Virus genome (UHGV): UHGV-0179428 | From: a virus | Direction: 5' to 3' (one strand) | Length of the DNA stretch: 64,000 nucleotides | Made by a program: the position numbers and the translations under genes | Notes under the pieces: model-generated | Told to the model about the DNA's origin: nothing | The model's database searches: none | What the model saw: only the letters and a program-made list of their open reading frames with translations | Part shown: positions 1 through 64,000 of the stretch, piece after piece | How positions within the stretch are numbered: the first letter of the stretch is position 1 | Layout: each line of letters begins with the position of its first letter

Positions 1-690
1 ATACTATACGTGTGCGCACGCACACGCGTATAAGGAAGAGATCTTGAGATCAGATTTTTGAAAGAGTTAAAAATTTAAGATCGATCCGAGAGACTTAGTG
101 TCTCTCGAAGAGTATTAAAAAATTTTAAAAGATCAAAAAACCAAAGCTAGAGAACTACTCAACCTGAATCTTCAGTGTGTGAAGATTCAGTAAGTTGATC
201 AATCCAGCTGATCCGCTAGTACGCGAAGCGTGAATGTTTTTTTGATCGTCGCGGCGGCCGGTCCGCCGACCCGAGGGTGGGGTGGAACTGGTCGAGGGGA
301 ATGCCCCTCAGACGCTCTCAATCGCGCTGTAACGAGTTAAACGGGGTTCGGGTACCCAAGTGTACCCCTTGAGGAGATTTTTGCGTCAAAATGCGTTTTA
401 GAGCGTTTTACGATGGGGTGGGTTTTCGTCCCACCAAGGGATAGGGGTTGGCGTGACAGCTCGAACGGTAAAATCGCGGTTTCATGGCGTTGAGTGAAAA
501 TAAATTCAAAACCCACAACCAAAACACCCTCAAATTCTTCGTAGGAAGCTCTCTGGCGAGATAAACGTGGGTAAGGGGTACGAACGTACCACCTGGAAAG
601 AAAAATGCGTTAGAATCGTTCTCATCGCGTTTTTTGATTTTGGGCAAAAAAATAAAAAACGGGGGAGACTTCGGTCTCCCCAGAATATTT
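1..690. other. Non-coding structured region with multiple short inverted repeats and a direct-repeat motif
   Basis: No credible ORF. Hairpins at 87-107 (8-bp stem), 164-190 (10-bp stem), 252-268, 350-367, 416-435; alternating purine/pyrimidine tract 6-33; AAAATGCGTT repeated at 388 and 602. Confidence 0.5.
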
Positions 691-692
691 TT
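640..692. terminator. Bidirectional intrinsic terminator
   Basis: Stem GGGGAGAC/GTCTCCCC with TTCG loop (662-681), A-tract upstream and T-tract downstream; directly 3' of minus gene 692-1816. Confidence 0.7.
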
Positions 693-1816
693 TACAGAGT
701 CGTCAGTTCTTTTGACGGATAGTACAGTTTCACATCGACCAAACTGTAACCGGTGGCGTAGAACACCTGACTTCCGACCGAAGCAATAAACCCTTCAGGG
801 TCGATAACGTCAACCGAGAAATCGGAATCGAATAGCCAGGTTTCTTGTTCTCCTTCCCGTTCGAAAACGGCGGCGTAACGCCCGTATTCTGGGCCTCGGC
901 GGAAACGAAACAGCGTTAATCCCGTCTCACGTTCTAAGCCATAAATCACCCCATTTTCCTCGTAGATTTCAGCACGATTGCAGCGTGTAACCGTCAGCAA
1001 CGCAGGCCGTTGTGTCGGGATTGTTTTAAACGGTGAAGGCCCATCGTATGTCGTTGAAACCCAATCACCGAGACTGTCTAACGCCAGTGCTCGATACGCG
1101 ATAGGTGACTTGTAGTTACACAGCCTGTTGCCCTCGGTGTACATCGTGTATTCGATGCGTAACGTAGTACCGATGATGTCGTTCAAACTCAGTTTGTAGT
1201 GCGCCAACTGGGCTTGTATACGACGGGACAAAATTGTACACAGGAAAGTGTGACCTTCTGTAGAACGACACACCACACCGTAGTCGGTGACCGCCAGTAA
1301 CGTGGCATCCGTTTTACGGACGGGTTCCAGGCGAAACACCTCATTTTCAGTTTCTACGAGGAACTGTGAGACCGCTTGGTTTCTGGATTTAGCTTTAATC
1401 GTATCGAAGACGTCACCTGCTTTTACGATTAACGGCTCTACCACGTTTACCTGAAATGGTAGCGGTTTCGTTGGGTATTGTCCCAACGTTGTAATCGTTA
1501 CTGAGTTGAGTTCTGGGTCCGATGCGTCAGGATCACCAGACAACCAGTACGTTAACCATTTCGACAGGGTTTGTGGAATAACGCGTGTGGTGTAAAACAG
1601 AATTTCGCCATGTAAACCTGCCTCTGCCAGTTCGCGTGCAAGAAACGAGTTGACCGCATCGTAGGTACCGTTGCGCAAAATGTCCATACCACCGACACGA
1701 ACCAAATCACAAATTACGCCGTGTGGAAGAACCCACATTTTGACGTTTTGATTTCGGTCGATGGTACCTTCGCGCAACATTCTGTGCCAAACGGGTTTAC
1801 GTAAGTAATTTCTCAT
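692..1816 (-). CDS. hypothetical protein (374 aa)
   Basis: Long ORF, terminator at 3' end; no recognisable motif. Confidence 0.6.
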   Translation of the reverse strand: MRNYLRKPVWHRMLREGTIDRNQNVKMWVLPHGVICDLVRVGGMDILRNGTYDAVNSFLARELAEAGLHGEILFYTTRVIPQTLSKWLTYWLSGDPDASDPELNSVTITTLGQYPTKPLPFQVNVVEPLIVKAGDVFDTIKAKSRNQAVSQFLVETENEVFRLEPVRKTDATLLAVTDYGVVCRSTEGHTFLCTILSRRIQAQLAHYKLSLNDIIGTTLRIEYTMYTEGNRLCNYKSPIAYRALALDSLGDWVSTTYDGPSPFKTIPTQRPALLTVTRCNRAEIYEENGVIYGLERETGLTLFRFRRGPEYGRYAAVFEREGEQETWLFDSDFSVDVIDPEGFIASVGSQVFYATGYSLVDVKLYYPSKELTTL

Positions 1817-1889
1817 TTTAAAACTCCTTTAGGTAGAATAAGACTCTCACTAGGATAATATCTATCCGTAATTATTTCGAGGTTCACTA

Positions 1890-3266
1890 ATGGCTGAACT
1901 GGTTTATGATTTTACATCCGGCTGCTACCAGAAAGCTGGAACTCGCGTCGCTCAGGAATCGTTCGGCCGTGATCCGTTCTTCGATGACGCGGAAACCTCA
2001 TCGGGTTTGTACTACGACTACGGTTTTGGTGGCTACGTCCCGATGGGATTCTCTGTTGCACACGAAGCCCGTCGCGACGACCGTTTACGTAAAGCGTTTG
2101 ACGGCGTGTTTAATAAACTCGTGATTGATCGCAAATTGGCGTCTAAGTTGCGTCACTACGTAAGTGGGATACTCTCTCGTGAAGGTAACGTGGAGTGGTT
2201 AGGGTCGAACCTCCTCGGTGTTCACAGCATCCGTTTTTTCGATTCGGATCGTAATCGTCTGTTCGATGAAGTTATCAACGTTGACGAAGATTATCTGTCA
2301 GAACTGATTAAAGAGTCCCAGTCGATTAATACCGATTGGCAGGTCGCGGGTGATACGTATAACCTGACCATCGTGTATTTGTTGCACCTGATGATTCCAA
2401 AGTTCGGTGACAAAGAAATCCTCGCTGCAGCCATCGACCTGGTGACGATACTCCAGTTTAAATTCTACTCGAGTATTTACTATCACTTCTTTCCGAAACC
2501 GGTTGATCTCCCCGCAGCAGAAGCGGCGTATTCGATGCTCTCAATGAAATTCGATATTCGTCGTTTGGGTAACTGGGGGCTGCATATGGCAGAACGTGCA
2601 ACGTATTTCTGTTCGCCCGAATACCCGAACTACGACGCCGTAAAACGTTTCGATACCCCCGACTTGGTACTGCGTTATATCACCGATTTAAATACACGTA
2701 CGAAACAAACCGTGAAAGACTACTACGCGGTGCTCGATCGTGTACGTCGTGAGAATACTCGCGTGGTTAGCCAGTCTGCACGCATCGAGTTAGATGGGCA
2801 GTCTGTGATCCGTGATAAAGTCGGTGCACTAGAGATTGCAAAACAGAATCTGTTTGATGCGTCTTACGACATTAACAATCTGTACAAGGAAGAGTTGGCT
2901 CGTGTGGTGCTAGAAATGGTACCTAAAGCATCTCCTGCTGCGTTGAAAACGCTGCTGACGTATATCGCCAGTTTGCCGATCGGTAAGAAGCGTGATGAAA
3001 TCAATAGCATTATGGAGGATACACTCTCACATGCTTTTGATGAGATTGTTACCAACCGTATCAACTTCAACGATGCGGTGACGGTGTTGCAGCGTATGCG
3101 TGCGTTGTACCAGGCATCGAAATCACCGAACCCGTACGTGTTATCCTTGCGGTCGAGAATTGAGAAATTGGCGGCGAAGGAAACACACATCCGTCACGAA
3201 TCCGCGTTAGCAGCTTTGCGTAATGCGTTGCTGTTATATTTCTTAATCCGGTCGTTACAGAAATAA
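1890..3266 (+). CDS. hypothetical protein (458 aa)
   Basis: Long ORF, GAGG RBS upstream, terminator downstream. Confidence 0.6.
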   Translation: MAELVYDFTSGCYQKAGTRVAQESFGRDPFFDDAETSSGLYYDYGFGGYVPMGFSVAHEARRDDRLRKAFDGVFNKLVIDRKLASKLRHYVSGILSREGNVEWLGSNLLGVHSIRFFDSDRNRLFDEVINVDEDYLSELIKESQSINTDWQVAGDTYNLTIVYLLHLMIPKFGDKEILAAAIDLVTILQFKFYSSIYYHFFPKPVDLPAAEAAYSMLSMKFDIRRLGNWGLHMAERATYFCSPEYPNYDAVKRFDTPDLVLRYITDLNTRTKQTVKDYYAVLDRVRRENTRVVSQSARIELDGQSVIRDKVGALEIAKQNLFDASYDINNLYKEELARVVLEMVPKASPAALKTLLTYIASLPIGKKRDEINSIMEDTLSHAFDEIVTNRINFNDAVTVLQRMRALYQASKSPNPYVLSLRSRIEKLAAKETHIRHESALAALRNALLLYFLIRSLQK

Positions 3267-3312
3267 AAAAGAGTTAGCCAGTAACCCTAACGGGTTACTG
3301 GCTAGTTTATTT
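3267..3312. terminator. Bidirectional intrinsic terminator between convergent genes
   Basis: Stem CCAGTAACCC/GGGTTACTGG (3276-3303) followed by TTTATTTT. Confidence 0.65.
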
Positions 3313-3321
3313 TAGCTGGGT

Positions 3322-3561
3322 TCAATGGGGCCCTGACATTACCACGAGGTGTATAGAGTAGACCATATTTAGCGCATAGGTAGCTGACGAACCTGCTACC
3401 ATCAGACCAAATACTGCAAATGCCTGTACATACCGTGTTTTTCGTAGTGGGAAACCTTGCGAACGTCCGTATTGTTTTATCGCTTGGTAACTCTCGCGGA
3501 TCATTTTATACGTCGCTATCCACGAAAAGAACACAAGTAAATAGTAAATTGGAGCCATCAC
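3322..3561 (-). CDS. small membrane protein, two predicted TM helices (79 aa)
   Basis: ATGA overlap with terminase stop; two hydrophobic segments separated by a basic loop; terminator immediately downstream. Confidence 0.45.
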   Translation of the reverse strand: MMAPIYYLLVFFSWIATYKMIRESYQAIKQYGRSQGFPLRKTRYVQAFAVFGLMVAGSSATYALNMVYSIHLVVMSGPH

Positions 3562-5666
3562 TTCATCCTCTGGCGTTGGATAAGCTCTCTCAAGCTTTCC
3601 ATTGACGCCACGTTTTGTGTATCAGTGTTAAGTTGAGCAATGAGGGACTGGAGACGGTTACGAGCAGCCATTGCTTGAACCGGGTCTAATAACCCGTTTG
3701 TGGTTCGCACAAGACGCTCAATTTCCCCCATCAGTTCCTGCTGTCGCGCCTCCTCCTCGAGTTGTAATTCCTCATCCACCCCTTCACGATTTTCGACTAA
3801 ATTACGATTGCGCATCATCAATCGACTATTGTTGATTTCATAATGCCCCAGGTTATTCCCAAGCAGCAATAACCACATCGCAAGTAACCAAGAAATCACG
3901 AGGTCGTCATGACCCGAAGCTTTGTGGTCAATACGACCATTTTTCTCCACGAGGTTAAGTATCTGGTCGATGAGTTCTCCGCAACGGAGTTTATCCGCGG
4001 ATAAGCGCAACGCCGTGGTGAATACCTCACCGTACAGTTTACGACGTTTTTCCTGGTCGGTTGAGAAACCGATATATTTACGGAATTTATTCCAGAACTT
4101 CTCAGCGTTACCAATAGGCCCACGGTGATACTCTTTGTAGAGATCGTCCGTACGTGAGTAGTCCTGAGTGATTCTCACAAATAAACGACGATGTAAGTCC
4201 GTGACACGAGACTGTAACTGCAGGATAATTGCATCAGCCACAGACGAGCCAGTAGACCGCCGTTCCAGGATTAGTACCGTGTTAGGATATCGCACCATAA
4301 AATCCGCTAAATGAATCGCGAAAGAGATAACGTTAGATTCGTTAACGGTTAATTTACCTGCATACTCTGCGGTCACAGAGTTAACAATAGACATGGCGAT
4401 CGCGTCTCGACCCACAGCCTCAGAGGTATCCAACCCGATGACGTGTCGGTCTTTGAGCTTCGTCATCATCTCCTCTTCGGTGTAGTACCAGTCGGTAACG
4501 TAGTTTTGTGGTGAAATATCTTTAAACACAGCACGCATACGGGAAGCATTCATACGATCTGCATCTTCCGCTGAGAACGGCTTGTTCAAGCCACCGGTCG
4601 TCCATTCACCCCCGAAGTCACGACGGATCTGGTCAGGGGTACCTTTGGCGTTCGCAATCATTGCCGCTAACTGCTCATCGCTGGTACCGAGCTGACGGTG
4701 GTTGTACTTCACGTAGAACATGATACGTGGGACTTCTGCCGTGGAGTTAGAACGGATGATGTCAATGAGCTGTTTACGGGTTGGAATGTCGATATAGCGC
4801 TCATCCCACATAATCCCTGACGTCATCAGCTCGTACATGTACTTGCCTTCTTCCGTCGCTAAGTCACCCGGGGTTGTTGCGAATACGTTACCGTAAGGAA
4901 CACCTTCCGCTTCGTTAATACGACGTGCCGCTGTACCGGATGCCAGCGCTGCCGGTAGAATGTGGTGAACGTTTTTGGTAAAGGGTCCTTCGTCCGAGAA
5001 CAGACGACCAGCGGTAAGTCCACGACCGATACCGTTAGCCGATTCTGGGTCGTTTTGGCCGATACCCGTAATCAGTTTGTTACCCTGGGCTAAACATGCA
5101 AAAGTTTCGCGGTTATCTGGATCGTCTGGATGTGCTGGCCACAAGTAAGACGGTAGACCGTTACGTAGTTGCTTAAGTTTGTTAATGGTTTCTTCACGCA
5201 GTGCCGGACCTTTTGTGATAAGAATCGTACGAGAGTTTTCCAGAAACCGAATTAACCACAATAGTAATCCGCTCATCCCGACGGTTTTACCATGCTGACG
5301 GAGGAATTCGACGGCGGCGTCGATGTTGTTGAAGAAAATCCAATACATCGAAAAGTTACCACGGTCGATACGGAACGGCGACCCGTATTTCATACCGTCC
5401 GCAGGTACCCTGACACACTCTCGAAACCAGTACCAAGGGTTTTCAGCACACTCGATGGCGATATACGCTTTCTGCTCGTCCGTTAGGTTTTCGTCAAAAG
5501 GATCGACCCCTTGCAGTAAAGGGTTATGTAAGGCGAGATGAATATAATAGTGCTTTACACCCAGCTTTTTTAGGATATTTGCAAACTTGATAAACGATTT
5601 GTTTGTGGTTTTATCGTCAACAATAGCGCCTGGATAATAACGCCAGTCCGATTCACGTAGTATCAT
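3558..5666 (-). CDS. terL: terminase large subunit
   Basis: Deviant Walker A LRQHGKT typical of terminase ATPases; C-terminal acidic nuclease-like segment HDDLVISW; 702 aa. Confidence 0.65.
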   Translation of the reverse strand: MILRESDWRYYPGAIVDDKTTNKSFIKFANILKKLGVKHYYIHLALHNPLLQGVDPFDENLTDEQKAYIAIECAENPWYWFRECVRVPADGMKYGSPFRIDRGNFSMYWIFFNNIDAAVEFLRQHGKTVGMSGLLLWLIRFLENSRTILITKGPALREETINKLKQLRNGLPSYLWPAHPDDPDNRETFACLAQGNKLITGIGQNDPESANGIGRGLTAGRLFSDEGPFTKNVHHILPAALASGTAARRINEAEGVPYGNVFATTPGDLATEEGKYMYELMTSGIMWDERYIDIPTRKQLIDIIRSNSTAEVPRIMFYVKYNHRQLGTSDEQLAAMIANAKGTPDQIRRDFGGEWTTGGLNKPFSAEDADRMNASRMRAVFKDISPQNYVTDWYYTEEEMMTKLKDRHVIGLDTSEAVGRDAIAMSIVNSVTAEYAGKLTVNESNVISFAIHLADFMVRYPNTVLILERRSTGSSVADAIILQLQSRVTDLHRRLFVRITQDYSRTDDLYKEYHRGPIGNAEKFWNKFRKYIGFSTDQEKRRKLYGEVFTTALRLSADKLRCGELIDQILNLVEKNGRIDHKASGHDDLVISWLLAMWLLLLGNNLGHYEINNSRLMMRNRNLVENREGVDEELQLEEEARQQELMGEIERLVRTTNGLLDPVQAMAARNRLQSLIAQLNTDTQNVASMESLRELIQRQRMK

Positions 5667-5678
5667 ACAGACTCCTCA

Positions 5679-5702
5679 CCTCCTACCCTTTCGGGTAGGA
5701 GG
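5679..5702 (-). promoter_or_regulatory. Stable stem-loop abutting the terminase ribosome-binding site, no U-tract
   Basis: On the minus strand CCTCCTACCC-GAAA-GGGTAGGAGG (10-bp perfect stem, GNRA loop) followed directly by GAGGAG-N6-ATG. Confidence 0.5.
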
Positions 5703-5712
5703 CTTGTTATAT

Positions 5713-7353
5713 TTATTCGATGTGGTGCGCCAACATTGGCGACGCGGCTAAGTTTAACGTATCTGTTGGTGTGCGACGTATCCAACGAATCACTAGCGGA
5801 GCGTCCAGTGGTACGCGGTAGTCGATAACCTTTTTATCCAACCACTCATCTACGCTATAGGTGTAAACTTTACCCCCGACGTGGATTTCGAAGTGTGTTG
5901 GTTCAGGTGGTTCAGACTCATTACGACGGTCGTACAACGGATAAATCGGTTCGTACAACAGCTTCAACCATTCTGCCTTAGAGGCCACTTTGTTACTGAC
6001 GTCGATTTCAGAATAATTGACGTTGGAGTATTTAAATTCCGCCCATACGTTTTCCCCATACTTCATACCGTCTGGGAGGTATTCCAGAATGAAGTTCGAG
6101 TTCAGTTCGTTACCCGGGTTTACAAGCGTAATAGCGAATGACTGAGACTGAATAAACGCACGGAATTTACTGTCTACTTTACTGATATCGACTTGAACAT
6201 TAAGGCGTTGTTTAACACCCATCAATAACGGATCGAATGTCGTGCCCGTGGTGTAGTTAACGTGTGCGGTTGCATCGTAAACTTTACCGCGTGTCAGGTT
6301 ATACAGCAAGAAATCCAGACGATAACCGCGTGTGGCATCCAACCATCTCGGTACAACGAAAAGTTTCATGCTGTAGGCACCGTCGACCTGCTCTGTTACC
6401 GCCGTATAGTTTTTCACAATGGTGTCACCTACGACATCGGTACCCCCGTAAGTTTCACCTCTGGATAACTTATAGCTTAGTACGCATGGTAGCGTGTTGC
6501 CTGAGTTAGAAGCGATGTAGAACGTGTCGTGTGAACCTGCGTTACGTAGGCCGTTGAATTTCACACGAGCCTGGTCGATAGGTAGACGTTTTGTGCCATC
6601 GCTGTAAACAACATCACACCAAAGCGGTATAGACTCGATTGGCATGTTGATCGGGAGTGTCAGTGTGGTTCCGTCGTTGTCTACCAAGAACGGTGACACT
6701 AACTTAATACCCAACACCGTGCGTGCTGGCGTTTCTTGCGGCATTACCAGGTTCGTTTTGATAATGTGTGCGTGGCCGATTTGTACCACGTTACCGACGT
6801 CGGAGTAAACAGCGAACATACATTCTTCGCCGTTCTCGACCTCAGCTAAGCAAGCACCAGGTAACGTTTGTTTAACGACACGCTCAGCACCTTCGACAGA
6901 AATCGTCTGGACCGGTAAGTAAGTGTATTTCAATTTACCGTCTTTGTAGTAGCCTGAGAGTATTTCCGCACTGTCGTCAACTTTACTGCCTCGGAAAATG
7001 CGCACCCCGTCCACATCCGGTCCTTCAAAGGTGAGTGCGTTATCTAACACCATTGTTGCCGGGAGCTTCGTAGAATCCACGTAGACGCGATATTTATCGC
7101 TACGCAGTGGGTAGTGTCCGTTCAGACGACCGTCTTGATTAGCCACCCCTACACCGCCCCACGGTTCGGTTTCCCACGACGGTTTGGCGTAGTTAACGCT
7201 TATGACGATATCGAAACCGGAGGTGATATCGTTAACGATCAGATCTTTCGGGTTCGGTACGTATCCGGTTGGGCGTTCCGGCGCATAGAGTTCTTCAGGA
7301 CGCCATACACGGAACCCGCGATCCTTATTAATAATGTCGGTTGTTAAGGCCAT
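5713..7353 (-). CDS. hypothetical protein, probable virion component (546 aa)
   Basis: Long ORF in structural block, co-oriented with terminase. Confidence 0.55.
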   Translation of the reverse strand: MALTTDIINKDRGFRVWRPEELYAPERPTGYVPNPKDLIVNDITSGFDIVISVNYAKPSWETEPWGGVGVANQDGRLNGHYPLRSDKYRVYVDSTKLPATMVLDNALTFEGPDVDGVRIFRGSKVDDSAEILSGYYKDGKLKYTYLPVQTISVEGAERVVKQTLPGACLAEVENGEECMFAVYSDVGNVVQIGHAHIIKTNLVMPQETPARTVLGIKLVSPFLVDNDGTTLTLPINMPIESIPLWCDVVYSDGTKRLPIDQARVKFNGLRNAGSHDTFYIASNSGNTLPCVLSYKLSRGETYGGTDVVGDTIVKNYTAVTEQVDGAYSMKLFVVPRWLDATRGYRLDFLLYNLTRGKVYDATAHVNYTTGTTFDPLLMGVKQRLNVQVDISKVDSKFRAFIQSQSFAITLVNPGNELNSNFILEYLPDGMKYGENVWAEFKYSNVNYSEIDVSNKVASKAEWLKLLYEPIYPLYDRRNESEPPEPTHFEIHVGGKVYTYSVDEWLDKKVIDYRVPLDAPLVIRWIRRTPTDTLNLAASPMLAHHIE

Positions 7354-7355
7354 GA

Positions 7356-9872
7356 TTAACCCTTGATTTTCAGATACTGGTTCAGCTGAACTTCACCATT
7401 CAGATACCGCTCGTTAACGCGATCCAAAAACGCGAACCCGAGTTCGTTAACTTCCACGGTTTGGTATTTCACATGCGGATGGAGCTTGACAAACGCTTTA
7501 TCGTAACCGATGTACGCGGGGTCGAACGGAAGCAGGTCTTTATACCGCTCCATAATCTCATCCAACTGTGTTGTTGAAATACGATAATCTGGATCGTCTT
7601 CCACGAGGGTGAGAACACCCTGTAAGTAGTCCCACAGGATTTTATTCAGCGTAGGTGAATAAAGGTGATACAGGTGCGGTAAAGGCACCGGGTTCTGTGG
7701 AGGCGGTGTCGGGAACCAGTTAGTCATGTAATTTTCTACACGACTATCCAGATCACGCGCCACGTCCCTGAGCGCATACGTGTTCCCCGTTACCAGCGTA
7801 CGCAACGGTATTGTAGGGTCGTCGACAGAGTAGGGATAACCATCATCAACAATTTTGACACCTACTGTGTTGTCCTCGCGGAACACTACCTCGTCGCGTA
7901 ATAGCAAGGAACCGCCAGCAACGACACGAATAACTTTGTCGTCACGACAATCAAATTGGTTGTTATTTGATAACAGCCCACTCGAGACGAAACCGTGTTT
8001 CGGAATACGAAGTTCGCCGGTGACCCCACGACAACGCACCGCGATGTGGTTTTCATCGGAATCACTCATCCACGCTTTACAGACTACAACGATTTCTGGC
8101 CAAATGACATGATAATCGATACCGTGTACCAGAGGGTGCCCGTTTAACCACACTTCAACGGTTTCCATCGGAATCCAGAGTGTACGTTGATTACCTTCTT
8201 GGTTTCGGGCCAGAATAGGAATACGAATCTCCCCTTCTCTGACCGACACATCGATTTCGAAATACAGATGGCGATCGTCGTAAATCACCGTAGGATGACG
8301 ACGAGTACGGTCCACAGTCCAGGTAATGCTATTACCTTCACGGGTGTAATCCGTCCCTTCCACTGCCTTCAGATATTCGTCTCGTGGAATGTCATCGATA
8401 ACCTTACGTAACCACAAGTTAACGTTTTGACCTTCCTGAATCTCGAAATCGGCAGCATTATCAACGATGGTTACTGTTTCGGCTTTATCGCCTTCAATCG
8501 CCTCGATAATTCTGGTGTTGGGGTTGCGTGCTTGGTATACGTCGTAACCGCGGTTTTGATGTGCCTCTAACAGCAAACCATCGCCGTCATACTCGTACAC
8601 AGTCGAGTTGGTTGCCAATAACGCAGGTAAGGTAGCGCGGTACCCTCCTTCCGTTAACGTAAGACGCTGAGGGGTATCGGCGGCATAACGGCTTACGGCG
8701 TTGTAACCGTAGGCATCAGTACACAAATCGCGCGTAATATTCTCAAGCTTAGCTGCTGCCAATCGGTTAAAAGCAGCTTGTTCCAGATTAGCAGCCTGCC
8801 ACTCTGTTACGTTCGCATTCGCACCGATCATCGCGTCGATAATCAGGTCATCTGATAATCGGTATAAATCGTGTATGTGCGATGAGTTAAACAACGGCGT
8901 AATATCCAGATAGTCATCGCGGATAATCAGCCTGATGATCAGATCGTCCAGGTCGGTGATTGAGCCACTAAAAACGTTGCGATATTTTGCAATGCGTTCA
9001 GTCGGGATTGATAAATCGTTCCATGTTAGCTGACGTAGCGCCTGGTGGCGGTGACGATGGTAATAACGCCCCCGGCCTTTCCAATAAAGCTGGATCTCCG
9101 CATCGTTGTTAAAAATCCAGATGCCATCTTTTTTCGGAATATGGAGCAAGTATTTTCGTTTGTTATCCAGTTTGGACATAAACGTTTGTAAGTCGCCGCA
9201 GCGAAACTCTACAACACGACGAACGCGACCATCGACGCGGATGTCGATATCGTCCCACGTTTTAATATCCGCAGGCTTTGGAGAATCAACCAGTTCTCCG
9301 TTTAACCAGAACTCAACGTACCCTTTGTTTTGTTGTTTCAGGTAATTAAACCGATCGATGACCTTTTGGACCTGTTCACGATTCGCCGGTGAATAAAACT
9401 CGACGGTCGTTGGGTTGATGTACGGTGCGTTTTCACCCCCGTTGTAACCAGGATAAATTCGCAGGTAACAAGGATCGTTATCCAACCAGGCATACCGATC
9501 GGATTGCGGAATAGCCATGTAAACCATTCCCGCGCTGTTACGGTAGAAATAAACGTATTCGGAAGGAATTGTCGTTCCGTTTTCGTTATAGACCTGAATC
9601 CAGGCGCTAAAGCCGTTTACGCAAGTGGAGAGTTTCTTCCAACGGTTTAGGGGGATAGCAAGATTCCCCCAGTTTACGTGAAGTTTATCTACCGCATAGG
9701 CGTGCCACCACGAATTCTCTTTCGGTAAAGCGACCGGAATCCGACCGTGTTTGAAAAAGCCGATCGCCCCGGTCTTGGGTGAAAGACGGAAGGGTGCGAT
9801 GTTGAGCACCCCGTCAAGATATGGACGCTGCCACGCTTTTTGGATGGCGTGGGCGACCAGCCAGTTCTCCAT
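7356..9872 (-). CDS. hypothetical large protein, probable virion component (838 aa)
   Basis: Long ORF tightly packed with neighbours. Confidence 0.55.
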   Translation of the reverse strand: MENWLVAHAIQKAWQRPYLDGVLNIAPFRLSPKTGAIGFFKHGRIPVALPKENSWWHAYAVDKLHVNWGNLAIPLNRWKKLSTCVNGFSAWIQVYNENGTTIPSEYVYFYRNSAGMVYMAIPQSDRYAWLDNDPCYLRIYPGYNGGENAPYINPTTVEFYSPANREQVQKVIDRFNYLKQQNKGYVEFWLNGELVDSPKPADIKTWDDIDIRVDGRVRRVVEFRCGDLQTFMSKLDNKRKYLLHIPKKDGIWIFNNDAEIQLYWKGRGRYYHRHRHQALRQLTWNDLSIPTERIAKYRNVFSGSITDLDDLIIRLIIRDDYLDITPLFNSSHIHDLYRLSDDLIIDAMIGANANVTEWQAANLEQAAFNRLAAAKLENITRDLCTDAYGYNAVSRYAADTPQRLTLTEGGYRATLPALLATNSTVYEYDGDGLLLEAHQNRGYDVYQARNPNTRIIEAIEGDKAETVTIVDNAADFEIQEGQNVNLWLRKVIDDIPRDEYLKAVEGTDYTREGNSITWTVDRTRRHPTVIYDDRHLYFEIDVSVREGEIRIPILARNQEGNQRTLWIPMETVEVWLNGHPLVHGIDYHVIWPEIVVVCKAWMSDSDENHIAVRCRGVTGELRIPKHGFVSSGLLSNNNQFDCRDDKVIRVVAGGSLLLRDEVVFREDNTVGVKIVDDGYPYSVDDPTIPLRTLVTGNTYALRDVARDLDSRVENYMTNWFPTPPPQNPVPLPHLYHLYSPTLNKILWDYLQGVLTLVEDDPDYRISTTQLDEIMERYKDLLPFDPAYIGYDKAFVKLHPHVKYQTVEVNELGFAFLDRVNERYLNGEVQLNQYLKIKG

Positions 9873-9882
9873 AGTGGACCTC

Positions 9883-10791
9883 TTACTGGTTGTTTATCGG
9901 TTTGGTGTTTTGGTTAAGTAATGTGTCGTATGCCATGATAAAAGCGTCTTTACGTTTTGCCACGTCACATTTCTTAATTAGTCCACCTAAACGGGAGCGG
10001 TTAAATATCACGTTCTCTAAGCAAGTGCGGGTAATAACAAAGAGAGACGGCGGATATTCGATGGCGCTGGTAACAAGTTGACGGTCGTAGCTAATAAAGC
10101 TACCCAAGCTCGTTGCCAGCATACCTTGCAAACTTACTACGCTGAGATCTTTTAAGCGTGCGGTAATGTCTGCAGCTTTTACCATCTCGACAAATTCACC
10201 GATATTGCGTGGGAACAGGAACTCTGTGTTTCCGGTAACAGTTTCAAAAATCTGTGGTCCGAGGCGAAGTTCACGTTCTAACTGCTGCTGCATTCTTAAC
10301 ATTTTAACTTCATCTTCGAAGTTGTTGTAGAACTGTCCTACGGAGAACAGGGCAGCGAGTGCCTTGACTTGACCACTTTGATATGGAGCAAGTGCGTAGG
10401 TGTGTTCAATTGCATCGCTAATCCACCTGCTGAAGATCTCATGGTGATAAGACATACGTGACATTAATGCACCGAGCTTATCATTGTTCCGTTTCCACAC
10501 TAATTCCCAACGTGCTTCGTCGAGACGTAATTGGTGCTCAATGGGGTTACGGATTTTCAGTACGCCGTTTTTATCGAGCGTAGTGAAAGTTCGTGCGTCA
10601 ACGTACACGTCATCACCGATGACGATCGGTAACGGGAACGGTTTTACATCGGCGGTTTCGATAACGTAATGTACTTCGTCAGACTGTGCAACAGTCTGAT
10701 TGACTTTACGCGCCAGTTCCAAATCCGCGTGTAAGCGGGTAAGGTCTATGGTATTAAACGGAGTACCGTTGTAAGCGTTTTTGAGTGCCAT
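9883..10791 (-). CDS. hypothetical protein (302 aa)
   Basis: ORF tightly packed after the 838-aa gene. Confidence 0.55.
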   Translation of the reverse strand: MALKNAYNGTPFNTIDLTRLHADLELARKVNQTVAQSDEVHYVIETADVKPFPLPIVIGDDVYVDARTFTTLDKNGVLKIRNPIEHQLRLDEARWELVWKRNNDKLGALMSRMSYHHEIFSRWISDAIEHTYALAPYQSGQVKALAALFSVGQFYNNFEDEVKMLRMQQQLERELRLGPQIFETVTGNTEFLFPRNIGEFVEMVKAADITARLKDLSVVSLQGMLATSLGSFISYDRQLVTSAIEYPPSLFVITRTCLENVIFNRSRLGGLIKKCDVAKRKDAFIMAYDTLLNQNTKPINNQ

Positions 10792-10853
10792 GAGTATGAT
10801 ACCTTAGTATGACCCTTTTTCAAGGTCTTAAAGACTGAATATGGAGACGTTCC

Positions 10854-12911
10854 ATGAGTTTTATTCCACGAAACGGCGCGCCGTTGAATAACAAGCAAGG
10901 GTGGCAGGATAACTCTGTCCCTGAACTTGCCCGGACCCCCACGGGTGATCCGATTCATAAGCCGCTGATCTTCACCTTTGCATCACGCGGGGTAGACGAC
11001 GAGGCGTTCCCGTTATCCGGGGATAATGCATTGTCTCTGCTTGGTCGTGATTTGTTCGACCTGCGTGGCGATTACGCGACGTTCAACACACCCTTCCAGG
11101 CGATGTTTAATGCCAATGGTAACGAGTGTATGTATCAGCGTCTGGTACCGGAAGATGCGAAAGTCGCAGCTATCCGTCTGGTGGCTGACGTCCTCGAAAC
11201 CAAAGTTCCTTCATACGAGCGTGTGAACGGCATTATCCAGTATGAAACTAACGGTAAGCCGAAGAAGAAAGAGGACATTGATGGCTTGAAAGTGGTTTTC
11301 CGTCTGCAAGTTGTCGAAGATGTAAGCACCCTGAAAAAAGGTGTGGTTACTGAAGGGACAATGACTGACGAAACCAGCAGCGCGAAATCAAAGCTCTATC
11401 CGATCTTCGACATTAAAGGCCCGTATGCGGGTGCTGATGTCAACGGTTTCGGTTTTAAACTGGTTCCGCTGAACGAAAAATCCAGCCCATCTATCGCGTC
11501 TGCTTATCAGACTAATGTAGGTGGACGTATGTACGCACTGCAATGGTTTGAAACCTTAGCAGGGGTTACATCGCCGGTAATTTGGAAGACCCTTAAAGGT
11601 CTCAGCAGCATCAATGTTAGCTTCAAGCCCGATGCATACTATCAGCCGATGGCTACTCAACTGGACTTCGAAGTCGTTGTTCCAGATGCCTATCGTCAGA
11701 CGATGCCAGACATCGGTGGTCTGCCGGACTACGGTCCTTTCGAAGAGTTCTACATTTACCGTGAAAACCTGGAAACTGTTCTGAAACTGGCACAGTCTAA
11801 AATTCAGAATGCGAAACCAGCGATTACCGATCCGTATATGGTCGATATCTTCGGCGGTCTGGATTTAACCGGTCAAATGTACGATGGTCTGCAAGTTAGC
11901 CCATCTGATGAAGTGGGTAAAGTTGTCTTTTCTGCTTCTAACATTCACTATCTGCAGGGCGGTAGTGACGGGACGATGGGTAACGATGCTTACGACAAAC
12001 TCGTGCGTCGTGAGATGAGCCAGTTCCCGGACGGCGGTAAAGTCCGTTACGATAACGAGCTGAAATATTCGTTAGGCTGTTTCTGGGACTCCGGCTTTAG
12101 CATGGATACCAAGAAAGTGCTGACCAATTTCATTGGCCGCTCTCGTAACACGTTCTTGACACTCTGTACTCACGTTTATAACGAAGGTCGTAACGACATA
12201 CAAACCGAAGAGAACGTGAAGACAGCGTTGATCGAAATGATTACGTCCGTGCCTGAGTCGTCCTATTACGGTACCCCGGCGTGCCGTGGGATGATTACTG
12301 GCCAGTCTGCTTTCATCCGTAACTCGAGCTACAAGAAACCGGTTCCGATGTGTTATAGCATTGCGAACTTCTTCTCGAAGTATCTCGGTTCCGGTGAAGG
12401 ACGTGCAAAACCGGCGTATCGTTTCAGCCGTGGTGAAGAGACGATCATCGAAGATCTGTACGATTTGAGTATGCCGTGGAAAGGTAACGAGATTTACGCG
12501 TCCGACTGGGATGTGTCCCTGGTTACCGCACGTTCCCGCGACTACTATCGTTTGTTCATCCCAGCTATCCAGTCCATCTATAGCGAAGAACGTTCAGTGC
12601 TGAACAATGCACTGTTTAACTTTATCCTGACTTACGTTTATCGTGTCAGCGATCAGGTTTGGGCAGATATGTCCGGTGAAAGCCGTATGACGGACGACGA
12701 ACGCGCGAAAATGATTGAAAACAAAATCACCGAGCGTTTGGAAGGTCGCCTGGATAATATTGCCGACATTACCCCGAGTGCGTATATGACAGCGGACGAT
12801 AAAGCCAATGGCTACTCTATCACGCTGGACATTAAAGCTGAAGGCGGTGTACTGTTGTCGCAGTTCAACACGACGATCAAAGTTTATCGTCGCAACAGTA
12901 CGGAGGTCTAA
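10854..12911 (+). CDS. candidate tail sheath protein (685 aa)
   Basis: Size and position only: large protein immediately followed by a ~290-aa protein and a strong terminator, as in contractile-tail sheath/tube pairs. No motif confirmed. Confidence 0.4.
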   Translation: MSFIPRNGAPLNNKQGWQDNSVPELARTPTGDPIHKPLIFTFASRGVDDEAFPLSGDNALSLLGRDLFDLRGDYATFNTPFQAMFNANGNECMYQRLVPEDAKVAAIRLVADVLETKVPSYERVNGIIQYETNGKPKKKEDIDGLKVVFRLQVVEDVSTLKKGVVTEGTMTDETSSAKSKLYPIFDIKGPYAGADVNGFGFKLVPLNEKSSPSIASAYQTNVGGRMYALQWFETLAGVTSPVIWKTLKGLSSINVSFKPDAYYQPMATQLDFEVVVPDAYRQTMPDIGGLPDYGPFEEFYIYRENLETVLKLAQSKIQNAKPAITDPYMVDIFGGLDLTGQMYDGLQVSPSDEVGKVVFSASNIHYLQGGSDGTMGNDAYDKLVRREMSQFPDGGKVRYDNELKYSLGCFWDSGFSMDTKKVLTNFIGRSRNTFLTLCTHVYNEGRNDIQTEENVKTALIEMITSVPESSYYGTPACRGMITGQSAFIRNSSYKKPVPMCYSIANFFSKYLGSGEGRAKPAYRFSRGEETIIEDLYDLSMPWKGNEIYASDWDVSLVTARSRDYYRLFIPAIQSIYSEERSVLNNALFNFILTYVYRVSDQVWADMSGESRMTDDERAKMIENKITERLEGRLDNIADITPSAYMTADDKANGYSITLDIKAEGGVLLSQFNTTIKVYRRNSTEV

Positions 12912-12914
12912 TAG

Positions 12915-13790
12915 ATGTCTATCAAAGAACGCATGATTTTACCTGACCAGGGCCTCCACGTCGATGGCGGCCAGTACGATATGGTTAACCCCTTCTCGTC
13001 TGGTCAAAACGGTCCGGTCGGTCAGGTTGGTAAGTTCGTTACCAACGCCCACCGTCTGCGTCGTAACGTAATCGCGCGTGTGATGGAATTCCCTCGTTGG
13101 GTTGATTACATGCCGAACCCACAACTGTGGCGTCAGGCAATCAAATCGTTCATCGAGGTTCACACCACGATTACTGGTCTGGACAAATCCCTGAGTGCTG
13201 AGTACGTACAGACCCAGCAGGGACGTAACAACCGCGTTCAGTACGAAGCTGGACTGGTAACAGAAGCGCTGTCTTCTGTTACACACACGACCCCGGATAA
13301 ACTGGGTAAAGTGTATCAGAACATGCTCTGGGCGTGGTTGGTTTACGGTGTTTGTGATCCGCACACAGGCCACCCTGGTCTGGCGGCAATCAACCCGAAC
13401 GTGCCAGATCACTTGCCGGATATGTACAGCATGACCGTGCTGTATTTCGAACCGGATGCGTATCAGCGTAAACCGCAGAACGCTTGGTGGCTGACGAACA
13501 TGGCTCCTGAGTCTAACGGTCAGGATATCGGTGAACGTGACCCGAACACCGGACCTCAGACCAACGAACTGTCTATCACCTTCACCTCCCAGCAATGGAC
13601 AGGTTGGGGTCCGATGCAGGCAGCTCAGAAAGAACTGGAGCGCATGAAGCTTTACGGTCTGCGTCCTTACGAACGCAAACTGTGGCTTACTCCGTCTCAA
13701 CAGACCAACGGTATCAACCCAGACGTCGATGCTACGGCTGGCGGTTATCGTTCTGTGTCCGACGAGCAGATGGCAAATCAGCTTCGTTAA
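12915..13790 (+). CDS. candidate tail tube protein (291 aa)
   Basis: Immediately downstream of the candidate sheath gene, followed by a strong terminator. Assignment by synteny and size only. Confidence 0.35.
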   Translation: MSIKERMILPDQGLHVDGGQYDMVNPFSSGQNGPVGQVGKFVTNAHRLRRNVIARVMEFPRWVDYMPNPQLWRQAIKSFIEVHTTITGLDKSLSAEYVQTQQGRNNRVQYEAGLVTEALSSVTHTTPDKLGKVYQNMLWAWLVYGVCDPHTGHPGLAAINPNVPDHLPDMYSMTVLYFEPDAYQRKPQNAWWLTNMAPESNGQDIGERDPNTGPQTNELSITFTSQQWTGWGPMQAAQKELERMKLYGLRPYERKLWLTPSQQTNGINPDVDATAGGYRSVSDEQMANQLR

Positions 13791-13791
13791 G

Positions 13792-13850
13792 CAAAAAAAA
13801 ATAAGTTTACCTACCTCCGTCAAGGAGGTAGGTAGCTTTTATTTTTCTTC
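13792..13850. terminator. Bidirectional intrinsic terminator
   Basis: Stem ACCTACCTCC/GGAGGTAGGT (13808-13834) flanked by A9 and T-rich tracts. Confidence 0.75.
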
Positions 13851-14396
13851 TTGCGCCAGTTGTTTACGGGCAGAAGAACGAATAATTAAGTTTTTCATCT
13901 GCATTAACAGCAGGAACGTAGAGAGTAGATCGAACGTGGTGGGTGGTGTGTTGGTGGTGTCGCTGGGATAAGCAACACGCCACAGTGTTAGTTCTGTGTC
14001 ACCGTTTCCTTTTTCGTTACGTATAATTTCGTTGTTGTGCAAGCTAACCAATTCAGATTCCAACGCTTCTAATACATCTTCACCGAACTCAATCCGTAAG
14101 AGCTGTTTGAAACGGATAACGTAACCGGCGACGACATTACCGACTGAACTGCTACGTATTTCGGTTAAGAAACGCTGGTAGCCGTTGATAGTGTGTGGGA
14201 TCGTTTCAGCAGGCCATCCCGCGATGTGTGGAAACGCATCACCTAAAGTGGCTTGCATAGACAACGTAAAGATTTCACCGATCTGGTTAAGATGGCTAAT
14301 GACTTCTGTACGGTTCATGACGTTAGGAAGCGCGACGGCCCGTTCTGTATTCGGCTTTTCTTGAGCCACGGGATAACCATCGAATAAGTTTTGCAT
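13839..14396 (-). CDS. hypothetical protein (185 aa, start adjusted)
   Basis: Start moved to the ATG at 14396 with AGGAG 8 nt upstream; ORF track start at 14417. Confidence 0.5.
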   Translation of the reverse strand: MQNLFDGYPVAQEKPNTERAVALPNVMNRTEVISHLNQIGEIFTLSMQATLGDAFPHIAGWPAETIPHTINGYQRFLTEIRSSSVGNVVAGYVIRFKQLLRIEFGEDVLEALESELVSLHNNEIIRNEKGNGDTELTLWRVAYPSDTTNTPPTTFDLLSTFLLLMQMKNLIIRSSARKQLAQEEK

Positions 14397-14412
14397 TGTT
14401 TTATCTCCTGAA

Positions 14413-14460
14413 ATCAAAAAAAAATAAGGCGGTCATAAGACCGCCCTAGATTTTATTTTC
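14413..14460. terminator. Intrinsic terminator
   Basis: Stem GGCGGTC/GACCGCC (14428-14445) flanked by A- and T-tracts. Confidence 0.65.
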
Positions 14461-14559
14461 TCCGTCGATGGCTCAGGTAAACCAGACCATCAATCGGTCT
14501 AGGTGGTCCTGGCTTCCGAGAAAGAGGTTGTTGCCATTTCGTAGGATTGATTTTCTCTT

Positions 14560-14590
14560 CAGGAACAAAAGCCCGATATAGTCGGGCTCC
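14560..14590 (-). terminator. Intrinsic terminator for gene 14607-15089
   Basis: Minus strand GCCCGA-CTATA-TCGGGC followed by TTTTGTT. Confidence 0.5.
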
Positions 14591-14606
14591 TGAAATAATG
14601 CCGATC

Positions 14607-15089
14607 TTATTCGTCGTCTTCGTCATCGCCTGCCATCATCGCATCGGCAAACACTTTGCGCATTTTCCCTTCCAGCTCTTTTGACTTAGGTACACCGTAA
14701 CCAAAGCCGATAGAAGCTGCCCATTCAGACGCCCCTACTGTTTCCCCAGTTGGACGTGAGAACACCGTAGAGAACGACGCGTTACCAATATTCGTGGTAA
14801 GGTCCAGTGCGACCAGTTCGTCGTCTGCTTTCGCTTTCTCAACGATAAGTTCTGACGCAACCTTACCGTAGACTTCCAGGAAGTTCGCATCGTGTTGACG
14901 AACCGCATCCGCATCCTGTAGCGTCAGACGATAATCGGTGTCGTTCACTTTGATGACTGGAAGTGATTCTTCGTAGATTTTGATTAACGGGTCTGCGTTA
15001 AGTACCGCGCTTTCGTCCAGAGTCATTGCCGGAGTTTCCAGCGCATCGATCATTGCAGCCAGTTCTTTAGTAGACATTACTTGTGCCAT
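14607..15089 (-). CDS. acidic protein (160 aa), C-terminal DDEDDE
   Basis: Single-gene unit with a downstream terminator; acidic composition. Confidence 0.55.
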   Translation of the reverse strand: MAQVMSTKELAAMIDALETPAMTLDESAVLNADPLIKIYEESLPVIKVNDTDYRLTLQDADAVRQHDANFLEVYGKVASELIVEKAKADDELVALDLTTNIGNASFSTVFSRPTGETVGASEWAASIGFGYGVPKSKELEGKMRKVFADAMMAGDDEDDE

Positions 15090-15108
15090 TTGATTTATTC
15101 CTTAAGGT

Positions 15109-15780
15109 TTAGTGTTGTTGAAGACGGCTTTCTAAGCCAGTGATGATTTCGTCGGTGAAATACGCTAAGTCGAGCATTTCAACGTACTCTTGGCGTTCCA
15201 AGATTTCTTTCGCAAACAATGCGTTATACCAATCAGGAACACGTGATTTGCCATTACGACCGAACTTATTTTGCACGTGGTTGATTGCATGGAATTTTGA
15301 ATCGGTAACGGATTTTCCATGGTCACGTGCGTATAAGTAAGAGCGGTGCATGTAATTTTTAACTTCTTCGATGGTAGGGATACCACGATCGGCGGCAGCG
15401 ACAATTTCAGAAACAATGGAATTATAACCACCTTTGTGGGAACTCCGATGTTCTAATACTGCATATGCTACCTCGGTTACATCGTCGGAACTAAGTTTAA
15501 AGCGACGTCTGAGAATAGGTGCAGAATCAAGCACGTAATTGAATGCTTTGATGTGGTGAGAAGCACGGTCAGCAGGTGTGGAGAAAATATCGTGCGCTGC
15601 CACAGCAACCAGAACATTCTTTAAGTGTTGAGTTTCGTTCAACAGGTAAGCGATACGAACAGCGTTCGACTTCACAGAAAGAATGTGGTCTAGTCGATGT
15701 GCGCTATCGGTATAGCGATAGAAATCGCGGAAGTGGCTAAGTACACGTTCCCAGAATTTATTAATTTCAGTAGCTTCCAT
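15109..15780 (-). CDS. HD-domain phosphohydrolase
   Basis: H...HD...H...H...D order: AHRLDH, AAHDIF, SHHIK, EHRSSH, AAADR. Confidence 0.55.
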   Translation of the reverse strand: MEATEINKFWERVLSHFRDFYRYTDSAHRLDHILSVKSNAVRIAYLLNETQHLKNVLVAVAAHDIFSTPADRASHHIKAFNYVLDSAPILRRRFKLSSDDVTEVAYAVLEHRSSHKGGYNSIVSEIVAAADRGIPTIEEVKNYMHRSYLYARDHGKSVTDSKFHAINHVQNKFGRNGKSRVPDWYNALFAKEILERQEYVEMLDLAYFTDEIITGLESRLQQH

Positions 15781-15801
15781 TGATATTACCTTACAAGTCG
15801 A

Positions 15802-16227
15802 TTAAGAGAATGTGAACTGACAACGTGCCAACAGAATACGATGGTTTTTCCAATCGTCAGGTTCTTGGATAATGTTTCGATAAAGGATATGGTCAGCGCT
15901 TACTACCCTTGCAAGCTCTTGCACCATATCCGGGAGCGTAGGTGCTTTTAGCCGATGCGCTTCACGCCACTTAGGAGACGCCATACGGCACAGAAACGCA
16001 TCTTTAGGTACGATGGTATTGCTTTCCTCTTTTAACGTCTCTAAATGCGCCTCAACGCGTTTTACGTGACACTCGAGCGCTTGAGGGTCTGTTACGAAAG
16101 TATAGAATCTGTCATCGCGGCGTAAACTACACAGAATCCATAAGGTGAAGGGGTCACGACAAACATCAATGAATTGTTCTGACCAGACCATGAGCCGCAT
16201 CTCCCTGAGCGTTACCTGCAAGTTCAA
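15802..16227 (-). CDS. hypothetical protein (start uncertain)
   Basis: First codon in the track is TTG; likely ATG start near 16191 with GGGAG RBS. Confidence 0.4.
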   Translation of the reverse strand: MNLQVTLREMRLMVWSEQFIDVCRDPFTLWILCSLRRDDRFYTFVTDPQALECHVKRVEAHLETLKEESNTIVPKDAFLCRMASPKWREAHRLKAPTLPDMVQELARVVSADHILYRNIIQEPDDWKNHRILLARCQFTFS

Positions 16228-16417
16228 TTGTTACTATATCGATATTAATCATGGCTGCACGTAAGACAATTGCTAATACCTCACGGTCAGATTCATCCAG
16301 TTTAGCCCAAAGTTTTTTATCCGCTTTTACTTGCGGTATTAGTTTTTCAATTGATAAATTAATGTATTCGGACAATGGGTGTGCTTTTCTCCATTTTTTC
16401 GTCTCTAAGCGTTTCAA
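16166..16417 (-). CDS. hypothetical small ORF (83 aa), non-ATG start
   Basis: Overlaps both neighbours by ~60 nt; begins with TTG; possible frameshift product or artefact. Confidence 0.25.
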   Translation of the reverse strand: MKRLETKKWRKAHPLSEYINLSIEKLIPQVKADKKLWAKLDESDREVLAIVLRAAMINIDIVTIELAGNAQGDAAHGLVRTIH

Positions 16418-16592
16418 CCAATGCTTTCATGTTGCCTGGGAATTCCAGGATTTCTTTTTCTAAATACATAGAGCTTTGCTCGCGCAAGTATGCTTCATCG
16501 ATGAGGAGACGGTTTAAATCTTCAGCAACACTTGCTGCTCTGACAGCGACCATCATCGCAACAAACGGGTCTTTAAATAATTCGCTTTTCAT
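16359..16592 (-). CDS. hypothetical protein (77 aa)
   Basis: ATG with AAAGGAG RBS. Confidence 0.5.
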   Translation of the reverse strand: MKSELFKDPFVAMMVAVRAASVAEDLNRLLIDEAYLREQSSMYLEKEILEFPGNMKALVETLRDEKMEKSTPIVRIH

Positions 16593-16692
16593 TCTTAATA
16601 CTCCTTTAGGTTAAACAGTCGAATAGCGTGTAATTCTACAACGCTCACCTAAGTAAAATATATCTAAGATAATTTTCAATAGGGTTAAAATA

Positions 16693-16730
16693 AAGGTGGG
16701 CTAGTCTATTCGATGAATAGACTAGCCGAA
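16693..16730 (-). terminator. Intrinsic terminator
   Basis: Stem GGCTAGTCTATTC/GAATAGACTAGCC (16699-16727), then T-rich tract on the minus strand. Confidence 0.65.
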
Positions 16731-16735
16731 TGGTT

Positions 16736-17287
16736 TTACTGCACGCACAAAATCTGACCTGAGTATTCGAAGGGATTTTCTGCGAATGTTCTGAGTTGTC
16801 GGCAAATGGCGTCAACGTCAGGTTCATCCGTCCGCGTATAGATCGCGGTCCCGTTCTTTAACACCCACTCACGGCAATTCCGGCCATAGTCATCCACTAA
16901 CAATCTCCCCTTATCAGCGTAAGTCGCTTTTTCTGCAGAGTTTGTGGTTACGATAACTTTGTGACCAGGCACACCAAAGTGTTTCTCGAAGAATAATTTT
17001 TTACACTCAACAACACGGTCGTGATCGAAATGGTCTTCCGAACCCGACGTTAATATCGCCCAGCATTCCCCCAGACTTTCTACCGTTTCGAGGATTTTTG
17101 CAGCCTCGGGTATAGGGTCTAGTTTATAGAAAAGATCCGGGTCCTTTAAATACATTTCCCGGACCAGTGCACGGCGGTGCAATTCCGGCATTCCATGAAA
17201 TTCTTGTATGGACATTCCTTGAAAGTGGTGGGTCAGCACGTATTTACGCCAACTCGCGAACACGCCGTCACTATCTAAATTGAACAT
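16736..17287 (-). CDS. HAD-family 5'(3')-deoxyribonucleotidase-like protein
   Basis: N-terminal MFNLDSDGVFASW matches HAD motif I (DxDGV) as in dNMP nucleotidases. Confidence 0.5.
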   Translation of the reverse strand: MFNLDSDGVFASWRKYVLTHHFQGMSIQEFHGMPELHRRALVREMYLKDPDLFYKLDPIPEAAKILETVESLGECWAILTSGSEDHFDHDRVVECKKLFFEKHFGVPGHKVIVTTNSAEKATYADKGRLLVDDYGRNCREWVLKNGTAIYTRTDEPDVDAICRQLRTFAENPFEYSGQILCVQ

Positions 17288-17353
17288 TTTTGATTATCCT
17301 TTTTGTAGAAGTTCCTCCGACACAATAACGGTAGAAATCGTAAAATAAAAAAA

Positions 17354-17653
17354 TTAAGACTGCTTAATCGAAAGAATGAACCGAAACGGTTCAGTTAACA
17401 AGAGGTAAGTACGTGTAAAGTCGATTTCGGTACCGGCTTGACGCACATCGCAATAAAATTTCGCGATATCTTGTTGTGAAATACCTGCGACAATGTTGTT
17501 GACTTTACGTTTGGTGTCAAAACGTTCAGCGAGTATCGAAGAAAGCACTTCCTTTCCAGCCCGCTCTTGAACGGCATAGATTGTTAGTGCTTTCAATTCC
17601 TCAGGCGTTAAAGTTTGCAAAGTCGGAGGTATGGCAATGTTAACCACTTTCAT
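17354..17653 (-). CDS. hypothetical protein (99 aa)
   Basis: ORF only. Confidence 0.45.
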   Translation of the reverse strand: MKVVNIAIPPTLQTLTPEELKALTIYAVQERAGKEVLSSILAERFDTKRKVNNIVAGISQQDIAKFYCDVRQAGTEIDFTRTYLLLTEPFRFILSIKQS

Positions 17654-17702
17654 GCTTCCCTCACAATCGACAAATTCGGGTTGCAGACCATGAACTGGGC
17701 GA

Positions 17703-18341
17703 TTATGGAGTTACAGTGTATTCGTTTAACGCAGCGTCAAAAATACCCCGAGAGATTTCTTTTGCATCAGAAATCGTAATCTGAGGTTCCCGTTCACTAC
17801 ACGCTACAGTAAGTTCGTAGAATGAACCGCCCTTTAATAGCTGGTTAGCATTCAAACGAACGTCTTGGTTAAGCGCTACTGCTAACGTGTGAGTGTATCC
17901 GTTGTTTGCCAGTCGAACTAAACGCAGTTCACCGACCATACTAGGTTTAATTTCCCAGTTCGATAAGCGGTGAGGAACAATCCACACTTCATTAGCGCGG
18001 TAAGGCTCAGCCGACAGTTCTATCGAGGGCTGGACAACATCACGTTCGTCGAACCCATACAGATAAAAACGTGGCACAGCGGTTGTGGTTTCCGCAGGTG
18101 TAAAGTAACGACGGACACCACGCAGGCAACGTTCTAAATCGACAGAGCAGCAAATACGGGGTACCGTTTTGTCTTCGTCTCTGTAAACGCTATAAGGAAT
18201 CCGAGGCGTGAAAACCGAAATCTTTCGATCGCTGATATGTAACGGGGCGCTATCTAACTTTTTCAAAGAAACTTTCTTTGCGGTGCGCGGCAGTTGTTGC
18301 TCTAACCACTTCACCAACGAAGGTTCAATAGTATCAGCCAT
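17703..18341 (-). CDS. hypothetical protein (212 aa)
   Basis: ORF contiguous with 18342-19145. Confidence 0.5.
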   Translation of the reverse strand: MADTIEPSLVKWLEQQLPRTAKKVSLKKLDSAPLHISDRKISVFTPRIPYSVYRDEDKTVPRICCSVDLERCLRGVRRYFTPAETTTAVPRFYLYGFDERDVVQPSIELSAEPYRANEVWIVPHRLSNWEIKPSMVGELRLVRLANNGYTHTLAVALNQDVRLNANQLLKGGSFYELTVACSEREPQITISDAKEISRGIFDAALNEYTVTP

Positions 18342-19145
18342 TTACCACTTCCCGTTACCTAAACCCATAACACGCAGGTTAGTTTTCTTATTAGCGATGG
18401 CCAGGTACTCCTGCGCTAACGCACGAACTTCACCACGACGAGATTCTGTCGCGATAGTAGACGTAGTGTTAGGATTTCGCAGAATGTCCTCCAGCGCCTG
18501 GAGGGAGACGCGACGATCCAGCAGAACGCGTGTGGATTCTTGAGCCACTTTACTACCGCGTTGAATCGCAGAGTATTTGTTACAAATCTGCAACCCGTCT
18601 TCGATAACCCAGTCAAACGTTACCAGGCGATCCAGGCGACGTGTTTTCACACCACCTACATAACCTTCGCGTACGATTGCACGCAGAGAGAAACACACAT
18701 TCTGGTGTGGGTTTTCGAGCGCTTCTGCTAAGTACGGACCACGTTCACGGTTCGGCTTAATCCAGCCCCAGATTTCCATAACCGGCAACCCGTTACAGGT
18801 TTGGTCGGTTGGAATCACTTCAACTTCACGAATGTGCATACAGACGTTTTTCGTCTCAATCCATTCGTTGCGATCAATCCATTGCGCTTCGGTCATACCA
18901 GGTTCTGGTGCTGGGTGATCTTCTTCCCCGAACAGATTCCCTGCTTTCACTTTACGCATAAAGATATTCGAGCGTTCGAATACGTGCTTAGACTCGTTAT
19001 AGGCGTAAAAAATCCCTTCCGAGTTAAAGATATTCAAAGCACCCAATAGTACGCGGTAATAACCATCCGCGTCTTTCTCCAGTGTGGCTGGAGCGTTAAC
19101 ACCGGCTAACGCTACGCAGTTGTAACGCAGTGTTAAATTGTCCAT
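18342..19145 (-). CDS. hypothetical protein; very tentatively a prohead protease
   Basis: Size and position in the morphogenesis block only; no catalytic motif confirmed. Confidence 0.25.
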   Translation of the reverse strand: MDNLTLRYNCVALAGVNAPATLEKDADGYYRVLLGALNIFNSEGIFYAYNESKHVFERSNIFMRKVKAGNLFGEEDHPAPEPGMTEAQWIDRNEWIETKNVCMHIREVEVIPTDQTCNGLPVMEIWGWIKPNRERGPYLAEALENPHQNVCFSLRAIVREGYVGGVKTRRLDRLVTFDWVIEDGLQICNKYSAIQRGSKVAQESTRVLLDRRVSLQALEDILRNPNTTSTIATESRRGEVRALAQEYLAIANKKTNLRVMGLGNGKW

Positions 19146-19176
19146 TGTTTTCCCCGAGTAAAAGTAAAAGGTAAGA

Positions 19177-19911
19177 TTACCTCATAAACAAATCTTCGAG
19201 CGGTTCGGCACGCACCGGGTCAACCTGTAGCGCAGAACGAATACCACGTTTAAGTTCTACGTCTGCAAGTTTCGCCAGTCTCGACGTTTTGTTAAGTGAA
19301 CCACTGCGCAATGGAATAAACTGCACAGGGTTGTTAAGATCGCTATCTTTCTTCAGCGTGTAACGGAAGAACGTTCTCGGATCACCTACTTTACGCTGTG
19401 TGTGCGCTGCGTAAACGTCAGCGGTAATCTGATCGGCAAATACAGTAAAACCGTTCCATTTCTTGACTTTATCAGGTGCCAAGAGTTCAGCATCATCCGC
19501 TGCAGTAAACCAGAAAGGACGATTACCAAAGTCGTAAATATACGACGCAATGTTGTAAATAGGGTGAGACAACACCTGTAAATTGCGGTTGGGGAAAACC
19601 ACTGTACCGGGATCAAAACGAAATTCGTAATAAGGAACACCAAAGACGTCGATCTCTTCAAACGCCGTTGGGGTAATCTCCATAAGCGTTGTAACGCTGG
19701 ACACCCCATATGTTTTACGGTCGGTAGAAATCGCAAAGATCCCTACAATTGTTACCGTAGAAGAAATAACCGCCAACTCTTTCGCCACAAACCCAACGGG
19801 GATGTAAATGTAACATCCCCCTTTGGTAGTGGTGACCGTGCCGTTATTTACCAAGTCCGCATGAACCTTAGTAGGGTCACGACGGGCTGTTTCAATCGCA
19901 CTCACGATCAC
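19177..19911 (-). CDS. hypothetical protein (244 aa)
   Basis: ORF only. Confidence 0.5.
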   Translation of the reverse strand: MIVSAIETARRDPTKVHADLVNNGTVTTTKGGCYIYIPVGFVAKELAVISSTVTIVGIFAISTDRKTYGVSSVTTLMEITPTAFEEIDVFGVPYYEFRFDPGTVVFPNRNLQVLSHPIYNIASYIYDFGNRPFWFTAADDAELLAPDKVKKWNGFTVFADQITADVYAAHTQRKVGDPRTFFRYTLKKDSDLNNPVQFIPLRSGSLNKTSRLAKLADVELKRGIRSALQVDPVRAEPLEDLFMR

Positions 19912-19923
19912 CTCCTAAGCGCG

Positions 19924-21384
19924 TTAAAGTTTATCGACAAATACTGAACCTGCAATCCAGTTCAGTACATAGTCAATCATCCAACTGGTTGCGGCTTCTG
20001 CCGGGTCGGTGTTCTCAATCATCGCGGTATGAATCGTACGCATCAGCGGATCAATTTCGTAGGCGCAGAATACGGAGTTACATGCAGTCCGGATGATAAA
20101 CAACGTAATGTCTTCGTCTGCGTTGACAAAGAAATCATCACAAATACCCATAACAACCTGCTTGACTTCTTCGCGAGTACGCGTCAGTTCGCCAACAGTC
20201 AGGTAGCCCTGGTCGAGTTGGTCGATTGCAATCGAGAACGCTGTTTTCAGCGCCTGACGGTTACGACTTACCCAGTCGAGTTCATTTCGTTTCTGAACGA
20301 TAATCGCACGACGATTGTAAGCTTCAACGTAGGCTTTCTGGTTTTCCAGCAGAGACGCGACTCGTGCGGAAACGTTATAGTCGCCTTCGTCCATCAGGTA
20401 AATGGCACCCAACAGGGCTTCAACGATACCGCCTTTTTCCAGGTAGTCATCCATCGTTTCCTGACAGATATAGACGTTTTTCTCGTTGGTATCGTAAGAG
20501 TAAACGATGTTACCTGTGGCGACACGGTTAGCCACCGCTTTTTCGAAACCGTATACCCATCCGATAGACGTGTAGTACGCACGACCCATTTCCGCTTTCC
20601 ATTTCAGGGCGTCAACACCTGAGTCAGGCCACGGACGTTCAATGAAGAACGAAGACAACAGCAGTACCAGAACACGTTCTTTTACCATCTCCGGTGCTTT
20701 ATCTGCAACAGGTACGGTGTAGTTACCTGCCAGCAGCAGTTTTGCTGCATCGTACATGCTGAGATTCAGGTCGTTCAGTAATTTACGTACCAGTTCATCA
20801 TACGCTTTTACACCTGTTTCCGGAATCTCGATGTCGGTCGGTACATCGAACTTGATCGGGTCGTAAGTCGTACCGTTACCCATCGGGTTGGCGATTTCTT
20901 GAATCAGTGCCTGGACAACTGGAGAATCTACACACGGGTCGATACCTACTGGAATCAGGTTCCAGTCTTCGACCAACGGTTTGACATCTTCAATCGTGTT
21001 ATTCTGGATAACCAACTGTACAAACGGTTGAACAACGTTACGGGCAAAGTCTAGCATCCCGTTACAACGCTGAATGGCCATGTTCTTCAGTTCGAATAGC
21101 GTGGTTTCGTGATCGTCAACACGCAGTGCTTCAACTTCAACAGCGCCGTCACGAATAATCGAAGCTTCCGCCGTACCGTCTACAGGACGTTTAAGCTGCG
21201 TAATCGCGGGCAGTTCCTGGAAGAACTGTTCGTCGGTGATTGTGGTATCGAAAACGCGGGTAGGGTCGACCGCACGGTTGAGCAAATCAACCGGAGAGTC
21301 AACATCTGTGCCAAGCTGAACATTATGCTGTTTGCACAGTTTCATGGCGTTAGTAACCGCATTCAGCGAGTATAAACTGATCAT
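19924..21384 (-). CDS. hypothetical protein, probable virion component (486 aa)
   Basis: Long ORF; ATGA overlap with upstream gene. Confidence 0.55.
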   Translation of the reverse strand: MISLYSLNAVTNAMKLCKQHNVQLGTDVDSPVDLLNRAVDPTRVFDTTITDEQFFQELPAITQLKRPVDGTAEASIIRDGAVEVEALRVDDHETTLFELKNMAIQRCNGMLDFARNVVQPFVQLVIQNNTIEDVKPLVEDWNLIPVGIDPCVDSPVVQALIQEIANPMGNGTTYDPIKFDVPTDIEIPETGVKAYDELVRKLLNDLNLSMYDAAKLLLAGNYTVPVADKAPEMVKERVLVLLLSSFFIERPWPDSGVDALKWKAEMGRAYYTSIGWVYGFEKAVANRVATGNIVYSYDTNEKNVYICQETMDDYLEKGGIVEALLGAIYLMDEGDYNVSARVASLLENQKAYVEAYNRRAIIVQKRNELDWVSRNRQALKTAFSIAIDQLDQGYLTVGELTRTREEVKQVVMGICDDFFVNADEDITLFIIRTACNSVFCAYEIDPLMRTIHTAMIENTDPAEAATSWMIDYVLNWIAGSVFVDKL

Positions 21385-21674
21385 TGTTTAACCTCTTTAT
21401 TCGTGCTGATGTTCGCCTGAAGCATCGCGTACAAACGCGCGCCCACCAGATCTGCGATATCACGTTTCAGCAGTTTCTGATCACCGATACGGTCAGACAT
21501 TCCTGAGTTACCGCGAATCAGACCATGCACAATCTCCGTTGCTAATTCGACAGTATTACCTAAAGACACGTAGTTGGTACGTTGAATGGGACTGTATCCC
21601 TCCACGTTTTGCTGGGTAATATTTTTCCCAGTCGGAATACCGTGCCGCTGTTTGATTTTATCTAGAATAGACAT
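21381..21674 (-). CDS. hypothetical protein (97 aa)
   Basis: GGAGAAGAGA RBS; translationally coupled to the next gene. Confidence 0.45.
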   Translation of the reverse strand: MSILDKIKQRHGIPTGKNITQQNVEGYSPIQRTNYVSLGNTVELATEIVHGLIRGNSGMSDRIGDQKLLKRDIADLVGARLYAMLQANISTNKEVKQ

Positions 21675-21695
21675 TCTCTTCTCCGGAGTTTACAA

Positions 21696-21714
21696 GGGTG
21701 GGAGCGACCCACCC
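21696..21714 (-). promoter_or_regulatory. Intergenic stem-loop abutting an RBS, no U-tract
   Basis: GGGTGGG-N5-CCCACCC between the 1388-aa gene stop and the RBS of gene 21381-21674. Confidence 0.4.
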
Positions 21715-21721
21715 CTCGAGA

Positions 21722-24700
21722 TTATTTAAGTGTCGCGGGTAAATCAGGCACAGCCTCCCCATCGAGTATACGCCCGATGAGAATCCCGGCTTGTTCACCT
21801 ACAGCATTCGCGGTACCGATACGTTGGATTGAACCTACGATACGCGCATCGACGGAATCACGACCGAACAACACGTCCAGGTCATCACCATCCTCTGTTT
21901 TGTTATCCCCGTACATGACTTCTTGTACGGTGGTTTTTAGCTGGTTAGCAATAACCATCTTATCCGCAGCGGCCATCTCAACGTCGTGTGTAATAAAGAA
22001 TCGAACACAAAGTGAGTTAAAGGCCAAGGGTACACCTTCGACACGGTAGTCGCCGTTTACACTGCCTGAAACCGGATCGCCCCGCCCGACTGCCAAAGCG
22101 GCTTTACGACGAATTCTGTCGTATTTACGCACCAGTTCAGCAAGGCTTGGTGTCATGTCTTCGGTTTCACCGTGATACACCACTTCGATTTTATCCACGA
22201 TACCACGTACCCCTGCACGAGGTGCGTACGAACTTAAACTTTGCAACGTTGCGGCTGCTTCCTGACTAAAGGCACTCATATCGCCTGTCAAGTCGTCAGT
22301 AAACGTGCATAGGATTGTATCGACGTCTACGTGGTCTCCCTCATTCACGATTTCCAAAAGCATCTGGTTGCTGTTAATCGTCACTTCTTTCAGCTTTGTT
22401 ACCTGCCCCACCATTTTCTTCGCGAACCGTTCAGAAATTGCGTTGGAGTCTTCGATAACTTCTTCAGCTTCTAATAAAGCAACGGTGGCCAGCACCCCGT
22501 TTTTCCAGGAAACTTGAGTAGGATCGTAAATATCAGGTTCAAAGTGTTGCTCGTTGTACGTAATCACTGCTCCGGCCGGGAGCTTGTCACCGGCTTTCCA
22601 GCGTGTTACCAAGGTGTGCGGATAGAAGGTACCTTCGTGGGGGCCGAACCAGCGCCCTAGAGGAAAGGCTTCTTTACTTCCATCTTCGTACGTAATTTCA
22701 ATGTGGTCTTTCGACAGACCAGTAATCTTACCTGCTTTATCAATAACGCGTGCATGTTTCACCGAAGTACGGTGAGCGACGAATTTCTCCTGTTCAGTAC
22801 GATACGGGGTTGTGGTTGCCCCATTACAACTGGTGGCAGAACCTAACTGAATCCCAACGAAGTTTTGACGTTTTGCATCGTCCATTAACGTATCGGGTAC
22901 TAACCCGTCAATAAACGAAAGAGTATCGCTTGGTTTCGGGGTTTTCTCTTCACGCTTAAACGTGGTACCGTCAACGGTGTCAAAACGTGGGTTATTGGTG
23001 ACGAAAGCAGTAATCCCTACGTCGCCGTTATCTACGGTGTTACCCGAGACTATCCCGATATCACTGGGTTGGAACTCACGCGTGTGGTAGACCATCGTTT
23101 TACGATTACGACCACCTGTACCCCCCATCGTAATAACGTCTTTTTCTTTAATTGACTGGATAGGGTTAGCACCAGGTGCCAAAAGTACCGACGGGTCGGA
23201 GTTAATTGCACCCCAAACCATATCTTGCGTCAGTTCGAACTTACGGTTACTGCCCGGTGCGTTATTGTAGTTACGCATCGCTCTGACCATCGCAGTATAG
23301 ATGTGGTAGGCAATCCTCTGATTTCCTAAGAACATCATTTCATCGCCGTTAATCTCTGGTAAAGAGTGGTCAGTTTGTAACAGTTCGTTAGAACGTTCCA
23401 GCAAGCCAATAAAGGTTTCCGGCTCACCCATTTTCCTGAGGATACGTGCGTGCATGTCGTCAACAAACGCGGACCGCATCTGTTTCAGCTCGTTGATGTA
23501 CCGTGGTGTTAGGCCATCTGCTTCACGTAATAAGTTCAGGTAAATGTCTTCGCGGTCTGCTTCTGATTCGGTATAAGCAACCAGGTGTTTGAGATAGCGA
23601 TCCAAACCATGCAGAATCATCTTCTGTTGATCGTTATCGCAAGTAACTAAAAGTTTACAGTCTTGTAGTCGAATAATACTGTCGTAGGCATTCTTATCAA
23701 CACGCTGTCCTGTAGGAACCAACTCGTACTGGATACCGAAATGTTTCAACATTCCCTGGAGTCCAAGATAGAACGAGAAGATAAAACCAAGCGACAAAGA
23801 TTTACCCATCAAAGACAGCTCGGTCATTTCGCGAGGCACTTTCTGGTTATTAAAGCCCAGTACCTCTGCGATAGTTCCCACCGGTTCAACTTTGTTTCCG
23901 TTCACACCGTAAAGCATGGATTTGTCATCCATTGCCAGGATTGTTTCACTACGCGGACGTTTCGCCACTGGTAAAAGTTTGGCAGCATCGGCGTCTCTGA
24001 GCTGCTCGTCGTTAAAGAAGTTAACGGCTTCTTTGTAGTCGAAGTTCCACATATAGCCATTCGCATTAAAGCTGGCAATACGGCGTGCAATCTCCGTATA
24101 CTGGCGCGGCAGATGTTGCGTAGGATCGAACACATTTGCTAAACGTGCATCGGTGACTTCGGTGTTTGTCGGATCAACAGCACGTGTGATAATCGCGTTG
24201 GTTAACCAACGACCGTAATCGTTCGCGACCTTATCACTACGACGGACAAAGTTTTTACCGTAAGCGGTAGTCAGCGCGACTGTATCCGGTGCAACTTTAC
24301 GGATCGGTAAGTCCACACGTTGACGACGCATGGTGTATTCGACGCCGTTAGCTACCCAAGTGCCATCCTCGGTCAAACCCGGGATAGAGAAGCGAACGGT
24401 TGTTGGCTCACCACCGACCGGCTGAACACGTAAAGTGTGGTGTTCGATAGTCCCTGTAACAGAAACTTCTTTTTCCACTGTGTGGTTGTGAACTGCCAGA
24501 CCCAAACGTTGTGAACTGGCGACAGCTGCCAGCACGTCCTTGGTCATCATGGTCTGGTTGTACTGTTTCACCATCTGGTCAGTGACGTTCTCGGCCCATC
24601 CTTCGTCGGTAACAAGCCGCTGAACTTTTTTCGGTTCAGCTTTAACGACGATATCCTTCTCGTGAACAGTAAGCGCTTCCCCGTAGGTTTCTTTCGGGTT

Positions 24701-25888
24701 ATACGGGTTAGGCAGCTGAACGAAACGTTTAGACGATTCTGACAGGAACTGATATGCTTTAGAACTTAAGCGGCCCGCTTCAGCTAAGCGTTGTGCTTCC
24801 TGTTTAATAATTTCGTCGTGCGGAATGACTTTCTCGACAACAATTGTCGTCGGTTTGACGTCTTCCTTCGGTTCTTCAATAACAACGTCTTCTTTTTCAT
24901 CGAAGGTGTTATCGGATTCCACCACAGCGTCATTAACAACGTCGTCATCATCGACAACATCGACAGTTTCTTCTTCGACGTCTTTAAGGAAAACACGTTC
25001 GTCGCCTTCAGGTGTTAGGAATTCTGCTTCATACGCGTTAGACGGTGCTTGCGTCATTACACGCACCAGCGTACGGTAGAACATCCTGGCCATTTGGTCG
25101 TCACTTAAACGGCCGCCGGACGATTTACGCATTTTCTCTACAACACCCATGTTCATGGACGTAAAGCCCGTGTTGTGGGTGAAGATAAAGTTCATTCGTG
25201 ACAGCTGAGTTAAATCCATCCCCGAGAATAAGGAATCGGATTGTTTTCCATAAGCCCAAGCAAACAACTCCAATAGCCACAGCAAGTTGAAGTCCTGGAA
25301 CTTCTCAATCTTGCTCTTAACGCGGTCGTTATAGGTTGTTTGAAACTTCTGGAACGAAGGTAGAGTCGAACCCAGTTCAATAACGAAATAGTTCTGACGC
25401 ATGTATTCTTGCGTGTCGTATTTGAACTGGTTAATCATCAACAGTTGGATGTTACGCAATCTATCGTACCAGGCTAACTGGGTGTCAGGATAGTAGTAGT
25501 GCGATAGCATCGGCGTGTAGTTCTCGACCAGGAGAACTTTTAAGTCTTTACGAACCAGATCGTCTGAGGTAAGACGACGCATCGGGCGGTTTGCACGGTG
25601 GTAGGCAAAGATAGCACGTTCTTGTCCCTGGACAGGTTTGTTACGCGGATGACCGCTAATACCGTCTTCCGGTAATTTAAAGTGGTGACGAACCTGCGCA
25701 GGTTTTTCTAACGGTTGAATAATCTCGAGTGTTGCAGGCGGCGCTAACACCACCTGGTCGAGATCAATGACATGGAGTACAGAACCACGTGGTATCTGTA
25801 GCTTCTCGAGCGGGATAATCCTCGGATTACCAAACTCGTCAGTTTTACGCACCGAGAAGCGTTGGTTAAACTGTTTAATGAGCAGCAT
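21722..25888 (-). CDS. large protein (1388 aa); candidate RNAP subunit partner or virion protein
   Basis: Adjacent to and co-oriented with the beta-prime-like gene; acidic low-complexity stretch; no RNAP beta motif confirmed by eye. Confidence 0.5.
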   Translation of the reverse strand: MLLIKQFNQRFSVRKTDEFGNPRIIPLEKLQIPRGSVLHVIDLDQVVLAPPATLEIIQPLEKPAQVRHHFKLPEDGISGHPRNKPVQGQERAIFAYHRANRPMRRLTSDDLVRKDLKVLLVENYTPMLSHYYYPDTQLAWYDRLRNIQLLMINQFKYDTQEYMRQNYFVIELGSTLPSFQKFQTTYNDRVKSKIEKFQDFNLLWLLELFAWAYGKQSDSLFSGMDLTQLSRMNFIFTHNTGFTSMNMGVVEKMRKSSGGRLSDDQMARMFYRTLVRVMTQAPSNAYEAEFLTPEGDERVFLKDVEEETVDVVDDDDVVNDAVVESDNTFDEKEDVVIEEPKEDVKPTTIVVEKVIPHDEIIKQEAQRLAEAGRLSSKAYQFLSESSKRFVQLPNPYNPKETYGEALTVHEKDIVVKAEPKKVQRLVTDEGWAENVTDQMVKQYNQTMMTKDVLAAVASSQRLGLAVHNHTVEKEVSVTGTIEHHTLRVQPVGGEPTTVRFSIPGLTEDGTWVANGVEYTMRRQRVDLPIRKVAPDTVALTTAYGKNFVRRSDKVANDYGRWLTNAIITRAVDPTNTEVTDARLANVFDPTQHLPRQYTEIARRIASFNANGYMWNFDYKEAVNFFNDEQLRDADAAKLLPVAKRPRSETILAMDDKSMLYGVNGNKVEPVGTIAEVLGFNNQKVPREMTELSLMGKSLSLGFIFSFYLGLQGMLKHFGIQYELVPTGQRVDKNAYDSIIRLQDCKLLVTCDNDQQKMILHGLDRYLKHLVAYTESEADREDIYLNLLREADGLTPRYINELKQMRSAFVDDMHARILRKMGEPETFIGLLERSNELLQTDHSLPEINGDEMMFLGNQRIAYHIYTAMVRAMRNYNNAPGSNRKFELTQDMVWGAINSDPSVLLAPGANPIQSIKEKDVITMGGTGGRNRKTMVYHTREFQPSDIGIVSGNTVDNGDVGITAFVTNNPRFDTVDGTTFKREEKTPKPSDTLSFIDGLVPDTLMDDAKRQNFVGIQLGSATSCNGATTTPYRTEQEKFVAHRTSVKHARVIDKAGKITGLSKDHIEITYEDGSKEAFPLGRWFGPHEGTFYPHTLVTRWKAGDKLPAGAVITYNEQHFEPDIYDPTQVSWKNGVLATVALLEAEEVIEDSNAISERFAKKMVGQVTKLKEVTINSNQMLLEIVNEGDHVDVDTILCTFTDDLTGDMSAFSQEAAATLQSLSSYAPRAGVRGIVDKIEVVYHGETEDMTPSLAELVRKYDRIRRKAALAVGRGDPVSGSVNGDYRVEGVPLAFNSLCVRFFITHDVEMAAADKMVIANQLKTTVQEVMYGDNKTEDGDDLDVLFGRDSVDARIVGSIQRIGTANAVGEQAGILIGRILDGEAVPDLPATLK

Positions 25889-25897
25889 TGCTTAGCC

Positions 25898-27517
25898 TTA
25901 TGGGTTCTTTAATAACGCTTGCGTTGCACGTTTAATCACGTTGTTGATAGGATTGATTTTAAAGTTCCCATCAGAATCGAACCAGTAGTTTTTCGAGTGT
26001 ATCCAATTCCGGTTTTCCTCGAGCGCTTCCTGGGACATAGGCGCGTTAAACGACCCGGTATCGCCGTCGTAGTCACCCCCTAACCCACCTAGGCGTGAGG
26101 GGTGTGGTGCCATCGACTCAACGAAGGTAGGAACCGACCGGTCAGGGTAGCTGATAGCCCCTCGGGGTTTTTCAGTTTCCCAGTCATCTTCCAGTTCTTT
26201 TAAGTATAAAGATGACGTGGTGGTCTCCAATCTTATGGTCGATGAATACGTCGAGCCTCGGCCTGTAACGGGATAACGTGTAACGAAACCGAAATAATCG
26301 TTCCAAAGTTCGTAGCCCGACAAATAAAGCAATTCGACGAGTGTCATACCGTGGACGAACTTTCGGTCAAACGTTTTAGGAAGTTCTTCAATATCGTAGA
26401 ACACCTTAAAATGTTTGGTGTCTTGGTAAACCAACGCAATGTAGTGGGTGTCGTCCAACATAATCGGCTGATGGCGAAGCTCGCGAGCTTCCATTCGGTT
26501 GATTAAGGATTCAATCCCATCGTCGGTGGTAAAGGTGTCGTATACACGACCACCTACTTCCAAGAATTCACGTTTAAGGGTTTTGGTGTTTACGCCGTAA
26601 AGGTTGCCATCACCAGCACGGATGTTACCGAGGTAACGTTCACGTATTTGGTACTGCGCAACAGGGAGTAATGCTTTTAAACCCTGGTATAAACCAATTT
26701 TGGTGTCGGTAGGACGAATAGCGTCTTCACGACCCATGCATTTAGACCCCGTCGAGAACGAGGACAATACGTTACGTGTCCCGTTCATTAATTTACGAGA
26801 CGTCACTTTACGACGTTGGAAACCCCCTTTACCGTCCTGGATGTTAAAGAAATACATCCAGATATCATTGAAGGTTTGTTGAAGTTTCCAGCGTACGGGG
26901 TTAGTTAATTCGACACGGGTTGCTCGGTCAGGGATTGCCCTGGCGAGAGATACCAACCGACGATACATCCCACCGATTTCTTCTTCCTGTTCTCTACCAT
27001 CTTGTCGAATTACTAAATCGCGTAAACCCGCGGGTAACACGAGAACGTATCGACTAAGACTAACGGGACGGAATTTCAAAAAGAAATCCACAGTTTCGTC
27101 ACGTTGTAGGGACTCGTTACGCTTAGGTTTTAAATCGTTATAGTGACTGAGGAAGAAGTTAAAACCGGTGTCTGCGCCTGGGTCTCCCGGCAAGGCCGGT
27201 TCGAAATCTTTTTCTTTTTCGCTCCACGTTGCGTAGCGTTTTCCAGAACAAATTTCTTCGTAGAGTTGTTTGAGTTGGAATAACGCCAAACACACCGTCG
27301 GCGAAATGATATCGAGTTTAATATCGATATAAGAGAAAGTAGAGTCTCGCGCTTCACTCCCCGTGAGTCCAAATATCTCTGTAGAGTAAAGACCTTCGGG
27401 GTGAAAGTTTTTTGTTAACCCCTGGAAAGTATCCGTGGTCGTGACGGGTCGTAATCGCGACACAAGAGACTTGTTTACATTGAGCAGATAAAAGTCAACC
27501 CAATTAAGTTTATTCAC
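25898..27517 (-). CDS. multisubunit RNA polymerase beta-prime-like fragment (N-terminal part)
   Basis: GGDYDGDTGSFNAPMS parallels the catalytic NADFDGDQMAVHVPLS of beta-prime; motif encoded at 26060-26074; the protein ends ~60 aa after the motif, so it is a split subunit. Confidence 0.6.
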   Translation of the reverse strand: MNKLNWVDFYLLNVNKSLVSRLRPVTTTDTFQGLTKNFHPEGLYSTEIFGLTGSEARDSTFSYIDIKLDIISPTVCLALFQLKQLYEEICSGKRYATWSEKEKDFEPALPGDPGADTGFNFFLSHYNDLKPKRNESLQRDETVDFFLKFRPVSLSRYVLVLPAGLRDLVIRQDGREQEEEIGGMYRRLVSLARAIPDRATRVELTNPVRWKLQQTFNDIWMYFFNIQDGKGGFQRRKVTSRKLMNGTRNVLSSFSTGSKCMGREDAIRPTDTKIGLYQGLKALLPVAQYQIRERYLGNIRAGDGNLYGVNTKTLKREFLEVGGRVYDTFTTDDGIESLINRMEARELRHQPIMLDDTHYIALVYQDTKHFKVFYDIEELPKTFDRKFVHGMTLVELLYLSGYELWNDYFGFVTRYPVTGRGSTYSSTIRLETTTSSLYLKELEDDWETEKPRGAISYPDRSVPTFVESMAPHPSRLGGLGGDYDGDTGSFNAPMSQEALEENRNWIHSKNYWFDSDGNFKINPINNVIKRATQALLKNP

Positions 27518-27546
27518 GCTAAATCTCCTGATACGGATTAAACGTT

Positions 27547-30500
27547 ATGGCTAAAAAAGGTAAAGATGATTTCGATGAAATCGATCTTGATAACATGGAC
27601 GACTGGGACGATTTTGATGAGCCCCCTCGTCAACAAGACCAATCGCGTAACCCGGTCATGGACACATTTCGTGCTGCCCGTAAGTCGGCGTTGTCGACTA
27701 TCTGGCCCGAAAACAAACGTGATCAGGTTATTTTAAAAGGGATGCCTAAACCTGCGGCAGAAGCCTACGAAGGCTATCAAAACGTTAAAGCTGCAGGTCA
27801 AGACATTCTGGCCCATACGAAAGACGAGATTGAAAAGACGTCTCGCGTCGTTAAGATGCAAGCGAGACAGTTAGGCCCAACACTGAAACGGTATTTACCG
27901 GAATCCGTAACACGGAAAATCGACAAGTGGGCACGTAACGATCAAATCGACTATGGGAATTACGATCCTAAACAAGCGATGATGGATCGTGAGCTGGACA
28001 GCGTGTTCTCAGGCGCACCGCAAACAGCGGACCAGCAACGTGAAACGCAAGAAGGGATGGTTGAAGACCGCCTGCGTGACACGATTAAGGACATGAAGTC
28101 CGACGCACTGTTCCAGACCGTAATCGGTATTGCAAAAGACGTCAACTTAACGACTAGCTTAAGTCGCGGTGTGTTGTTGAATGTTCAGCGTAAGCAGTTA
28201 GAGCTGCAATATCGGACATTGTTTGCTTTGCAGGATATTGCGAAACTCAAACAAGACGAGTTTGCACGCAACACCCCGGCATTAGAAGCTATCGTTAAGA
28301 ACACGGCACTACCCGACTACGCGAAGGAAGAGTTTTCTGAAATTCGTTGGGCTAATGTAAAACGTAAAGCTGCGGAGTGGATGAACCCCTTACACTACGC
28401 AGATAATTTCATTGGTCAGATTCGCGAAAACGCGAAGAAGAAAATCTCGAACATCTTTAGTGATGGTCGTGGGATTCTAGAACAAGTTCTAGGGATGGCT
28501 CAGGAAGATGACTTTGACATGTCGGACAGCTCATCGTTGTCTCCTGACCGTCGTAACACAAACTCGCGCAATAAAGCGGCAGGTTTTGCAGGTGGTTGGT
28601 TAGCAAAACGTCTCCTACAACCACAGATCGAGCGTCTTCAGAACTGGACCCGTGGCGAGTTGGAGAAAAATCCAGAAGTCATGAAACGCCTTCAGTTGGC
28701 GAAGTATGGTTTTGGAAATTTGTCGTCCATTTCTAACTCAGCAATAGCAGGAGAAACAAGCGGTCCGTTAGCTGATCTGTTTCGACTAATGCACGAATTG
28801 GGATTGGTTAACCCGCTACGTCGCGAAACGTTAGCATTAGACGATCGTTCTGCGGAATCTCTTTCTGCGGCGGCGAAATTCGATCGTAAAGCTTACCTCA
28901 GCATCACTGAAGTTATTCCGACGTTATTGTCCGAGATTAACAAATCTATTCGTCGTGGATATGGTGAACACCACGATCAGGTTTATGACCTGACCACACG
29001 CGGTATGGTGGATCGAAAAGTTATTGGCAATCGTGTACGTAAGGCAGTTGCTAATGACGATCAGCGTAAACGTTTACAGACTTACATCAACGACACTGTC
29101 GACTTTATCGATAAAGATAAAACGCTCGATAGGAAAACACGTCAAGCGTTAGCGGACTACATCGAATCTCGTGCCTCAGAAGGGAAAGCGTTCGATGTAG
29201 GGTCTTTATTGAAAGACCCGATGCACATGTATCGTTACATGAACGCAAACGCTGTGGAAGCGATTCAAGGTGTTTTAGAAGCCCGTTCTGCGGAACTGGT
29301 TGGTGGACACCATGAACTGAGTAATGCGATTTCAAACAAAATCGCCGCTATCCAGTCAACGATTCGTGCACGTCAAGACACGGTTGATGCTGCGTCTGTG
29401 ATTTACGGCGAGAACGCACTTCGTGATTCCGGTATTTTTAAATACGATGCGAAGAATGACATTTTCGAAGTCGATAAGGACATTAACGATCCCTATACGT
29501 TATTTAATGACCTGTCGATGGGTAAGACCCGCTCTGGACGTTCGTTAACACGTGAGCAAGAGATTCAGCGTAAATTGCAAAACGGTTCTGCGCTGGGTGA
29601 TTACTTGCGTCGGATGGGTGCAGGCGCAGAGCCGAGCTTTGAAGACAAAGAACTGTCCAATGTGCGTGGCGGTGGAAAAGGTGGCCGTGGTCGCGGTTTA
29701 AGCGCACGCCAACTCGCTGCGGTACTTTATGGAGAGAAATCCACTAACTTTGTTGAACTATTAAGCAGTCGTCCAGACACGAACGCCGGGTTGGAACAGC
29801 AATTCGACCGTTTGATTGATGCTGTACGTAAACAGCCTGAGTCTAGCACAGTGCAAGATATCCTCAAACACGTTAAGAACATGGATGAGGAAGGTATTCT
29901 CCTAGCCAGTTTAGGCGGTAGTCGTGATGACGGTAACGAAACTGAAAGTTCGAGTGACTCGGGTCGTAAACGTCGTCGTAAACGCAAACGTATTGTGCTA
30001 GGCGAGACAGGCTTGTTACGCCGTTGGGCTGGAGTGCTTTGGGATACCGGTTCAGGTGTAGGGCGTTTTGGTAAGAATCTGTTCCTACGTGGGAAAGATC
30101 GTCTGCAGGCTTTAGGTGGTTTTATCCGTGGGAAATTCTCAGGCGGCTCCTCCGAAGGACCCGGTGTATTTAGCCGACTGAAAGGGTTAGTAACAGGTAC
30201 TCTATCGACAGGTTGGAATTCTGCTGTAGCTTTCGGTAAAGGCGTTTTAGGTGTTCGTGATATTTACGATGAACGTGGCAACGTCGTATTACAAGGAAGT
30301 CGTTTAGAAGCTGGGGAATATTACCAGGCTGACCCGAAAACTGAGAAGCTGATTCAACTTAAAACCCTCGACGACATCAAACTGGGACGTGATATTGTCG
30401 ATGAAGCGGGTAATTTAATCTTAGCTGCTGCTGATTTGGCTGCCGCAGGTAAACTGCGCTTCTACAAAGGTGGTAAAGTTCAAGCGCTTTTCCAGTACAT

Positions 30501-33500
30501 TTCTGGGAAAGCAGGAACGGCGGTAAACAAGGCTGTGACTTTACCGAAGAAACTTCTGGGCTTCATTTCACCTAAAGCGGCTTCGTTGTTCGAGAAAGCA
30601 CGTGAGTGGCTAAATGAGGTTCCAGAGGGCGCAGAGAAAACCCGTTTACAAAGCATGATTTCCCGTGTAACGGGAATGCCAGCGCGTTTGTGGAACAATG
30701 CAAAACGCGGGTTTGAGAAGCTCAAAGAGTTGGCTTCTGATAACCCATTGACACGTTGGTGGCAGAACCGTAAGGAAGGGGGTTCTGGTGGTGGGTTTAG
30801 TGTGTTCTCATGGTCGAATGGCCGTAAAACTAACCACATCTTAATCCGTATCTACAAACTCCTTAACCGGAGATTGCCAGGTGAACCAGAAGATGATACC
30901 TGGACAGAACAGATGGAGCGGAATACGGGAGCCAGCTCAGTTAAAGGATTATTCCAACGTGCTAAAGACATACGCGATGGGTTCCGTGAACATTTTCAGG
31001 GGTTCCGGGATTGGCGTGGTCGGATGCGTGACAGAATGTCCCGTTATCGCAGTGCGGTAGGCGGTCGTCTTTCTCGTTGGGGTGGTGCCGCACGTGGTTG
31101 GTTTGATCGTTTCCGTGGCCGTGCAAGCGATATGGTCGACACTTTCCGTGATCCACGTTTCGATATTGGAACACGTTATCGAATGGAGAGTCGTTTAGCA
31201 GGACGCGATGACGATGTTGCTGAGTTTTATCGTCAACACATCTACGCAAGAGGCAAAGTGTCTAAAACACGTATCATTGATGCGGCAAAAGAAGACTTAG
31301 ACACCGTAACGGATAGCGCTGGACGTGTGATTAATAAAGGGAAACAGAAAGCCCGTAGCGTTGGGTCAGCTTTACTGGAACGCCTGAACCGAATGGTTAA
31401 TCTTCAGGAAATGTCTTGGTTTAACACCATGCGTGATTCTGCGGAAAAAGCAGGTGCTTCGGACGGTTTGTTAAGAACTATGTTCAGTAAGTTCGGCCAA
31501 CGCAATAAGCCGCCTGCCAGTGATGAAAAACGCGATTACTTCCAGTTCTTCCGACGCCGTCGTCGTTCTAAGGAAGAGGAAAAGGCTAAGAAAGAGGCTG
31601 AGAAGAAAGGCGGTAAACGTGGGGTAATGGATTTCCTTAAAGGACTGCCGTTGGTAGGACCAATTGTGAGTATTTTGGGCACAGTGGGTTCAATCTTAGG
31701 TAAAGTTGCAAAATGGGGAATCTTTAAGCCGGTTGGGTTTGCAGGCAAAGCGTTGTGGAACGTTGGTAAGTTTGCTGTGACCCGTTTGGCTGTCCCTGCG
31801 GTGAGTGCTGTCGCGACAGCGGCATCTGCAGTGGTAACTGCGGTTGGCTGGCCGATTATCGGTTTGGTCGCTGCAGGCGCTGCGCTGTCTTGGTTTGCGT
31901 ATAAAACTGCAACCCGTGTAAATGCCCAGTATCTGGATAACATGCGATTGGCACAGTACGGTTTTAGAGACCACGATGAATGGTCTTCCGACGACGGTGC
32001 AAAAGCACGTTATTTAGAAGACAACTTGAAACCGTATATCTCTTATACAGAGAACGGTCAAGCGCAGCTGCGTGGTTTGTCCGGTGACGACGTGAAGAAA
32101 CTGGCCGAAGGGTTTGGTACTAACGTAGAAGACAAAGGCGAAATGCTGGCGTTTACCGCATTTATGCTACAACGTTTTGTGCCGATCTATTTGCGTTGGA
32201 TTACAGCGTTACGTTCAATGGATAACGATATCGCGTTAGCTGACGTCGGTAATCCGTCGAAGGTATCAAAAGCAGACATGCTTACCATCTTTAACAAAAT
32301 GAAGATGACAAAAGATGCACCTGCTTTTAAATCGCTGACGGACCCCCGTAAAGTTAACCAAGGTTGGTTCTCTAAAGCGTGGGATTTCGTGACCTTCACA
32401 CCGGCAGAATTTTTGTCAGGCGAAGAAGTTGTCGAAGCACAAGATCGTGTTTTCCGTTCGATCAACATGCGCCGGGATGATAAGCGTAAGGAAACAACTG
32501 GAACCGGCGCTGTGCCTGAAGGACATAAGGTTGCTTCTGTGGCAGAATCTTCGCAGGTACTCGCGAAGAACGATACCGAACGTAACGAAACTGTTGCTAA
32601 AGCTGAGGGTTGGGAAGACGGTACTGAACAGGTTCAAATTCAAGTTGACTGGAGAGTATTACCTGAGAAGAAAGATTTGGACGCGATGGAATCCGTCCGT
32701 TGGAAATCTTACGGTGTGAAATCTGTTAATGAGACAACACGTACCCTCTTTAGATTGCTTGAGAAAGAAGTGCTGAAAGACACGGATATCAAAAATTGCA
32801 TTTATAAGGGCGATTGGAAGAAAGCAATTTCTGCGATTGCGCCTGATGCAATTGGCGGTCCAAAAGAGGAACGTTACAAGAACTGGTTCTATAATCGATT
32901 CTTACCTGTATTCATGACCTACGTTTATGGTGTAAAACGCTACGTACCTCATGCAGATCCGTTGGATTTGAAACTCACAGGGGGGTTCCTCTATGAGCTG
33001 GCACTGATGATGCGTGGTGCTTACAACATGAAAGGGGGTATCCGTCAGTCTGTGTGGGAAATCGCATTTAACCCGTTAGGAGGCGATGCGAATACTGACG
33101 CAGGTTCGGTGAAGGAAGAATTAGCAACGTTGAAAGAGTTGTCTAAAGAACCCGATCTGGCTGTAAGGAATATGCTCAAAGAAACACCGAGCACACCTAA
33201 GCGTATGACATGGAAATCACCAGCGACAAACTCCAGTGTCCATCAGACGAATGAAGATAGTAAAGAGCGTTATAAGGGAATTAACAGCTACGGCGAAGCT
33301 TCAAACGATGGATACTTACCAAAAGGTGGTCAGTCCTACGGTACGCCAGGTGACTTATCACAAGTTGTTGGCGATATGGGTATAGGGAACTACGCGAAGT
33401 ATTCCACTGGACAATCTGGTATCACCCTCGGTGAGTTACAAGACGGTGATTACAAATCGTTAGTGACTAAATACCCAAGGGAAATGCTCGGTAAACCGAT

Positions 33501-34713
33501 GCAGTCAAATACCGAAGCCATCAAGTCATTGATTATCGACGCGGCAAACATGGTGGGTGTTCCGCCATCCGTTGCGATTGCAATGGCACAAGCAGAATCC
33601 GGCTTACAGTATGGCAACTATCCTGGCGCATCCTCTGGTAGACCGAGAAGCAATAAGATGTCTGCCGCTGGCCTGTTCCAATTTACCAATGGCACTTGGA
33701 ACGGGGTTATGAAGCAATACGCACGAAGATACGGTATTCCACAAACCGATCAGTTCGACCCGTGGGCTAACGCAATCTTAGGCGTTAACTTCATTAGAGA
33801 CAACATCAAGACCGCACAAAAGGATCTTGGTGGAATTGCCCCACCTCCGGCAGTGGCGTACCTATACCACTTCTTAGGTCCAGGTGGTGGTGCTGAGTTC
33901 CTTAAAGCCTGGAAAACCAATCCTAACGGGTCGCCCGACAAAGTGAAGTACATTACACCTGCCGTTCTTAACGGTAATGAAGGTGTTTTCTATATCATGA
34001 ACGGGAAGAAACGCGTTAGGATGCGTACGATCGGTGAGGTTGTCGAGGAACTGAACCGCCGTATGGGCGCGGTTGGAACTAACGAGATTGCAGCAAATCC
34101 TGCGTCTGCGAAAAACATGACAAAAGGGTTATCGCCAGTTCCATCGTCCCCTGCAATTGCTGCTGGCGCAGCTAACGATCCGTCTATTGCTGGTCCGGCA
34201 GATAACCTGCCAGCCGCGAACGAGGCGAATCGTGACTCCGCTTTAGCAGACAAAGGAGCGATGGGCGCTGAAGATATTAAAGCTGCAACGGGTGGTGGTC
34301 CGGCTGTGCCGAGTCCTGGCGGTGATGTCACGCCAAGTGATGCGTCTGTCGTTGTTGAAACGGTGGGTCAAAATGCGCGTGCTGACGGCTTGGGAGAAGA
34401 GGAAGTTGCCAAAGTAAAAGAAGGTGCTAGACAGCAAATGGAGAAAACAGCTCGTCCTGCACCAACGGTAACGTCTGATGCACAGACCGCGCCAACGGTG
34501 AACAGCGGTGATCCGATTAACGTACAACAGCTGGCGGTTGCAAAAGAGTCTGCGGGTTATCTGAGAGAGATTGTTACAATTCTTCGTCAGCGGCCACAGG
34601 CTATGCAGTCCTCCCCAGCGAGTTCGGCAGCTTCTGCCCCGGGGTCAGCATCACGTAACATCGCGGTTGAACAACCTGCCCGCCAACTCGACGTTGGTCG
34701 TAAACGGGCGTAA
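27547..34713 (+). CDS. giant virion/ejection protein with lytic transglycosylase domain (2388 aa)
   Basis: SLT-like AMAQAESGLQYGN...AAGLFQFTNGTW (~33.5-33.9 kb); acidic N-terminus; Arg/Gly-rich segments; hydrophobic TM cluster (~31.6-31.9 kb); Ala/Pro/Ser-rich C-terminus. Confidence 0.7.
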   Translation: MAKKGKDDFDEIDLDNMDDWDDFDEPPRQQDQSRNPVMDTFRAARKSALSTIWPENKRDQVILKGMPKPAAEAYEGYQNVKAAGQDILAHTKDEIEKTSRVVKMQARQLGPTLKRYLPESVTRKIDKWARNDQIDYGNYDPKQAMMDRELDSVFSGAPQTADQQRETQEGMVEDRLRDTIKDMKSDALFQTVIGIAKDVNLTTSLSRGVLLNVQRKQLELQYRTLFALQDIAKLKQDEFARNTPALEAIVKNTALPDYAKEEFSEIRWANVKRKAAEWMNPLHYADNFIGQIRENAKKKISNIFSDGRGILEQVLGMAQEDDFDMSDSSSLSPDRRNTNSRNKAAGFAGGWLAKRLLQPQIERLQNWTRGELEKNPEVMKRLQLAKYGFGNLSSISNSAIAGETSGPLADLFRLMHELGLVNPLRRETLALDDRSAESLSAAAKFDRKAYLSITEVIPTLLSEINKSIRRGYGEHHDQVYDLTTRGMVDRKVIGNRVRKAVANDDQRKRLQTYINDTVDFIDKDKTLDRKTRQALADYIESRASEGKAFDVGSLLKDPMHMYRYMNANAVEAIQGVLEARSAELVGGHHELSNAISNKIAAIQSTIRARQDTVDAASVIYGENALRDSGIFKYDAKNDIFEVDKDINDPYTLFNDLSMGKTRSGRSLTREQEIQRKLQNGSALGDYLRRMGAGAEPSFEDKELSNVRGGGKGGRGRGLSARQLAAVLYGEKSTNFVELLSSRPDTNAGLEQQFDRLIDAVRKQPESSTVQDILKHVKNMDEEGILLASLGGSRDDGNETESSSDSGRKRRRKRKRIVLGETGLLRRWAGVLWDTGSGVGRFGKNLFLRGKDRLQALGGFIRGKFSGGSSEGPGVFSRLKGLVTGTLSTGWNSAVAFGKGVLGVRDIYDERGNVVLQGSRLEAGEYYQADPKTEKLIQLKTLDDIKLGRDIVDEAGNLILAAADLAAAGKLRFYKGGKVQALFQYISGKAGTAVNKAVTLPKKLLGFISPKAASLFEKAREWLNEVPEGAEKTRLQSMISRVTGMPARLWNNAKRGFEKLKELASDNPLTRWWQNRKEGGSGGGFSVFSWSNGRKTNHILIRIYKLLNRRLPGEPEDDTWTEQMERNTGASSVKGLFQRAKDIRDGFREHFQGFRDWRGRMRDRMSRYRSAVGGRLSRWGGAARGWFDRFRGRASDMVDTFRDPRFDIGTRYRMESRLAGRDDDVAEFYRQHIYARGKVSKTRIIDAAKEDLDTVTDSAGRVINKGKQKARSVGSALLERLNRMVNLQEMSWFNTMRDSAEKAGASDGLLRTMFSKFGQRNKPPASDEKRDYFQFFRRRRRSKEEEKAKKEAEKKGGKRGVMDFLKGLPLVGPIVSILGTVGSILGKVAKWGIFKPVGFAGKALWNVGKFAVTRLAVPAVSAVATAASAVVTAVGWPIIGLVAAGAALSWFAYKTATRVNAQYLDNMRLAQYGFRDHDEWSSDDGAKARYLEDNLKPYISYTENGQAQLRGLSGDDVKKLAEGFGTNVEDKGEMLAFTAFMLQRFVPIYLRWITALRSMDNDIALADVGNPSKVSKADMLTIFNKMKMTKDAPAFKSLTDPRKVNQGWFSKAWDFVTFTPAEFLSGEEVVEAQDRVFRSINMRRDDKRKETTGTGAVPEGHKVASVAESSQVLAKNDTERNETVAKAEGWEDGTEQVQIQVDWRVLPEKKDLDAMESVRWKSYGVKSVNETTRTLFRLLEKEVLKDTDIKNCIYKGDWKKAISAIAPDAIGGPKEERYKNWFYNRFLPVFMTYVYGVKRYVPHADPLDLKLTGGFLYELALMMRGAYNMKGGIRQSVWEIAFNPLGGDANTDAGSVKEELATLKELSKEPDLAVRNMLKETPSTPKRMTWKSPATNSSVHQTNEDSKERYKGINSYGEASNDGYLPKGGQSYGTPGDLSQVVGDMGIGNYAKYSTGQSGITLGELQDGDYKSLVTKYPREMLGKPMQSNTEAIKSLIIDAANMVGVPPSVAIAMAQAESGLQYGNYPGASSGRPRSNKMSAAGLFQFTNGTWNGVMKQYARRYGIPQTDQFDPWANAILGVNFIRDNIKTAQKDLGGIAPPPAVAYLYHFLGPGGGAEFLKAWKTNPNGSPDKVKYITPAVLNGNEGVFYIMNGKKRVRMRTIGEVVEELNRRMGAVGTNEIAANPASAKNMTKGLSPVPSSPAIAAGAANDPSIAGPADNLPAANEANRDSALADKGAMGAEDIKAATGGGPAVPSPGGDVTPSDASVVVETVGQNARADGLGEEEVAKVKEGARQQMEKTARPAPTVTSDAQTAPTVNSGDPINVQQLAVAKESAGYLREIVTILRQRPQAMQSSPASSAASAPGSASRNIAVEQPARQLDVGRKRA

Positions 34714-34715
34714 CA

Positions 34716-34752
34716 GTAATCGGGGGTAGGTAACTACCCCCTACTTTTTTAG
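34716..34752 (+). terminator. Intrinsic terminator (probably partial) after the giant gene
   Basis: Stem GGGGGTAG/CTACCCCC (34723-34741) then TTTTTT. Confidence 0.5.
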
Positions 34753-34761
34753 AGGTATAAA

Positions 34762-36933
34762 GTGGACGCTAGAACAGCTAACGACTCAAGCTGGGTCAAA
34801 AGCCTCTTTAACGGCGTGTTGGATGGCCGAGATGAACGTTTCCTGGCCTTGCGACGCTACTCCAACGGTATGTTATCGTTCGAGGACACCACGTTAGGTG
34901 GCAGTAAAGCGATTAACACACCACCCCAATTTACATGGTTTGCAGATCCGCCATCGACTGGCGCATTTGCACAACCTGACAACCCGAGAGCCGAAACTAA
35001 AACATTCTCCAATAACCGAGAAACGGGTTCGTATAAACTCGGTACTTATTTCTACGAAAGTATTAATCAGAATTCGTTTTATGTTCACTGTCGGTTCGGT
35101 AAACCGAAATATCTGGGTATGGCCGCATTCTTTGCGAACATGTACGACTCCAACCTAGCGTACTTGGCTCGTACTGGTGACTATCCAGGTATGATGAGAA
35201 CGATGGTTTCGTATTTAGGTGCAGCAGCAATATGGGCCACTGTAGGTACCGTTGCCTTTGCGGTTATTCTTATTACACCACGAATTCTAAAAGCGGTGTT
35301 GAATAAACAAACTTCGCGTTACTATTACGTCAAACCAACGATGCATTTGTATTTGCGCGCCGTGCAAAACATTCTAAACACGCAACTCATTTATCGTCGT
35401 TTGGTTCCCACAGGCGTGCTCGGTAATTTCAAACTACAAGAAAATACCGATGATGGTACAAATTCATACAGCAATGATAAACAAGACTGGTATGCTTCGT
35501 TGCCTACTATCTGGAAAGATAACGGGGAGTTTGACGTTTATCGAATGATAAACCGCTATCAAACATTAGCGAATTATCAGACCAAAGCCATAGAGCAAAT
35601 GCGCATTGAAAGCGGTGGAGATGAAGAAGCATTTGCAAGAAAACTACGTGCGTTTTATAACGAAGGGATGTACTCCAAACGCGTTATTAATGATGCGGGT
35701 AGTTTCGAAGTTTCGTTGCATGACTTAGAAACGGTTGCTCAAAAAGACAACGCTTATAAAGCGCCTTTTGAAAATATTAACGATCAAGAGTCTAAGTTGG
35801 TTGAAGGGATCACTGGCACACTAACCGCTGGCGGTACCGCAGATGAAATTGATGCGAACACAAAGAAACTTCGAGAATCGATGGCAGCAAACATGGCTGC
35901 TGCGGAGAAGGCTGAAAACGAAATCGGTGGTGAGGATGTCCCCGATATAGCTAAGATACAAGAATGGGCAGATACGGGTTCTAAAGAAAATGTAGGGACC
36001 TTCTTTAAAGATTTCGTCGAAATGGGTAAAAACTATATCGACGGTATTAAGGAAAATGCGCTTTCTGAAATCCGTAATGGTTCGCAATGGGTGTCGTGGC
36101 GCATCGACGCTAAAGACACGGTTTCTCGTTCGTTCTCTAACTCTACTAAAGAGCCAGAGATTTCGGGTACCGTTAACTCGTTAACCGCGAAAGCACGTTC
36201 GTTAGAAGTCAACTTATCCGGCGGTCAAACGGGTTTCAGCGCTGTAGATGCTTTAGTTTCCGGGATTAAGTCCGCGATGCGTGGCGTTGCCGACACCTTA
36301 CATTTGACAGGGATCATGTCGCTGTACAACTCTTCGGTAATTGACTTTCCAGAAGTGTGGGACAGTTCGGATGCGTCGGGTGATGACATTACGTTAACGA
36401 TACCGTTACGCTGTTGGTCTGGCAACGATTTGGATATCTTCCAAGACTTGCTCGTTCCACTGTCATTCTGGATCGCTGCGGTTTGTCCGCTGGCTACAGG
36501 TAAACAATCTTTTACTCACCCGTTCTATTTAGAGTGTTACTCACAAGGACGCTTTTCTTTCCGTAATGCGATGGTGACGTCAATGTCATTGCAATTCGGT
36601 GTGGGTGGTTTAGGTTGGCGGCCAGGCGATTCCGTTCCACTGTCTTGCGATATCTCTGTTACTATTCGTGATTTGACTCGCGTTATGTACATGCCCATTG
36701 TTACCGACACAGGTGTGTGGGATGACGATAATAAATTTAGTGAATTTATGGCGTGTTTAGGTGGTGCTACGTTGTACGAGCGTACTAACGGTATTGCGCG
36801 TGCCAAGATTAATGCGAGCATCTGGGCACAAAACTGGGCATCCGCGTGGTCACAGGGTAGTTTTATTAACTCTGCACTGGATGTTATCCCAGCACGCCAG
36901 ATCGCGAACATCTTCTTGCCGCAAGCACGTTAA
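34762..36933 (+). CDS. hypothetical virion protein (723 aa), GTG start
   Basis: Long ORF; AGAGG RBS before GTG. Confidence 0.5.
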   Translation: MDARTANDSSWVKSLFNGVLDGRDERFLALRRYSNGMLSFEDTTLGGSKAINTPPQFTWFADPPSTGAFAQPDNPRAETKTFSNNRETGSYKLGTYFYESINQNSFYVHCRFGKPKYLGMAAFFANMYDSNLAYLARTGDYPGMMRTMVSYLGAAAIWATVGTVAFAVILITPRILKAVLNKQTSRYYYVKPTMHLYLRAVQNILNTQLIYRRLVPTGVLGNFKLQENTDDGTNSYSNDKQDWYASLPTIWKDNGEFDVYRMINRYQTLANYQTKAIEQMRIESGGDEEAFARKLRAFYNEGMYSKRVINDAGSFEVSLHDLETVAQKDNAYKAPFENINDQESKLVEGITGTLTAGGTADEIDANTKKLRESMAANMAAAEKAENEIGGEDVPDIAKIQEWADTGSKENVGTFFKDFVEMGKNYIDGIKENALSEIRNGSQWVSWRIDAKDTVSRSFSNSTKEPEISGTVNSLTAKARSLEVNLSGGQTGFSAVDALVSGIKSAMRGVADTLHLTGIMSLYNSSVIDFPEVWDSSDASGDDITLTIPLRCWSGNDLDIFQDLLVPLSFWIAAVCPLATGKQSFTHPFYLECYSQGRFSFRNAMVTSMSLQFGVGGLGWRPGDSVPLSCDISVTIRDLTRVMYMPIVTDTGVWDDDNKFSEFMACLGGATLYERTNGIARAKINASIWAQNWASAWSQGSFINSALDVIPARQIANIFLPQAR

Positions 36934-36949
36934 TGTTTGAGAGGAAATA

Positions 36950-37513
36950 ATGGCTAATACGCTATTAGGTAAATCAGGAAAACAACTGGTTTATGAGTTA
37001 TTAGTAAAAAAGAATCCTGGTTTGGTAGAGAAAGGTATTACAATCGATAAGTTGAATTTTGGTACACCGTCACATATTCCTGCGGTAGAAACACCAGAAA
37101 CTCAATTTACGCGATTAAATACCCAACTTAGCGTCCAGGGAATTATTGAACAGAAAACGTTTGGTAAAATTGACGTTATTTATCGTCGGTTGGATTTAGA
37201 GCACCTCTTAGGTGATTTTGTAGTTTCTGTTGCGGGTGTTAATGCGGCTACGGTATCTGAGGTACTACAGCTTTTTCGCACTAAGTACAATTTGCAGATT
37301 ACCGACGATGAAGTCGAGAACCCAACAGCTGCACCAGACAGCAAAGATAAAACCATCATTAACATGAATGGGACATCTTTGGCGTGGACAGGGCGGCTGG
37401 AGGTGTACTTAACAGAGCTGCCGTCTGACGGTAAGGATATTTCGAAGTTGATTAAAGTCACTGAACTTGACGGTTTGACGTATATCTCTTCTGGGATTGT
37501 TCCAGGCGCTTAA
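36950..37513 (+). CDS. hypothetical protein (187 aa)
   Basis: GAGAGGA RBS; strong terminator downstream. Confidence 0.55.
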   Translation: MANTLLGKSGKQLVYELLVKKNPGLVEKGITIDKLNFGTPSHIPAVETPETQFTRLNTQLSVQGIIEQKTFGKIDVIYRRLDLEHLLGDFVVSVAGVNAATVSEVLQLFRTKYNLQITDDEVENPTAAPDSKDKTIINMNGTSLAWTGRLEVYLTELPSDGKDISKLIKVTELDGLTYISSGIVPGA

Positions 37514-37568
37514 AAAAAGAAAAAAATAAGAAAGTTAACCTACCTCCGAAAGGAGGTAGGTACTTTTA
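37514..37568. terminator. Bidirectional intrinsic terminator at convergence point
   Basis: Stem ACCTACCTCC-GAAA-GGAGGTAGGT (37538-37562) with flanking A- and T-tracts. Confidence 0.75.
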
Positions 37569-37569
37569 T

Positions 37570-38427
37570 TTATTTCGCCAGGTCTGCTTCTTTTACAAAG
37601 ATACCGTCGGCGTTCAGGTAACCTTTACGGTCTTTGATTTCGTGCCAGGCCAAAGAGAAACAATGACGAATGTCCAGTTTGTAATACAAGGCGATACGAG
37701 CAAGATGAGCTAAACCCAGGCTAACGAAATCGAAACCATGATCTTTGCCTTCCATAAAGGTTGTGGCAAAACTTTCAATAGCGTGAAGGTATTGTTGATG
37801 TGGGTATCCAGCGTTGTTTAAATTTTCTTCAACCTCAGCTACATCTTCCACGTTTAAGCGTAGACCAGACTCGATGCAGTCTTCTGCCACTGTAAGGTGA
37901 CCAGAATACGCATCCCCTAATTCGATTATGTTTACCAGAACCACCAACGCATCACCAATACCATCCATGATCAAATCAGGTTTGTTTTTACTGATACCCG
38001 CCGCAATTTCACCTAACTCTTCAAAGAACTTCGTGATTTGGGTTTCCAGTTTACCGTTATCGAGAATACCACGTTCTTTAGACCAACCTTTAACGAGTTT
38101 TACACATTTTGCGATCGTGCAAACTAGAACAGATTCTGTATGCATTACCGTGCCGTTGTAAACAGCATCGGTAAGCTTAATAGGCGCTACAATTGTTTCG
38201 ATGTCCAGTTCTTGATTACCGGTGTGGCGTTTACCTTCTACACGAATACGGTTGGTACCGGGGTTTACACCAATTGTGTAAATAGCATCGAACTGTACTG
38301 CATTCTCATTCAAAGCGCGCAGTTGTGCGTTAACTTCTTCCAGGTGCTGACCAGGATTAACTACGATGTTGTAAATAGTGTTGATGTCAAAACGTTCGCC
38401 CATTTTAAACTCCATTAGATTAAACAA
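37570..38427 (-). CDS. MazG-like nucleoside triphosphate pyrophosphohydrolase
   Basis: EELGEIAAG ... DGIGDALVVLVNIIELGD resembles the MazG EExxE / ELGD helices. Confidence 0.45.
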   Translation of the reverse strand: MFNLMEFKMGERFDINTIYNIVVNPGQHLEEVNAQLRALNENAVQFDAIYTIGVNPGTNRIRVEGKRHTGNQELDIETIVAPIKLTDAVYNGTVMHTESVLVCTIAKCVKLVKGWSKERGILDNGKLETQITKFFEELGEIAAGISKNKPDLIMDGIGDALVVLVNIIELGDAYSGHLTVAEDCIESGLRLNVEDVAEVEENLNNAGYPHQQYLHAIESFATTFMEGKDHGFDFVSLGLAHLARIALYYKLDIRHCFSLAWHEIKDRKGYLNADGIFVKEADLAK

Positions 38428-38435
38428 AAGGAATA

Positions 38436-38465
38436 ATGATTAGGGGTGCTACATAAGCACCCCAG
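38436..38465 (-). terminator. Intrinsic terminator
   Basis: Stem GGGGTGCT/AGCACCCC (38444-38463), T-rich on the minus strand. Confidence 0.5.
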
Positions 38466-38471
38466 GAACTG

Positions 38472-38615
38472 TTAAATTTTGCAAGCCCCGCCTGAGCAGT
38501 TATCGTCTTCCGTGGTCGGGTCGGCTCCTTTCTCTACGGTCGCTTCCGGGTCTAAGCCAGGGATTGCAAATTCATCAGTTTCTTTAACGGCTTCTACTTT
38601 AACTTCTTCAGTCAT
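38472..38615 (-). CDS. small acidic protein (47 aa), not in ORF track
   Basis: Hand-translated: MTEEVKVEAVKETDEFAIPGLDPEATVEKGADPTTEDDNCSGGACKI; weak GGAAA RBS; terminator downstream. Confidence 0.3.
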   Translation of the reverse strand: MTEEVKVEAVKETDEFAIPGLDPEATVEKGADPTTEDDNCSGGACKI

Positions 38616-38658
38616 TTTAGTTTCCAAATTTCTTACAAAGGGGTTAACAGTTTTGATT

Positions 38659-38841
38659 TTAAGGTTGGCGAATGTGAGACAGAAGCAGGCCCATCCGTAA
38701 TGGAACTGACGCGGTCATTGCCCTTTTATATTGCACAGTGCGTACTTTCGATTTACCAGGTCCCTTACGTACACGGTTGTAGCCAATAAAATATAGAGTA
38801 CCTGTAAAGAATCTGAGGTTATGAAAATATGGCTTCTTCAT
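38659..38841 (-). CDS. small basic protein (60 aa)
   Basis: ORF start overlaps the end of the upstream ORF; lysine/arginine rich. Confidence 0.3.
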   Translation of the reverse strand: MKKPYFHNLRFFTGTLYFIGYNRVRKGPGKSKVRTVQYKRAMTASVPLRMGLLLSHIRQP

Positions 38842-39023
38842 TGTTCCTCCTTCTCGAATGGGTTAGATTCAAGGAACTTGGAATAATCAAATTGAATTAC
38901 TTGGAAACGTTTACGTCCTTTACGTGGCCCTTTGCACCAGCGCGTAACAATGGTACGGAACTTCTTCGGCTCGAAATACGTTATCGTGAAATTAAGAACA
39001 TCGTCTAACATATTACCCCCCAT
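38838..39023 (-). CDS. small protein (61 aa)
   Basis: AAGGTGA RBS before the ATG. Confidence 0.4.
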   Translation of the reverse strand: MGGNMLDDVLNFTITYFEPKKFRTIVTRWCKGPRKGRKRFQVIQFDYSKFLESNPFEKEEQ

Positions 39024-39031
39024 AGTTCACC

Positions 39032-39421
39032 TTAATCGGTGTGCAAAGTGAGATAATTACTTTCAAAATCGAAAGTTTCGATTAGTCTTTGCAATTTTTC
39101 CAACGTGCGCTGTTTCCAGTCGTCTCGTGGCGTAGGCTGATCCAATTCTTCAATATATTGTTTAAAGGCGGTAAGTTGTTCTTTATTGATTGCGAACTCA
39201 CTGCTACCGCATACCGTCGTTATATTGAATTCGGATTTAAGTTTGTTAAATGCGTTCCAACAAAACGACAGCCTTTCCGTCCACATTAATTCACCCTGAT
39301 CGAATATTTCTCCGAGTATGTCGTCAACATGATCGACGTAATATTGGTGCTCCCAAGCCTGACGCACGGATTCTTTTACAGCGGATTTTGAGTATGAATA
39401 AACGTAGATATCGATTGACAT
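39032..39421 (-). CDS. hypothetical protein (129 aa)
   Basis: ORF only. Confidence 0.5.
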   Translation of the reverse strand: MSIDIYVYSYSKSAVKESVRQAWEHQYYVDHVDDILGEIFDQGELMWTERLSFCWNAFNKLKSEFNITTVCGSSEFAINKEQLTAFKQYIEELDQPTPRDDWKQRTLEKLQRLIETFDFESNYLTLHTD

Positions 39422-39449
39422 AATGAATTTACTCCCTGAGTTAATTTAA

Positions 39450-39620
39450 TCAGTAAGGTCGGATTATAACCTTTTCGAAGTATTTATAAATAAACACCTT
39501 CTTGGTTTGATGTTTTCTTGGACCTTTCTTGATACGAGAGATCAAGATACGATCGATGTAACATTCTTTTATAACACGTCTTCTAGGAATGTAACAGGGA
39601 ACCGCCTCTAATTCTTCCAT
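39450..39620 (-). CDS. small basic protein (56 aa), not in ORF track
   Basis: Hand-translated: MEELEAVPCYIPRRRVIKECYIDRILISRIKKGPRKHQTKKVFIYKYFEKVIIRPY; weak RBS; sits in an otherwise 216-bp intergenic gap. Confidence 0.25.
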   Translation of the reverse strand: MEELEAVPCYIPRRRVIKECYIDRILISRIKKGPRKHQTKKVFIYKYFEKVIIRPY

Positions 39621-39637
39621 ACAACTAACCCCACTGA

Positions 39638-40084
39638 TTAACCCATTAAATGTATTACAACGTCTTTAGTTACTGAGTTTGCTAGTAAGCGGAAAAACTT
39701 CATGTAACGGAAAATGCTAAAGAAAACCCCAGCGTTATCTACAATAACAAGACTGTATTTTTCTTTTTCTGTACCCATTTGGTAACCGATGATTTGGGTG
39801 ATATTCTCAGGTAAGTCTTCGAGACCCAAACGGAATATCACGTCGTCTTCTAAGAACCCTTTTGGGTTAACGAATAATACTTTCCCTTTATGGTTCTTAG
39901 CTAACTCGACACCGAAGTCTGTAAGTCCTGTCTGCCTGCCTGTACCGTAGCGGATAGTACGAAATTCAGATAAAGCTTTGGCTCCATAACGATCAGTAAA
40001 CGGATTATCTTTAGAATCCAGATCAGTTAAACCTTTTGATAATTCTTCTACTACGATGTTATAGTTAACATGAGTTTTAGACAT
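39638..40084 (-). CDS. hypothetical protein (148 aa)
   Basis: ORF only. Confidence 0.5.
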   Translation of the reverse strand: MSKTHVNYNIVVEELSKGLTDLDSKDNPFTDRYGAKALSEFRTIRYGTGRQTGLTDFGVELAKNHKGKVLFVNPKGFLEDDVIFRLGLEDLPENITQIIGYQMGTEKEKYSLVIVDNAGVFFSIFRYMKFFRLLANSVTKDVVIHLMG

Positions 40085-40118
40085 TTCATTGTTCCTTTTA
40101 ATTACAAGCGAAATAACT

Positions 40119-40415
40119 TTATTGAAAATCTCGTTTGGCCTTGCTGATGATTTGAGATATTCGGCTTGGCGACACTCCGTGTATTTCGGCCAATTTCTTG
40201 TTACTTAGGCCACCCAATTTACCAACAAGAATATTCAATACACGTAAGTCTTTTAACGTTGCCGAAATCTTTTCTAAGATTTCGATATCACCTTGATCAA
40301 ACTTACCTTTGGTCTGCAATGCTATCCCAGCACGCTCGGTAATAGTTTTTAGCTCAGCTAATCGACTAATGCCGAAAGAAGTTAACTCCGCGTACGATTT
40401 CTCATTAATCATCAT
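40119..40415 (-). CDS. small HTH protein resembling sigma-70 region 4
   Basis: LSNKKLAEIHGVSPSRISQIISKAKRDF parallels the region 4.2 helix-turn-helix (xTLxEIGxxxGVSRERIRQIExKAL). Confidence 0.45.
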   Translation of the reverse strand: MMINEKSYAELTSFGISRLAELKTITERAGIALQTKGKFDQGDIEILEKISATLKDLRVLNILVGKLGGLSNKKLAEIHGVSPSRISQIISKAKRDFQ

Positions 40416-40422
40416 GTACCCC

Positions 40423-41457
40423 TTAGACAGCTATGGGAGCTTTAATTGTGTCGTGCGATTGATATCCAACCAATTCGAAGTCTTCGTATTTGTAATCGAA
40501 GATAGAATCAGGTTTACGTTTGATAACCAGCTTAGGTAGCGGGTAAGGTTCGCGTGTAAGTTGAAGTTTTGCCTGCTCCAGATGGTTAGAGTAAAGATGA
40601 ACATCTACGCCACTATAAACCAACTCGTCTGGAACCATATTGAGTTGTTGAGCAATCATGTGAGTTAACAACGCGTAAGAAGCGACGTTAAACGGTGCGC
40701 CAAGTAGGTAATCGTTGCTCCGCATCATGTAAAAACATGAAAGCTTACGGCGTGGAATGCCCTCACGATCTAAAGTTTCATGAAGTCGTTCTTCATCATC
40801 AATATCTTCGTGATTAATAAGTGGTGCGTTCGCAAATTTTTCCGGTTCGTTTACTTCGTACCAATCCAGTCGCTCAAGCAGTGACATTTCCGTTGTGTAG
40901 AATTGGAAATAGTTGTGGCATGGGTTAAGTGCCATATCGTCTAGGTCTGCTACATTCCAGGCACTAACGATAATACGGCGGGAGTCAGGGTCTTCACGAA
41001 GTTGCTGGATAACTTTACTGATCTGGTCATGTGCTTTTTCATAAACCAAATACGTCGTACCATCTTCCTTCATATTCCCAATATACTTGTAACCCCGCTG
41101 CATTAGTTGTTGTGTACGTCTTACGTCATGACACTCCACAACTTTACAGTCGCGCCATTCACGCCACTGGTGCCCGTAAACCGGACCTAAATCCCCTTCG
41201 TTGTTTGCCCATTCGTTCCAAATTTTTACCCCATTCTCTTGCAGGTACTTCACGTTAGTGTCACCGTTTAAGAACCACAGCAGTTCATGAATGATACTTT
41301 TCAGGTGAACCTTTTTCGTAGTAACTAATGGGAAACCTTCTTTCAGATCAAAACGTAGTTGACGGCCAAATACAGAAAGTGTCCCTACGCCTGTACGGTC
41401 TTTCTTGACAACACCGTTATCCAGAATGTCTTGCATTAACGCTAAATACTGTTTCAT
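40423..41457 (-). CDS. thyA: thymidylate synthase family protein with two insertions
   Basis: N-terminus near-identical in pattern to ThyA (MKQYLxLMQ...DRTGTGTLSxFG...GFPLVTTKK...HELLWFLxGDTN); catalytic PCH present; C-terminus ...IKAPIAV; ~80 extra residues in two inserts. Confidence 0.8.
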
Positions 41458-41774
41458 TTGTTATTATTCCCCATTCGTTTCGTTAAAATATCTAAATTGC
41501 GCTGCGCTTGTTCAGGACTAAAAATAATGTTTTCCTGGCTATACGTTACATGAAAATGTTTTTTGTTAACAATGTCAACCTTAAGGCCACGAACTTCGAA
41601 TTGCCGTTTAGCCTCTTCAACCTTTTTTGGTGAGATTCTAAGAAGACCTGGAAATAGTTCGTCTGCGGGAACGTAGTATTTGATTTCCTTAGTCTCGGGA
41701 ATTAACTCGATTCTATCTAAACTGACGCTTATAATCTCGTCAATCTTTTTCTTGATATTGTCGTTCGCAACCAT
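41454..41774 (-). CDS. hypothetical protein (106 aa)
   Basis: ATGA overlap with thyA-like gene. Confidence 0.45.
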
Positions 41775-42082
41775 CAGATTTTGTCCCTTTCGAGTTCAGT
41801 TAAAATTTCAAACAGGTCTGCGTTGGATTGGAGTACGACTTCACTGCCTTCTGCTACAACGGTAATTGTTGGTTTCTTACCACGTAGCAAGAACTCCCAA
41901 CGCATGGTTCTTACGTGGCTGTCGAGTAACTGCTTTAATTTGTGGTTAACTTCGACTTCCAATTTGCCCAGTAACTGTGGTGTAATAGCTTCGCCTGAGT
42001 TTTTGTTATAAAGTGTACGCACTAAAGAACGTAAAGAATAACCAATGCACTGCGAAATTGCCCAACCCGAATAGTTTTCCAT
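41774..42082 (-). CDS. hypothetical protein (102 aa)
   Basis: ORF only. Confidence 0.45.
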   Translation of the reverse strand: MENYSGWAISQCIGYSLRSLVRTLYNKNSGEAITPQLLGKLEVEVNHKLKQLLDSHVRTMRWEFLLRGKKPTITVVAEGSEVVLQSNADLFEILTELERDKI

Positions 42083-42083
42083 G

Positions 42084-42629
42084 TTAATCCTTCAAAATGT
42101 CTTTAAGCTTTAGTTTTGTATAGAACGGAGAACTACTTAGTTCTTCTGTCCAACTTATACGTCCGTTCTGTAGAACCCGGTCGAAGATTAGGCCGTTCAT
42201 CTTTACAATTCTAGCCAACTGATAAAAGAGCGTCGTGAGGTGTAGTCGGCGTTCCATTTGTGCGCGTGCGGTACAACTGCGTACCGCTTTGATAGCAAGT
42301 ACCGCTTCTGGCATCAACGTCACCGCGATTGTCTCAGGATGTTCGTTTTTCCATTTCTTAATGGCTAGTAGTCTGTGTAACGATTTTTCAAGGGGACGTA
42401 AATCCCCGTTATTCATCACGTAAACCAAAGCAGCAATATCCCACAAGGCAATACCTACTGCTTTAGCAACAAACAACCCGTCGTGTGCTGTCGTGGATTC
42501 ACAGACTTTGCCAATACTTCCATAAACACGTGCGGTCCATACGTCTGTCTGTTCGCCGGGTTTTATACCCGCGTTATCCAGAAAGTGTTTAAACGTATTA
42601 ACGTGATCAGTTAACTGTATTTGTTTCAT
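42084..42629 (-). CDS. hypothetical protein (181 aa)
   Basis: ORF only. Confidence 0.5.
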   Translation of the reverse strand: MKQIQLTDHVNTFKHFLDNAGIKPGEQTDVWTARVYGSIGKVCESTTAHDGLFVAKAVGIALWDIAALVYVMNNGDLRPLEKSLHRLLAIKKWKNEHPETIAVTLMPEAVLAIKAVRSCTARAQMERRLHLTTLFYQLARIVKMNGLIFDRVLQNGRISWTEELSSSPFYTKLKLKDILKD

Positions 42630-42643
42630 TTCCGATACCCGAT

Positions 42644-43108
42644 TTAGTCACGAGACTTTATTTTAAGGTACGCAACCGCAGCTCCCACGATTGCAATCCC
42701 GGCACCCCAACCTATCTTTTCTATTACACCCATATCGTCCCATCTTTTCTCTTCGTTACGTCGTTTGGCCTCTTCTGCCCGTTCTCTCCACATCGCTTCG
42801 CGTTCCAGACAGCTGGGATTTATTTCCTCTTCACAACGTCGTTTCCGTTCTTCTTCCCCAATCAGTTCTTCTAAATAGAGCCTCGTTTCTTCCACAGCTT
42901 GTTCATAGACGTCTATGCGATCGGGAAGAACTCTCCTGTGAGCGGCTTTGTTGCGAACGGAAGCAATCATGTGGAGTTTCCGTTCGTATTTTGGTTCGAG
43001 AAGATGAGCTATGCTTTTGGTCTTCCCATGAAGCCCATGACCGGTACCGCCGAGTTTTTCCACAAGTTCTTCTACAGAAATTGCAAGATCGAGAATATAT
43101 CCACGCAT
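42644..43108 (-). CDS. HEPN-like (Rx4H) protein with C-terminal transmembrane anchor (154 aa, start adjusted)
   Basis: SVRNKAAHRR fits the HEPN Rx4-6H motif; C-terminal IGWGAGIAIVGAAVAYL hydrophobic helix; start moved to ATG 43108 with GGAGAAA RBS. Confidence 0.4.
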   Translation of the reverse strand: MRGYILDLAISVEELVEKLGGTGHGLHGKTKSIAHLLEPKYERKLHMIASVRNKAAHRRVLPDRIDVYEQAVEETRLYLEELIGEEERKRRCEEEINPSCLEREAMWRERAEEAKRRNEEKRWDDMGVIEKIGWGAGIAIVGAAVAYLKIKSRD

Positions 43109-43168
43109 AATTGTTTCTCCGCTTAAACGCAGTCTTGGGAGACATAAGTCTGTTCCCAACTGTAAAAA

Positions 43169-43537
43169 TCATTTCAACAAAACAAGATGAATTTGGTATT
43201 CGTCATCCGCAGGAGAAGAATAATCGCCAGTTACAGGTAACGTTATATCTCCCAGTATAGCGTGGAAGGGTAATCCACGAGCAGCCTCAACTGTTCGTAC
43301 AAGCGGAAAACCTGTTCTTTTAATCCAATTGTAATCAACAAACATAACGCCGCCAGGACTTCCCGAACCTTCCCACACACGAATTTCCACAGTCTTTCCC
43401 GAAAAGTTGGCAAGTACAGTGCGCAGCCCTAATTGCACATAACGGGGGAAGGGTACTTCAATAACTTGTTTTGGTAAAACAAATTCAGGGAATTTAAAAC
43501 CGAAACCTTTGGGTGTACTAAAAAACTGAGCTTGCAT
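43169..43537 (-). CDS. hypothetical protein (122 aa)
   Basis: RBS AAAGGAGAA; terminator upstream. Confidence 0.5.
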   Translation of the reverse strand: MQAQFFSTPKGFGFKFPEFVLPKQVIEVPFPRYVQLGLRTVLANFSGKTVEIRVWEGSGSPGGVMFVDYNWIKRTGFPLVRTVEAARGLPFHAILGDITLPVTGDYSSPADDEYQIHLVLLK

Positions 43538-43559
43538 GGTAATTCTCCTTTAGGGTAAA

Positions 43560-43600
43560 AAATGAAAATACCCTACTCCTAGTCAGGAGTAGGGTAGGTG
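43560..43600. terminator. Intrinsic terminator
   Basis: Stem CCCTACTCC/GGAGTAGGG (43569-43597), T-tract on the minus strand. Confidence 0.7.
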
Positions 43601-44260
43601 TTACATACGAGTAACTGAATCCCAGTAATCACGAAGATATTCTTGGTCTTCAGGATCTTTCGGTGTAGCCGGAATGTGGCCGTCAAACTCAAACGGAATT
43701 ACAGACAGAACATCCGCAATCTCGTAACGCTCGACTTCCAGTTCAACTTTCACCCAGTCACCGACGCTGGTACTACTACGCATCTCGGTGAGGAGATCGT
43801 TAAAGTCAGCCGAAACTTCAATTGCAGGGTGTCCGGTGGTGATAGTGAAAATATCAATATCCCAATGCTTAGCGCCTTCATCGGCTAATTCACCCGGTTC
43901 TAAGTGGATACGTTTCACCAGGTGAGCCAAATAACCGTCCTTGTAAAAAGAGAGTGCAGAACTAATACCGATATCCGAATTCTCTTCAACCTTTCCGTCC
44001 AGGAATTTACGCTTAAGCGTTAGCTGTGCTGTACCGTCTTCTTTAATACGGATACGACGACGCCCACCTTCTATCGGCATGAGAATGTCCATGAACATCT
44101 TAGCGGACTGTGCGTGTAACCAATCCCATCCCGCTTGCGTAGGTTTTACCCAAACACAATATTCCTTTTCCACTTCATGTTTAATGGATTCGCCTGCAAC
44201 GCGAATAACCTCTTCTTCCTGCGCTTTTTCCAATTGCGCAAGGGTATCGAATAATCCCAT
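43601..44260 (-). CDS. possible CYTH-like triphosphate tunnel metalloenzyme (tentative)
   Basis: Ordered charged beta-strand motifs HEVEKE, RRRIRIK, LTLKRK, WDIDIF, VKVELEVE resemble the CYTH ExExK / RxR / KxK / DxD / ExE pattern. By eye only. Confidence 0.3.
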   Translation of the reverse strand: MGLFDTLAQLEKAQEEEVIRVAGESIKHEVEKEYCVWVKPTQAGWDWLHAQSAKMFMDILMPIEGGRRRIRIKEDGTAQLTLKRKFLDGKVEENSDIGISSALSFYKDGYLAHLVKRIHLEPGELADEGAKHWDIDIFTITTGHPAIEVSADFNDLLTEMRSSTSVGDWVKVELEVERYEIADVLSVIPFEFDGHIPATPKDPEDQEYLRDYWDSVTRM

Positions 44261-45081
44261 TAGATTAATCCCATACTTTCACTGACGCTCGTAATGTCGA
44301 ACGCTGTGTCGTTAAAGTCGATGTTTTCTACAATAGAAACCACCAGATTAGGAAGCCATTCCGAATGGGGTGGTGTAATAACCCGGCCGTTCATAACGTA
44401 GTAGTGCAAGAACGGTAATCCCATCGAATGGCAGTACGATAACACATTCCCTAAGCAGCTTCCGTCAAACTTCAAGAGTCGGAGCTTACGCAGTAATGCG
44501 TTTTGAAATGCACCGTTCGCGTAATCGCTAAACTCGCCAGGCCGATAATCCGTGCCCCCGTAAATACTCGCCTTTAATCGTCGACCGCGTTGTATACATT
44601 CAGCCCCAGTCAGGGTGCGTAATAAACGGATGTCAGGATATTCAGTTTCCAAACGACCCAAAGCGTTTATTCCGTAACCTTTGTAGAACAGATAGTCTAC
44701 GATCCTTAAATAATGATAGTAGCCTTCTAACGTTAAAAACTGACCGTGAATCGTGTCGAATTTCGCACCGTTAGGTTGCGCGTAGAAGTTACTGATCATT
44801 TTCCCTACGGTAGTACGACCGTTAGAGTAAAGGTTAAGATGGTTGATACCATCGGTAAAAGGGAGTTTTTCGGGTAACGCACAAACGTAGCCTAAACGAC
44901 GAAGGTATAGGACATAAACAAAGCGCTCATCAGGAGTAAGCACGATGTTTGACGCGTTAACGTATCCATTAGGATTATTTTGGCCAGGTTGATAACCCAG
45001 CGTTAATGCCAAAGCGTGATTGTCTTCGCCCTGACTTTTGATCTTCTTTAATACGGAACGCAGTAATTGTGGTTCGGACAT
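44260..45081 (-). CDS. hypothetical protein (273 aa, start adjusted)
   Basis: ATG at 45081 with AAGAGG RBS preferred over the TTG at 45102. Confidence 0.5.
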   Translation of the reverse strand: MSEPQLLRSVLKKIKSQGEDNHALALTLGYQPGQNNPNGYVNASNIVLTPDERFVYVLYLRRLGYVCALPEKLPFTDGINHLNLYSNGRTTVGKMISNFYAQPNGAKFDTIHGQFLTLEGYYHYLRIVDYLFYKGYGINALGRLETEYPDIRLLRTLTGAECIQRGRRLKASIYGGTDYRPGEFSDYANGAFQNALLRKLRLLKFDGSCLGNVLSYCHSMGLPFLHYYVMNGRVITPPHSEWLPNLVVSIVENIDFNDTAFDITSVSESMGLI

Positions 45082-45091
45082 AACCGGCCTC

Positions 45092-46366
45092 TTAAATTGC
45101 AAAATAGTCTTCCACGATTTTATCGGTAGACTGGTAACTTACACTGCCTGCAGCAATCACGTAATTACGTTTCTCGGTGGTCAGTAGCGCCTGAATCGCA
45201 TTTACGCCCGCATAGGTGTAAAGTTTAAGTTCAGTCATTTCTGGCGTGATGTTTTTCGCTTTGTCCCATTTTGCATCTAATCCTTTAAATAGCGTTAATA
45301 GACGAGTGCCATACGTTTTGAAACTGACACCGGGTTCAACCCGAAGGTTAGCCATAAGGTTCTGGATAACGGTGGTTGCGATCTGAGTCCCTTGCCCCGG
45401 TTGGAGTTTATCCAGATAGTATTCCGTTGAATCCAGATTACCTGTCGCTGCTGCCTGAATCATCAGCTCGCCGTACAGTACCTCTTTCGCTTGTGCATCA
45501 GTAATCGCTTGAAGCATCGGTTCGATTTTAGCCGGTAAACCATAACTGTTCAGTTTAGTAGACAGGCCATAAATCAGCGCTGAAGAGGTATTAATGTCTA
45601 ACGTGGAGAAACTGTTGCTGCCTTTAAAGCTGTTAATCAGGTTATCGATGGCTAGGAAGTCGTCTAAGTCTTTGTAGCTGTCGAAAGTATGCTGTACGTC
45701 ATCAACGATCGAGGTGATTTGATAACGCATACTGTTGACTTCAGACATAAACCCGTTGACTTCTTGACTAACTTCCGAGGGGAGTTTAGCCAGTTGCCCA
45801 GCAATGTTCATCGTTCCTTCGAGACGTTTTTTCACCGAGTTAAAGTCAGTACCGATACCTGATAAAACAGAGTCGGTTAAGCTGCCGATGCTGTCCCACC
45901 CTTTATTTAACAGTTTCCCCATCCCACCCGGACTTAGGTAGTCTAACGCCTTTAGACCATCTTCATCCTTTTTCTTAAAAGGTTCAGAAACGTCACGCTT
46001 TTGCGGATCGAGGACAGGAAGTGTTTCTTTGGTATTAGATGCAAAACCGGGAACCTTTTGTCCTGGAGATACACCGGAAGCCGAACTCCCCGCAGTCTTA
46101 CTTCCGCCAATACTGGCGGTATCGCTACCGCCAAAAAGGTTACCAATTTTGCTGGTCAGCTCGTTGCCGCCGCCAATCAGTTTGTTGAATGTTTCACCAG
46201 CACGTTCTGATAATCGGTTGACGCTATCGACCGTGCTTTTAATACCACGCTCCGCATTCTCCACCGTCGATTGTACGCGGTTTGCGGCGTTCTTTGCCGT
46301 ATTAACGGAATTATCGATTGCTGACTGACCTTTATTTATCTGACTGGTTATTTGGTCTATTTTCAT
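45092..46366 (-). CDS. hypothetical protein with Gly/Ser-rich segment (424 aa, start adjusted)
   Basis: ATG at 46366 with GGAGA RBS; low-complexity G/S region. Confidence 0.5.
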   Translation of the reverse strand: MKIDQITSQINKGQSAIDNSVNTAKNAANRVQSTVENAERGIKSTVDSVNRLSERAGETFNKLIGGGNELTSKIGNLFGGSDTASIGGSKTAGSSASGVSPGQKVPGFASNTKETLPVLDPQKRDVSEPFKKKDEDGLKALDYLSPGGMGKLLNKGWDSIGSLTDSVLSGIGTDFNSVKKRLEGTMNIAGQLAKLPSEVSQEVNGFMSEVNSMRYQITSIVDDVQHTFDSYKDLDDFLAIDNLINSFKGSNSFSTLDINTSSALIYGLSTKLNSYGLPAKIEPMLQAITDAQAKEVLYGELMIQAAATGNLDSTEYYLDKLQPGQGTQIATTVIQNLMANLRVEPGVSFKTYGTRLLTLFKGLDAKWDKAKNITPEMTELKLYTYAGVNAIQALLTTEKRNYVIAAGSVSYQSTDKIVEDYFAI

Positions 46367-47177
46367 TCTGGTCTCCAATTTGGTATTCGTCAAGGTTTAC
46401 CGTGACCTGAACTTCGTAGATTTTATTGTCTTTCTGACGCCTTAAGGTCAGAAGGATTTCGAAACTACGAACATCAATTGCCTTGAGTACCCTCATAAAC
46501 CATTTCCAGGAAAACTTCTTTTTTAACCTTAGATTGTGCTGCATGTTGTGCCGCAAATCATTTCGTTTCGACGGCGTCTGTTCACAGTTAGCAGGATCGT
46601 TAACGAAGTTTGTGGAAAGACGATACCACCAGTCCGCATTCATTTTCATGTTTGCGAAGATAGTCCAAGTTAACCGAGATAACGGATGTACCATCATCTT
46701 TGCGGTCTCACCACAGTTCTGGAAATAACGGTTCAATTGCGCAGTTGCAGACTCTTTAGGTCGTTCGTCGTTATCTTCGAACAAATCCCGAGCGAGATCT
46801 TCACGCACGCGTGTGGTAATTTCAGATACGGTTTTTGTTTTGAAGTGTCCTCGGTAAGTGGTTACACAAATCCGCAGTGTCTCCACTCCGGTAATCACCA
46901 ACCCTTCTGTAAAACCTCGCCAGGTAAGATCGACAGGTAGTGCAGGGATGTTACCTGAACTCAGCTTCGTGGAGATACGTTGTATTCGATCGTCCATCGT
47001 TGCTTTTGAACGTGTTTTAAATTCTGGAGACAGAATATGTTTGGCGACGGCGAGTTTATAATCCGAAGGCTTCCATCCGATCAATTCTTTATAATTCCAA
47101 TATAGTGTTTGAAGTGGTCCGCCTGCACGTTCGTCTTCAGCGTCCACGACCACACTTACTTTTTTGCTATCCATCAC
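46332..47177 (-). CDS. hypothetical protein (281 aa)
   Basis: ORF only. Confidence 0.5.
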   Translation of the reverse strand: MMDSKKVSVVVDAEDERAGGPLQTLYWNYKELIGWKPSDYKLAVAKHILSPEFKTRSKATMDDRIQRISTKLSSGNIPALPVDLTWRGFTEGLVITGVETLRICVTTYRGHFKTKTVSEITTRVREDLARDLFEDNDERPKESATAQLNRYFQNCGETAKMMVHPLSRLTWTIFANMKMNADWWYRLSTNFVNDPANCEQTPSKRNDLRHNMQHNLRLKKKFSWKWFMRVLKAIDVRSFEILLTLRRQKDNKIYEVQVTVNLDEYQIGDQNENRPNNQSDK

Positions 47178-47207
47178 ATCACCTTGTTACAAGGGGTTAC
47201 TGGTTTA

Positions 47208-47756
47208 TTAAATAGGACGTTCTAAAAGGTAGTGCTCAATCAACGTTTCCAGTTCCCGGAATAAATGCGCAGTTTGATTTACCAGCGCTTTGTCTTCGTC
47301 GGACTCCGGTTTAAGGAACGCCGATTCATAAGGTTGAATTAGCGCGAGTAATTTACCCAGCTTATAAGCGGCAACCTCAGGACTGGACGTCCCAAAATAA
47401 GTGTCTAGCCATCGGTATTCCGCCAAGTCGTTTCGTTTATTTAAAGCGTCAGGTAATGGCAGCCATTCGATTGAACTCCTGTTAATAGCTCGTTGGTATT
47501 CATTAATGAGAAATGCCAAACGTTGATAAACGAGGTCAATGTTATTAATACGCAATTCGAGGAAACCGCGAAGGCTGGGACGAAAGGGTTCTTCATTTAT
47601 GTTTAAAGGCAACGTAAGCAATTGTAAGCCGGTAAAGACTCTGACATAGGGGTTGTGGGTGTTCTTATGGAACTCCTGCTTCAGAGACTCTCTGAGGGCT
47701 TTTAAACGATTATTCTCTAACCGTTGTTTAAAACGAGTTATTATTCCTGTTAACAT
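47208..47756 (-). CDS. hypothetical protein (182 aa)
   Basis: ORF only. Confidence 0.5.
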   Translation of the reverse strand: MLTGIITRFKQRLENNRLKALRESLKQEFHKNTHNPYVRVFTGLQLLTLPLNINEEPFRPSLRGFLELRINNIDLVYQRLAFLINEYQRAINRSSIEWLPLPDALNKRNDLAEYRWLDTYFGTSSPEVAAYKLGKLLALIQPYESAFLKPESDEDKALVNQTAHLFRELETLIEHYLLERPI

Positions 47757-47827
47757 AATTCACTCCTAAAGAATGTCTCACGTAGATAATATCTGTCTGA
47801 CTTCTTTTTGAAATTGAGGTAGTAAGA

Positions 47828-48292
47828 ATGGCTGACGAAGAAGTGAAATATCAGGCGTTTGATGGAGATGTGGACGACGAAGAATCGCTTCTCCGCCAAA
47901 CGCAACAAGCCCGTGTACGGATTGTGAATCTCATCTTAGACGATCCACAAGCACACAAAGACTTGAAAACGGTAGACCGGTTAGGGTCTTTGCTTAACGA
48001 CGTTGATAAACAAATCATTTCCAAACGTCGCGTCGCTGCTGCACAGAAAAACAGCGAAGCTAACCAAGATTTGGCGAATGCACTTAATAGCATCCTCATG
48101 CAACGTGGTAATATCAAAATACGTCGCCACGATGAGGAAGTCGAAGAAACCCAGGGCTACCAGCCCCCCGTTCCTGTTATTCCTGATGTTGAAGTAACAG
48201 AAGGGGAGCTGGCACCAGTAGGCGAACAAATCGATGTTAGATCCATTATGACGGCGGCGTTTGCACGTCCTGAGCAGGGCGAGCAAGACTAA
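47828..48292 (+). CDS. acidic protein (154 aa), lone plus-strand gene
   Basis: GAGGTAG RBS; recurring intergenic motif upstream. Confidence 0.5.
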   Translation: MADEEVKYQAFDGDVDDEESLLRQTQQARVRIVNLILDDPQAHKDLKTVDRLGSLLNDVDKQIISKRRVAAAQKNSEANQDLANALNSILMQRGNIKIRRHDEEVEETQGYQPPVPVIPDVEVTEGELAPVGEQIDVRSIMTAAFARPEQGEQD

Positions 48293-48968
48293 ATAAAGCG
48301 GCATCTCGTGGGTCGACACCGACCCACTCTGCCATAAACCGGATATGTTCCTTAAACGGGTTAACCCCGTCTTGTTTGATTTGTTCAACCAATTCCCCGG
48401 TCAGTTCTGGTGTGAGCATGGCAGGGTGTGTGATGGTAAAGCTTGGAATCGGTTTTTTCAAGTGTGTGGCGTTAAGCTTAATCCACTCGAACCAATCGTA
48501 CATTATCCAGCAATCCCACGCCAATGACAATCTCCCTGGTGTGAGATCTTCTAACGACCAAGACACTAATTCAACTTGCACGTTATTGTAGTACATCCGA
48601 AACAGATTCAAAAAGGCTTGAAGTTCTTCGCCCGTTAAATCCGTATAAGGCCACGTATTGATGGTCAGAGTGGGTTTTTCAATTGGCGAATGCATTTCGA
48701 TTTCAAGCAACATACACTCGAATTCGTTTTTCATTGTTGCCAATAATTCAGTAGGCTGCGCATTAATCAACGCGCGCTTATCCCGCTTCCGCCACTCTTC
48801 ATCCCATTTTTCAAATCCAAGTACGCCAGCCCAAGCTTCTGTATAGCGACGACGATAAACATCGTAGTCTAGCAATGCTAAGCTTTCGGGCTTAACGGCT
48901 TTTACCCAACCTAAACGCGTATCAAATAACGTATCAATATCGATTAAGAAACGCCGAGATAATCTCAT
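48246..48968 (-). CDS. hypothetical protein (240 aa)
   Basis: 3' end overlaps the plus-strand gene by 47 nt. Confidence 0.5.
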   Translation of the reverse strand: MRLSRRFLIDIDTLFDTRLGWVKAVKPESLALLDYDVYRRRYTEAWAGVLGFEKWDEEWRKRDKRALINAQPTELLATMKNEFECMLLEIEMHSPIEKPTLTINTWPYTDLTGEELQAFLNLFRMYYNNVQVELVSWSLEDLTPGRLSLAWDCWIMYDWFEWIKLNATHLKKPIPSFTITHPAMLTPELTGELVEQIKQDGVNPFKEHIRFMAEWVGVDPRDAALFSLARPAQDVQTPPS

Positions 48969-49633
48969 GACGGATGGCCTATGTTGTTACCGATATGCAT
49001 CGCTTTTAGGTACGCCGACCACGTACGCGTTGCTTTAGAACTCGTTCGCTCCGCTCCAGGCAAATCAATACGCCCTTTACCGGTTTGGCGCAGCGATTGA
49101 TAGAAAGCACGTTGTAGTGCGTCGTTACCACCACGCGCCCACAAGAACTCTTTCAGTGTCCAATCGTGACCATCGGAGTACATGATGTATGCTTCTGGGA
49201 AGGACACCCCGGATGCTTTGGAAGGTCCGACGACTTGACCGGAGAGTTTATCGCGAACTTTGTCGTTTTTCGCAACCGCCATTTTCTTTTCTTGCATCTG
49301 TGTCTGACGACGGACAGGCAAGCGTAAGACTAAGTGAGGGTAACGAGTACGATGATAAACGCCCGTTTTTGGTTCTGTTAACCAGAGTCGTTGCTCCAGG
49401 TTTACCCCGAGAATTTTGCACACCTCGATATTGCGCAGGTGATCAATTTCGACTTTACTTCCCACCGGGTTGTAAATAGGTAAACCGTTACGAAGTCGGT
49501 TAAACTGTTCGTCGGTCATTCGTGCGAAGGCTTTCTTCGCGGCTTCAGCATTAATGCCAGAAGGGTCTACCAACTTTAAGATTTGTAAGGCGTAGGCTTC
49601 CGCCTTTTTACGCCGCGCTGGTTCGAGTTTCAT
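48965..49633 (-). CDS. hypothetical protein (222 aa)
   Basis: ATGA overlap with downstream gene. Confidence 0.5.
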   Translation of the reverse strand: MKLEPARRKKAEAYALQILKLVDPSGINAEAAKKAFARMTDEQFNRLRNGLPIYNPVGSKVEIDHLRNIEVCKILGVNLEQRLWLTEPKTGVYHRTRYPHLVLRLPVRRQTQMQEKKMAVAKNDKVRDKLSGQVVGPSKASGVSFPEAYIMYSDGHDWTLKEFLWARGGNDALQRAFYQSLRQTGKGRIDLPGAERTSSKATRTWSAYLKAMHIGNNIGHPS

Positions 49634-49907
49634 TGTCTACCGCCTTACGTAAATTGGATAACGTTTCTGCTTCAAGCAGGTCAATCCAGTAGCTGATAGC
49701 TTCCGTGTTTTCAGGAAGTTCGGAACGTACTGGCGCATACCCGTAACGTACTAATAGATTCGAGTAATACTCAGCGACCTTTAAACAAAAGGATTCCAGA
49801 TCGGGAAACGGGTGAGTGAAGGCTTCACGAAATTCGGCCGCTGTTTCTAAATTAACACTTGCCAATCCTTCACTTAAGCGTTCCACAATCTCCGTTTGAT
49901 AACGCAT
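49608..49907 (-). CDS. hypothetical protein (99 aa)
   Basis: AAGGAG RBS directly after the hairpin. Confidence 0.45.
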   Translation of the reverse strand: MRYQTEIVERLSEGLASVNLETAAEFREAFTHPFPDLESFCLKVAEYYSNLLVRYGYAPVRSELPENTEAISYWIDLLEAETLSNLRKAVDNETRTSAA

Positions 49908-49914
49908 GATGACT

Positions 49915-49938
49915 CCTTAGGTCGGGTAGGGTAAACCC
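49915..49938 (-). promoter_or_regulatory. Intergenic stem-loop abutting an RBS
   Basis: CGGGTAGGG-TAAA-CCCTACCCG; on the minus strand followed by CCTAAGGAGTCATC-ATG, no U-tract. Confidence 0.4.
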
Positions 49939-49951
49939 TACCCGAGCCTAT

Positions 49952-51448
49952 TTATTTCTTTTTCGTCAGGAACTTCGGTTCTAGTCCATCGACAGCCATA
50001 CCCAGAATGGTACGTGCAGTCAGTGTACGTTTACCGCCTTTGGTTTCCTGGTCTTTAAACATCCAGTATTCTACCGTGTTGTCCAGAATTTCATTCCAGT
50101 CCCACTTCTCGTCAATCAGTTTGTAAATCTCACCCATGCTGAGATGATACTTCATTTCAAGACGATGGTAGTTGTTTTGCATATACGCAATTGCCGCAGT
50201 GATTTCTAAAGCGCGACGTAAGCGGGCGTTATCAGAAATCATATCACGGATCGTCGTGCGTTGGAATTTCACACCAGGTAGAATATCCAGTTCTTTGATG
50301 GAACCGCCACTACCGCTTGATGTGAAACCAAAGTCTGACTTCTTCAGCGTGTCACTTAAATAGTGCCACAGGCTCAGGTGATATAGCAGACCCATTTCCT
50401 GAGAGAAGATCATCTGAAATTTCACACCGGTGTGACCACCCTTCGCACGATACTGGGTAAAGGTGATAATCTTCAAGTCGTTTACCGACGCATTCATCGC
50501 TTTAGAACGTGACGTCGGATAAAGTTCTTCGTTAACACCGGTCTGTGCGTTATAGCTCTGGTCTTTCTTCAGTTCCCCTGATTTCGTCGCGACGATAAAA
50601 GAGTTTGTTAAAAAGCTAAGCTGACGGCGAGGAATACCTGCGAATTTGAGGTCATCGTTGGCGTCGTCGAGAATTTTTGCATTTGCTTTTTGTGCCTGTC
50701 GGCCACCCGCCATCGCTTTCCCAGAGTCATCGGCCATCTGTGCCACGAAGCCCATGTAAAAACCACCGCGTGCAAACGCAGACGGCCAGCGGCTCATCAT
50801 ATTCGATTTCTGCAGCGCATCGTGAGCGTTCAGGATGTTCTGATCAGAATCCCCGATATCCGTTTTTGCGTGTTTGTCTTCCAGCGAACTAGAATGCCAC
50901 TCTGACAGGGAGTCGATAGAATAAAGCCAGGGGTCCAGGATTTCTTTTAACTTGCGACGAACCGGATCGGGGAACGGTGTTACGCGGGTCTTACCAGACA
51001 TATACTGTTTGAAGCGTTTTTCAACTTCATCACGAATATAATCACTGTAATACTGTTCCCCAGGCATTACGTCAGAACCGACCAGGTTATAACGACCTTC
51101 GTGGATAAGTTCCAGTACGGTTGTTCCGTCGTCGATACCGTTGGCGTTCATGGCAGAGATGTACCCAGTTTCTAAACGATCGAGGGCAGCGGACACTTCT
51201 GTATCGTACTTAGAACCCCACTCTGCTTTATAACGTTGCAGGATTTGGAAGATACAGAAATCTAACAAGGTGGATTTAAAGGTGTTACCGCGACCTGCGA
51301 AACCCATGATGTGGGCAAAACCACCGTTAAGGTAGTACAAACCATCTTCACCTTTTTCGTAGTTACCTAAGGCATGATCCATGATGGTGTAAACGTTAAA
51401 ACGTGGACGAATTACTTCACCGATAACTTGCTTAGTTGGGCCTGCCAT
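49952..51448 (-). CDS. RecA/UvsX-like ATPase (tentative)
   Basis: Deviant Walker A AGRGNTFKST resembles T4 UvsX AGPSKSFKSN; Walker B-like LYSIDSLSEW resembles UvsX VFIDSLGNL. Confidence 0.4.
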   Translation of the reverse strand: MAGPTKQVIGEVIRPRFNVYTIMDHALGNYEKGEDGLYYLNGGFAHIMGFAGRGNTFKSTLLDFCIFQILQRYKAEWGSKYDTEVSAALDRLETGYISAMNANGIDDGTTVLELIHEGRYNLVGSDVMPGEQYYSDYIRDEVEKRFKQYMSGKTRVTPFPDPVRRKLKEILDPWLYSIDSLSEWHSSSLEDKHAKTDIGDSDQNILNAHDALQKSNMMSRWPSAFARGGFYMGFVAQMADDSGKAMAGGRQAQKANAKILDDANDDLKFAGIPRRQLSFLTNSFIVATKSGELKKDQSYNAQTGVNEELYPTSRSKAMNASVNDLKIITFTQYRAKGGHTGVKFQMIFSQEMGLLYHLSLWHYLSDTLKKSDFGFTSSGSGGSIKELDILPGVKFQRTTIRDMISDNARLRRALEITAAIAYMQNNYHRLEMKYHLSMGEIYKLIDEKWDWNEILDNTVEYWMFKDQETKGGKRTLTARTILGMAVDGLEPKFLTKKK

Positions 51449-51463
51449 TTAGCGCTCCGATAA

Positions 51464-51763
51464 TTAACGATTCTTGGTCGGAAGAAGGAGACGGCGGTTG
51501 TGCCAGAATTCAAAGTAGGTCTCTACCCACTCAGTAACTTCTTCCGCATTTTCAGGATAAGGGTTTTCAATAGACTCGAAACGGCGTTTATTACGCTCGT
51601 CAATTTCCAGTTCCATAACACGTTTACCGCTCGGGCACGACGTTACGCTCAAGACTTTTCCAACTTGAATAGGTTTACCGTTCTGACCTTTTTTAACAGG
51701 CGTCAGATAAATTTCCGGTTCTAAACGCGGTGTGGTGTTTCGAGTCAGTAATTTGATTTTCAT
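51464..51763 (-). CDS. hypothetical protein (99 aa)
   Basis: ORF only. Confidence 0.45.
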   Translation of the reverse strand: MKIKLLTRNTTPRLEPEIYLTPVKKGQNGKPIQVGKVLSVTSCPSGKRVMELEIDERNKRRFESIENPYPENAEEVTEWVETYFEFWHNRRLLLPTKNR

Positions 51764-51861
51764 CGAGCTTTACCTTTATGGAAGAGTCTCGGTCATAAGG
51801 TTTGGGTGAACTGTAAAAAGACTTTACTATGTAACCCTGACTTATAATCCGAGGTTTTAGA

Positions 51862-52617
51862 ATGAATGTAAATCCACTTGCAGCGTTATCTAGCTTCGCC
51901 GCTAAAGCGTCTGCAATCTTACCGAAAGGGTTTAGTGGCCCTCAACAAGAGATTGCATTAACCACTTATGACGAGATGTCGGACGTTTCCAAGTGGATGC
52001 AACAAGAAAAATTCCTACACTTTGCGGGAATGTTGGTTATCGTCCCACCTGGGTTTAATACCTACGTGATGGATCACTTGAACCGCTTAGAATCCGTATG
52101 GAGTTCACTACAAAACATCTATACGGGTATTCTGCTGCCGGTCGATAAACAACTTTCGGCCCTTACACATGATGTGGGGGTACTGTCATTACCGATTGGT
52201 TTCCGTTACAAAAATGTTAATTTGCCGTTACGTAATGTTAACCCGAAAGACCTGGTTAACTTATTAGCGAAATCGTACACTAATAACGTTATTGACCAGC
52301 GACCAATTGAGAAGACGTACCACAGCGCGTCTGAGATTGACGTTGCGTTCAATCGTGCTAAGGCACTGAACGTTGAAATTACGAAACGTTTACGGACGAA
52401 CATCGACAAGTCAATCGAGTCCATTCGCACCACGTCAGAAATCTTGTCTGAACAAAACATTCATCCGAATGTAGCAAAAGAACTGACGATGATGTTAGAT
52501 TTTGCATCCGATTGGGTGGAGTTGTTTGGTCTGTTCATGAAACAGGTTAACGAGTTAATCGAATGCCTGAACGTTACTGCCGAACGCTTAAAAGCGCTTA
52601 AGGCAAACAAAAAATAA
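51862..52617 (+). CDS. hypothetical protein (251 aa)
   Basis: AGGTTTTAGA-ATG; terminator downstream. Confidence 0.5.
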   Translation: MNVNPLAALSSFAAKASAILPKGFSGPQQEIALTTYDEMSDVSKWMQQEKFLHFAGMLVIVPPGFNTYVMDHLNRLESVWSSLQNIYTGILLPVDKQLSALTHDVGVLSLPIGFRYKNVNLPLRNVNPKDLVNLLAKSYTNNVIDQRPIEKTYHSASEIDVAFNRAKALNVEITKRLRTNIDKSIESIRTTSEILSEQNIHPNVAKELTMMLDFASDWVELFGLFMKQVNELIECLNVTAERLKALKANKK

Positions 52618-52662
52618 AAAAGTAAAGTTACCCCTAGACCACACGGTCTAGGGGTAAACTAT
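52618..52662. terminator. Bidirectional intrinsic terminator
   Basis: Stem CCCCTAGACC/GGTCTAGGGG flanked by T-tracts in both orientations. Confidence 0.7.
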
Positions 52663-53562
52663 TTATTTCCCACGATAAAATCCAGAAATGTAACTCGGCG
52701 CTATCCATCGCCATTCGCGCCAGCGCATTTCTGACATTTTACCACACCATACACGCTTCCAATGCGCACGACGGATATGTGCGGCGCAATAAATCGCCAA
52801 ACAAACCTCGTGTCCTTCCTTGCGCTGCTGCTCTATATCTTCCCATTGTACCGGACTTACATCTAAAACGACAGCTTCACTACGTGGGCGAATTTCTGTA
52901 TCAGGAACATAACGAATGGACCTTCCGCGAAATTCTTTCTTCTCGCGCTCAGTTCGTTTAATTCGCGATGAAAGATATAGCCCGATGTAGACCGCGTCGA
53001 GTAGTCGTTGATTCTCCTTAACCGAAGTAAGGAGCGGCTTTAACTCCACGAAATCGTCATTACTTTTATCGATTGTGTAAATCTCAAACTCCATGTATAC
53101 CGTCTCGTCATGTTCTTCGCATGACATCACAAAGAGAACTTCTTCACCTTCGTAAAGACGTCTTCCGATAAATAACGTGATTGGACTTTCGTCGAGATTT
53201 ACAGTAACCGAGAAAGTAAATGAAGGGATGGTTTCTATCCAGAAGTACGGGATATTTTTTAGTCTCTCAGTTTTTGCTAAGAGCGCCATCAATTCTTCAT
53301 CCGAGATGATTTCAACAGCGGCGTATTGCCATCCTAGTCCCAGGGACTGCTTAATCAGTCTTGGAATCTGTTCGGTAACGCCATACTCACGATAGGTCGG
53401 ATCTTTAACTGGCATAAACGTTACGGGTATTTGACGTTTATGCTCGTTAATGAACCGAATAAAGCGACACTGATCTAATCCGTGAATTGTTTGGTGTGCC
53501 TTTTCTATTTGTTCGCTCATGCGTCTTAGCGCTTTCCCGTAAAGTCTATTATTCGTTGTCAT
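52663..53562 (-). CDS. hypothetical protein, paralog B (299 aa, start adjusted)
   Basis: ATG at 53562 with AGGAG RBS; C-terminal AAHIRRAHWKRVW...W.W...P shared with the neighbouring gene. Confidence 0.5.
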   Translation of the reverse strand: MTTNNRLYGKALRRMSEQIEKAHQTIHGLDQCRFIRFINEHKRQIPVTFMPVKDPTYREYGVTEQIPRLIKQSLGLGWQYAAVEIISDEELMALLAKTERLKNIPYFWIETIPSFTFSVTVNLDESPITLFIGRRLYEGEEVLFVMSCEEHDETVYMEFEIYTIDKSNDDFVELKPLLTSVKENQRLLDAVYIGLYLSSRIKRTEREKKEFRGRSIRYVPDTEIRPRSEAVVLDVSPVQWEDIEQQRKEGHEVCLAIYCAAHIRRAHWKRVWCGKMSEMRWREWRWIAPSYISGFYRGK

Positions 53563-53587
53563 TTTAATACTCCTAAACACTTTTAGC

Positions 53588-54514
53588 TTAATTGTGGGGT
53601 ACGTAGCCACGGACAAAGGTAGGTGGAATCCAACAAAGTTTTCTCTTTCTTTCACCATTTCTAGGGCCGACCCAATATCTGCGCCAGTGAGCGCGACGGA
53701 TGTGGGCAGCCTTAGCATGTTTGATACCCTGCATGGTTTTCAAGTCAGTGTTAAACCCTTTTAGATAATTCACTTGTCCTGGCGTGATATCTATCTTAAC
53801 ATCGCGTTCACGAGGTTTAACGTCGTAACTAATACTACCGTTCTTTTTGATTTCCTTGAACTTAATATCATTAAAAGACTCCCTGTAATTGGGCGGGATT
53901 AGCGTACACAGAAAAATCATCGAAGTAGCGGCTTTGGCCAGAGATAGCCATAGCATCTTTTCTTGTTCGGTCCGTACGCCAGTTGTATAATCGATTTCAA
54001 CAAGCCCGTTTCCAACACTACATATCTCTAACGAGCAGGTGGCGATTGTGGTAACGCCTTCTGTTAACCCGTAATCAGTATTTGTAGCAATTATAATAAA
54101 CCTTCTCTTCCCGTTTTTTCGATAGCCGAGAAAGAAAGTCTCATCCTCTTTACCTACGTCGATTGCTACAGTCCATGTGGGTATAAAGTCCAACCATTCT
54201 TCAGGGAATTTACTGGGCATCTCAGTCTCGAAAACAAGTTCTCTAAGTGCTTGGTTGGATATTAAGGAAGCGCCACCGTATAGCCATCCAATTGCCAATG
54301 TTTGAGCGTGAAGGGAACGGGGATCTTTGAGACCTAACTCGGCGTCGTAGGGTATAAAGGCATTAGTTAAATGCTTACGATTCTTTTTTATCCATTTCGA
54401 GACGGGATTTTCTTTTGTTTGATTTTCTTCCATGACATTTTCTAGATGCTGACACCCCATTTGTCTAAGGCAGTCTTTAATACCTTTTACTTTTTTACTT
54501 TTGTACAAATACAT
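53588..54514 (-). CDS. hypothetical protein, paralog A (308 aa)
   Basis: TAGGAGA RBS; C-terminal AAHIRRAHWRRYW...W...P motif. Confidence 0.5.
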   Translation of the reverse strand: MYLYKSKKVKGIKDCLRQMGCQHLENVMEENQTKENPVSKWIKKNRKHLTNAFIPYDAELGLKDPRSLHAQTLAIGWLYGGASLISNQALRELVFETEMPSKFPEEWLDFIPTWTVAIDVGKEDETFFLGYRKNGKRRFIIIATNTDYGLTEGVTTIATCSLEICSVGNGLVEIDYTTGVRTEQEKMLWLSLAKAATSMIFLCTLIPPNYRESFNDIKFKEIKKNGSISYDVKPRERDVKIDITPGQVNYLKGFNTDLKTMQGIKHAKAAHIRRAHWRRYWVGPRNGERKRKLCWIPPTFVRGYVPHN

Positions 54515-54534
54515 GGTTTATTCTCCTAAAATGG

Positions 54535-54573
54535 TTAAAAATAAAGTAACCCTAGCCGAAGCTAGGGCGTGTA
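54535..54573 (-). terminator. Intrinsic terminator
   Basis: Stem CCCTAGC-CGAA-GCTAGGG followed by a T-tract on the minus strand. Confidence 0.65.
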
Positions 54574-55062
54574 TTAGTCGATTTTGACGTAATCTGGATA
54601 ATTGGCTTTTAACCACTCCCATAGTTGCAGAGCAAGTTGGTTTTCGTTACGCTTGATGATTTCTACGATTTCGTTCAAGAGAGAGTCTTCAACCCAAATC
54701 CGGGTATAAAATTTTTCCCATTCCGGTTCTGTATAAGGGACTAGCGGAGTAGGGAATCGACCCATGTGGTACGCATCAGAAACTTTCTTTAAGAACTCGT
54801 TGCGACCATGGCGTAGACGTTGCCGAACGTCTGTTTCTGTTATGCGCTTGCTTGATGGATCGAAGAAGTCAAGTATGATAAATATGTATCCAAATAAGCT
54901 CTGAGAAGAAAAGTAGGACGCGGCGTAGTCCGCCATCCAGGGAGTGTCTACAACCAACGGAGTCAACTTTTCTTCAATTTCTTTTCTTACACGTGTTTCG
55001 TTATTGAGAAATTCATGTACGAAATCGGTGTCACGAATATCGAAGATATGATTTAAGTTCAT
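54574..55062 (-). CDS. hypothetical protein (162 aa)
   Basis: ORF only. Confidence 0.5.
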   Translation of the reverse strand: MNLNHIFDIRDTDFVHEFLNNETRVRKEIEEKLTPLVVDTPWMADYAASYFSSQSLFGYIFIILDFFDPSSKRITETDVRQRLRHGRNEFLKKVSDAYHMGRFPTPLVPYTEPEWEKFYTRIWVEDSLLNEIVEIIKRNENQLALQLWEWLKANYPDYVKID

Positions 55063-55063
55063 T

Positions 55064-55588
55064 TTATTGTCCTAATATTGGGGAGAGCCTGTCTGCGGTG
55101 ACTAACAACGCTTTTGTAATTTCGTGGTTGGTCTCTTTTAGGATGGCGCAGCAGAGAGTGGTATAAACCTCGATTGCTAACGCGATTTCTTGTTCAGTCA
55201 GGCACGGTTCGGTACCGTCAATCCCGTAACGTTGCGCCGCATACTCAATTTCAAGTTTCAAACGTTTTCGTAGTGCTTCGTCATCAGTTAAACGCGTACA
55301 CGCCCGATCGAAACGTCTATTGTAAGCCTCGATCTTGTGGACAATTTCACGTCGCAGTTGGTCGACATTTACGTTATCATCAAGAGTGATGGTGACGTTG
55401 TCAACTAAACAGTAATGCACTGTGTGTCGTAAGTTGTGTAATGTGGCGACAGTAACGACCCGCTCCTGATGGTCGCTAAAGCCGTGAGCACCACAGAGCT
55501 TGCGTGCAACTGCGCCGGAGATTTTCTCCTCTAGCGCTATCGGTGTGGCAATGGTTGTTTTCTTACGAAGCTGAATTAAAATATCCAC
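55064..55588 (-). CDS. hypothetical protein (174 aa)
   Basis: ORF only. Confidence 0.5.
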   Translation of the reverse strand: MDILIQLRKKTTIATPIALEEKISGAVARKLCGAHGFSDHQERVVTVATLHNLRHTVHYCLVDNVTITLDDNVNVDQLRREIVHKIEAYNRRFDRACTRLTDDEALRKRLKLEIEYAAQRYGIDGTEPCLTEQEIALAIEVYTTLCCAILKETNHEITKALLVTADRLSPILGQ

Positions 55589-55590
55589 GT

Positions 55591-56133
55591 TTATACTCCT
55601 TTAGGTTGACCGTATTTTGATGACAGGTAGATGAGCTCAGCATGGCAGATTTTCTCAACTAACCCGAGTGACTCAAGGAAAATATCCCGGATACGAGACA
55701 TTGTTTCGTTGGTAAGAATATCGCTCCAACACGTTGTGTCTATTATATCCGTCGTTGAAGATTGTCGCTGCAATATGGCGACATACACTTCATCGAGGGT
55801 ATCTGGAGCATTATTCTGTAAGTAATGCGCGGCATGTAGAAAGGCTTTCTCAAGAATCAGGTGAATATCCGTATCGGGATCAGTTACCCGCACTAAATGT
55901 GGGTATGTCATGGCCGAATGGATTTTTCGTTCTAACTGTTCAATGAGATTATTCACCATCGCTTCTGAATCCAGGATAGTAATTTCAACCCCACTGTGTT
56001 CTTCAGAAATCTTGTTCTCATGTACTGCTATCGCGTCGTGCAGTTCAAACGCAACGCGGCTACGCATCTCACTTAACAGTTTGTTTAATTTGCCCCGTGA
56101 CTCACTGAGTGAGAAATCGATAAGTATTTTCAT
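55591..56133 (-). CDS. hypothetical protein (180 aa, start adjusted)
   Basis: ATG at 56133 preferred over the GTG at 56163. Confidence 0.45.
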   Translation of the reverse strand: MKILIDFSLSESRGKLNKLLSEMRSRVAFELHDAIAVHENKISEEHSGVEITILDSEAMVNNLIEQLERKIHSAMTYPHLVRVTDPDTDIHLILEKAFLHAAHYLQNNAPDTLDEVYVAILQRQSSTTDIIDTTCWSDILTNETMSRIRDIFLESLGLVEKICHAELIYLSSKYGQPKGV

Positions 56134-56134
56134 G

Positions 56135-56872
56135 TTAATAGCCCTGATAAATGATGTCGTCACGGTCTTTACGTAACTGGCAGTATGTTACGTCAGCACC
56201 GTTAGGGATTTGTACGCCAGCGTCTTCAAGATAAATAACACCAGTCTGATTACAGAAATAAAAAGACCACAAGTACGGATTGCCTTGACAACTGTTTTCA
56301 CGATGATCGAAGGGCCAATAACCACGATACAATTCGTCGTAATCACCACGCTCGATACCAAAAGCAACCATTTCTTTTTCCCACAATCTGCTTTCGGCGT
56401 CGTAAATCGAAAACCAGAAACCGACGAGGTTCTTTGTCCGTTTAACGTTCATTAAGTCGTTATAAATGGGGAAGAGTGCTTTATTGAAACTTTCTAACAT
56501 CTCTGGAGAGAGTAGAAAGTTCACGTAGTATTCTAGCCATTGATAAACGGCTTCCCAGACATCTTCAGAAGAGAAATGCTCGAATACGGCGTCATCACAA
56601 TCGTAGTTATCGAAGACCCCTGAGAGATCTATTATGACGTCGCGAAGGTCAAAGTTTCGGTTGGTATTGACAGCCTCAATAACTTCGGAGATAAGACGAG
56701 TAAAGACGTTTGTGCAGGCAGTCTGTGCGGTATAAAAGAATTCTCCTTGTACGGTTGACCACTTTGGGTCCTTCAAATGTTCATTGAAGTATTGTGGCCA
56801 AATTTTATAAAAGATTCCCTCGAACAACGAGGGATTGATACGTTGTAATTGAGGGACATAAACTTTCAGCAT
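56135..56872 (-). CDS. hypothetical protein (245 aa)
   Basis: Recurring intergenic motif upstream. Confidence 0.5.
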   Translation of the reverse strand: MLKVYVPQLQRINPSLFEGIFYKIWPQYFNEHLKDPKWSTVQGEFFYTAQTACTNVFTRLISEVIEAVNTNRNFDLRDVIIDLSGVFDNYDCDDAVFEHFSSEDVWEAVYQWLEYYVNFLLSPEMLESFNKALFPIYNDLMNVKRTKNLVGFWFSIYDAESRLWEKEMVAFGIERGDYDELYRGYWPFDHRENSCQGNPYLWSFYFCNQTGVIYLEDAGVQIPNGADVTYCQLRKDRDDIIYQGY

Positions 56873-56908
56873 TTTAATAACTCCAATGGTGTTACACCTG
56901 GATAATAT

Positions 56909-57577
56909 CTATCTAAGAATATTTTTAGCGAAAAAAGGATCGACTGTAAACTCCTTCACCTGTGAGTCATAACCCGAATGTATCTGATCGCTACTGAGCA
57001 AATACTGGTCTAAATCGTGCGGAAGAATCCAAGAATCACCTTGCTTAAAAATACCATAATCTGTTGTTCCAGAGGAAAAAACGATTTCCTCTGGAGACGA
57101 ATAGATGTGGCGTAAGGCAAGATCGGACGGCTTTAACACGATTAATCTAACGGGATGTTGACTGACTGCCTCTTTAATAAACTGTTCACGATTAAACCAA
57201 ATTATTTTTTCGGGGTAAGTTTCGAATTCAGCCCATGTCCGCGTGATAACTAATTTGGAAATCTTTCTCAATTCTTCAGAATGCTCTGCGTAGCCGATAC
57301 ACTCCTTGCGCACTTCATGATTTTCTACCGATGCTGTGAATTTTTGGAATAGGTGTTGTTGGAAAAAGCCGTTCTCCGGGATATCACAACCCGCGTTGTA
57401 TAGTGCAATGATCTCCCACAACAACGAAAGAGAAAACACAAATGCTAACTTTTCCACAACTTCCCAATCTTCGGAGTAAGGGGCTTTAAAGCCCCAATAC
57501 TGCCGTGCGTTATACATAAAGTGAGTTTGTAAAAACCGAGGGGCTTTTGACAAGACCTCACTATAAACGATCAGCAT
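56909..57577 (-). CDS. hypothetical protein (222 aa)
   Basis: ORF only. Confidence 0.5.
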   Translation of the reverse strand: MLIVYSEVLSKAPRFLQTHFMYNARQYWGFKAPYSEDWEVVEKLAFVFSLSLLWEIIALYNAGCDIPENGFFQQHLFQKFTASVENHEVRKECIGYAEHSEELRKISKLVITRTWAEFETYPEKIIWFNREQFIKEAVSQHPVRLIVLKPSDLALRHIYSSPEEIVFSSGTTDYGIFKQGDSWILPHDLDQYLLSSDQIHSGYDSQVKEFTVDPFFAKNILR

Positions 57578-59091
57578 TCAAGCTCCTTATCCGTCAATAT
57601 TCGTTTGTTTGAATAATAGCCACACCACAAGCCATGATATTTTTCCCCAATATAAACCAACGCGTACTCGATATACTGCCGTTCTGGACGCCGTACCGCC
57701 ACGTAGAAACGCCCTTCTGGTTCTTTCATACGGTTGATTTCTGTACGCGTCGGTATGTCGATACCTCGAGTAAGGATGGTTTTAACCTTGTTTTTGCTAC
57801 CAGGGATATGGATGGTTACGTCAAAACCTTTATCTACATTACGATAAAAGTCTTTCTTCGGCTTACCTTTCTCATCGTAAAGCAGGTCAGTAATGTCGTT
57901 CATTACGACTGAGTTTTTCCCCTCCATGGCATCACGTAACCAACCTGCAAGCTCATCACGAATCGTAATGCAGCGATAAGACAATAACGCGGGACGAAGA
58001 ATTCGTGTAATCGAAAGATCTTCAAACATCCACAGGTTTTTGTCTTCGCTAAAATGCATCCGATCGACAGGAATACCGTTAGCTGCGGCTTCTGCGAACT
58101 TCTTACGTTTTACGAATAAGTTAAAAACAACGGCGATGGGATCAAACTGACGTAAACGGGGCACCCCTTCCCACGCTTTCGCAGAGTGGGTATTTACCAA
58201 CTCGTATACGTTGTTCCATGGTTCTTTGGTAAACATTACGCAGAATTGTGCATCTGGAATGTACTTACCAACGAAGACGATATCGTCCTTCTGTTTTGCA
58301 TGGTTCCCACCGAACATGTAATAAAGTTTATTACCGTTAACTGTAACAGTGGGATGGGGTTCGTTCACCATCGGGTAACAGAACTTCGTAACACAGATAT
58401 CGGGAAAAGCGGACAAATTGACACCCTCACCAACAACTTCTGGTTGCTGATCTTCCTCAGGCATCTCGTCTTTTGACCAATACGGCGTATAGTCTAGCCC
58501 CTCCCCTCGACCAGAGATACTTGAACCCTTCCGTGCTAACTCGTCGGCACGCTCATTTCCATAACGCCCAGAATGACCTTTAATTTTAAGGACACGAACG
58601 CCTTTCCCTTCTTTCTTTAACCGCTGTTTAACCTCCCACATCCGTTGGATTAATTCCAAGTTCGCAATAGGCGTACCGTCCGCACGACGCCAACCGCGCG
58701 CAGCCCAACCATCAATCCAATCGTTATACGTGTTGACAACGTAAGATGCGTCGATGTAGATAACATAGTTTTTGGCAACGAAAGGTGCGTGTTCGAAGAC
58801 GGTCAGGAAAGCCACGAGTTCCGCAACATCAGAGTGTGACATTTTTGGTACAGGCACAACACCGTCGATAAACTCCACGGTTTCTGGTAAAGGTGGAAGT
58901 TTTTCATCCTTGTTTATCTGGCGGTATCCTGACGTCGTAATCCCCTCAGGAATAGAAGGATGGCGGTAAACCCGACCATCCTCAATCGTTTCACGATTAA
59001 ATAAGTATCCATGAATCCCCGCTCCTGTACCGAGCGGGGAGGTCAAATGGCTACCATCCGTGTAAATTACTGCAACATCAACGTTCTTCAT
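57571..59091 (-). CDS. RNase H domain fused to an uncharacterised C-terminal domain (506 aa)
   Basis: N-terminal ~190 aa carries RNase H1 catalytic motifs in order: VIYTDGS, AELVAF, IDASY, KGHSG, GNERADELA; C-terminal ~320 aa unrecognised. Confidence 0.7.
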   Translation of the reverse strand: MKNVDVAVIYTDGSHLTSPLGTGAGIHGYLFNRETIEDGRVYRHPSIPEGITTSGYRQINKDEKLPPLPETVEFIDGVVPVPKMSHSDVAELVAFLTVFEHAPFVAKNYVIYIDASYVVNTYNDWIDGWAARGWRRADGTPIANLELIQRMWEVKQRLKKEGKGVRVLKIKGHSGRYGNERADELARKGSSISGRGEGLDYTPYWSKDEMPEEDQQPEVVGEGVNLSAFPDICVTKFCYPMVNEPHPTVTVNGNKLYYMFGGNHAKQKDDIVFVGKYIPDAQFCVMFTKEPWNNVYELVNTHSAKAWEGVPRLRQFDPIAVVFNLFVKRKKFAEAAANGIPVDRMHFSEDKNLWMFEDLSITRILRPALLSYRCITIRDELAGWLRDAMEGKNSVVMNDITDLLYDEKGKPKKDFYRNVDKGFDVTIHIPGSKNKVKTILTRGIDIPTRTEINRMKEPEGRFYVAVRRPERQYIEYALVYIGEKYHGLWCGYYSNKRILTDKELEC

Positions 59092-59093
59092 TC

Positions 59094-59828
59094 TTAATCC
59101 CTGGTTAATTGATCACGAATCTGCGGCGCAACATACTCGCCCGTTTTCAGTTCTTCGTGACAGGCTTTGGCGCGTTCAAACCCGTATTGGCGAGTGACCA
59201 AAGCGAGGTGGTAAATACGTGCCGTGGTGTAGGCTTCTTTTGCTGCATCCCACATTGCGTGGTGCTCAAAAGCGGGCTTACCGCGTGTCCAGTAAATTTG
59301 CTCTACGGTTAGGTCAGGCTCGAAACCAAATGCAAAGGCTAAACGTTCTGCGGTACGATCGCTATCCAGTGCACTGAATTTACGGAACTTCCCTGGCGGA
59401 ATATCACACTGTGCGAACGCGTTCATGAAAATCGGTGCATCGAAGTCAGGACCACGCATGGTAATAACAAATTCATGTTTTGCGGTAATCTCCCCGAGCC
59501 ATTTTTGCATCGCCCACAGTGCGTCCGGCAATGCTGTCGTCCCACCCCATGCTTCCGCATAGGCTTCACGAGACGGTGCGTATTCGGGTTCGCCTTTACC
59601 TTCCCACCAACCAACGGTTTGTGGGTCTTCGTGGAAAATGGCTTTTGCTTTAGGATCGTTAGGATCAATACGGATGTATGAGGAACCGACCATTTTCAAT
59701 GTAGGGACGTCAAAAGCCACTAAACCTGCACTTAACAGATAAGCATCGGGACGTAATGATTTGGTTTCAGCATCGGCACCAATAACCAGTGTCGGCGTGT
59801 ACGGGGTGACAATTTTTGGGTAGGTCAT
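59094..59828 (-). CDS. DEDDh-type 3'-5' exonuclease (DnaQ-like)
   Basis: Exo I VIGADAET, Exo II GPDFD, Exo III HHAMWDA. Confidence 0.55.
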   Translation of the reverse strand: MTYPKIVTPYTPTLVIGADAETKSLRPDAYLLSAGLVAFDVPTLKMVGSSYIRIDPNDPKAKAIFHEDPQTVGWWEGKGEPEYAPSREAYAEAWGGTTALPDALWAMQKWLGEITAKHEFVITMRGPDFDAPIFMNAFAQCDIPPGKFRKFSALDSDRTAERLAFAFGFEPDLTVEQIYWTRGKPAFEHHAMWDAAKEAYTTARIYHLALVTRQYGFERAKACHEELKTGEYVAPQIRDQLTRD

Positions 59829-59867
59829 GTTGAATTCTCCTGTTAGTCTACATTAAAATAGTTGCAA

Positions 59868-59915
59868 ACGTTAAAAAGAAAGACCCTCCTGTACCTCGAA
59901 GGGTACAGGAGGGGG
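59868..59915 (-). terminator. Intrinsic terminator
   Basis: 12-bp stem CCCTCCTGTACC/GGTACAGGAGGG followed by TCTTTCTTTTT on the minus strand. Confidence 0.7.
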
Positions 59916-59917
59916 TG

Positions 59918-60376
59918 TCAGTACAAACACGATGTCAAGTATTGGTTATACGAATCGAGCAGCGCCTGACGGTCGGAACGGTAATTCCACAACAAATTAT
60001 TGAGTTTACGCGATAAATCACGGCTAATCTCCTGGGCCGTTAAAGAGCTCTCATCAAGAGACAAGCGTTCAGGTACAACGTGTAATTTCGGTAACTCATA
60101 GCGTTCACAAAGTGGAGCCAACATTGGTGGACTCCAGCCACGTTTAACGGCTTGCTGGTTTAAATTTCGAGTGTAGACATAAACGTAATAAGCATAGGTG
60201 TTGACATCTGCAACATACTCACGCATTGCATTCTTGTCAATTTTCCAATTCACCATTATTGGTGGTTCAGGAGGAAGTTCCAGTGGTCTATAAGCTGGAC
60301 GTTTAACTTCGTCACCGTAGCTATTACTCACCAACCCCACGAACACTACCATGATGAATAATAGCATTTTCATCAA
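59918..60376 (-). CDS. secreted protein with N-terminal signal peptide and Pro-rich segment (152 aa)
   Basis: MMKMLLFIMVVFVGLVSNSYG then charged mature region; no lipobox cysteine. Confidence 0.5.
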   Translation of the reverse strand: MMKMLLFIMVVFVGLVSNSYGDEVKRPAYRPLELPPEPPIMVNWKIDKNAMREYVADVNTYAYYVYVYTRNLNQQAVKRGWSPPMLAPLCERYELPKLHVVPERLSLDESSLTAQEISRDLSRKLNNLLWNYRSDRQALLDSYNQYLTSCLY

Positions 60377-60880
60377 TCACTCCTTAGAAGACGATAGCGT
60401 CTTTATGATCTCCTGTCGAAAACTGTTCGCGTTTAAATTACCAACAGGTCTCGCCGAAGCCTCTTTACGTTGTTCTGGTGTTGAAGCCGGATTAACAGGA
60501 GTTTCTGGTTTTGCCGAGGACAGATCCTTCGTCGTACCGCTCGCTTTCGATGAATTAAACGTGCTTTCATATGGCGGTTTCTGGCCGAGGCAAACGAAGA
60601 GTCTGTCGTATAACTTCCCATTATCTTCTTTTAGTTTATCTCGATCTTGTTTCATCTCTTGGTAAGACTGCGACATATAAGTGTCATGAGACTGCACTGC
60701 AACGAGCGCGTGAAACTGTTGTACATAGGCGTAGGAGACGAAGCCAGAATACGACAACAAGATCGTGATGATTAAAGTCATTATCTTGCTTGCTCTTGAT
60801 ACGTTTTCTCCTTCTCCTGGTTTAAATGCTTCCATTAACATCTGAAGGAAGAACGGAAGCACTTTAAAAAATGAACCCAT
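60377..60880 (-). CDS. membrane protein with single TM helix and charged coiled-coil-like domain (167 aa)
   Basis: TM segment IMTLIITILLSYSGFVSYAY; stop is followed 4 nt later by the ATG of the downstream gene, GGAG RBS inside its own 3' end. Confidence 0.5.
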   Translation of the reverse strand: MGSFFKVLPFFLQMLMEAFKPGEGENVSRASKIMTLIITILLSYSGFVSYAYVQQFHALVAVQSHDTYMSQSYQEMKQDRDKLKEDNGKLYDRLFVCLGQKPPYESTFNSSKASGTTKDLSSAKPETPVNPASTPEQRKEASARPVGNLNANSFRQEIIKTLSSSKE

Positions 60881-60905
60881 TGCTCACCTCGGAGTATTTT
60901 TAATT

Positions 60906-62279
60906 ATGTTAGACTTACAAGGTTTTATTCAGATACCGGCACTGTTTGACAATCAGGACGGCGTCACCGCTCCGGTGGGCGAGCTGTCGGATTTGACACT
61001 CTCGTACGCGAAGAGTAAACAGACGTTTACCAAAACCAATTTGCAAGTTCAATTGGTGACTTTTACGTCTAAACGAGAAAAACAGACGGTTGTTGTACCA
61101 GCCGAATTTTCTGATCATATTCTAACCGTTTCTCAATGGATATACCAGCAAGCCATCTTGGGGAATCTGAGAAATGACGAACTTGAATTCCAGCGCCTGT
61201 TACTAGGACAATTCCAATCAACCATTTCTGGCGTTCAGTCCGGTGCGATGATTCAGACGAACAGTAATTGGTTCCCACGCTGGGTGAGCTGGAAATATGA
61301 AGCAACAGCAGATCAAGTACAAGATGACACTGATGTAGATAATCAGATCATTGTTTGGTTCTCGGATGAAGACTTCGATCAAGATTACACAGGGTTCGAA
61401 ATCGAAGTACAGATGCCGATTTCACCAATCGACACATTTTTGTCGACCAAGTCAGTCGTTGAAAAGGCGATGGAAGGGTTTAACCTTACCGAACACCATA
61501 AGAAAATCAATGAGTTAATGGCAGGATTTCCTTACACCGCTATCCAAACCAACTACTATACTTGGCACGATCAAGAAAACTACGAGTCCACCCTAGTTGT
61601 CCCAATGTCGGTTATTATTTACGGCCGTGCGGGAAAAAACCCAACGAAAATAAAGCAAGCGTTGCGTGAACATATTCTCGCTAATTCTAGCTTTACTGTC
61701 CCCGTCGGGGTAAAGGTATTTCCTGAAATTTTCACTACCACGAAATTTACAATTGTTCCTGGATGGAAAATTCGTGGAATACCTAATGAGGAAGACGTAG
61801 CGGCGCTTTATTCCCCTATCCTTCCATATGATTTCTGGGTCAAAGCTATCAGTCGGTTTGGAGAATGGGCAGACCTGACGGTAGCAGAAAGAAATACTAA
61901 AACGATCAGTAAGCCTACGACAGATGTAACTGACTTACCAACCGTTTATAAATCGTTAAACTGTGTTGTAATCAGTGGGCCGGAAAACGATACGCGGAAA
62001 GCGACCTTACACGAAACTATCCCGGATTATGCGTTAATTGCGACGACTAATCCTGATATTGCGCGTATGTCGAAAACAACGACCGAATGGTTGGCGTTAT
62101 TCTTCCAGGCACTTATTGCTGCGGAAGAATACCACCCGTATCAAACCAGCTTAGACATTGTAAAACTGGTCGATGAGGCAGACCCTGATAACTATTTCTG
62201 GGTATTTGAGTACGATAATGTGGAATATCGAATCCTGTCTCGGAAAGCGAAATGGTACAGCGAGTTAGACGAGGAGTAA
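60906..62279 (+). CDS. hypothetical protein (457 aa)
   Basis: ORF only. Confidence 0.55.
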   Translation: MLDLQGFIQIPALFDNQDGVTAPVGELSDLTLSYAKSKQTFTKTNLQVQLVTFTSKREKQTVVVPAEFSDHILTVSQWIYQQAILGNLRNDELEFQRLLLGQFQSTISGVQSGAMIQTNSNWFPRWVSWKYEATADQVQDDTDVDNQIIVWFSDEDFDQDYTGFEIEVQMPISPIDTFLSTKSVVEKAMEGFNLTEHHKKINELMAGFPYTAIQTNYYTWHDQENYESTLVVPMSVIIYGRAGKNPTKIKQALREHILANSSFTVPVGVKVFPEIFTTTKFTIVPGWKIRGIPNEEDVAALYSPILPYDFWVKAISRFGEWADLTVAERNTKTISKPTTDVTDLPTVYKSLNCVVISGPENDTRKATLHETIPDYALIATTNPDIARMSKTTTEWLALFFQALIAAEEYHPYQTSLDIVKLVDEADPDNYFWVFEYDNVEYRILSRKAKWYSELDEE

Positions 62280-62282
62280 TGA

Positions 62283-62906
62283 ATGGCTACGCGTTTACCA
62301 CTACAGGTACCAGTCAACACCACGGGTCTGTTTAAAGTAAAAACACCATTTACTTTAGCCGAGACAGTCATTTATACGGTAGAGGCATCGCGTACCTTCC
62401 CAGATTTAGTACGTCAGAATATCGACGTTTATAATTCGTATTACCAGCCAGCAGGGCTAGGGCGTGAAGAATATTTAGCAGATGCGAATGTTAGTGCGTC
62501 GATTTTGACATTTAAATCTCGTGATGGTCAAGTTGTATACATACCTGACACCTACCTGGAATCATACCCAGGTTTATCCGGGATCACGTATCAACGAAAT
62601 GTGTTAGTGGTAGATTTGGCACTAGTACCGGATTACGTGAAAGTGTCGTCTATAACAAAAGACGTTTCAGATATTCTCACGCATACTCTGGGGATTGAAC
62701 CGAAAGTTGAAATTACAACTCTCGAGTATGAGGGGAAGGTAACGGAGGAACAACACTTGCAGATGGAAGCGGCACGAAAAAATAAAATTCGTGAATCTAT
62801 TCCATTAGGTGAGAAAGTTGCTGCGTTGACAGAAGAAAACAAAAAATTAAAAGAGTTAAACAACCAGATGTTAGAGATTCTTAAAGCTAACGGGTTAGTT
62901 AACTAA
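62283..62906 (+). CDS. hypothetical protein with C-terminal coiled-coil-like segment (207 aa)
   Basis: Translationally coupled to the upstream gene; terminator downstream. Confidence 0.55.
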   Translation: MATRLPLQVPVNTTGLFKVKTPFTLAETVIYTVEASRTFPDLVRQNIDVYNSYYQPAGLGREEYLADANVSASILTFKSRDGQVVYIPDTYLESYPGLSGITYQRNVLVVDLALVPDYVKVSSITKDVSDILTHTLGIEPKVEITTLEYEGKVTEEQHLQMEAARKNKIRESIPLGEKVAALTEENKKLKELNNQMLEILKANGLVN

Positions 62907-62950
62907 AAAAGATTACCCTACTCCCGAAGGAGTAGGGTAGCTTTTATTTT
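62907..62950. terminator. Bidirectional intrinsic terminator
   Basis: Stem TACCCTACTCC-CGAA-GGAGTAGGGTA (62914-62939) flanked by A6 and T-tract. Confidence 0.75.
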
Positions 62951-63497
62951 AAATGTCGACTTCTAGTTTACGGTAATCGATGACACCTTGAGCAATCATA
63001 GCAGCAACATCGTTCCAAGTACGAAAAATGAAGTAAACGGTATCCCCGTTTAAATAGATGTTGGATTCTTTATCCGGGAAATCATCTTCGCTAAGGTAAT
63101 AGTAGGGTCTGTCGAATGGGAAGTCACGTTCATCAGAGGAGCCAAGTACCGCATAACGATTGCCACAATCAAACAGAATCTTCCAACCAGACATTTCACT
63201 ATTAATGTCAATACGATCGGCGATTTCAACGGTAATAGGGGAATGATCAAGAAAACTGATCGTAATGTCTCCGTTATAACGTTTGAATCGCCAAATATCT
63301 GTAGGTACGATTTCAGACGCCGCTATAAGGGAATAAAGTTGTGTTGAGGTGATCTTTTTGTAAACGTTAGTTCCATCTCCAAAGTGGTTATATAAGAAAT
63401 TAGCCAGGAAATTTATATCCTTTAAACGTGAGCGGAAAACAGAACCACGGCGAATACCGTAAGCCAGATGAGTTAAATATTCAGACGATGGAAACAT
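62949..63497 (-). CDS. hypothetical protein (182 aa)
   Basis: Single gene between two terminators. Confidence 0.5.
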   Translation of the reverse strand: MFPSSEYLTHLAYGIRRGSVFRSRLKDINFLANFLYNHFGDGTNVYKKITSTQLYSLIAASEIVPTDIWRFKRYNGDITISFLDHSPITVEIADRIDINSEMSGWKILFDCGNRYAVLGSSDERDFPFDRPYYYLSEDDFPDKESNIYLNGDTVYFIFRTWNDVAAMIAQGVIDYRKLEVDI

Positions 63498-63524
63498 TTT
63501 AATACTCCTAAGATGGAAAAAAGA

Positions 63525-63559
63525 ATTAACCCTACTCCCGGAGGAGTAGGGGACTTAAA
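63525..63559 (-). terminator. Intrinsic terminator
   Basis: Stem CCCTACTCC/GGAGTAGGG (63530-63551). Confidence 0.7.
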
Positions 63560-63988
63560 TTATTTTTTGGTTTGGCCCAGCTTTTCAAGAACCAGTTCAC
63601 GAATGTACTTTTGAGTACGTTTCTTCGGTGGTAAAGCCATAAGGGTGTCAACGATTTCCTGGCCGCTGATAACCTTGCTGACGAGTTGTTGAACTTGGAA
63701 GAGTTCCGCTTCTTCGTCGCTAATTTCGCTAGATTGATCTTTCTGACACAATGCTTCTACCAGGTCAGCTACGGATATTTCATTTTCGTCACCAGGGAAA
63801 TCCAGGTTTAACGATTCGAAAACATCACGCTTAACGAGCACAGATTTCAGATCGTCGTAGTTTTCACAAACGGCGACTTCTGTGCCAGGTACTGTTTCTT
63901 CTTCGTCTTGAACTTTATTCTCAGCGGAGAAGTAACTTACTTTTGTTGCATGGAATGTTGCGTCAGCTTTTCTCAGGACGTGGCTCAC
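63560..63988 (-). CDS. acidic protein, probably truncated at window edge
   Basis: Reading frame stays open to position 64000; first codon in the track is GTG. Confidence 0.45.
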   Translation of the reverse strand: MSHVLRKADATFHATKVSYFSAENKVQDEEETVPGTEVAVCENYDDLKSVLVKRDVFESLNLDFPGDENEISVADLVEALCQKDQSSEISDEEAELFQVQQLVSKVISGQEIVDTLMALPPKKRTQKYIRELVLEKLGQTKK

Positions 63989-64000
63989 ATGCGCCCAGTT

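Follow-up and report, generated by a model that had tools for sequence, protein, structure and literature searches.

Salmonella phage SPN3US, which is distinct from the phage analyzed here, has a virion-packaged split multisubunit RNA polymerase (RNAP), or vRNAP, made up of gp240 (beta'N), gp241 (betaN), gp218 (betaC), gp244 (beta'C), and gp42 (beta'M). All of these were identified as head proteins by mass spectrometry, and in work with amber mutants a knockout of gp241, gp218, or gp244 led to the loss of all five subunits from virions (PMC5105663, PMC5694885). The N-terminal region of gp241 was proposed to be a head-targeting region (PMC5105663). The vRNAP of Pseudomonas phage phiKZ, whose type of enzyme is that of the Chimalliviridae and relatives, belongs to the same family as the proteins described here; it includes gp180 (beta'N) and gp178 (betaN), both annotated as structural head proteins, along with gp80, gp149, and gp176. 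Its gp180 co-precipitates gp178, gp80, and gp149 and is present in ~10 copies per virion, and early transcription in phiKZ has been attributed to the injected vRNAP (PMC10612078). Besides these packaged enzymes, Bacillus phage AR9 has a non-packaged late-gene RNAP with a promoter-recognising fifth subunit. The cyanobacterial gamma and plastid RpoC1 proteins represent a naturally split beta-prime in which, as in beta'N, the N-terminal polypeptide ends after the catalytic barrel; these cellular enzymes additionally require alpha and omega.

The window analyzed in this study, a stretch of 64,000 nucleotides from a virus genome, contained four of the five vRNAP genes (beta'N, betaN, and the putative betaC and beta'C). 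These genes and the main features within them are listed below.

25898..27517 (-): beta'N, the N-terminal subunit of vRNAP beta-prime (539 aa); orthologous to SPN3US gp240 and phiKZ gp180
26060..26074 (-): DYDGD, beta'N residues 482-486; codons GAC TAC GAC GGC GAT, from sequence
21722..25888 (-): betaN, the N-terminal subunit of vRNAP beta (1388 aa); orthologous to SPN3US gp241 and phiKZ gp178
21935..21964 (-): DKMVIANQLK, betaN residues 1309-1318, with the two barrel lysines; from conservation and hhalign
24449..25888 (-): betaN N-terminal extension, residues ~1-480; no counterpart in cellular beta
48965..49633 (-): betaC, the putative C-terminal subunit of vRNAP beta (222 aa); orthologous to SPN3US gp218
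19177..19911 (-): beta'C, the proposed C-terminal subunit of vRNAP beta-prime (244 aa); orthologous to SPN3US gp244

Homology, motif conservation, fold, and orthology identified beta'N and betaN as RNAP subunits, and it is very probable that they belong to a vRNAP of an SPN3US/phiEaH2-like jumbo phage related to phiKZ. Full-length identity to the SPN3US orthologues was 85.8% for gp240, 76.6% for gp241, 82.8% for gp218, and 86.8% for gp244, with lengths of 539, 1388, 222, and 244 aa here; the SPN3US proteins have 537, 1401, 222, and 240 aa, respectively. The order of gp239-gp245 was identical between SPN3US and the window, and the same gene order was found in SEGD1. The neighboring genes were virion genes, encoding the prohead protease, a gp239-like tail protein, the sheath, and the terminase. 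The arrangement of gp181, gp180, and gp178 in phiKZ was equivalent, being divergent and beside the giant tail-associated lysin gene gp181 in both phages, except that in phiKZ an extra gene, gp179, separates gp180 and gp178. A scan of positions 18000-28000 for sigma-70 promoters and terminators revealed no operon signals, with fewer promoter-like sites (4) than in shuffled sequences (11.6).

By lineage, this is a phiKZ/SPN3US jumbo phage, and it is SPN3US/phiEaH2-like. Compared with phiEaH2-like and SPN3US-like phages, it was ~75% identical at the nucleotide level; the nearest proteins, at 93-99% identity, were encoded by contigs of ~220 kb, both in Salmonella enterica assemblies and in sequencing-run assemblies. 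Homologues of beta'N were found in 315 records of jumbo phages, among them phiKZ, Goslar, and PBS1. An earlier note on this DNA had linked the split subunit to phiKZ-like jumbo phages, and the orthology, synteny, and homologue distribution agree with that link.

The beta-prime fragment and its active-site motif

The beta'N open reading frame begins with a GTG codon, with a GGAG sequence 8 nt upstream, and its 539-aa product contains the segment GGDYDGDTGSFNAPMS. The earlier note had read a segment resembling the beta-prime active site in this product, with DYDGD at 26060-26074, and the reading was exact. It had also described the protein as ending ~60 residues after the motif; the protein does end shortly after it, at a distance of 53 residues. 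On sequence grounds, DYDGD is taken as the Asp triad that binds Mg2+ in the beta-prime double-psi beta-barrel, in a variant of NADFDGD. No other D.DGD was present in any of the six reading frames of the window. In a family alignment of 30 sequences with the consensus ADFDGD, D482, D484, G485, and D486 were invariant. A D-[FYH]-DGD motif had the same placement in 110 of 120 homologues, at a median of 54 residues before the C-terminus, and its second position alternated among F, Y, and H (63, 37, and 10 sequences, respectively). There were also homologues whose sequence ended at '...LGAD'. Hence, a chance match can be dismissed, since the motif is unique in the window, invariant, and fixed in position among homologues. 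The N-terminal Zn-finger cysteines of beta'N, as read directly from the sequence, appeared to be missing.

Similarity to cellular beta-prime was detected with family profiles. A single-sequence search of the PDB with beta'N was insignificant (E 0.4), a PDB search with betaN alone returned no RNAP chain and just spurious laccase matches, and neither Pfam nor NCBIfam gave a meaningful match for either protein; the RNAP assignment of both therefore requires family profiles. Within PHROGs, beta'N matched phrog_2986 (E 7e-234). The beta'N family profile searched against the PDB matched best the beta'N of the AR9 non-virion RNAP (7s01_d, E 4.4e-13), followed by plastid beta' (1.4e-9) and E. coli beta' (3.7e-6), and it also matched cyanobacterial RpoC1. 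In the profile alignment, beta'N residues 139-253 corresponded to E. coli beta' 217-356 and residues 469-529 to 447-508, a range that contains NADFDGD. An hhalign comparison of beta'N to beta' gave a probability of 89% (E 2.3e-6), and the match included the VLPxxLR (VLPPxLRP lid) and GKxG...GxR (GKQGRFR...GRSV) regions.

The predicted structure of beta'N pointed in the same direction. The AF2 model had a pLDDT of 80, falling below 50 at residues 480-482, i.e., at the motif, and it placed six strands around the motif (409-415, 423-431, 436-442, 449-458, 469-471, and 487-491). The top 50 Foldseek matches of the model were all beta' or gamma chains, the best being the AR9 non-virion beta'N (E 1.4e-14), although global TM-scores were low, at about 0.3. 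The fold around DYDGD, which the earlier note had proposed to check, is thus modelled as that of the beta-prime N-terminal half, with a putative double-psi barrel. The 539-aa product represents the N-terminal part of beta-prime and carries the catalytic Asp triad.

The position of the split was compared among relatives. The closest solved structure, AR9 beta'N (PDB 7S00/7S01 chain d), is shorter (426-448 aa) and shared ~15% identity with the model in the Foldseek alignment. Its motif is also DYDGD, and it ends ~52 aa after the motif compared to 53 here, so that beta' is split at the same site in both. The beta'N of phiKZ had 32% identity by tblastn, and its motif-bearing C-terminal region is more diverged, because the match stops at query residue 458. 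The cyanobacterial gamma and plastid RpoC1 proteins resembled beta'N both in profile searches (E 1.4e-9 to 8e-6) and in fold, and their split positions were described as coinciding with that of phage beta' (review PMC7598289). This coincidence is only approximate, because the plastid RpoC1 chain 8qma_T extends ~190 residues past its NADFDGD, compared to 53 here. The idea in the earlier note of a beta-prime subunit split shortly after the motif was correct.

The beta fragment and the remaining subunits

The betaN open reading frame begins 10 nt after the beta'N stop. The earlier note had tentatively guessed that its 1388-aa product was a partner subunit, and this was confirmed by profile. Besides phrog_3148 (E 0) and weaker matches to other PHROGs annotated as 'RNA polymerase beta', the betaN family profile matched T. 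thermophilus beta in the PDB with a whole-sequence E of 1.9e-11, rather than any structural protein family. Four collinear blocks were aligned to T. thermophilus beta, namely 506-529 to 117-140, 908-968 to 396-457, 984-1094 to 531-639, and 1297-1388 to 822-916; they represent beta regions B, D (fork), F (DDANR...Q), and H, of which region F alone was individually significant and the other three were individually insignificant. In the family alignment, N908/P909, D1003, R1007, and Q1014 were invariant. The end of betaN corresponds to ~916 of the 1119 residues of T. thermophilus beta and to ~1107-1145 in E. coli beta, and region I (GGQRFGEME...) was absent from betaN. Additionally, hhalign aligned betaN to E. 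coli RpoB 516-1107 (E 7e-4, probability 27%).

The segment DKMVIANQLK has a K-x7-K spacing identical to that of E. coli GDKMAGRHGNKG (K1065/K1073, pattern GDKxxxRHGNKG), and hhalign placed it on E. coli beta 1062-1073. K1310 and K1318 were invariant and D1309 nearly invariant in the family alignment. The DK-x7-K pattern occurred at the same position in 30 of 31 full-length end-to-end homologues (P0001-P0031, the exception being P0028) and was also present in the distant homologue P0035.

The first match of betaN to cellular beta was at residue ~506, and the preceding N-terminal extension, which is common to the window phage and SPN3US gp241, had no covering match in Pfam, NCBIfam, or the PDB. 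It contains an acidic low-complexity linker at ~300-345 and is conserved in the family, with H39, G79, Y133, R164, and N246 invariant. The 1388-aa protein is thus the N-terminal ~80% of beta behind an extension of ~400-480 aa and not a piece of beta-prime, and it lacks a beta-prime C-terminal motif because it is a beta N-terminal fragment.

Further RNAP fragments, of the kind that the earlier note had proposed to look for, were present elsewhere in the window: the putative betaC (the gp218 orthologue), recognized by phrog_3233, and the gp244 orthologue. The 222-aa betaC matched phrog_3233 'RNA polymerase beta subunit' (E 6e-93), and hhalign aligned it to E. coli beta 1160-1309 at E 8e-4 with a weak probability of 24%, a range that complements the end of betaN; its family profile had no RNAP match in the PDB. 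For the 244-aa beta'C, whose true start is probably codon 3, family sequence searches gave only spurious matches (PPR repeats in the PDB, and an hhalign match to RpoC at E 0.27 in the wrong place). NCBIfam scans of the two proteins gave nothing meaningful. The betaC and beta'C assignments are putative and lean mainly on orthology, with weak direct similarity; a small piece of independent structural support was gained for gp244-type proteins as the beta-prime C-terminus. Among window open reading frames of at least 120 aa, none beyond these four gave an RNAP family. The beta'M gene (gp42 orthologue) was not found in the 64-kb window and is presumably located outside it, as gp42 is in SPN3US. 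A 433-aa open reading frame at 45092-46393 was considered for beta'M by its length and rejected, as it is confined to 63 records of the SPN3US group and corresponds to SPN3US gp223.

Alternative readings of the two proteins

The AR9 enzyme, as the best solved-structure match of beta'N, together with the weaker matches of the 1388-aa protein to other beta PHROGs, would fit a second, non-virion RNAP (nvRNAP) that is unpackaged and transcribes late genes. However, the AR9 match cannot separate the two kinds of enzyme, because the PDB searches returned nvRNAP phage chains and no vRNAP chain. An nvRNAP is very unlikely given the full-length orthology of 77-86% to gp240 and gp241, which were seen in heads by mass spectrometry, the synteny with the phiKZ structural head proteins gp180 and gp178, the neighboring virion genes, and a long betaN N-terminal extension of the kind described for the virion subunit gp241. 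Packaging of the relatives' proteins in the head is also compatible with catalytically dead RNAP descendants retained only for a structural or ejection function in the capsid, as are the extreme divergence from cellular RNAP without Pfam or NCBIfam matches and the apparent loss of the beta'N Zn-finger cysteines. Yet the three catalytic Asp and the Gly of DxDGD, together with both barrel lysines, are invariant while the family diverges to ~20-40% identity, a pattern expected under selection for catalysis. In SPN3US, gp241, gp218, and gp244 are essential, and early transcription in phiKZ is attributed to the injected vRNAP (PMC10612078), so that loss of activity appears most improbable.

A third reading concerns the 539-aa protein, which could be a polymerase with both barrels in a single subunit, of the YonO, crAss-phage gp66, or QDE-1 type, rather than a fragment of a split beta-prime. 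Cellular RdRPs and YonO-like enzymes use DbDGD, and the motif here is spelt DYDGD, as is often the case in that type, and not DFDGD. Within the beta'N family, however, F, Y, and H alternate at this very position. The beta' homology takes in ~400 residues on the N-terminal side of the motif and runs collinearly with residues 217-508 of bacterial beta', and the Lys barrel lies on the neighboring 1388-aa protein while the Asp barrel lies on the 539-aa protein. With the barrels on separate polypeptides and such long collinear beta' homology, a single-subunit enzyme was rejected, its likelihood being negligible.

Proposed role in infection and significance

The vRNAP of this phage would comprise five polypeptides, beta'N, beta'M, beta'C, betaN, and betaC. 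In the proposed enzyme, beta'N would contribute the double-psi beta-barrel in which the DYDGD Asp triad holds the catalytic Mg2+, and betaN would contribute the second barrel with its two conserved lysines, the beta fork, and active-site regions. If they behave like the orthologues studied so far, the subunits would be made in mid or late infection and form a complex before packaging into the capsid, possibly with the betaN N-terminal extension serving in head targeting. The literature on orthologues further suggests that the packaged vRNAP would leave the capsid along with the ejected DNA and carry out transcription of the early phage genes with no need for the host polymerase.

The RNAP system was already known, and the find is correct but ordinary, because close relatives have been studied. 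The window adds no new principle, as it holds another orthologue set of the subunits characterized genetically and proteomically in SPN3US and phiKZ. In practice, it is useful for correct annotation: public records call both proteins 'RNA polymerase beta subunit', while the 539-aa protein should be labeled beta-prime N-terminal and the 1388-aa protein beta N-terminal. Split, alpha-less, capsid-packaged RNAPs give jumbo phages host-independent transcription and operate in the early infection vesicle, and the split RNAPs of these phages represent minimal models of the two-barrel catalytic core.

Catalytic motif and assignment of the 539-aa protein

An open reading frame (ORF) encoding a DYDGD motif, which the earlier note had interpreted as part of a split RNA polymerase (RNAP), and an adjacent ORF of 1388 aa, which it had named as a possible partner subunit, are both present in the window:

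25898-27517 (-): 539-aa ORF, beta'N
21722-25888 (-): 1388-aa ORF, betaN, directly downstream on the same strand

The 539-aa ORF starts with GTG, preceded by GGAG 8 nt upstream, and 10 nt separate its TAA from the ATG of the 1388-aa gene. Its product contains the peptide GGDYDGDTGSFNAPMS, and the codons GAC TAC GAC GGC GAT were read at exactly 26060-26074, where the motif had been placed; a six-frame scan found no second D.DGD in the 64-kb window. The C-terminus does follow soon after the motif, at a distance of 53 residues and not the ~60 first estimated.

The protein was unrecognised in Pfam and NCBIfam scans, and a single-sequence PDB search returned a best E of only 0.4 (plastid beta-prime). 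In PHROGs it belongs to phrog_2986, labelled 'RNA polymerase beta subunit' (E 7e-234), and 1026 homologues were found in a large protein database. Residues D482, D484, G485, and D486 were invariant in an alignment of 30 diverse sequences chosen from these homologues, with the family consensus ADFDGD. Among 120 listed homologues, the middle residue of the motif was F in 63, Y in 37, and H in 10, and the median distance from motif to C-terminus among those listed was 54 residues.

When searched against PDB, the family profile best matched beta'N of the AR9 non-virion RNAP (7s01_d, E 4.4e-13), followed by plastid RpoC1 (E 1.4e-9) and cyanobacterial gamma (E 3e-6). Against E. coli beta-prime (E 3.7e-6), residues 139-253 aligned to 217-356 and residues 469-529 to 447-508. 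Similarly, hhalign placed VLPAGLRDL / GKGGFQRR...GTRNV on VLPPDLRPL / GKQGRFRQ...GRSV of E. coli RpoC with a probability of 89%. An alignment-based AlphaFold2 model (mean pLDDT 80) contained six strands around the motif, whose loop was of low confidence. The top 50 Foldseek matches of this model in PDB were all beta-prime or gamma chains, the best being AR9 beta'N (E 1.4e-14); global TM-scores were low, at about 0.3, which is to be expected when an elongated fragment of several domains is modelled on its own. AR9 beta'N likewise carries DYDGD and ends about 52 residues past it, so the beta-prime split site is common to both enzymes.

Nine cluster representatives of the beta'N homologues (P0100, P0106, P0107, P0111, P0112, P0114, P0117, P0118, and P0121; 478-497 aa), none of them window proteins, stop exactly at '...LGAD', within the motif GAD|FDGD. 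In Goslar and in jumbo phages of Photobacterium, Vibrio, and Shewanella, the tblastn matches of beta'N likewise break off at query residue 473-475. This pattern suggests that in these lineages the enzyme's most conserved site either carries an inserted intron or homing endonuclease or is an extra split point.

The 1388-aa protein and further polymerase fragments

The 1388-aa protein belongs to phrog_3148 (E 0) and had no match in Pfam or NCBIfam. A family profile built from 19 sequences matched bacterial beta subunits, the best being Thermus thermophilus beta (E 1.9e-11) in four collinear blocks.

Collinear blocks of betaN on T. thermophilus beta (1119 residues)
506-529 on 117-140: insignificant alone
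908-968 on 396-457: insignificant alone
984-1094 on 531-639: the only block significant alone
1297-1388 on 822-916: insignificant alone

The hhalign alignment to E. coli RpoB spanned 516-1107 and paired AADKMVIANQLK with GDKMAGRHGNKG; K1310 and K1318 were invariant, with the same K-x7-K spacing as in E. coli RpoB. Because of these collinear matches and the K-x7-K pair, the protein is assigned from its sequence to the N-terminal ~80% of beta, without beta region I. The guess that it is a partner subunit was thus borne out, as a piece of beta and not as the C-terminal piece of beta-prime. The N-terminal ~400-480 residues match nothing known; the N-terminal ~400 residues of the SPN3US orthologue gp241 have been proposed as a head-targeting element (PMC5105663, PMC5694885). 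Between two conserved parts of this extension stands an acidic, valine-rich low-complexity linker, VDVVDDDDVVNDAVVESDNTFDEKEDVVIEEPKEDVKP (residues ~300-345; window 24950-25100, minus strand).

Complementary fragments were sought by a PHROG scan of plausible window ORFs of at least 120 aa and by orthology, and two more were located:

48965-49633 (-): 222-aa ORF, betaC
19177-19911 (-): 244-aa ORF, proposed beta'C

The 222-aa ORF was the one further RNAP family member in the scan (phrog_3233, E 6e-93). Its family profile had no match in PDB, and hhalign placed residues 35-183 on E. coli beta 1160-1309, the GGQRFGEME region (E 8e-4, probability 24%), a position that complements the end of betaN at about beta 1107-1145. 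The 244-aa protein belongs to a large family (427 representatives) for which a profile PDB search and hhalign detected no sequence similarity to beta-prime. Its AF2 model was confident (pLDDT 94), and Foldseek found nothing with it; a weak but non-random structural hint, involving beta-prime SI3 inserts and plastid beta'', supports the published beta'C proposal. The fifth piece, beta'M, was not found in the 64-kb window. A 433-aa ORF of similar length was rejected as a beta'M candidate, since it corresponds to SPN3US gp223 and is restricted to the SPN3US group.

Orthology and gene context

At the DNA level, the window shares ~75% identity with the Erwinia phages phiEaH2, Stratton, and Asesino and ~74% with SPN3US-like Salmonella phages. 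The closest protein matches, 93-99% identical, are encoded by contigs of ~220 kb from assemblies of Salmonella enterica and of sequencing runs.

Full-length BLASTP matches to the SPN3US record
539 aa: gp240, 85.8% identity
1388 aa: gp241, 76.6%
244 aa (19177-19911): gp244, 86.8%
222 aa (48965-49633): gp218, 82.8%
267 aa: gp245 (prohead protease), 80.9%
2388 aa: gp239, 61.2%

The gene order from gp239 to gp245 in SPN3US and SEGD1 is identical to that of the window, and the equivalent phiKZ arrangement is gp181 (tail-associated lysin, divergent) followed by gp180, gp179, and gp178, where gp180 and gp178 are both annotated as structural head proteins. By tblastn, members of the beta'N family were found in 315 records of jumbo phages, among them phiKZ, Goslar, PBS1, and phages of Staphylococcus. 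The other recognisable window genes form a typical SPN3US-like jumbo-phage set:

3558-5666: terminase large subunit
10854-12911: tail sheath
37570-38427: MazG-like pyrophosphatase
40423-41457: thymidylate synthase
49952-51448: UvsX-like recombinase
57571-59091: RNase H-like ribonuclease

The 2388-aa gene (27547-34713, plus strand) occupies the place of phiKZ gp181, a tail-associated endolysin, and encodes a C-terminal SLT lytic transglycosylase domain (Pfam PF01464, residues 1995-2093). Its start and that of beta'N, at 27517 on the opposite strand, are only 29 bp apart (27518-27546), so promoters lie inside the coding sequence of the opposite gene or transcription comes from further upstream. 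Sigma-70-type promoter-like sites in 18000-28000 numbered 4, fewer than in shuffled sequence (11.6 +/- 3.8); this scarcity around the RNAP genes proves nothing, while being compatible with expression driven by a phage polymerase and with an unused host polymerase. Elsewhere, the ORFs at 52663-53718 (-; 351 aa) and 53588-54514 (-; 308 aa) overlap by ~130 nt and both belong to phrog_6160, a PHROG of unknown function; they are either tandem paralogues, or one start was called too far upstream.

A probable split virion polymerase

The profiles, the fold, and the SPN3US orthology together support the split-RNAP interpretation of the pair. The two catalytic barrels are carried by two separate polypeptides, beta and beta-prime are both split at defined places, and conservation covers the Mg-binding Asp triad, two barrel lysines, and the fork and active-site regions of beta. 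A single-chain enzyme of the YonO/QDE-1 type is rejected for the 539-aa protein, as the barrels are on different chains and its beta-prime homology reaches far past the motif. A reading of the two proteins as catalytically dead structural relics is also rejected, given the invariant catalytic residues and the essentiality of the orthologous genes. Subunits of the second, non-packaged enzyme (nvRNAP) are rejected on orthology, synteny, and the context of virion genes, in favour of the virion-packaged enzyme (vRNAP).

The RNAP system itself has been described before, with experimental work on close relatives. In SPN3US, gp240 (beta'N), gp241 (betaN), gp42 (beta'M), gp218 (betaC), and gp244 (beta'C) are all head proteins, and the particles lose the whole set of five when gp241, gp218, or gp244 carries an amber mutation, suggesting that the complex assembles before packaging (PMC5105663, PMC5694885). 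In phiKZ, gp180 co-precipitates gp178, gp80, and gp149; each virion contains about 10 copies of gp180, which is delivered into the cell along with the DNA (PMC10612078). A five-piece vRNAP core and a common beta-prime split after the barrel have been reviewed (PMC7598289).

The exact subunit names, beta'N for the 539-aa and betaN for the 1388-aa protein, correct public annotations in which both are labelled 'beta'; the positions of two more RNAP fragments and a modest structural hint for beta'C are further useful output. By analogy with these relatives, the vRNAP pieces would form an alpha-less core, be loaded into the prohead, and be ejected together with the genome, and the enzyme would then transcribe early genes without the host polymerase.

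Follow-up and report, generated by a model that had tools for sequence, protein, structure and literature searches.

A gene in the window (the whole 64,000-nucleotide stretch of UHGV virus genome UHGV-0179428 analysed here) encodes a small protein that is very probably composed of a HEPN-fold domain and a membrane anchor. The best overall explanation, with a probability of about 0.6, is a dimeric, membrane-tethered HEPN RNase carried as an accessory gene and used in inter-phage competition. HEPN RNases are central effectors of CRISPR, toxin-antitoxin and abortive-infection systems. The protein defines a compact, tail-anchored HEPN form, in which a spacer joins a domain of ~90 residues to a single TM helix. 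This form is widespread; Pfam, NCBIfam, PHROGs and PADLOC contain no model of its family, and none of its members has been characterised.

The mechanical open reading frame of the gene starts at a TTG (42644..43159, 171 aa), and the ATG at 43108 gives a product of 154 aa. The initial annotation had moved the start to this ATG with its GGAGAAA ribosome-binding site, and this correction is upheld by the reading of that site, in which GGAG (43120-43117) lies 8 nt 5' of the ATG, and by the homologues, since all 57 close homologues (136-191 aa) begin at the same Met with a common MR.. start. The gene is read from the minus strand, a point left unmentioned in the initial annotation. Over orthologue pairs, dN/dS of the N-terminal domain was 0.04-0.34, mostly 0.15-0.34, and the 30 C-terminal codons hold too few sites, with one indel, for such an estimate. 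The features of the protein and its locus are collected in Table 1.

Table 1. Positions in the window of the tail-anchored HEPN-like gene, the segments of its product and the neighbouring elements.
Feature	Position	Strand	Basis or remark
Tail-anchored HEPN-like CDS, 154 aa	42644..43108	minus	ORF list and sequence; stop codon 42644-42646
RBS GGAGAAA of the HEPN-like gene	43114..43120	minus	minus-strand read ...taagcGGAGAAAcaattATG
Minimal N-terminal HEPN (DUF4145-like) domain (predicted), residues 1 to ~96, helices 2-18, 25-32, 39-57, 65-94	42821..43108	minus	AlphaFold2
E13 codon, invariant upstream acidic residue	43070..43072	minus	invariant in A1, A3, A4, A6
Family-specific glycine-rich loop and short helix, G20-G21-T-G23-H-G25-L-H27-G-K29-T-K-S32	43013..43051	minus	A4 conservation
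Rx4H (R-N-x3-H) catalytic-type motif, codons R52-N53-K54-A55-A56-H57	42938..42955	minus	end of helix 3; invariance
Highly charged helical linker, residues ~97-127	42728..42820	minus	composition; orthologue indels
C-terminal TM tail anchor I132-L148 (IGWGAGIAIVGAAVAYL, residues 132-148), then 6-residue tail KIKSRD	42665..42715	minus	hydropathy; family conservation
Upstream 122-aa gene, function unassigned	43169..43537	minus	synteny in L001, L004, L019
Downstream 181-aa gene, N-terminal half of SPN3US gp038 homologue	42084..42629	minus	
Terminator-like hairpin, 12-bp stem and T-run	43569..43596	minus	terminator scan and sequence read

Profile comparison linked the protein to HEPN families both directly and through its relatives. 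The window protein itself matched DUF4145 (PF13643) weakly (E=0.096, 13.2 bits), below the gathering cut-off of 23.1 bits; 12 of the 22 members of its clade matched DUF4145 (best E=0.013) and 7 of the 22 matched Abi_2, and these two HEPN families were the only Pfam families matched by more than four clade members. A profile search gave 793 hits, with 335 relatives (335 clusters at 50% identity) at E<=1e-3. Among 61 sampled relatives, 14 matched DUF4145 (best E=5.5e-7), P0059 reaching 23.1 bits, and other sampled intermediates matched HEPN_Apea, RiboL-PSP-HEPN and Swt1-HEPN. The family is a sister or divergent subfamily of DUF4145 and not a formal member of it.

The fold was predicted in two AlphaFold2 models, with pLDDT values of 84-92 and 95-98 over residues 1-90, as an all-alpha, up-down helical bundle superposable on solved HEPN domains; at ~90 residues the domain is short compared with the ~110-130 residues of HEPN domains. 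R52 to H57 lie at the C-terminal end of helix 39-57, before the loop 58-64 that leads to helix 65-94, and it is at the end of helix-3 that the Rx4-6H motif was placed by Anantharaman et al. in 2013 (PMC3710099). Two structure-comparison programs run on the two models both put HEPN proteins first, and the top 17 Foldseek matches were nearly all HEPN proteins, every E-value being >=0.086. The initial annotation had proposed a profile HMM search and a structure prediction as checks on its HEPN reading, and both came out in favour of that reading, the former through the clade-wide DUF4145 and Abi_2 matches and the sampled relatives, the latter through the canonical position of the Arg and His.

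Several searches gave little, and they bear on an alternative in which there is no HEPN domain: R-x4-H would be a chance motif, and the protein, small, helical and tail-anchored with a coiled coil, would have some unrelated structural or membrane function. PDB sequences were searched with profiles three times, and nothing significant was returned; the CRISPR-associated HEPN protein 8y75 and HepS appeared at E ~1, and in the 8y75 alignment RNSVAH stands in register with the family RNKaaH, which is suggestive. The BFVD viral structures yielded nothing below E=0.29, PHROGs and NCBIfam no meaningful match, and PADLOC-DB v2 no match for the window protein and stray matches (E>=0.008) for three of the 22 clade members. 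The sub-threshold Pfam match of the window protein and the proneness of helical bundles to promiscuous structural matches also favour a protein without a HEPN domain, as does the chance rate of the motif: bare Rx4-6H occurs 73 times in the 20,160 aa of the window's long ORF segments, or 0.56 times per 154 aa, so that the bare motif in this protein is at chance level. The stricter R[NDH]x3H is found at 0.053 per 154 aa in the same segments. A protein without a HEPN domain is nonetheless highly improbable in view of the HEPN families matched by the clade and, in some diversity, by the intermediates, of the first rank given to HEPN proteins by both structure-comparison programs, of the canonical position of the motif, and of the conservation described below.

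E13, R52, N53 and H57 are invariant although pairwise identity in the family drops to ~20%. Alignments A1, A4 and A6 show no variation at R52, N53 and H57, A4 comprising 36 sequences (the window protein, P0053 and 34 distant single-TM relatives), and RNxxxH is present in 143 of 147 representative relatives. The motif and the hydrophobic C-terminus thus exceed chance because they are conserved, the three motif residues being invariant and the C-terminal helix being found in 36 of the 36 sequences of A4. The protein also has two features of the HEPN superfamily (Pfam clan CL0291), namely a polar residue (N53) immediately after R52 and a conserved acidic residue upstream (E13, in predicted helix 2-18); a second conserved acidic residue upstream of Rx4-6H is common in HEPN families (PMC3710099). 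The claim that SVRNKAAHRR (residues 50-59) fits the HEPN Rx4-6H signature within a helical segment is therefore borne out by conservation and by its place at the end of helix 39-57. A decoy role, which had also been considered, is disfavoured because the catalytic-type residues are invariant. Between E13 and the motif lies a loop with the family consensus G[AG]xG[RK]GLHEKxxS, in which G23 is invariant and G20, G25, H27 and S32 nearly so (A4), and which may have a phosphate- or RNA-binding role.

The hydrophobic C-terminal helix, originally read as a membrane anchor, stands as such on family-wide conservation and on relatives carrying an Excalibur domain. Its hydrophobicity is moderate (best 19-mer Kyte-Doolittle 1.66, residues 132-150), and a like helix is present in 22 close homologues. 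Hydrophobic (TM) segments were found in 104 of the 143 motif-bearing relatives, downstream of the motif in 102 of the 104 and upstream in 2; these TM-bearing relatives include 49 single tail-anchored and 29 multi-TM proteins. In Acinetobacter relatives, the domain order is HEPN-TM-Excalibur with Excalibur extracellular, so the HEPN domain is placed in the cytoplasm, homology indicating an N-in topology for the window protein. Between domain and anchor, 29 of the 49 residues in positions 80-128 are charged, and indels in the linker region give orthologues total lengths of 136-191 aa, the linkers of distant relatives ranging from ~0 to ~60 aa; on account of this variation in length the linker is taken to act as a spacer.

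In the resulting picture, a minimal HEPN domain of the DUF4145-like branch (residues 1 to ~95) faces the cytoplasm, and a charged helical spacer of variable length leads to the single C-terminal TM helix that fixes the protein in the inner membrane, with six residues outside. The domain would most likely be a metal-independent RNase, as suggested by the four invariant residues and the placement of the motif; a dimer would bring together two R-N-x3-H motifs, and RNA would be cut near the inner face of the membrane. The balance tips slightly towards an active RNase. Separately, three relatives (P0060, P0078 and P0059) carry tandem HEPN domains and a TM helix, an arrangement that lends indirect support to a dimeric active site.

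The nature of the TM helix admits a different, non-nucleolytic reading, in which the HEPN fold oligomerises face-to-back as in Csx28 and, with the TM helices, forms a pore or perturbs the membrane; a phage could use such an effector for lysis timing or inhibition, to slow host metabolism in persistence, or for superinfection exclusion. Csx28 combines a TM helix and a divergent HEPN fold in an octameric pore that depolarises the membrane, and it shows that a protein with a TM helix and a HEPN fold need not be a nuclease (bioRxiv 10.1101/2021.11.02.466367). Gly and Ala abound in the helix of the window protein and show small-xxx-small spacing (G133, G135, G137, G142, A143, A144), which favours helix-helix packing; the bacterial relatives lack an antitoxin partner; and lysis inhibition has been proposed for persistent phages of the type to which this one belongs (bioRxiv 10.1101/2024.12.31.630880). 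A pore-forming effector is nevertheless quite unlikely. The motif of Csx28 is divergent, with its Arg buried in a salt bridge off the interface (bioRxiv 10.1101/2021.11.02.466367), whereas R-N-x3-H and the Glu are invariant here across hundreds of sequences; the domain order is opposite, with the TM helix C-terminal here and N-terminal in Csx28; the tandem-HEPN relatives suggest a face-to-face pseudo-dimer; and a linker of ~0 to 60 aa is hard to square with a defined pore architecture.

The family occurs in Acinetobacter, Pseudomonas, Planctomycetota and prophages. In bacteria its members stand alone amid housekeeping genes, outside defence islands and without an antitoxin partner. This setting makes a toxin or defence role less likely and hints at an activity that is regulated or benign. 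In Acinetobacter the gene comes immediately after one for a cold-shock (CSD) RNA chaperone, and in other viral contigs relatives adjoin a lipoprotein gene within tail-gene clusters. A frameshifted pseudogene of the family was found in Pseudomonas danubii, at a single locus recognised from an out-of-frame DNA pattern with a 65-nt gap (the in-frame degenerate pattern being GGNYTNCAYGARAAR-N66-MGNAAYAARNNNNNNCAY), and one of the 61 sampled relatives matched DZR.

The carrier phage is a Seoul-like (SPN3US-related), nucleus-forming, persistent jumbo phage of enterobacteria, found as circular "plasmids" of ~222 kb, with E. coli 98232 and Enterobacter ludwigii among the carriers, and in many isolate assemblies; the same persistent lifestyle has been described for Seoul-like phages (bioRxiv 10.1101/2024.12.31.630880). 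The HEPN-like gene is shown to be accessory and to occupy a variable, fast-evolving slot of three genes, with an omega of 0.36 against 0.04-0.15 for the flanks. The 122-aa gene always adjoins it in the phage clade and also evolves fast, at 59% identity compared with 82-95% in the flanks and with an omega of 0.22; it had no Pfam, PHROG or NCBIfam match and is unrelated to SPN3US gp040. The 181-aa gene, the most divergent of the block, starts 14 nt past the HEPN stop, with a 4-nt overlap with the HEPN gene in the L019 clade. Recent import of the block by recombination was rejected, synonymous divergence being high across the whole region, so that the excess of the block lies in dN. The hairpin separates a conserved 219-aa gene from the variable block and is probably where the transcription unit of the HEPN gene has its 5' limit. 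The initial annotation had put the gene in an early-gene block, a putative assignment; a scan for sigma-70-like promoters gave 7 matches, fewer than the shuffled expectation of 11.9, jumbo-phage promoters lying outside the models of the scan. SPN3US gp039, at the syntenic position, was considered as a diverged homologue and rejected as an unrelated gene. When 50,697 phage records were searched at nucleotide and protein level, neither the region nor the protein nor a prophage relative retrieved a homologue of the HEPN-like gene, which is thus absent from cultured phages at BLAST sensitivity.

The same HEPN evidence would equally serve a membrane-tethered RNase acting in the phage's own programme and not in defence. 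Such an enzyme would break down those host mRNAs that are translated at the membrane (for envelope proteins, transporters or receptors, for example) or tune RNA levels, and would thereby help the phage to take over the cell or hold the infection in a persistent, non-lethal state, while tethering would spare phage mRNAs as they exit the phage nucleus. Taking Ire1 as the analogue, Anantharaman et al. proposed that membrane-associated HEPN proteins process RNA at the membrane's inner face (PMC3710099); the stand-alone chromosomal homologues and the CSD neighbour point to a housekeeping or regulatory RNA function; and the gene is co-oriented with nucleotide-metabolism genes such as ThyA. A role in the phage's own programme is nonetheless unlikely: the gene is missing from SPN3US and every other isolated relative searched, so it is dispensable for the basic infection cycle, and its faster evolution than its neighbours, together with moron-like positions in other viral contigs, is more typical of conflict genes.

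Of the possible roles for a dimeric, membrane-tethered RNase, inter-phage competition seems the most likely, the carrier cell being shielded from superinfecting phages, yet this defence role can be put forward only tentatively, at less than even odds. Phage-borne defences consisting of a single HEPN protein are represented by HepS (PMC13043305) and by Tha (PMC11087260). A more specific and decidedly improbable version takes the tether as a matter of design, with an RNase patrolling the inner membrane of the persistently infected cell and destroying RNA that appears there. Conceivable targets of such a patrol are the early transcripts from the EPI vesicle of a superinfecting nucleus-forming phage, this vesicle being derived from the inner membrane and extruding transcripts (bioRxiv 10.1101/2023.09.20.558163), and the entering genomes of ssRNA phages; the mRNAs of the resident phage, exported from a centrally placed protein nucleus, would be spared. 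If true, membrane patrolling would amount to a new, location-based discrimination between self and non-self among competing phages and may aid the persistence of Seoul-like phages.

The carrier is in any case unusual for a HEPN-like gene, being a nucleus-forming jumbo phage of a recently described persistent type in which the gene sits in a fast-evolving accessory slot. If active, the protein would give bacteria and phages an equivalent of Ire1 and other membrane-tethered HEPN RNases, and would be a candidate superinfection-immunity or persistence factor in jumbo phages considered for therapy. Its small size makes it a handy model for the control of HEPN activity by localisation.

Among known systems, the DUF4145 branch resembles the HEPN-like protein in its helix layout and in a catalytic Arg/His motif closing the third helix, and has an experimentally characterised member in RAZR / PD-T7-4 (PMC13017515). 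In contrast to DUF4145/RAZR, the HEPN-like protein is without a zinc finger, is anchored in the membrane and has its own G-x-x-G-x-G-L-H-E-K loop, and its gene is carried by a lytic or persistent jumbo phage and not by a bacterial defence locus. The HepT toxins of HEPN-MNT systems (5yep, 6m6u, 7ae2) differ in being soluble, and an MNT-type toxin-antitoxin pair was rejected here, as no gene for an MNT nucleotidyltransferase antitoxin lies beside the HEPN-like gene or its bacterial relatives and the flanking genes showed no NTase domain. HepS of Gifsy-1 (PMC13043305) and Tha of S. aureus prophages (PMC11087260) are, by contrast, soluble, larger and triggered by tail proteins, and share no sequence similarity with the HEPN-like protein beyond the motif. 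Csx28 (type VI-B2) is alike in being a small protein with one TM helix and a four-helix HEPN-like fold that acts at the membrane in phage-host conflict, but it depends on Cas13b and is encoded beside cas13b, whereas there is no CRISPR context here.

The tethering of a HEPN RNase by a single TM helix for action on membrane-proximal RNA recalls the KEN domain of Ire1 and RNase L, and C6orf70 (PMC3710099), although these proteins are eukaryotic, combine a circularly permuted HEPN with kinase and lumenal sensor domains, and are homologous at the level of the superfamily only. A precedent in overall design is offered by the membrane-associated HEPN proteins predicted by Anantharaman et al., in which a cytoplasmic HEPN domain is combined with TM segments; one of their membrane groups partly coincides with DUF4145, in another TM helices come after an N-terminal HEPN, and the arrangements described include an N-terminal TM with WP, a TM before an Abi2/Swt1 HEPN, and HEPN-2TM-Zn-ribbon (PMC3710099). 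The window protein departs from the first group (N-terminal single TM and WP before HEPN) in its C-terminal TM helix and lack of WP, and from the third (HEPN, TM pair, C-terminal Zn ribbon) in having one TM helix with six residues after it, although the third group may be a cousin, given the 29 multi-TM relatives and the single DZR match. Membrane-associated HEPN proteins were thus already predicted in 2013 (PMC3710099), and what is new here is the minimal N-terminal HEPN domain with a single C-terminal tail anchor.

The 154-aa product begins at the ATG proposed in the initial annotation, behind a GGAGAAA ribosome-binding site (RBS). The longest mechanical ORF starts at a TTG (42644..43159); a GGAG (43120-43117) lies 8 nt 5' of the ATG at 43108, and the corresponding methionine is the first residue in 57/57 close homologues. 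The gene is real, since it is conserved and its first 84 codons show dN/dS values of 0.04-0.34 (mostly 0.15-0.34) in orthologue pairs. Both features first noticed in the product are present: SVRNKAAHRR, with the Rx4H signature, occupies residues 50-59 (S50-V-R52-N-K-A-A-H57-R-R), and the hydrophobic C-terminal helix, I132-GWGAGIAIVGAAVAY-L148, precedes KIKSRD in a C-terminal TM plan shared with many relatives. Taken alone, the motif and the hydrophobic segment are weak evidence: the window's long ORFs contain Rx4-6H 0.56 times and R[NDH]x3H 0.053 times per 154 aa, and the segment peaks at only 1.66 (Kyte-Doolittle).

The proposal of a HEPN domain is supported by structure prediction and by profile HMMs. 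AlphaFold2 models built with the clade alignment (pLDDT 84-92 over residues 1-90) and with a deeper alignment (mean pLDDT 94.3) both contain helices at 2-18, 25-32, 39-57 and 65-94/96, with a spacer helix and a terminal helix after them. The R-N-x3-H motif forms the C-terminal end of helix 3, ahead of the loop to helix 4, which is the position of Rx4-6H in HEPN domains; the protein also has the polar residue after the arginine and the upstream acidic residue noted for HEPN (PMC3710099). Independently, Foldseek searches with the second model returned HepT toxins, 1wwp, 2hsb, Csm6 and YutE within the top 17 matches, with probabilities up to 0.98 and a best E value of only 0.086. At the sequence level, the window protein matches a single family, DUF4145, below threshold (E=0.096; 13.2 bits against a gathering score of 23.1 bits; residues 11-59, model positions 21-72). 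The families most often matched across the 22 clade members are DUF4145 (12/22, best E=0.013) and Abi_2 (7/22), both classed as HEPN by Anantharaman et al. 2013 (PMC3710099). A profile built from the first 88 residues picked up 335 of 1.84 billion representative proteins at E<=1e-3. Among 61 profile-found relatives, 14 matched DUF4145 (best E=5.5e-7), six HEPN_Apea, two RiboL-PSP-HEPN and two Swt1-HEPN; one relative, P0059, scores exactly the DUF4145 gathering cut-off. PHROGs, PADLOC and NCBIfam hold no model for the HEPN-TM family.

Given how frequent Rx4-6H is in the window, the motif might be regarded as a chance occurrence; this is opposed by the fact that E13, R52, N53 and H57 stay invariant when the window protein is aligned to distant relatives (20-40% identity), which also speaks against the decoy initially considered. 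G23 is invariant in one such alignment (A4) and nearly invariant in another (A6). Near-invariance holds for L16 and G25 in both alignments, and for G20, H27, S32, A49 and K54 in A4. The family shows a segment rich in glycine, G-[AG]-x-G-[RK]-G-L-H-E-K-x-x-S, which is not known as a standard DUF4145 feature and could provide a second histidine or form a loop that binds phosphate close to the active site.

The membrane anchor is likewise a family trait. RNxxxH is present in 143 of 147 representative relatives, within the first 70 residues in 133 of these. At least one hydrophobic 19-mer occurs in 104/143, with all hydrophobic segments downstream of the motif in 102 of the 104; 49/143 are single-TM and tail-anchored like the window protein, 29/143 multi-TM, and 8/143 contain the motif twice. 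In A4, the 34 distant relatives, which were selected for a single C-terminal TM, match the plan of the two phage proteins, with the TM helix at the extreme C-terminus and a linker of almost none to ~60 residues. A second search gave 793 relatives, many of them a chromosomal Acinetobacter protein in which HEPN and TM are followed by a C-terminal Excalibur calcium-binding domain, an extracellular module. This domain order fixes the predicted topology as N-in and places the HEPN domain in the cytoplasm. Relatives with tandem HEPN domains plus TM (P0060, P0078, P0059) suggest that a HEPN pair may be the working unit, as in other HEPN RNases. Together, these data show a conserved tail-anchored protein whose predicted cytoplasmic HEPN-fold domain retains catalytic-type residues.

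In bacterial chromosomes the relatives stand alone among housekeeping neighbours, a context that argues against a simple toxin, and no conserved antitoxin-like partner was found among those examined. The Acinetobacter gene has a gene for a cold-shock-domain protein directly upstream; the arrangement, which always includes a 42-aa ORF, is located between nuo/upp genes and a LysR regulator, and the only annotation of the product is "excalibur calcium-binding domain-containing protein". In the Pseudomonas danubii pseudogene, the N-terminal (MRGQILDISTEVESLL..GLHEK) and C-terminal (..IASVRNKAVHE..TM) parts are in different frames. Positions in viral sequences are moron-like: in L006 and L007 the HEPN-TM gene is followed by a gene for a small lipoprotein, whose signal peptide reads ...LLAGC, and the pair lies inside the tail module, just upstream of the genes for host-specificity protein J and tail assembly protein I; in the viral contig L008 it lies inside a prophage with an integrase.

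Coordinates of the features described and records of related sequences
Feature	Sequence	Position	Strand	Description
Target gene	window	42644..43108	minus	from ATG, 154 aa
Glycine-rich segment	window	43013-43051		residues 20-32, between helices 1 and 2
181-aa ORF	window	42084-42629	minus	half of gp038 homologue
102-aa ORF	window	41774-42082	minus	other part, adjacent
Terminator-like hairpin	window	43569-43596	minus	strong; 12-bp stem with 6 GC pairs and a 4-nt loop, followed by TTTTCATTTT (T-run)
ThyA	window	40423-41457	minus	344 aa
98-aa ORF	window	40119-40415	minus	between ThyA and 148-aa gene
506-aa protein	window	57571-59091	minus	RNase H domain at residues 81-190
"Plasmid"	NZ_CP173450.1 (L001)			circular, 221,873 bp, E. 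coli 98232 (urine, Egypt)
"Plasmid"	NZ_CP134650.1			222,441 bp, Enterobacter ludwigii
HEPN-TM, lipoprotein genes	L006, Pseudomonas-type viral contig	424-1966
HEPN-TM, lipoprotein genes	L007, Pseudomonas-type viral contig	5989-8212
HEPN-TM-Excalibur gene	L010-L014, Acinetobacter	6001-6678		225 aa, conserved chromosomal, 896 contigs
HEPN-TM pseudogene	L021, Pseudomonas danubii chromosome	6185-6678	minus	frameshifted

A nucleotide search of the window against 50,697 phage records gave no match; SPN3US, phiEaH2 and related jumbo phages encode proteins that are 60% identical to its 2388-aa protein over the full length. The close homologues of the target are encoded on 221-226 kb contigs in numerous assemblies of Salmonella, Shigella and E. 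coli, and the region is deposited at 90.6% and 90.7% identity in two "plasmids". These deposits and contigs fit the Seoul-like persistent virulent jumbo phages, nucleus-forming Chimalliviridae that all encode chimallin (bioRxiv 10.1101/2024.12.31.630880); no chimallin was identified within the 64,000-nt window. The gene order in the clade is 433 aa, 280 aa, 219 aa, [122 aa], [HEPN-TM], [181 aa], 102 aa, ThyA, brackets marking the variable positions. SPN3US has the same flanks, with the 122-aa and HEPN-TM positions filled by the unrelated gp040 and gp039, and the homologue of its gp038 (289 aa, phrog_10269) is divided in this clade into the 181-aa and 102-aa ORFs. Sequencing error was ruled out as the cause of this split, which is kept in every clade member examined. 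The terminator-like hairpin lies directly 3' of the 219-aa gene stop and 5' of the 122-aa gene RBS (AAGGAG).

Between the window and the more distant clade member L019, the flanks are 82-95% identical and the 122-aa, HEPN and 181-aa proteins 59%, 53% and 41%. Synonymous divergence is high throughout the region, so the excess lies in dN: omega is 0.22 for the 122-aa gene and 0.36 for the HEPN gene against 0.04-0.15 for the flanks. The 181-aa part of the split gene evolves faster than any other gene in the region (dN 0.57, the highest; pS is saturated, so no omega is given), whereas the 102-aa part retains 94% identity. The HEPN gene is an accessory, fast-evolving gene of a persistent jumbo phage, for which, as a conflict-prone gene, a HEPN fold is unsurprising. 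The thymidylate synthase ThyA matches the Pfam model (266 positions) over its whole length and therefore carries ~80 residues of insertions, common to SPN3US ThyA (gene 1017 nt). The 98-aa ORF has a C-terminal helix-turn-helix with weak HTH_3 and sigma-70 region 4 matches; as ThyA and the 148-aa gene are only ~30 nt apart in L001 and L019, this putative DNA-binding gene is an insertion/deletion difference between close relatives.

It may be envisaged that the window protein dimerises and cuts RNA near the membrane. By analogy with the phage-borne HEPN proteins HepS (PMC13043305) and Tha (PMC11087260), its role would most likely lie in competition between phages. A rival view, following an idea of PMC3710099, is an RNase of the phage programme acting on membrane-proximal host RNAs. 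The genome of nucleus-forming phages is enclosed first by an inner-membrane-derived vesicle and later by a protein nucleus (bioRxiv 10.1101/2023.09.20.558163), and together with the membrane tether this invites the testable idea of location-based RNA targeting.

Compared with known systems, the window protein is predicted to work like a DUF4145-type HEPN RNase, although it falls below the formal Pfam threshold, and it fits none of the three architectures that were reported for membrane-associated HEPN proteins in 2013. A non-nucleolytic pore like Csx28 is the other rival; domain order, motif and context set the window protein apart from Csx28. The most fitting class for the window protein is a tail-anchored minimal HEPN, from a family without a characterised member, and it appears to be the first of its kind in a nucleus-forming jumbo phage.

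Follow-up and report, generated by a model that had tools for sequence, protein, structure and literature searches.

Two adjacent genes, here called A and B, in the 64,000-nucleotide window analyzed (the whole stretch of UHGV virus genome UHGV-0179428 under study) almost certainly encode members of the AcrVA2/FinQ family, although in databases A, B, and their orthologs are always named "hypothetical protein." By analogy with the one member whose mechanism has been studied, it is probable that they are divergent representatives in which a variable body picks a target and a constant tail silences its mRNA. Earlier publications already describe the family, the motif, and the occurrence of members in large phages. 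What is new is the assignment of these hypothetical proteins, the recognition of a hot spot that holds zero, one, or two copies, the latter as a deeply divergent tandem pair, and the exchange of alleles at this locus.

An earlier note on this DNA had described tandem minus-strand genes with near-identical C-terminal strings. The coordinates and sizes given there are correct (Table 1), and the quoted strings are present in both proteins. The start of B was placed at the ATG of the 299-aa version, which has AGGAG upstream and coincides with the first Met of orthologs P0004 and P0005. The longest ORF for B, of 351 aa and reaching position 53718, was rejected because it overlaps A, whereas the shorter version has a Shine-Dalgarno site and ortholog support. 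Since the spacer between the genes contains this Shine-Dalgarno site and no terminator was found in it, A and B are probably cotranscribed. A second hairpin lies between the end of B and a convergent gene encoding a 251-aa protein. A scan for sigma-70 promoters upstream of A gave no match; this result is uninformative because SPN3US/Asesino-like jumbo phages transcribe with their own RNA polymerases.

TABLE 1 Positions of genes, hairpins, and related loci
Feature	Sequence	Position	Strand	Description
Gene A	Window	53588..54514	-	308 aa; assigned to AcrVA2/FinQ family
Gene B	Window	52663..53562	-	299 aa; second protein assigned to AcrVA2/FinQ family, 25% identical to A
A-B spacer	Window	53563..53587	-	25 nt; AGGAG Shine-Dalgarno site for B; sequence read directly
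Terminator-like hairpin	Window	54549..54568	-	G+C-rich, with T-run; just upstream of A, followed by Shine-Dalgarno site of A
Hairpin	Window	52628..52657	.	13-bp stem, T-runs on both strands; bidirectional terminator-like
RNA polymerase beta-subunit ORFs	Window	21722-27517	-	Adjacent; 1388 and 539 aa
Tail-fiber-family ORF	Window	27547-34713	+	2388 aa
Small neighboring genes	Window	54574-57577	-	162, 174, 190, 245, and 222 aa
EC001/SPN3US indel	L005 vs L002	2728-3735 vs 5699-5729		Clean presence/absence
Two full family copies	L064	1226-4345
One full copy and ~118-aa fragment	L072 (also L078-L081, L083, L084)	3206-5597
Annotated finQ CDS	L004 (IncI plasmid)	2630-3409		780 nt
Longer finQ ORF	L004 (IncI plasmid)	2318-3409		363 aa

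Family membership of A and B

Local scans of both proteins against Pfam-A, NCBIfam, and PADLOC returned nothing meaningful. In PHROGs, A (E value, 2.4e-36) and B (1.5e-19) matched phrog_6160, a family without an assigned function. All close homologs of A and B carry a precomputed match to PF26125.1, and a literature search on PF26125 found nothing. Word-seeded homolog searches reached six proteins, all of them close relatives. When A was compared with PDB sequences by phmmer, AcrVA2 (7ci1) was matched in the tail region with an E value of 4.5e-4; the alignment pairs A residues 259 to 302 (HIRRAHWRRYWVG...WIPPTFV) with AcrVA2 residues 275 to 317 (HIRRGHWHGYWQG...WQPAVFV). The same search with B alone gave only noise, and a narrow profile of seq­uences (seven in all) matched AcrVA2 weakly (E value, 0.035), again in the tail only.

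A deeper sampling of the family extended this similarity to the full length of the protein. An exhaustive HMMER search with a profile of the window lineage recovered 2650 cluster representatives at E values of ≤1e-3 and 653 at ≤1e-10; most are 300 to 350 aa long and aligned across most of their length. The family comprises at least 2650 clusters at 50% identity. A profile of a 98-sequence family alignment drawn from these matches (A3) hit AcrVA2 (7ci1) over its full length with an E value of 1.6e-45 (profile positions 11 to 318 against chain positions 9 to 319). To avoid circularity, we rebuilt a control profile from which all sequences of the window lineage and of the jumbo-phage clade had been left out. 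This profile still recovered A (7.4e-24) and B (1.3e-14), together with FinQ (3.4e-60) and AcrVA2 (7.9e-48), and matched none of the remaining ORFs in the window. Likewise, hhalign matched the window-lineage profile to FinQ of an IncI plasmid over 219 columns with a probability of 98% and an E value of 1.4e-13. The family, which the earlier note had not recognized, can thus be named.

The earlier note would have counted placement of the pair in a well-characterized housekeeping family against its reading. AcrVA2/FinQ is instead an accessory family of mobile elements: members were located on 594 plasmids, where most bear the annotation finQ, as well as in 299 viral contigs, and the phage studied here carries them at a variably occupied locus.

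A and B are similar to each other beyond the shared tail. BLASTP aligned them over approximately 286 columns with 25% identity and an E value of 2e-22, and this alignment, together with their common match to phrog_6160, indicates that they are paralogs over their whole length; the similarity of the tails is no chance match. The bodies are divergent, as had been claimed, with the conservation concentrated in the tail. The claim of tandem duplication held in part. The paralogs do lie in tandem, but their identity to each other (21 to 25%) is about the distance of either to single-copy homologs in other phage genera, which means either that the split is old or that the copies were separate acquisitions. 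A neighbor-joining tree groups the A-type, B-type, and single-copy proteins of jumbo phages in a clade that excludes FinQ and AcrVA2. When the 678 six-frame ORFs of the window were all searched with the profile, no third copy was found.

The conserved tail and the predicted fold

The tail of A contains three residues, H271, R273, and H276, that are invariant in the 98-sequence family alignment and likewise in 99 aligned sequences. Seven others (W77, R274, W277, W281, G283, W295, and P298) are at least 90% conserved among the 98. The corresponding motif of B is H262-I-R264-R-A-H267-W, and FinQ has the same C-terminal motif (PHIRRGHWHTYW). We mapped residues by adding AcrVA2 to the family alignment. 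AcrVA2 H286 corresponds to A H271 and B H262, R288 to A R273 and B R264, and H291 to A H276 and B H267. Outside the tail, AcrVA2 W79 corresponds to A W77 and B W78, and D89 corresponds to A N87 and B D88. B therefore keeps both of the latter residues, and A has N at the D89 position, as do 11 of 99 family sequences overall.

These positions have been probed by mutation in AcrVA2. Replacement of H286, R288, or H291 with alanine abolished activity while binding was retained, and the three residues are needed for a translation-dependent loss of Cas12a mRNA; W79A and D89A weakened activity, with a moderate loss in D89A (Marino et al., bioRxiv 10.1101/2022.11.29.518452). The same study found the C-terminal residues conserved over approximately 1800 orthologs on plasmids and "megaphages." The account of the AcrVA2 mechanism comes from this preprint and meeting reports only. 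The earlier note's view of the tail as a conserved functional module is thus borne out, as A and B carry the same H-x-R-x-x-H residues whose mutation abolishes AcrVA2 activity. The note's further suggestion, that this module may bind nucleic acid or metal, is speculative.

Structure prediction agreed with the sequence assignment. A first AF2 model of A, built from eight sequences, had a pLDDT of 64.9 and gave no significant Foldseek match, AcrVA2 included, which we attribute to model quality. With the 98-sequence alignment, the pLDDT rose to 84.6 and the pTM was 0.81. The only significant Foldseek matches of this model in the PDB were two AcrVA2 chains, 7ci2_A (E value, 1.6e-9) and 7ci1_B (3.1e-8), with a global TM-score of only 0.45 and an identity of 11 to 17%. 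The model has a helical N-terminal part (approximately residues 12 to 80), a central domain with a beta-sheet and a long helix (approximately 81 to 263, most variable at 121 to 200), and a C-terminal domain of four short strands (271 to 301) that bears H271-I-R273-R-A-H276-W277. As modeled, this three-domain arrangement agrees with the published NTD/MID/CTD description of AcrVA2.

A variable accessory locus in jumbo phages

The window comes from a jumbo myovirus of the phiKZ-like kind. Among its genes are those for split RNA polymerase beta subunits, a large terminase, a tail sheath, a thymidylate synthase, and a UvsX-like recombinase. Salmonella phage SPN3US and Erwinia phage Asesino are distant relatives, with approximately 73% nucleotide identity at the UvsX block. 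Two adjacent minus-strand ORFs both match phage RNA polymerase beta-subunit families, and a split multisubunit RNA polymerase is typical of phiKZ-like phages. The long plus-strand ORF that follows them matches the tail-fiber family phrog_3201, and its residues 1986 to 2234 form a transglycosylase-like segment. The nearest sequenced relatives are circular replicons of approximately 222 kb filed as plasmids, one from Enterobacter ludwigii (83% identity) and one from E. coli 98232. Hosts associated with the relatives are Salmonella, E. coli, Shigella, Enterobacter, and Erwinia.

At the same synteny slot, SPN3US has no copy of the gene; phages EC001 and Asesino have one; and the window, the Enterobacter replicon, and the E. 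coli replicon have two. EC001 and SPN3US, which belong to the same species, differ at this slot by a 1008-bp cassette in EC001 versus 31 bp in SPN3US, between flanks that are 97 to 98.5% identical. The cassette consists of a hairpin, a Shine-Dalgarno site, and one AcrVA2-like gene, the same hairpin-then-Shine-Dalgarno arrangement that precedes A. No direct repeats were obvious at the junctions in the sequences inspected. The pair is kept in at least eight related loci (L003, L006-L010, L086, and the window); it occurs in the window, five IMG/VR contigs, and the two "plasmids." Two family ORFs within approximately 1 to 2 kb of each other also occur in unrelated IMG/VR viral contigs (L064 and the L072 group; Table 1), and multicopy loci thus recur in the AcrVA2/FinQ family.

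Alleles of A have moved independently of their surroundings. The two replicons, from E. coli and Enterobacter, do not differ at all in their 251-aa and 99-aa proteins (100% identity) and hardly in B (99%), but the identity of their A alleles is only 73%; the E. coli allele is closer to A of the window, at 93%. This pattern of a near-identical backbone with discordant A alleles shows that A has been swapped by recombination.

A and B also diverge faster than the genes around them. When the window is compared with the Enterobacter relative, protein identity is 69% for A and 63% for B but 96% for UvsX, 92% for the 251-aa protein, and 91% for the 99-aa protein. This amounts to an amino acid divergence 4 to 10 times that of neighboring core genes, with a peak in the central domain: residues 121 to 210 of A are 37 to 53% identical to those of the relative, whereas residues 271 to 300 are 100% identical. 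In this last segment, dN is 0 and pS is 0.68, a combination that indicates strong purifying selection rather than recent exchange. In sets of approximately 30 unique orthologs per type, the column entropy is highest at residues 121 to 200 of A and 141 to 180 of B and is near zero at residues 221 to 308 of A. In the alignment, the variable stretch is flanked by AcrVA2 D129 and D195, two residues that contact a Cas12a peptide in 7CI2 (bioRxiv 10.1101/2022.11.29.518452), and is plausibly the target-binding surface for this reason.

The earlier note had proposed diversifying selection. The excess divergence and its central peak suggest it, but the substitution data do not demonstrate it: between the window and its nearest relative, the overall dN/dS is approximately 0.2, no block of 30 residues exceeds 0.62, and synonymous sites are saturated.

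Several of the small neighboring genes, to which no function was assigned, diverge fast as well. The 190-aa and 222-aa proteins are 62% and 57% identical, respectively, to their counterparts in the Enterobacter relative, in which core genes are 91 to 96% identical, and the 162-aa protein is 46% identical to that of the E. coli replicon. The AcrVA2-like pair thus sits inside a wider variable accessory block between the RNase H and UvsX genes.

Orthologs of A and B occur on contigs of 220 to 226 kb in many Salmonella, E. coli, and Shigella isolate assemblies; the close orthologs number several hundred and fall into four clusters at 90% identity. The two ~222-kb replicons were deposited as circular, nonmobilizable "plasmids" within complete genomes, one of an E. 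ludwigii isolate from a gull cloaca (L003; NZ_CP134650.1) and one of E. coli 98232 from human urine (L086; NZ_CP173450.1). Either a phiKZ-like phage may live here in a carrier state, as a pseudolysogen, or as an episome, or phage genomes may routinely be misfiled as plasmids.

Candidate functions

In the reading that we favor, A and B together make up an accessory unit of two genes, located at a hot spot of variation in a jumbo phage of the SPN3US/Asesino type. Each protein would use its variable body to bind a specific stretch of its target polypeptide as the latter emerges from the ribosome, and the constant C-terminal module would then trigger loss of the target's mRNA, so that the target is never made. 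Because the bodies differ almost completely, A and B would most likely silence two different targets, probably host defense or host-factor proteins or proteins of rival mobile elements. Recognition of the nascent chain by the body and mRNA loss through the HxRxxH residues are borrowed from AcrVA2, and we regard this mechanism as reasonably likely to apply here. More tentatively, the pair may represent differently programmed silencers of nascent polypeptides in a phiKZ-like phage, in which the fast-changing center selects the target, HxRxxH destroys its mRNA, and alleles are swapped like specificity cassettes.

A rather unlikely but still serious alternative is that A and B serve the phage in contests with other mobile elements, much as FinQ works against the F plasmid, and silence genes of coresident plasmids, prophages, or coinfecting phages instead of host defenses. 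This alternative shares its mechanism with the favored reading and departs from it only in the class of target. FinQ is the better match for the bodies of A and B (over the 219 hhalign columns), as AcrVA2 aligns in the tail only. FinQ, a homolog of AcrVA2, is reported to lower the mRNA of F transfer genes (bioRxiv 10.1101/2022.11.29.518452). Relatives that persist as ~222-kb circular replicons in isolates would, moreover, meet plasmids. FinQ, the fertility inhibition protein of IncI and F-like plasmids, is plasmid borne, single copy, and 16 to 22% identical to A and B, and its target, the F transfer operon, would matter to a phage only in competition with plasmids. No sequence feature separates a role against rival elements from one against host defense.

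It is very unlikely that A and B are true anti-CRISPRs against Cas12a, even though they share the family and the essential residues of AcrVA2. AcrVA2, an anti-CRISPR from a Moraxella bovoculi prophage (PDB 7CI1/7CI2), binds and downregulates Cas12a (N-terminal LSKT region), with PID peptide contacts at E98, D129, and D195. The bodies of A and B are only 13 to 18% identical to AcrVA2, these contacts are not conserved, D129 and D195 align to gaps in both proteins, and A has N at the D89 position. The settings differ too: AcrVA2 lies beside acrVA1 in a prophage, whereas A and B are tandem copies in a lytic-type jumbo phage of enterobacteria. The enterobacterial hosts with which the relatives are found, listed above, are known for CRISPR systems of type I and not for type V-A. 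Most family members, too, reside in bacteria without Cas12a (Marino et al., bioRxiv 10.1101/2022.11.29.518452). The low identity of the bodies, the missing contacts, and the enterobacterial hosts together argue against an anti-Cas12a role.

We rejected two further explanations as highly improbable. One holds that A and B are selfish homing-type nucleases that spread the cassette by cutting DNA, with the His/Arg-rich motif as the active site, as the clean presence or absence of the 1008-bp insertion between nearly identical flanks might suggest. The other, that one or both copies are decaying, functionless duplicates, would account for the fast divergence relative to the neighbors, but neither ORF is interrupted and each has a good Shine-Dalgarno site, A and B retain every invariant residue of the family, the overall dN/dS is low, the tail of A has no nonsynonymous change, and the pair is conserved across the related loci. 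No frameshifted or truncated alleles were found among approximately 60 orthologs.

The AcrVA2/FinQ assignment gives a testable function to an accessory locus that recurs in SPN3US/Asesino-like jumbo phages, a group with members in use or under proposal as biocontrol agents. The combination of nascent-polypeptide recognition and mRNA loss is unusual in bacteria and has so far been described for Cas12a as the one target. Tandem copies whose central domains are unrelated, with many alleles and evidence of swapping, offer material for finding new targets and for studying how specificity is encoded. The gain is incremental, as homologs in "megaphages" had been noted by Marino et al. (bioRxiv 10.1101/2022.11.29.518452) and Al-Shayeb et al. 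If A and B do prove to be differently programmed silencers, the AcrVA2 mechanism would be a general, modular tool of counterdefense or host takeover in lytic jumbo phages that extends beyond CRISPR, and the hundreds of natural alleles would be a ready library for mapping how specificity is encoded.

A minor observation concerns the annotation of finQ. On the IncI plasmid, the ORF containing the annotated CDS extends farther upstream (Table 1), and the family profile aligns from residue 13 of this longer ORF. The RefSeq start of finQ may therefore be too far downstream.
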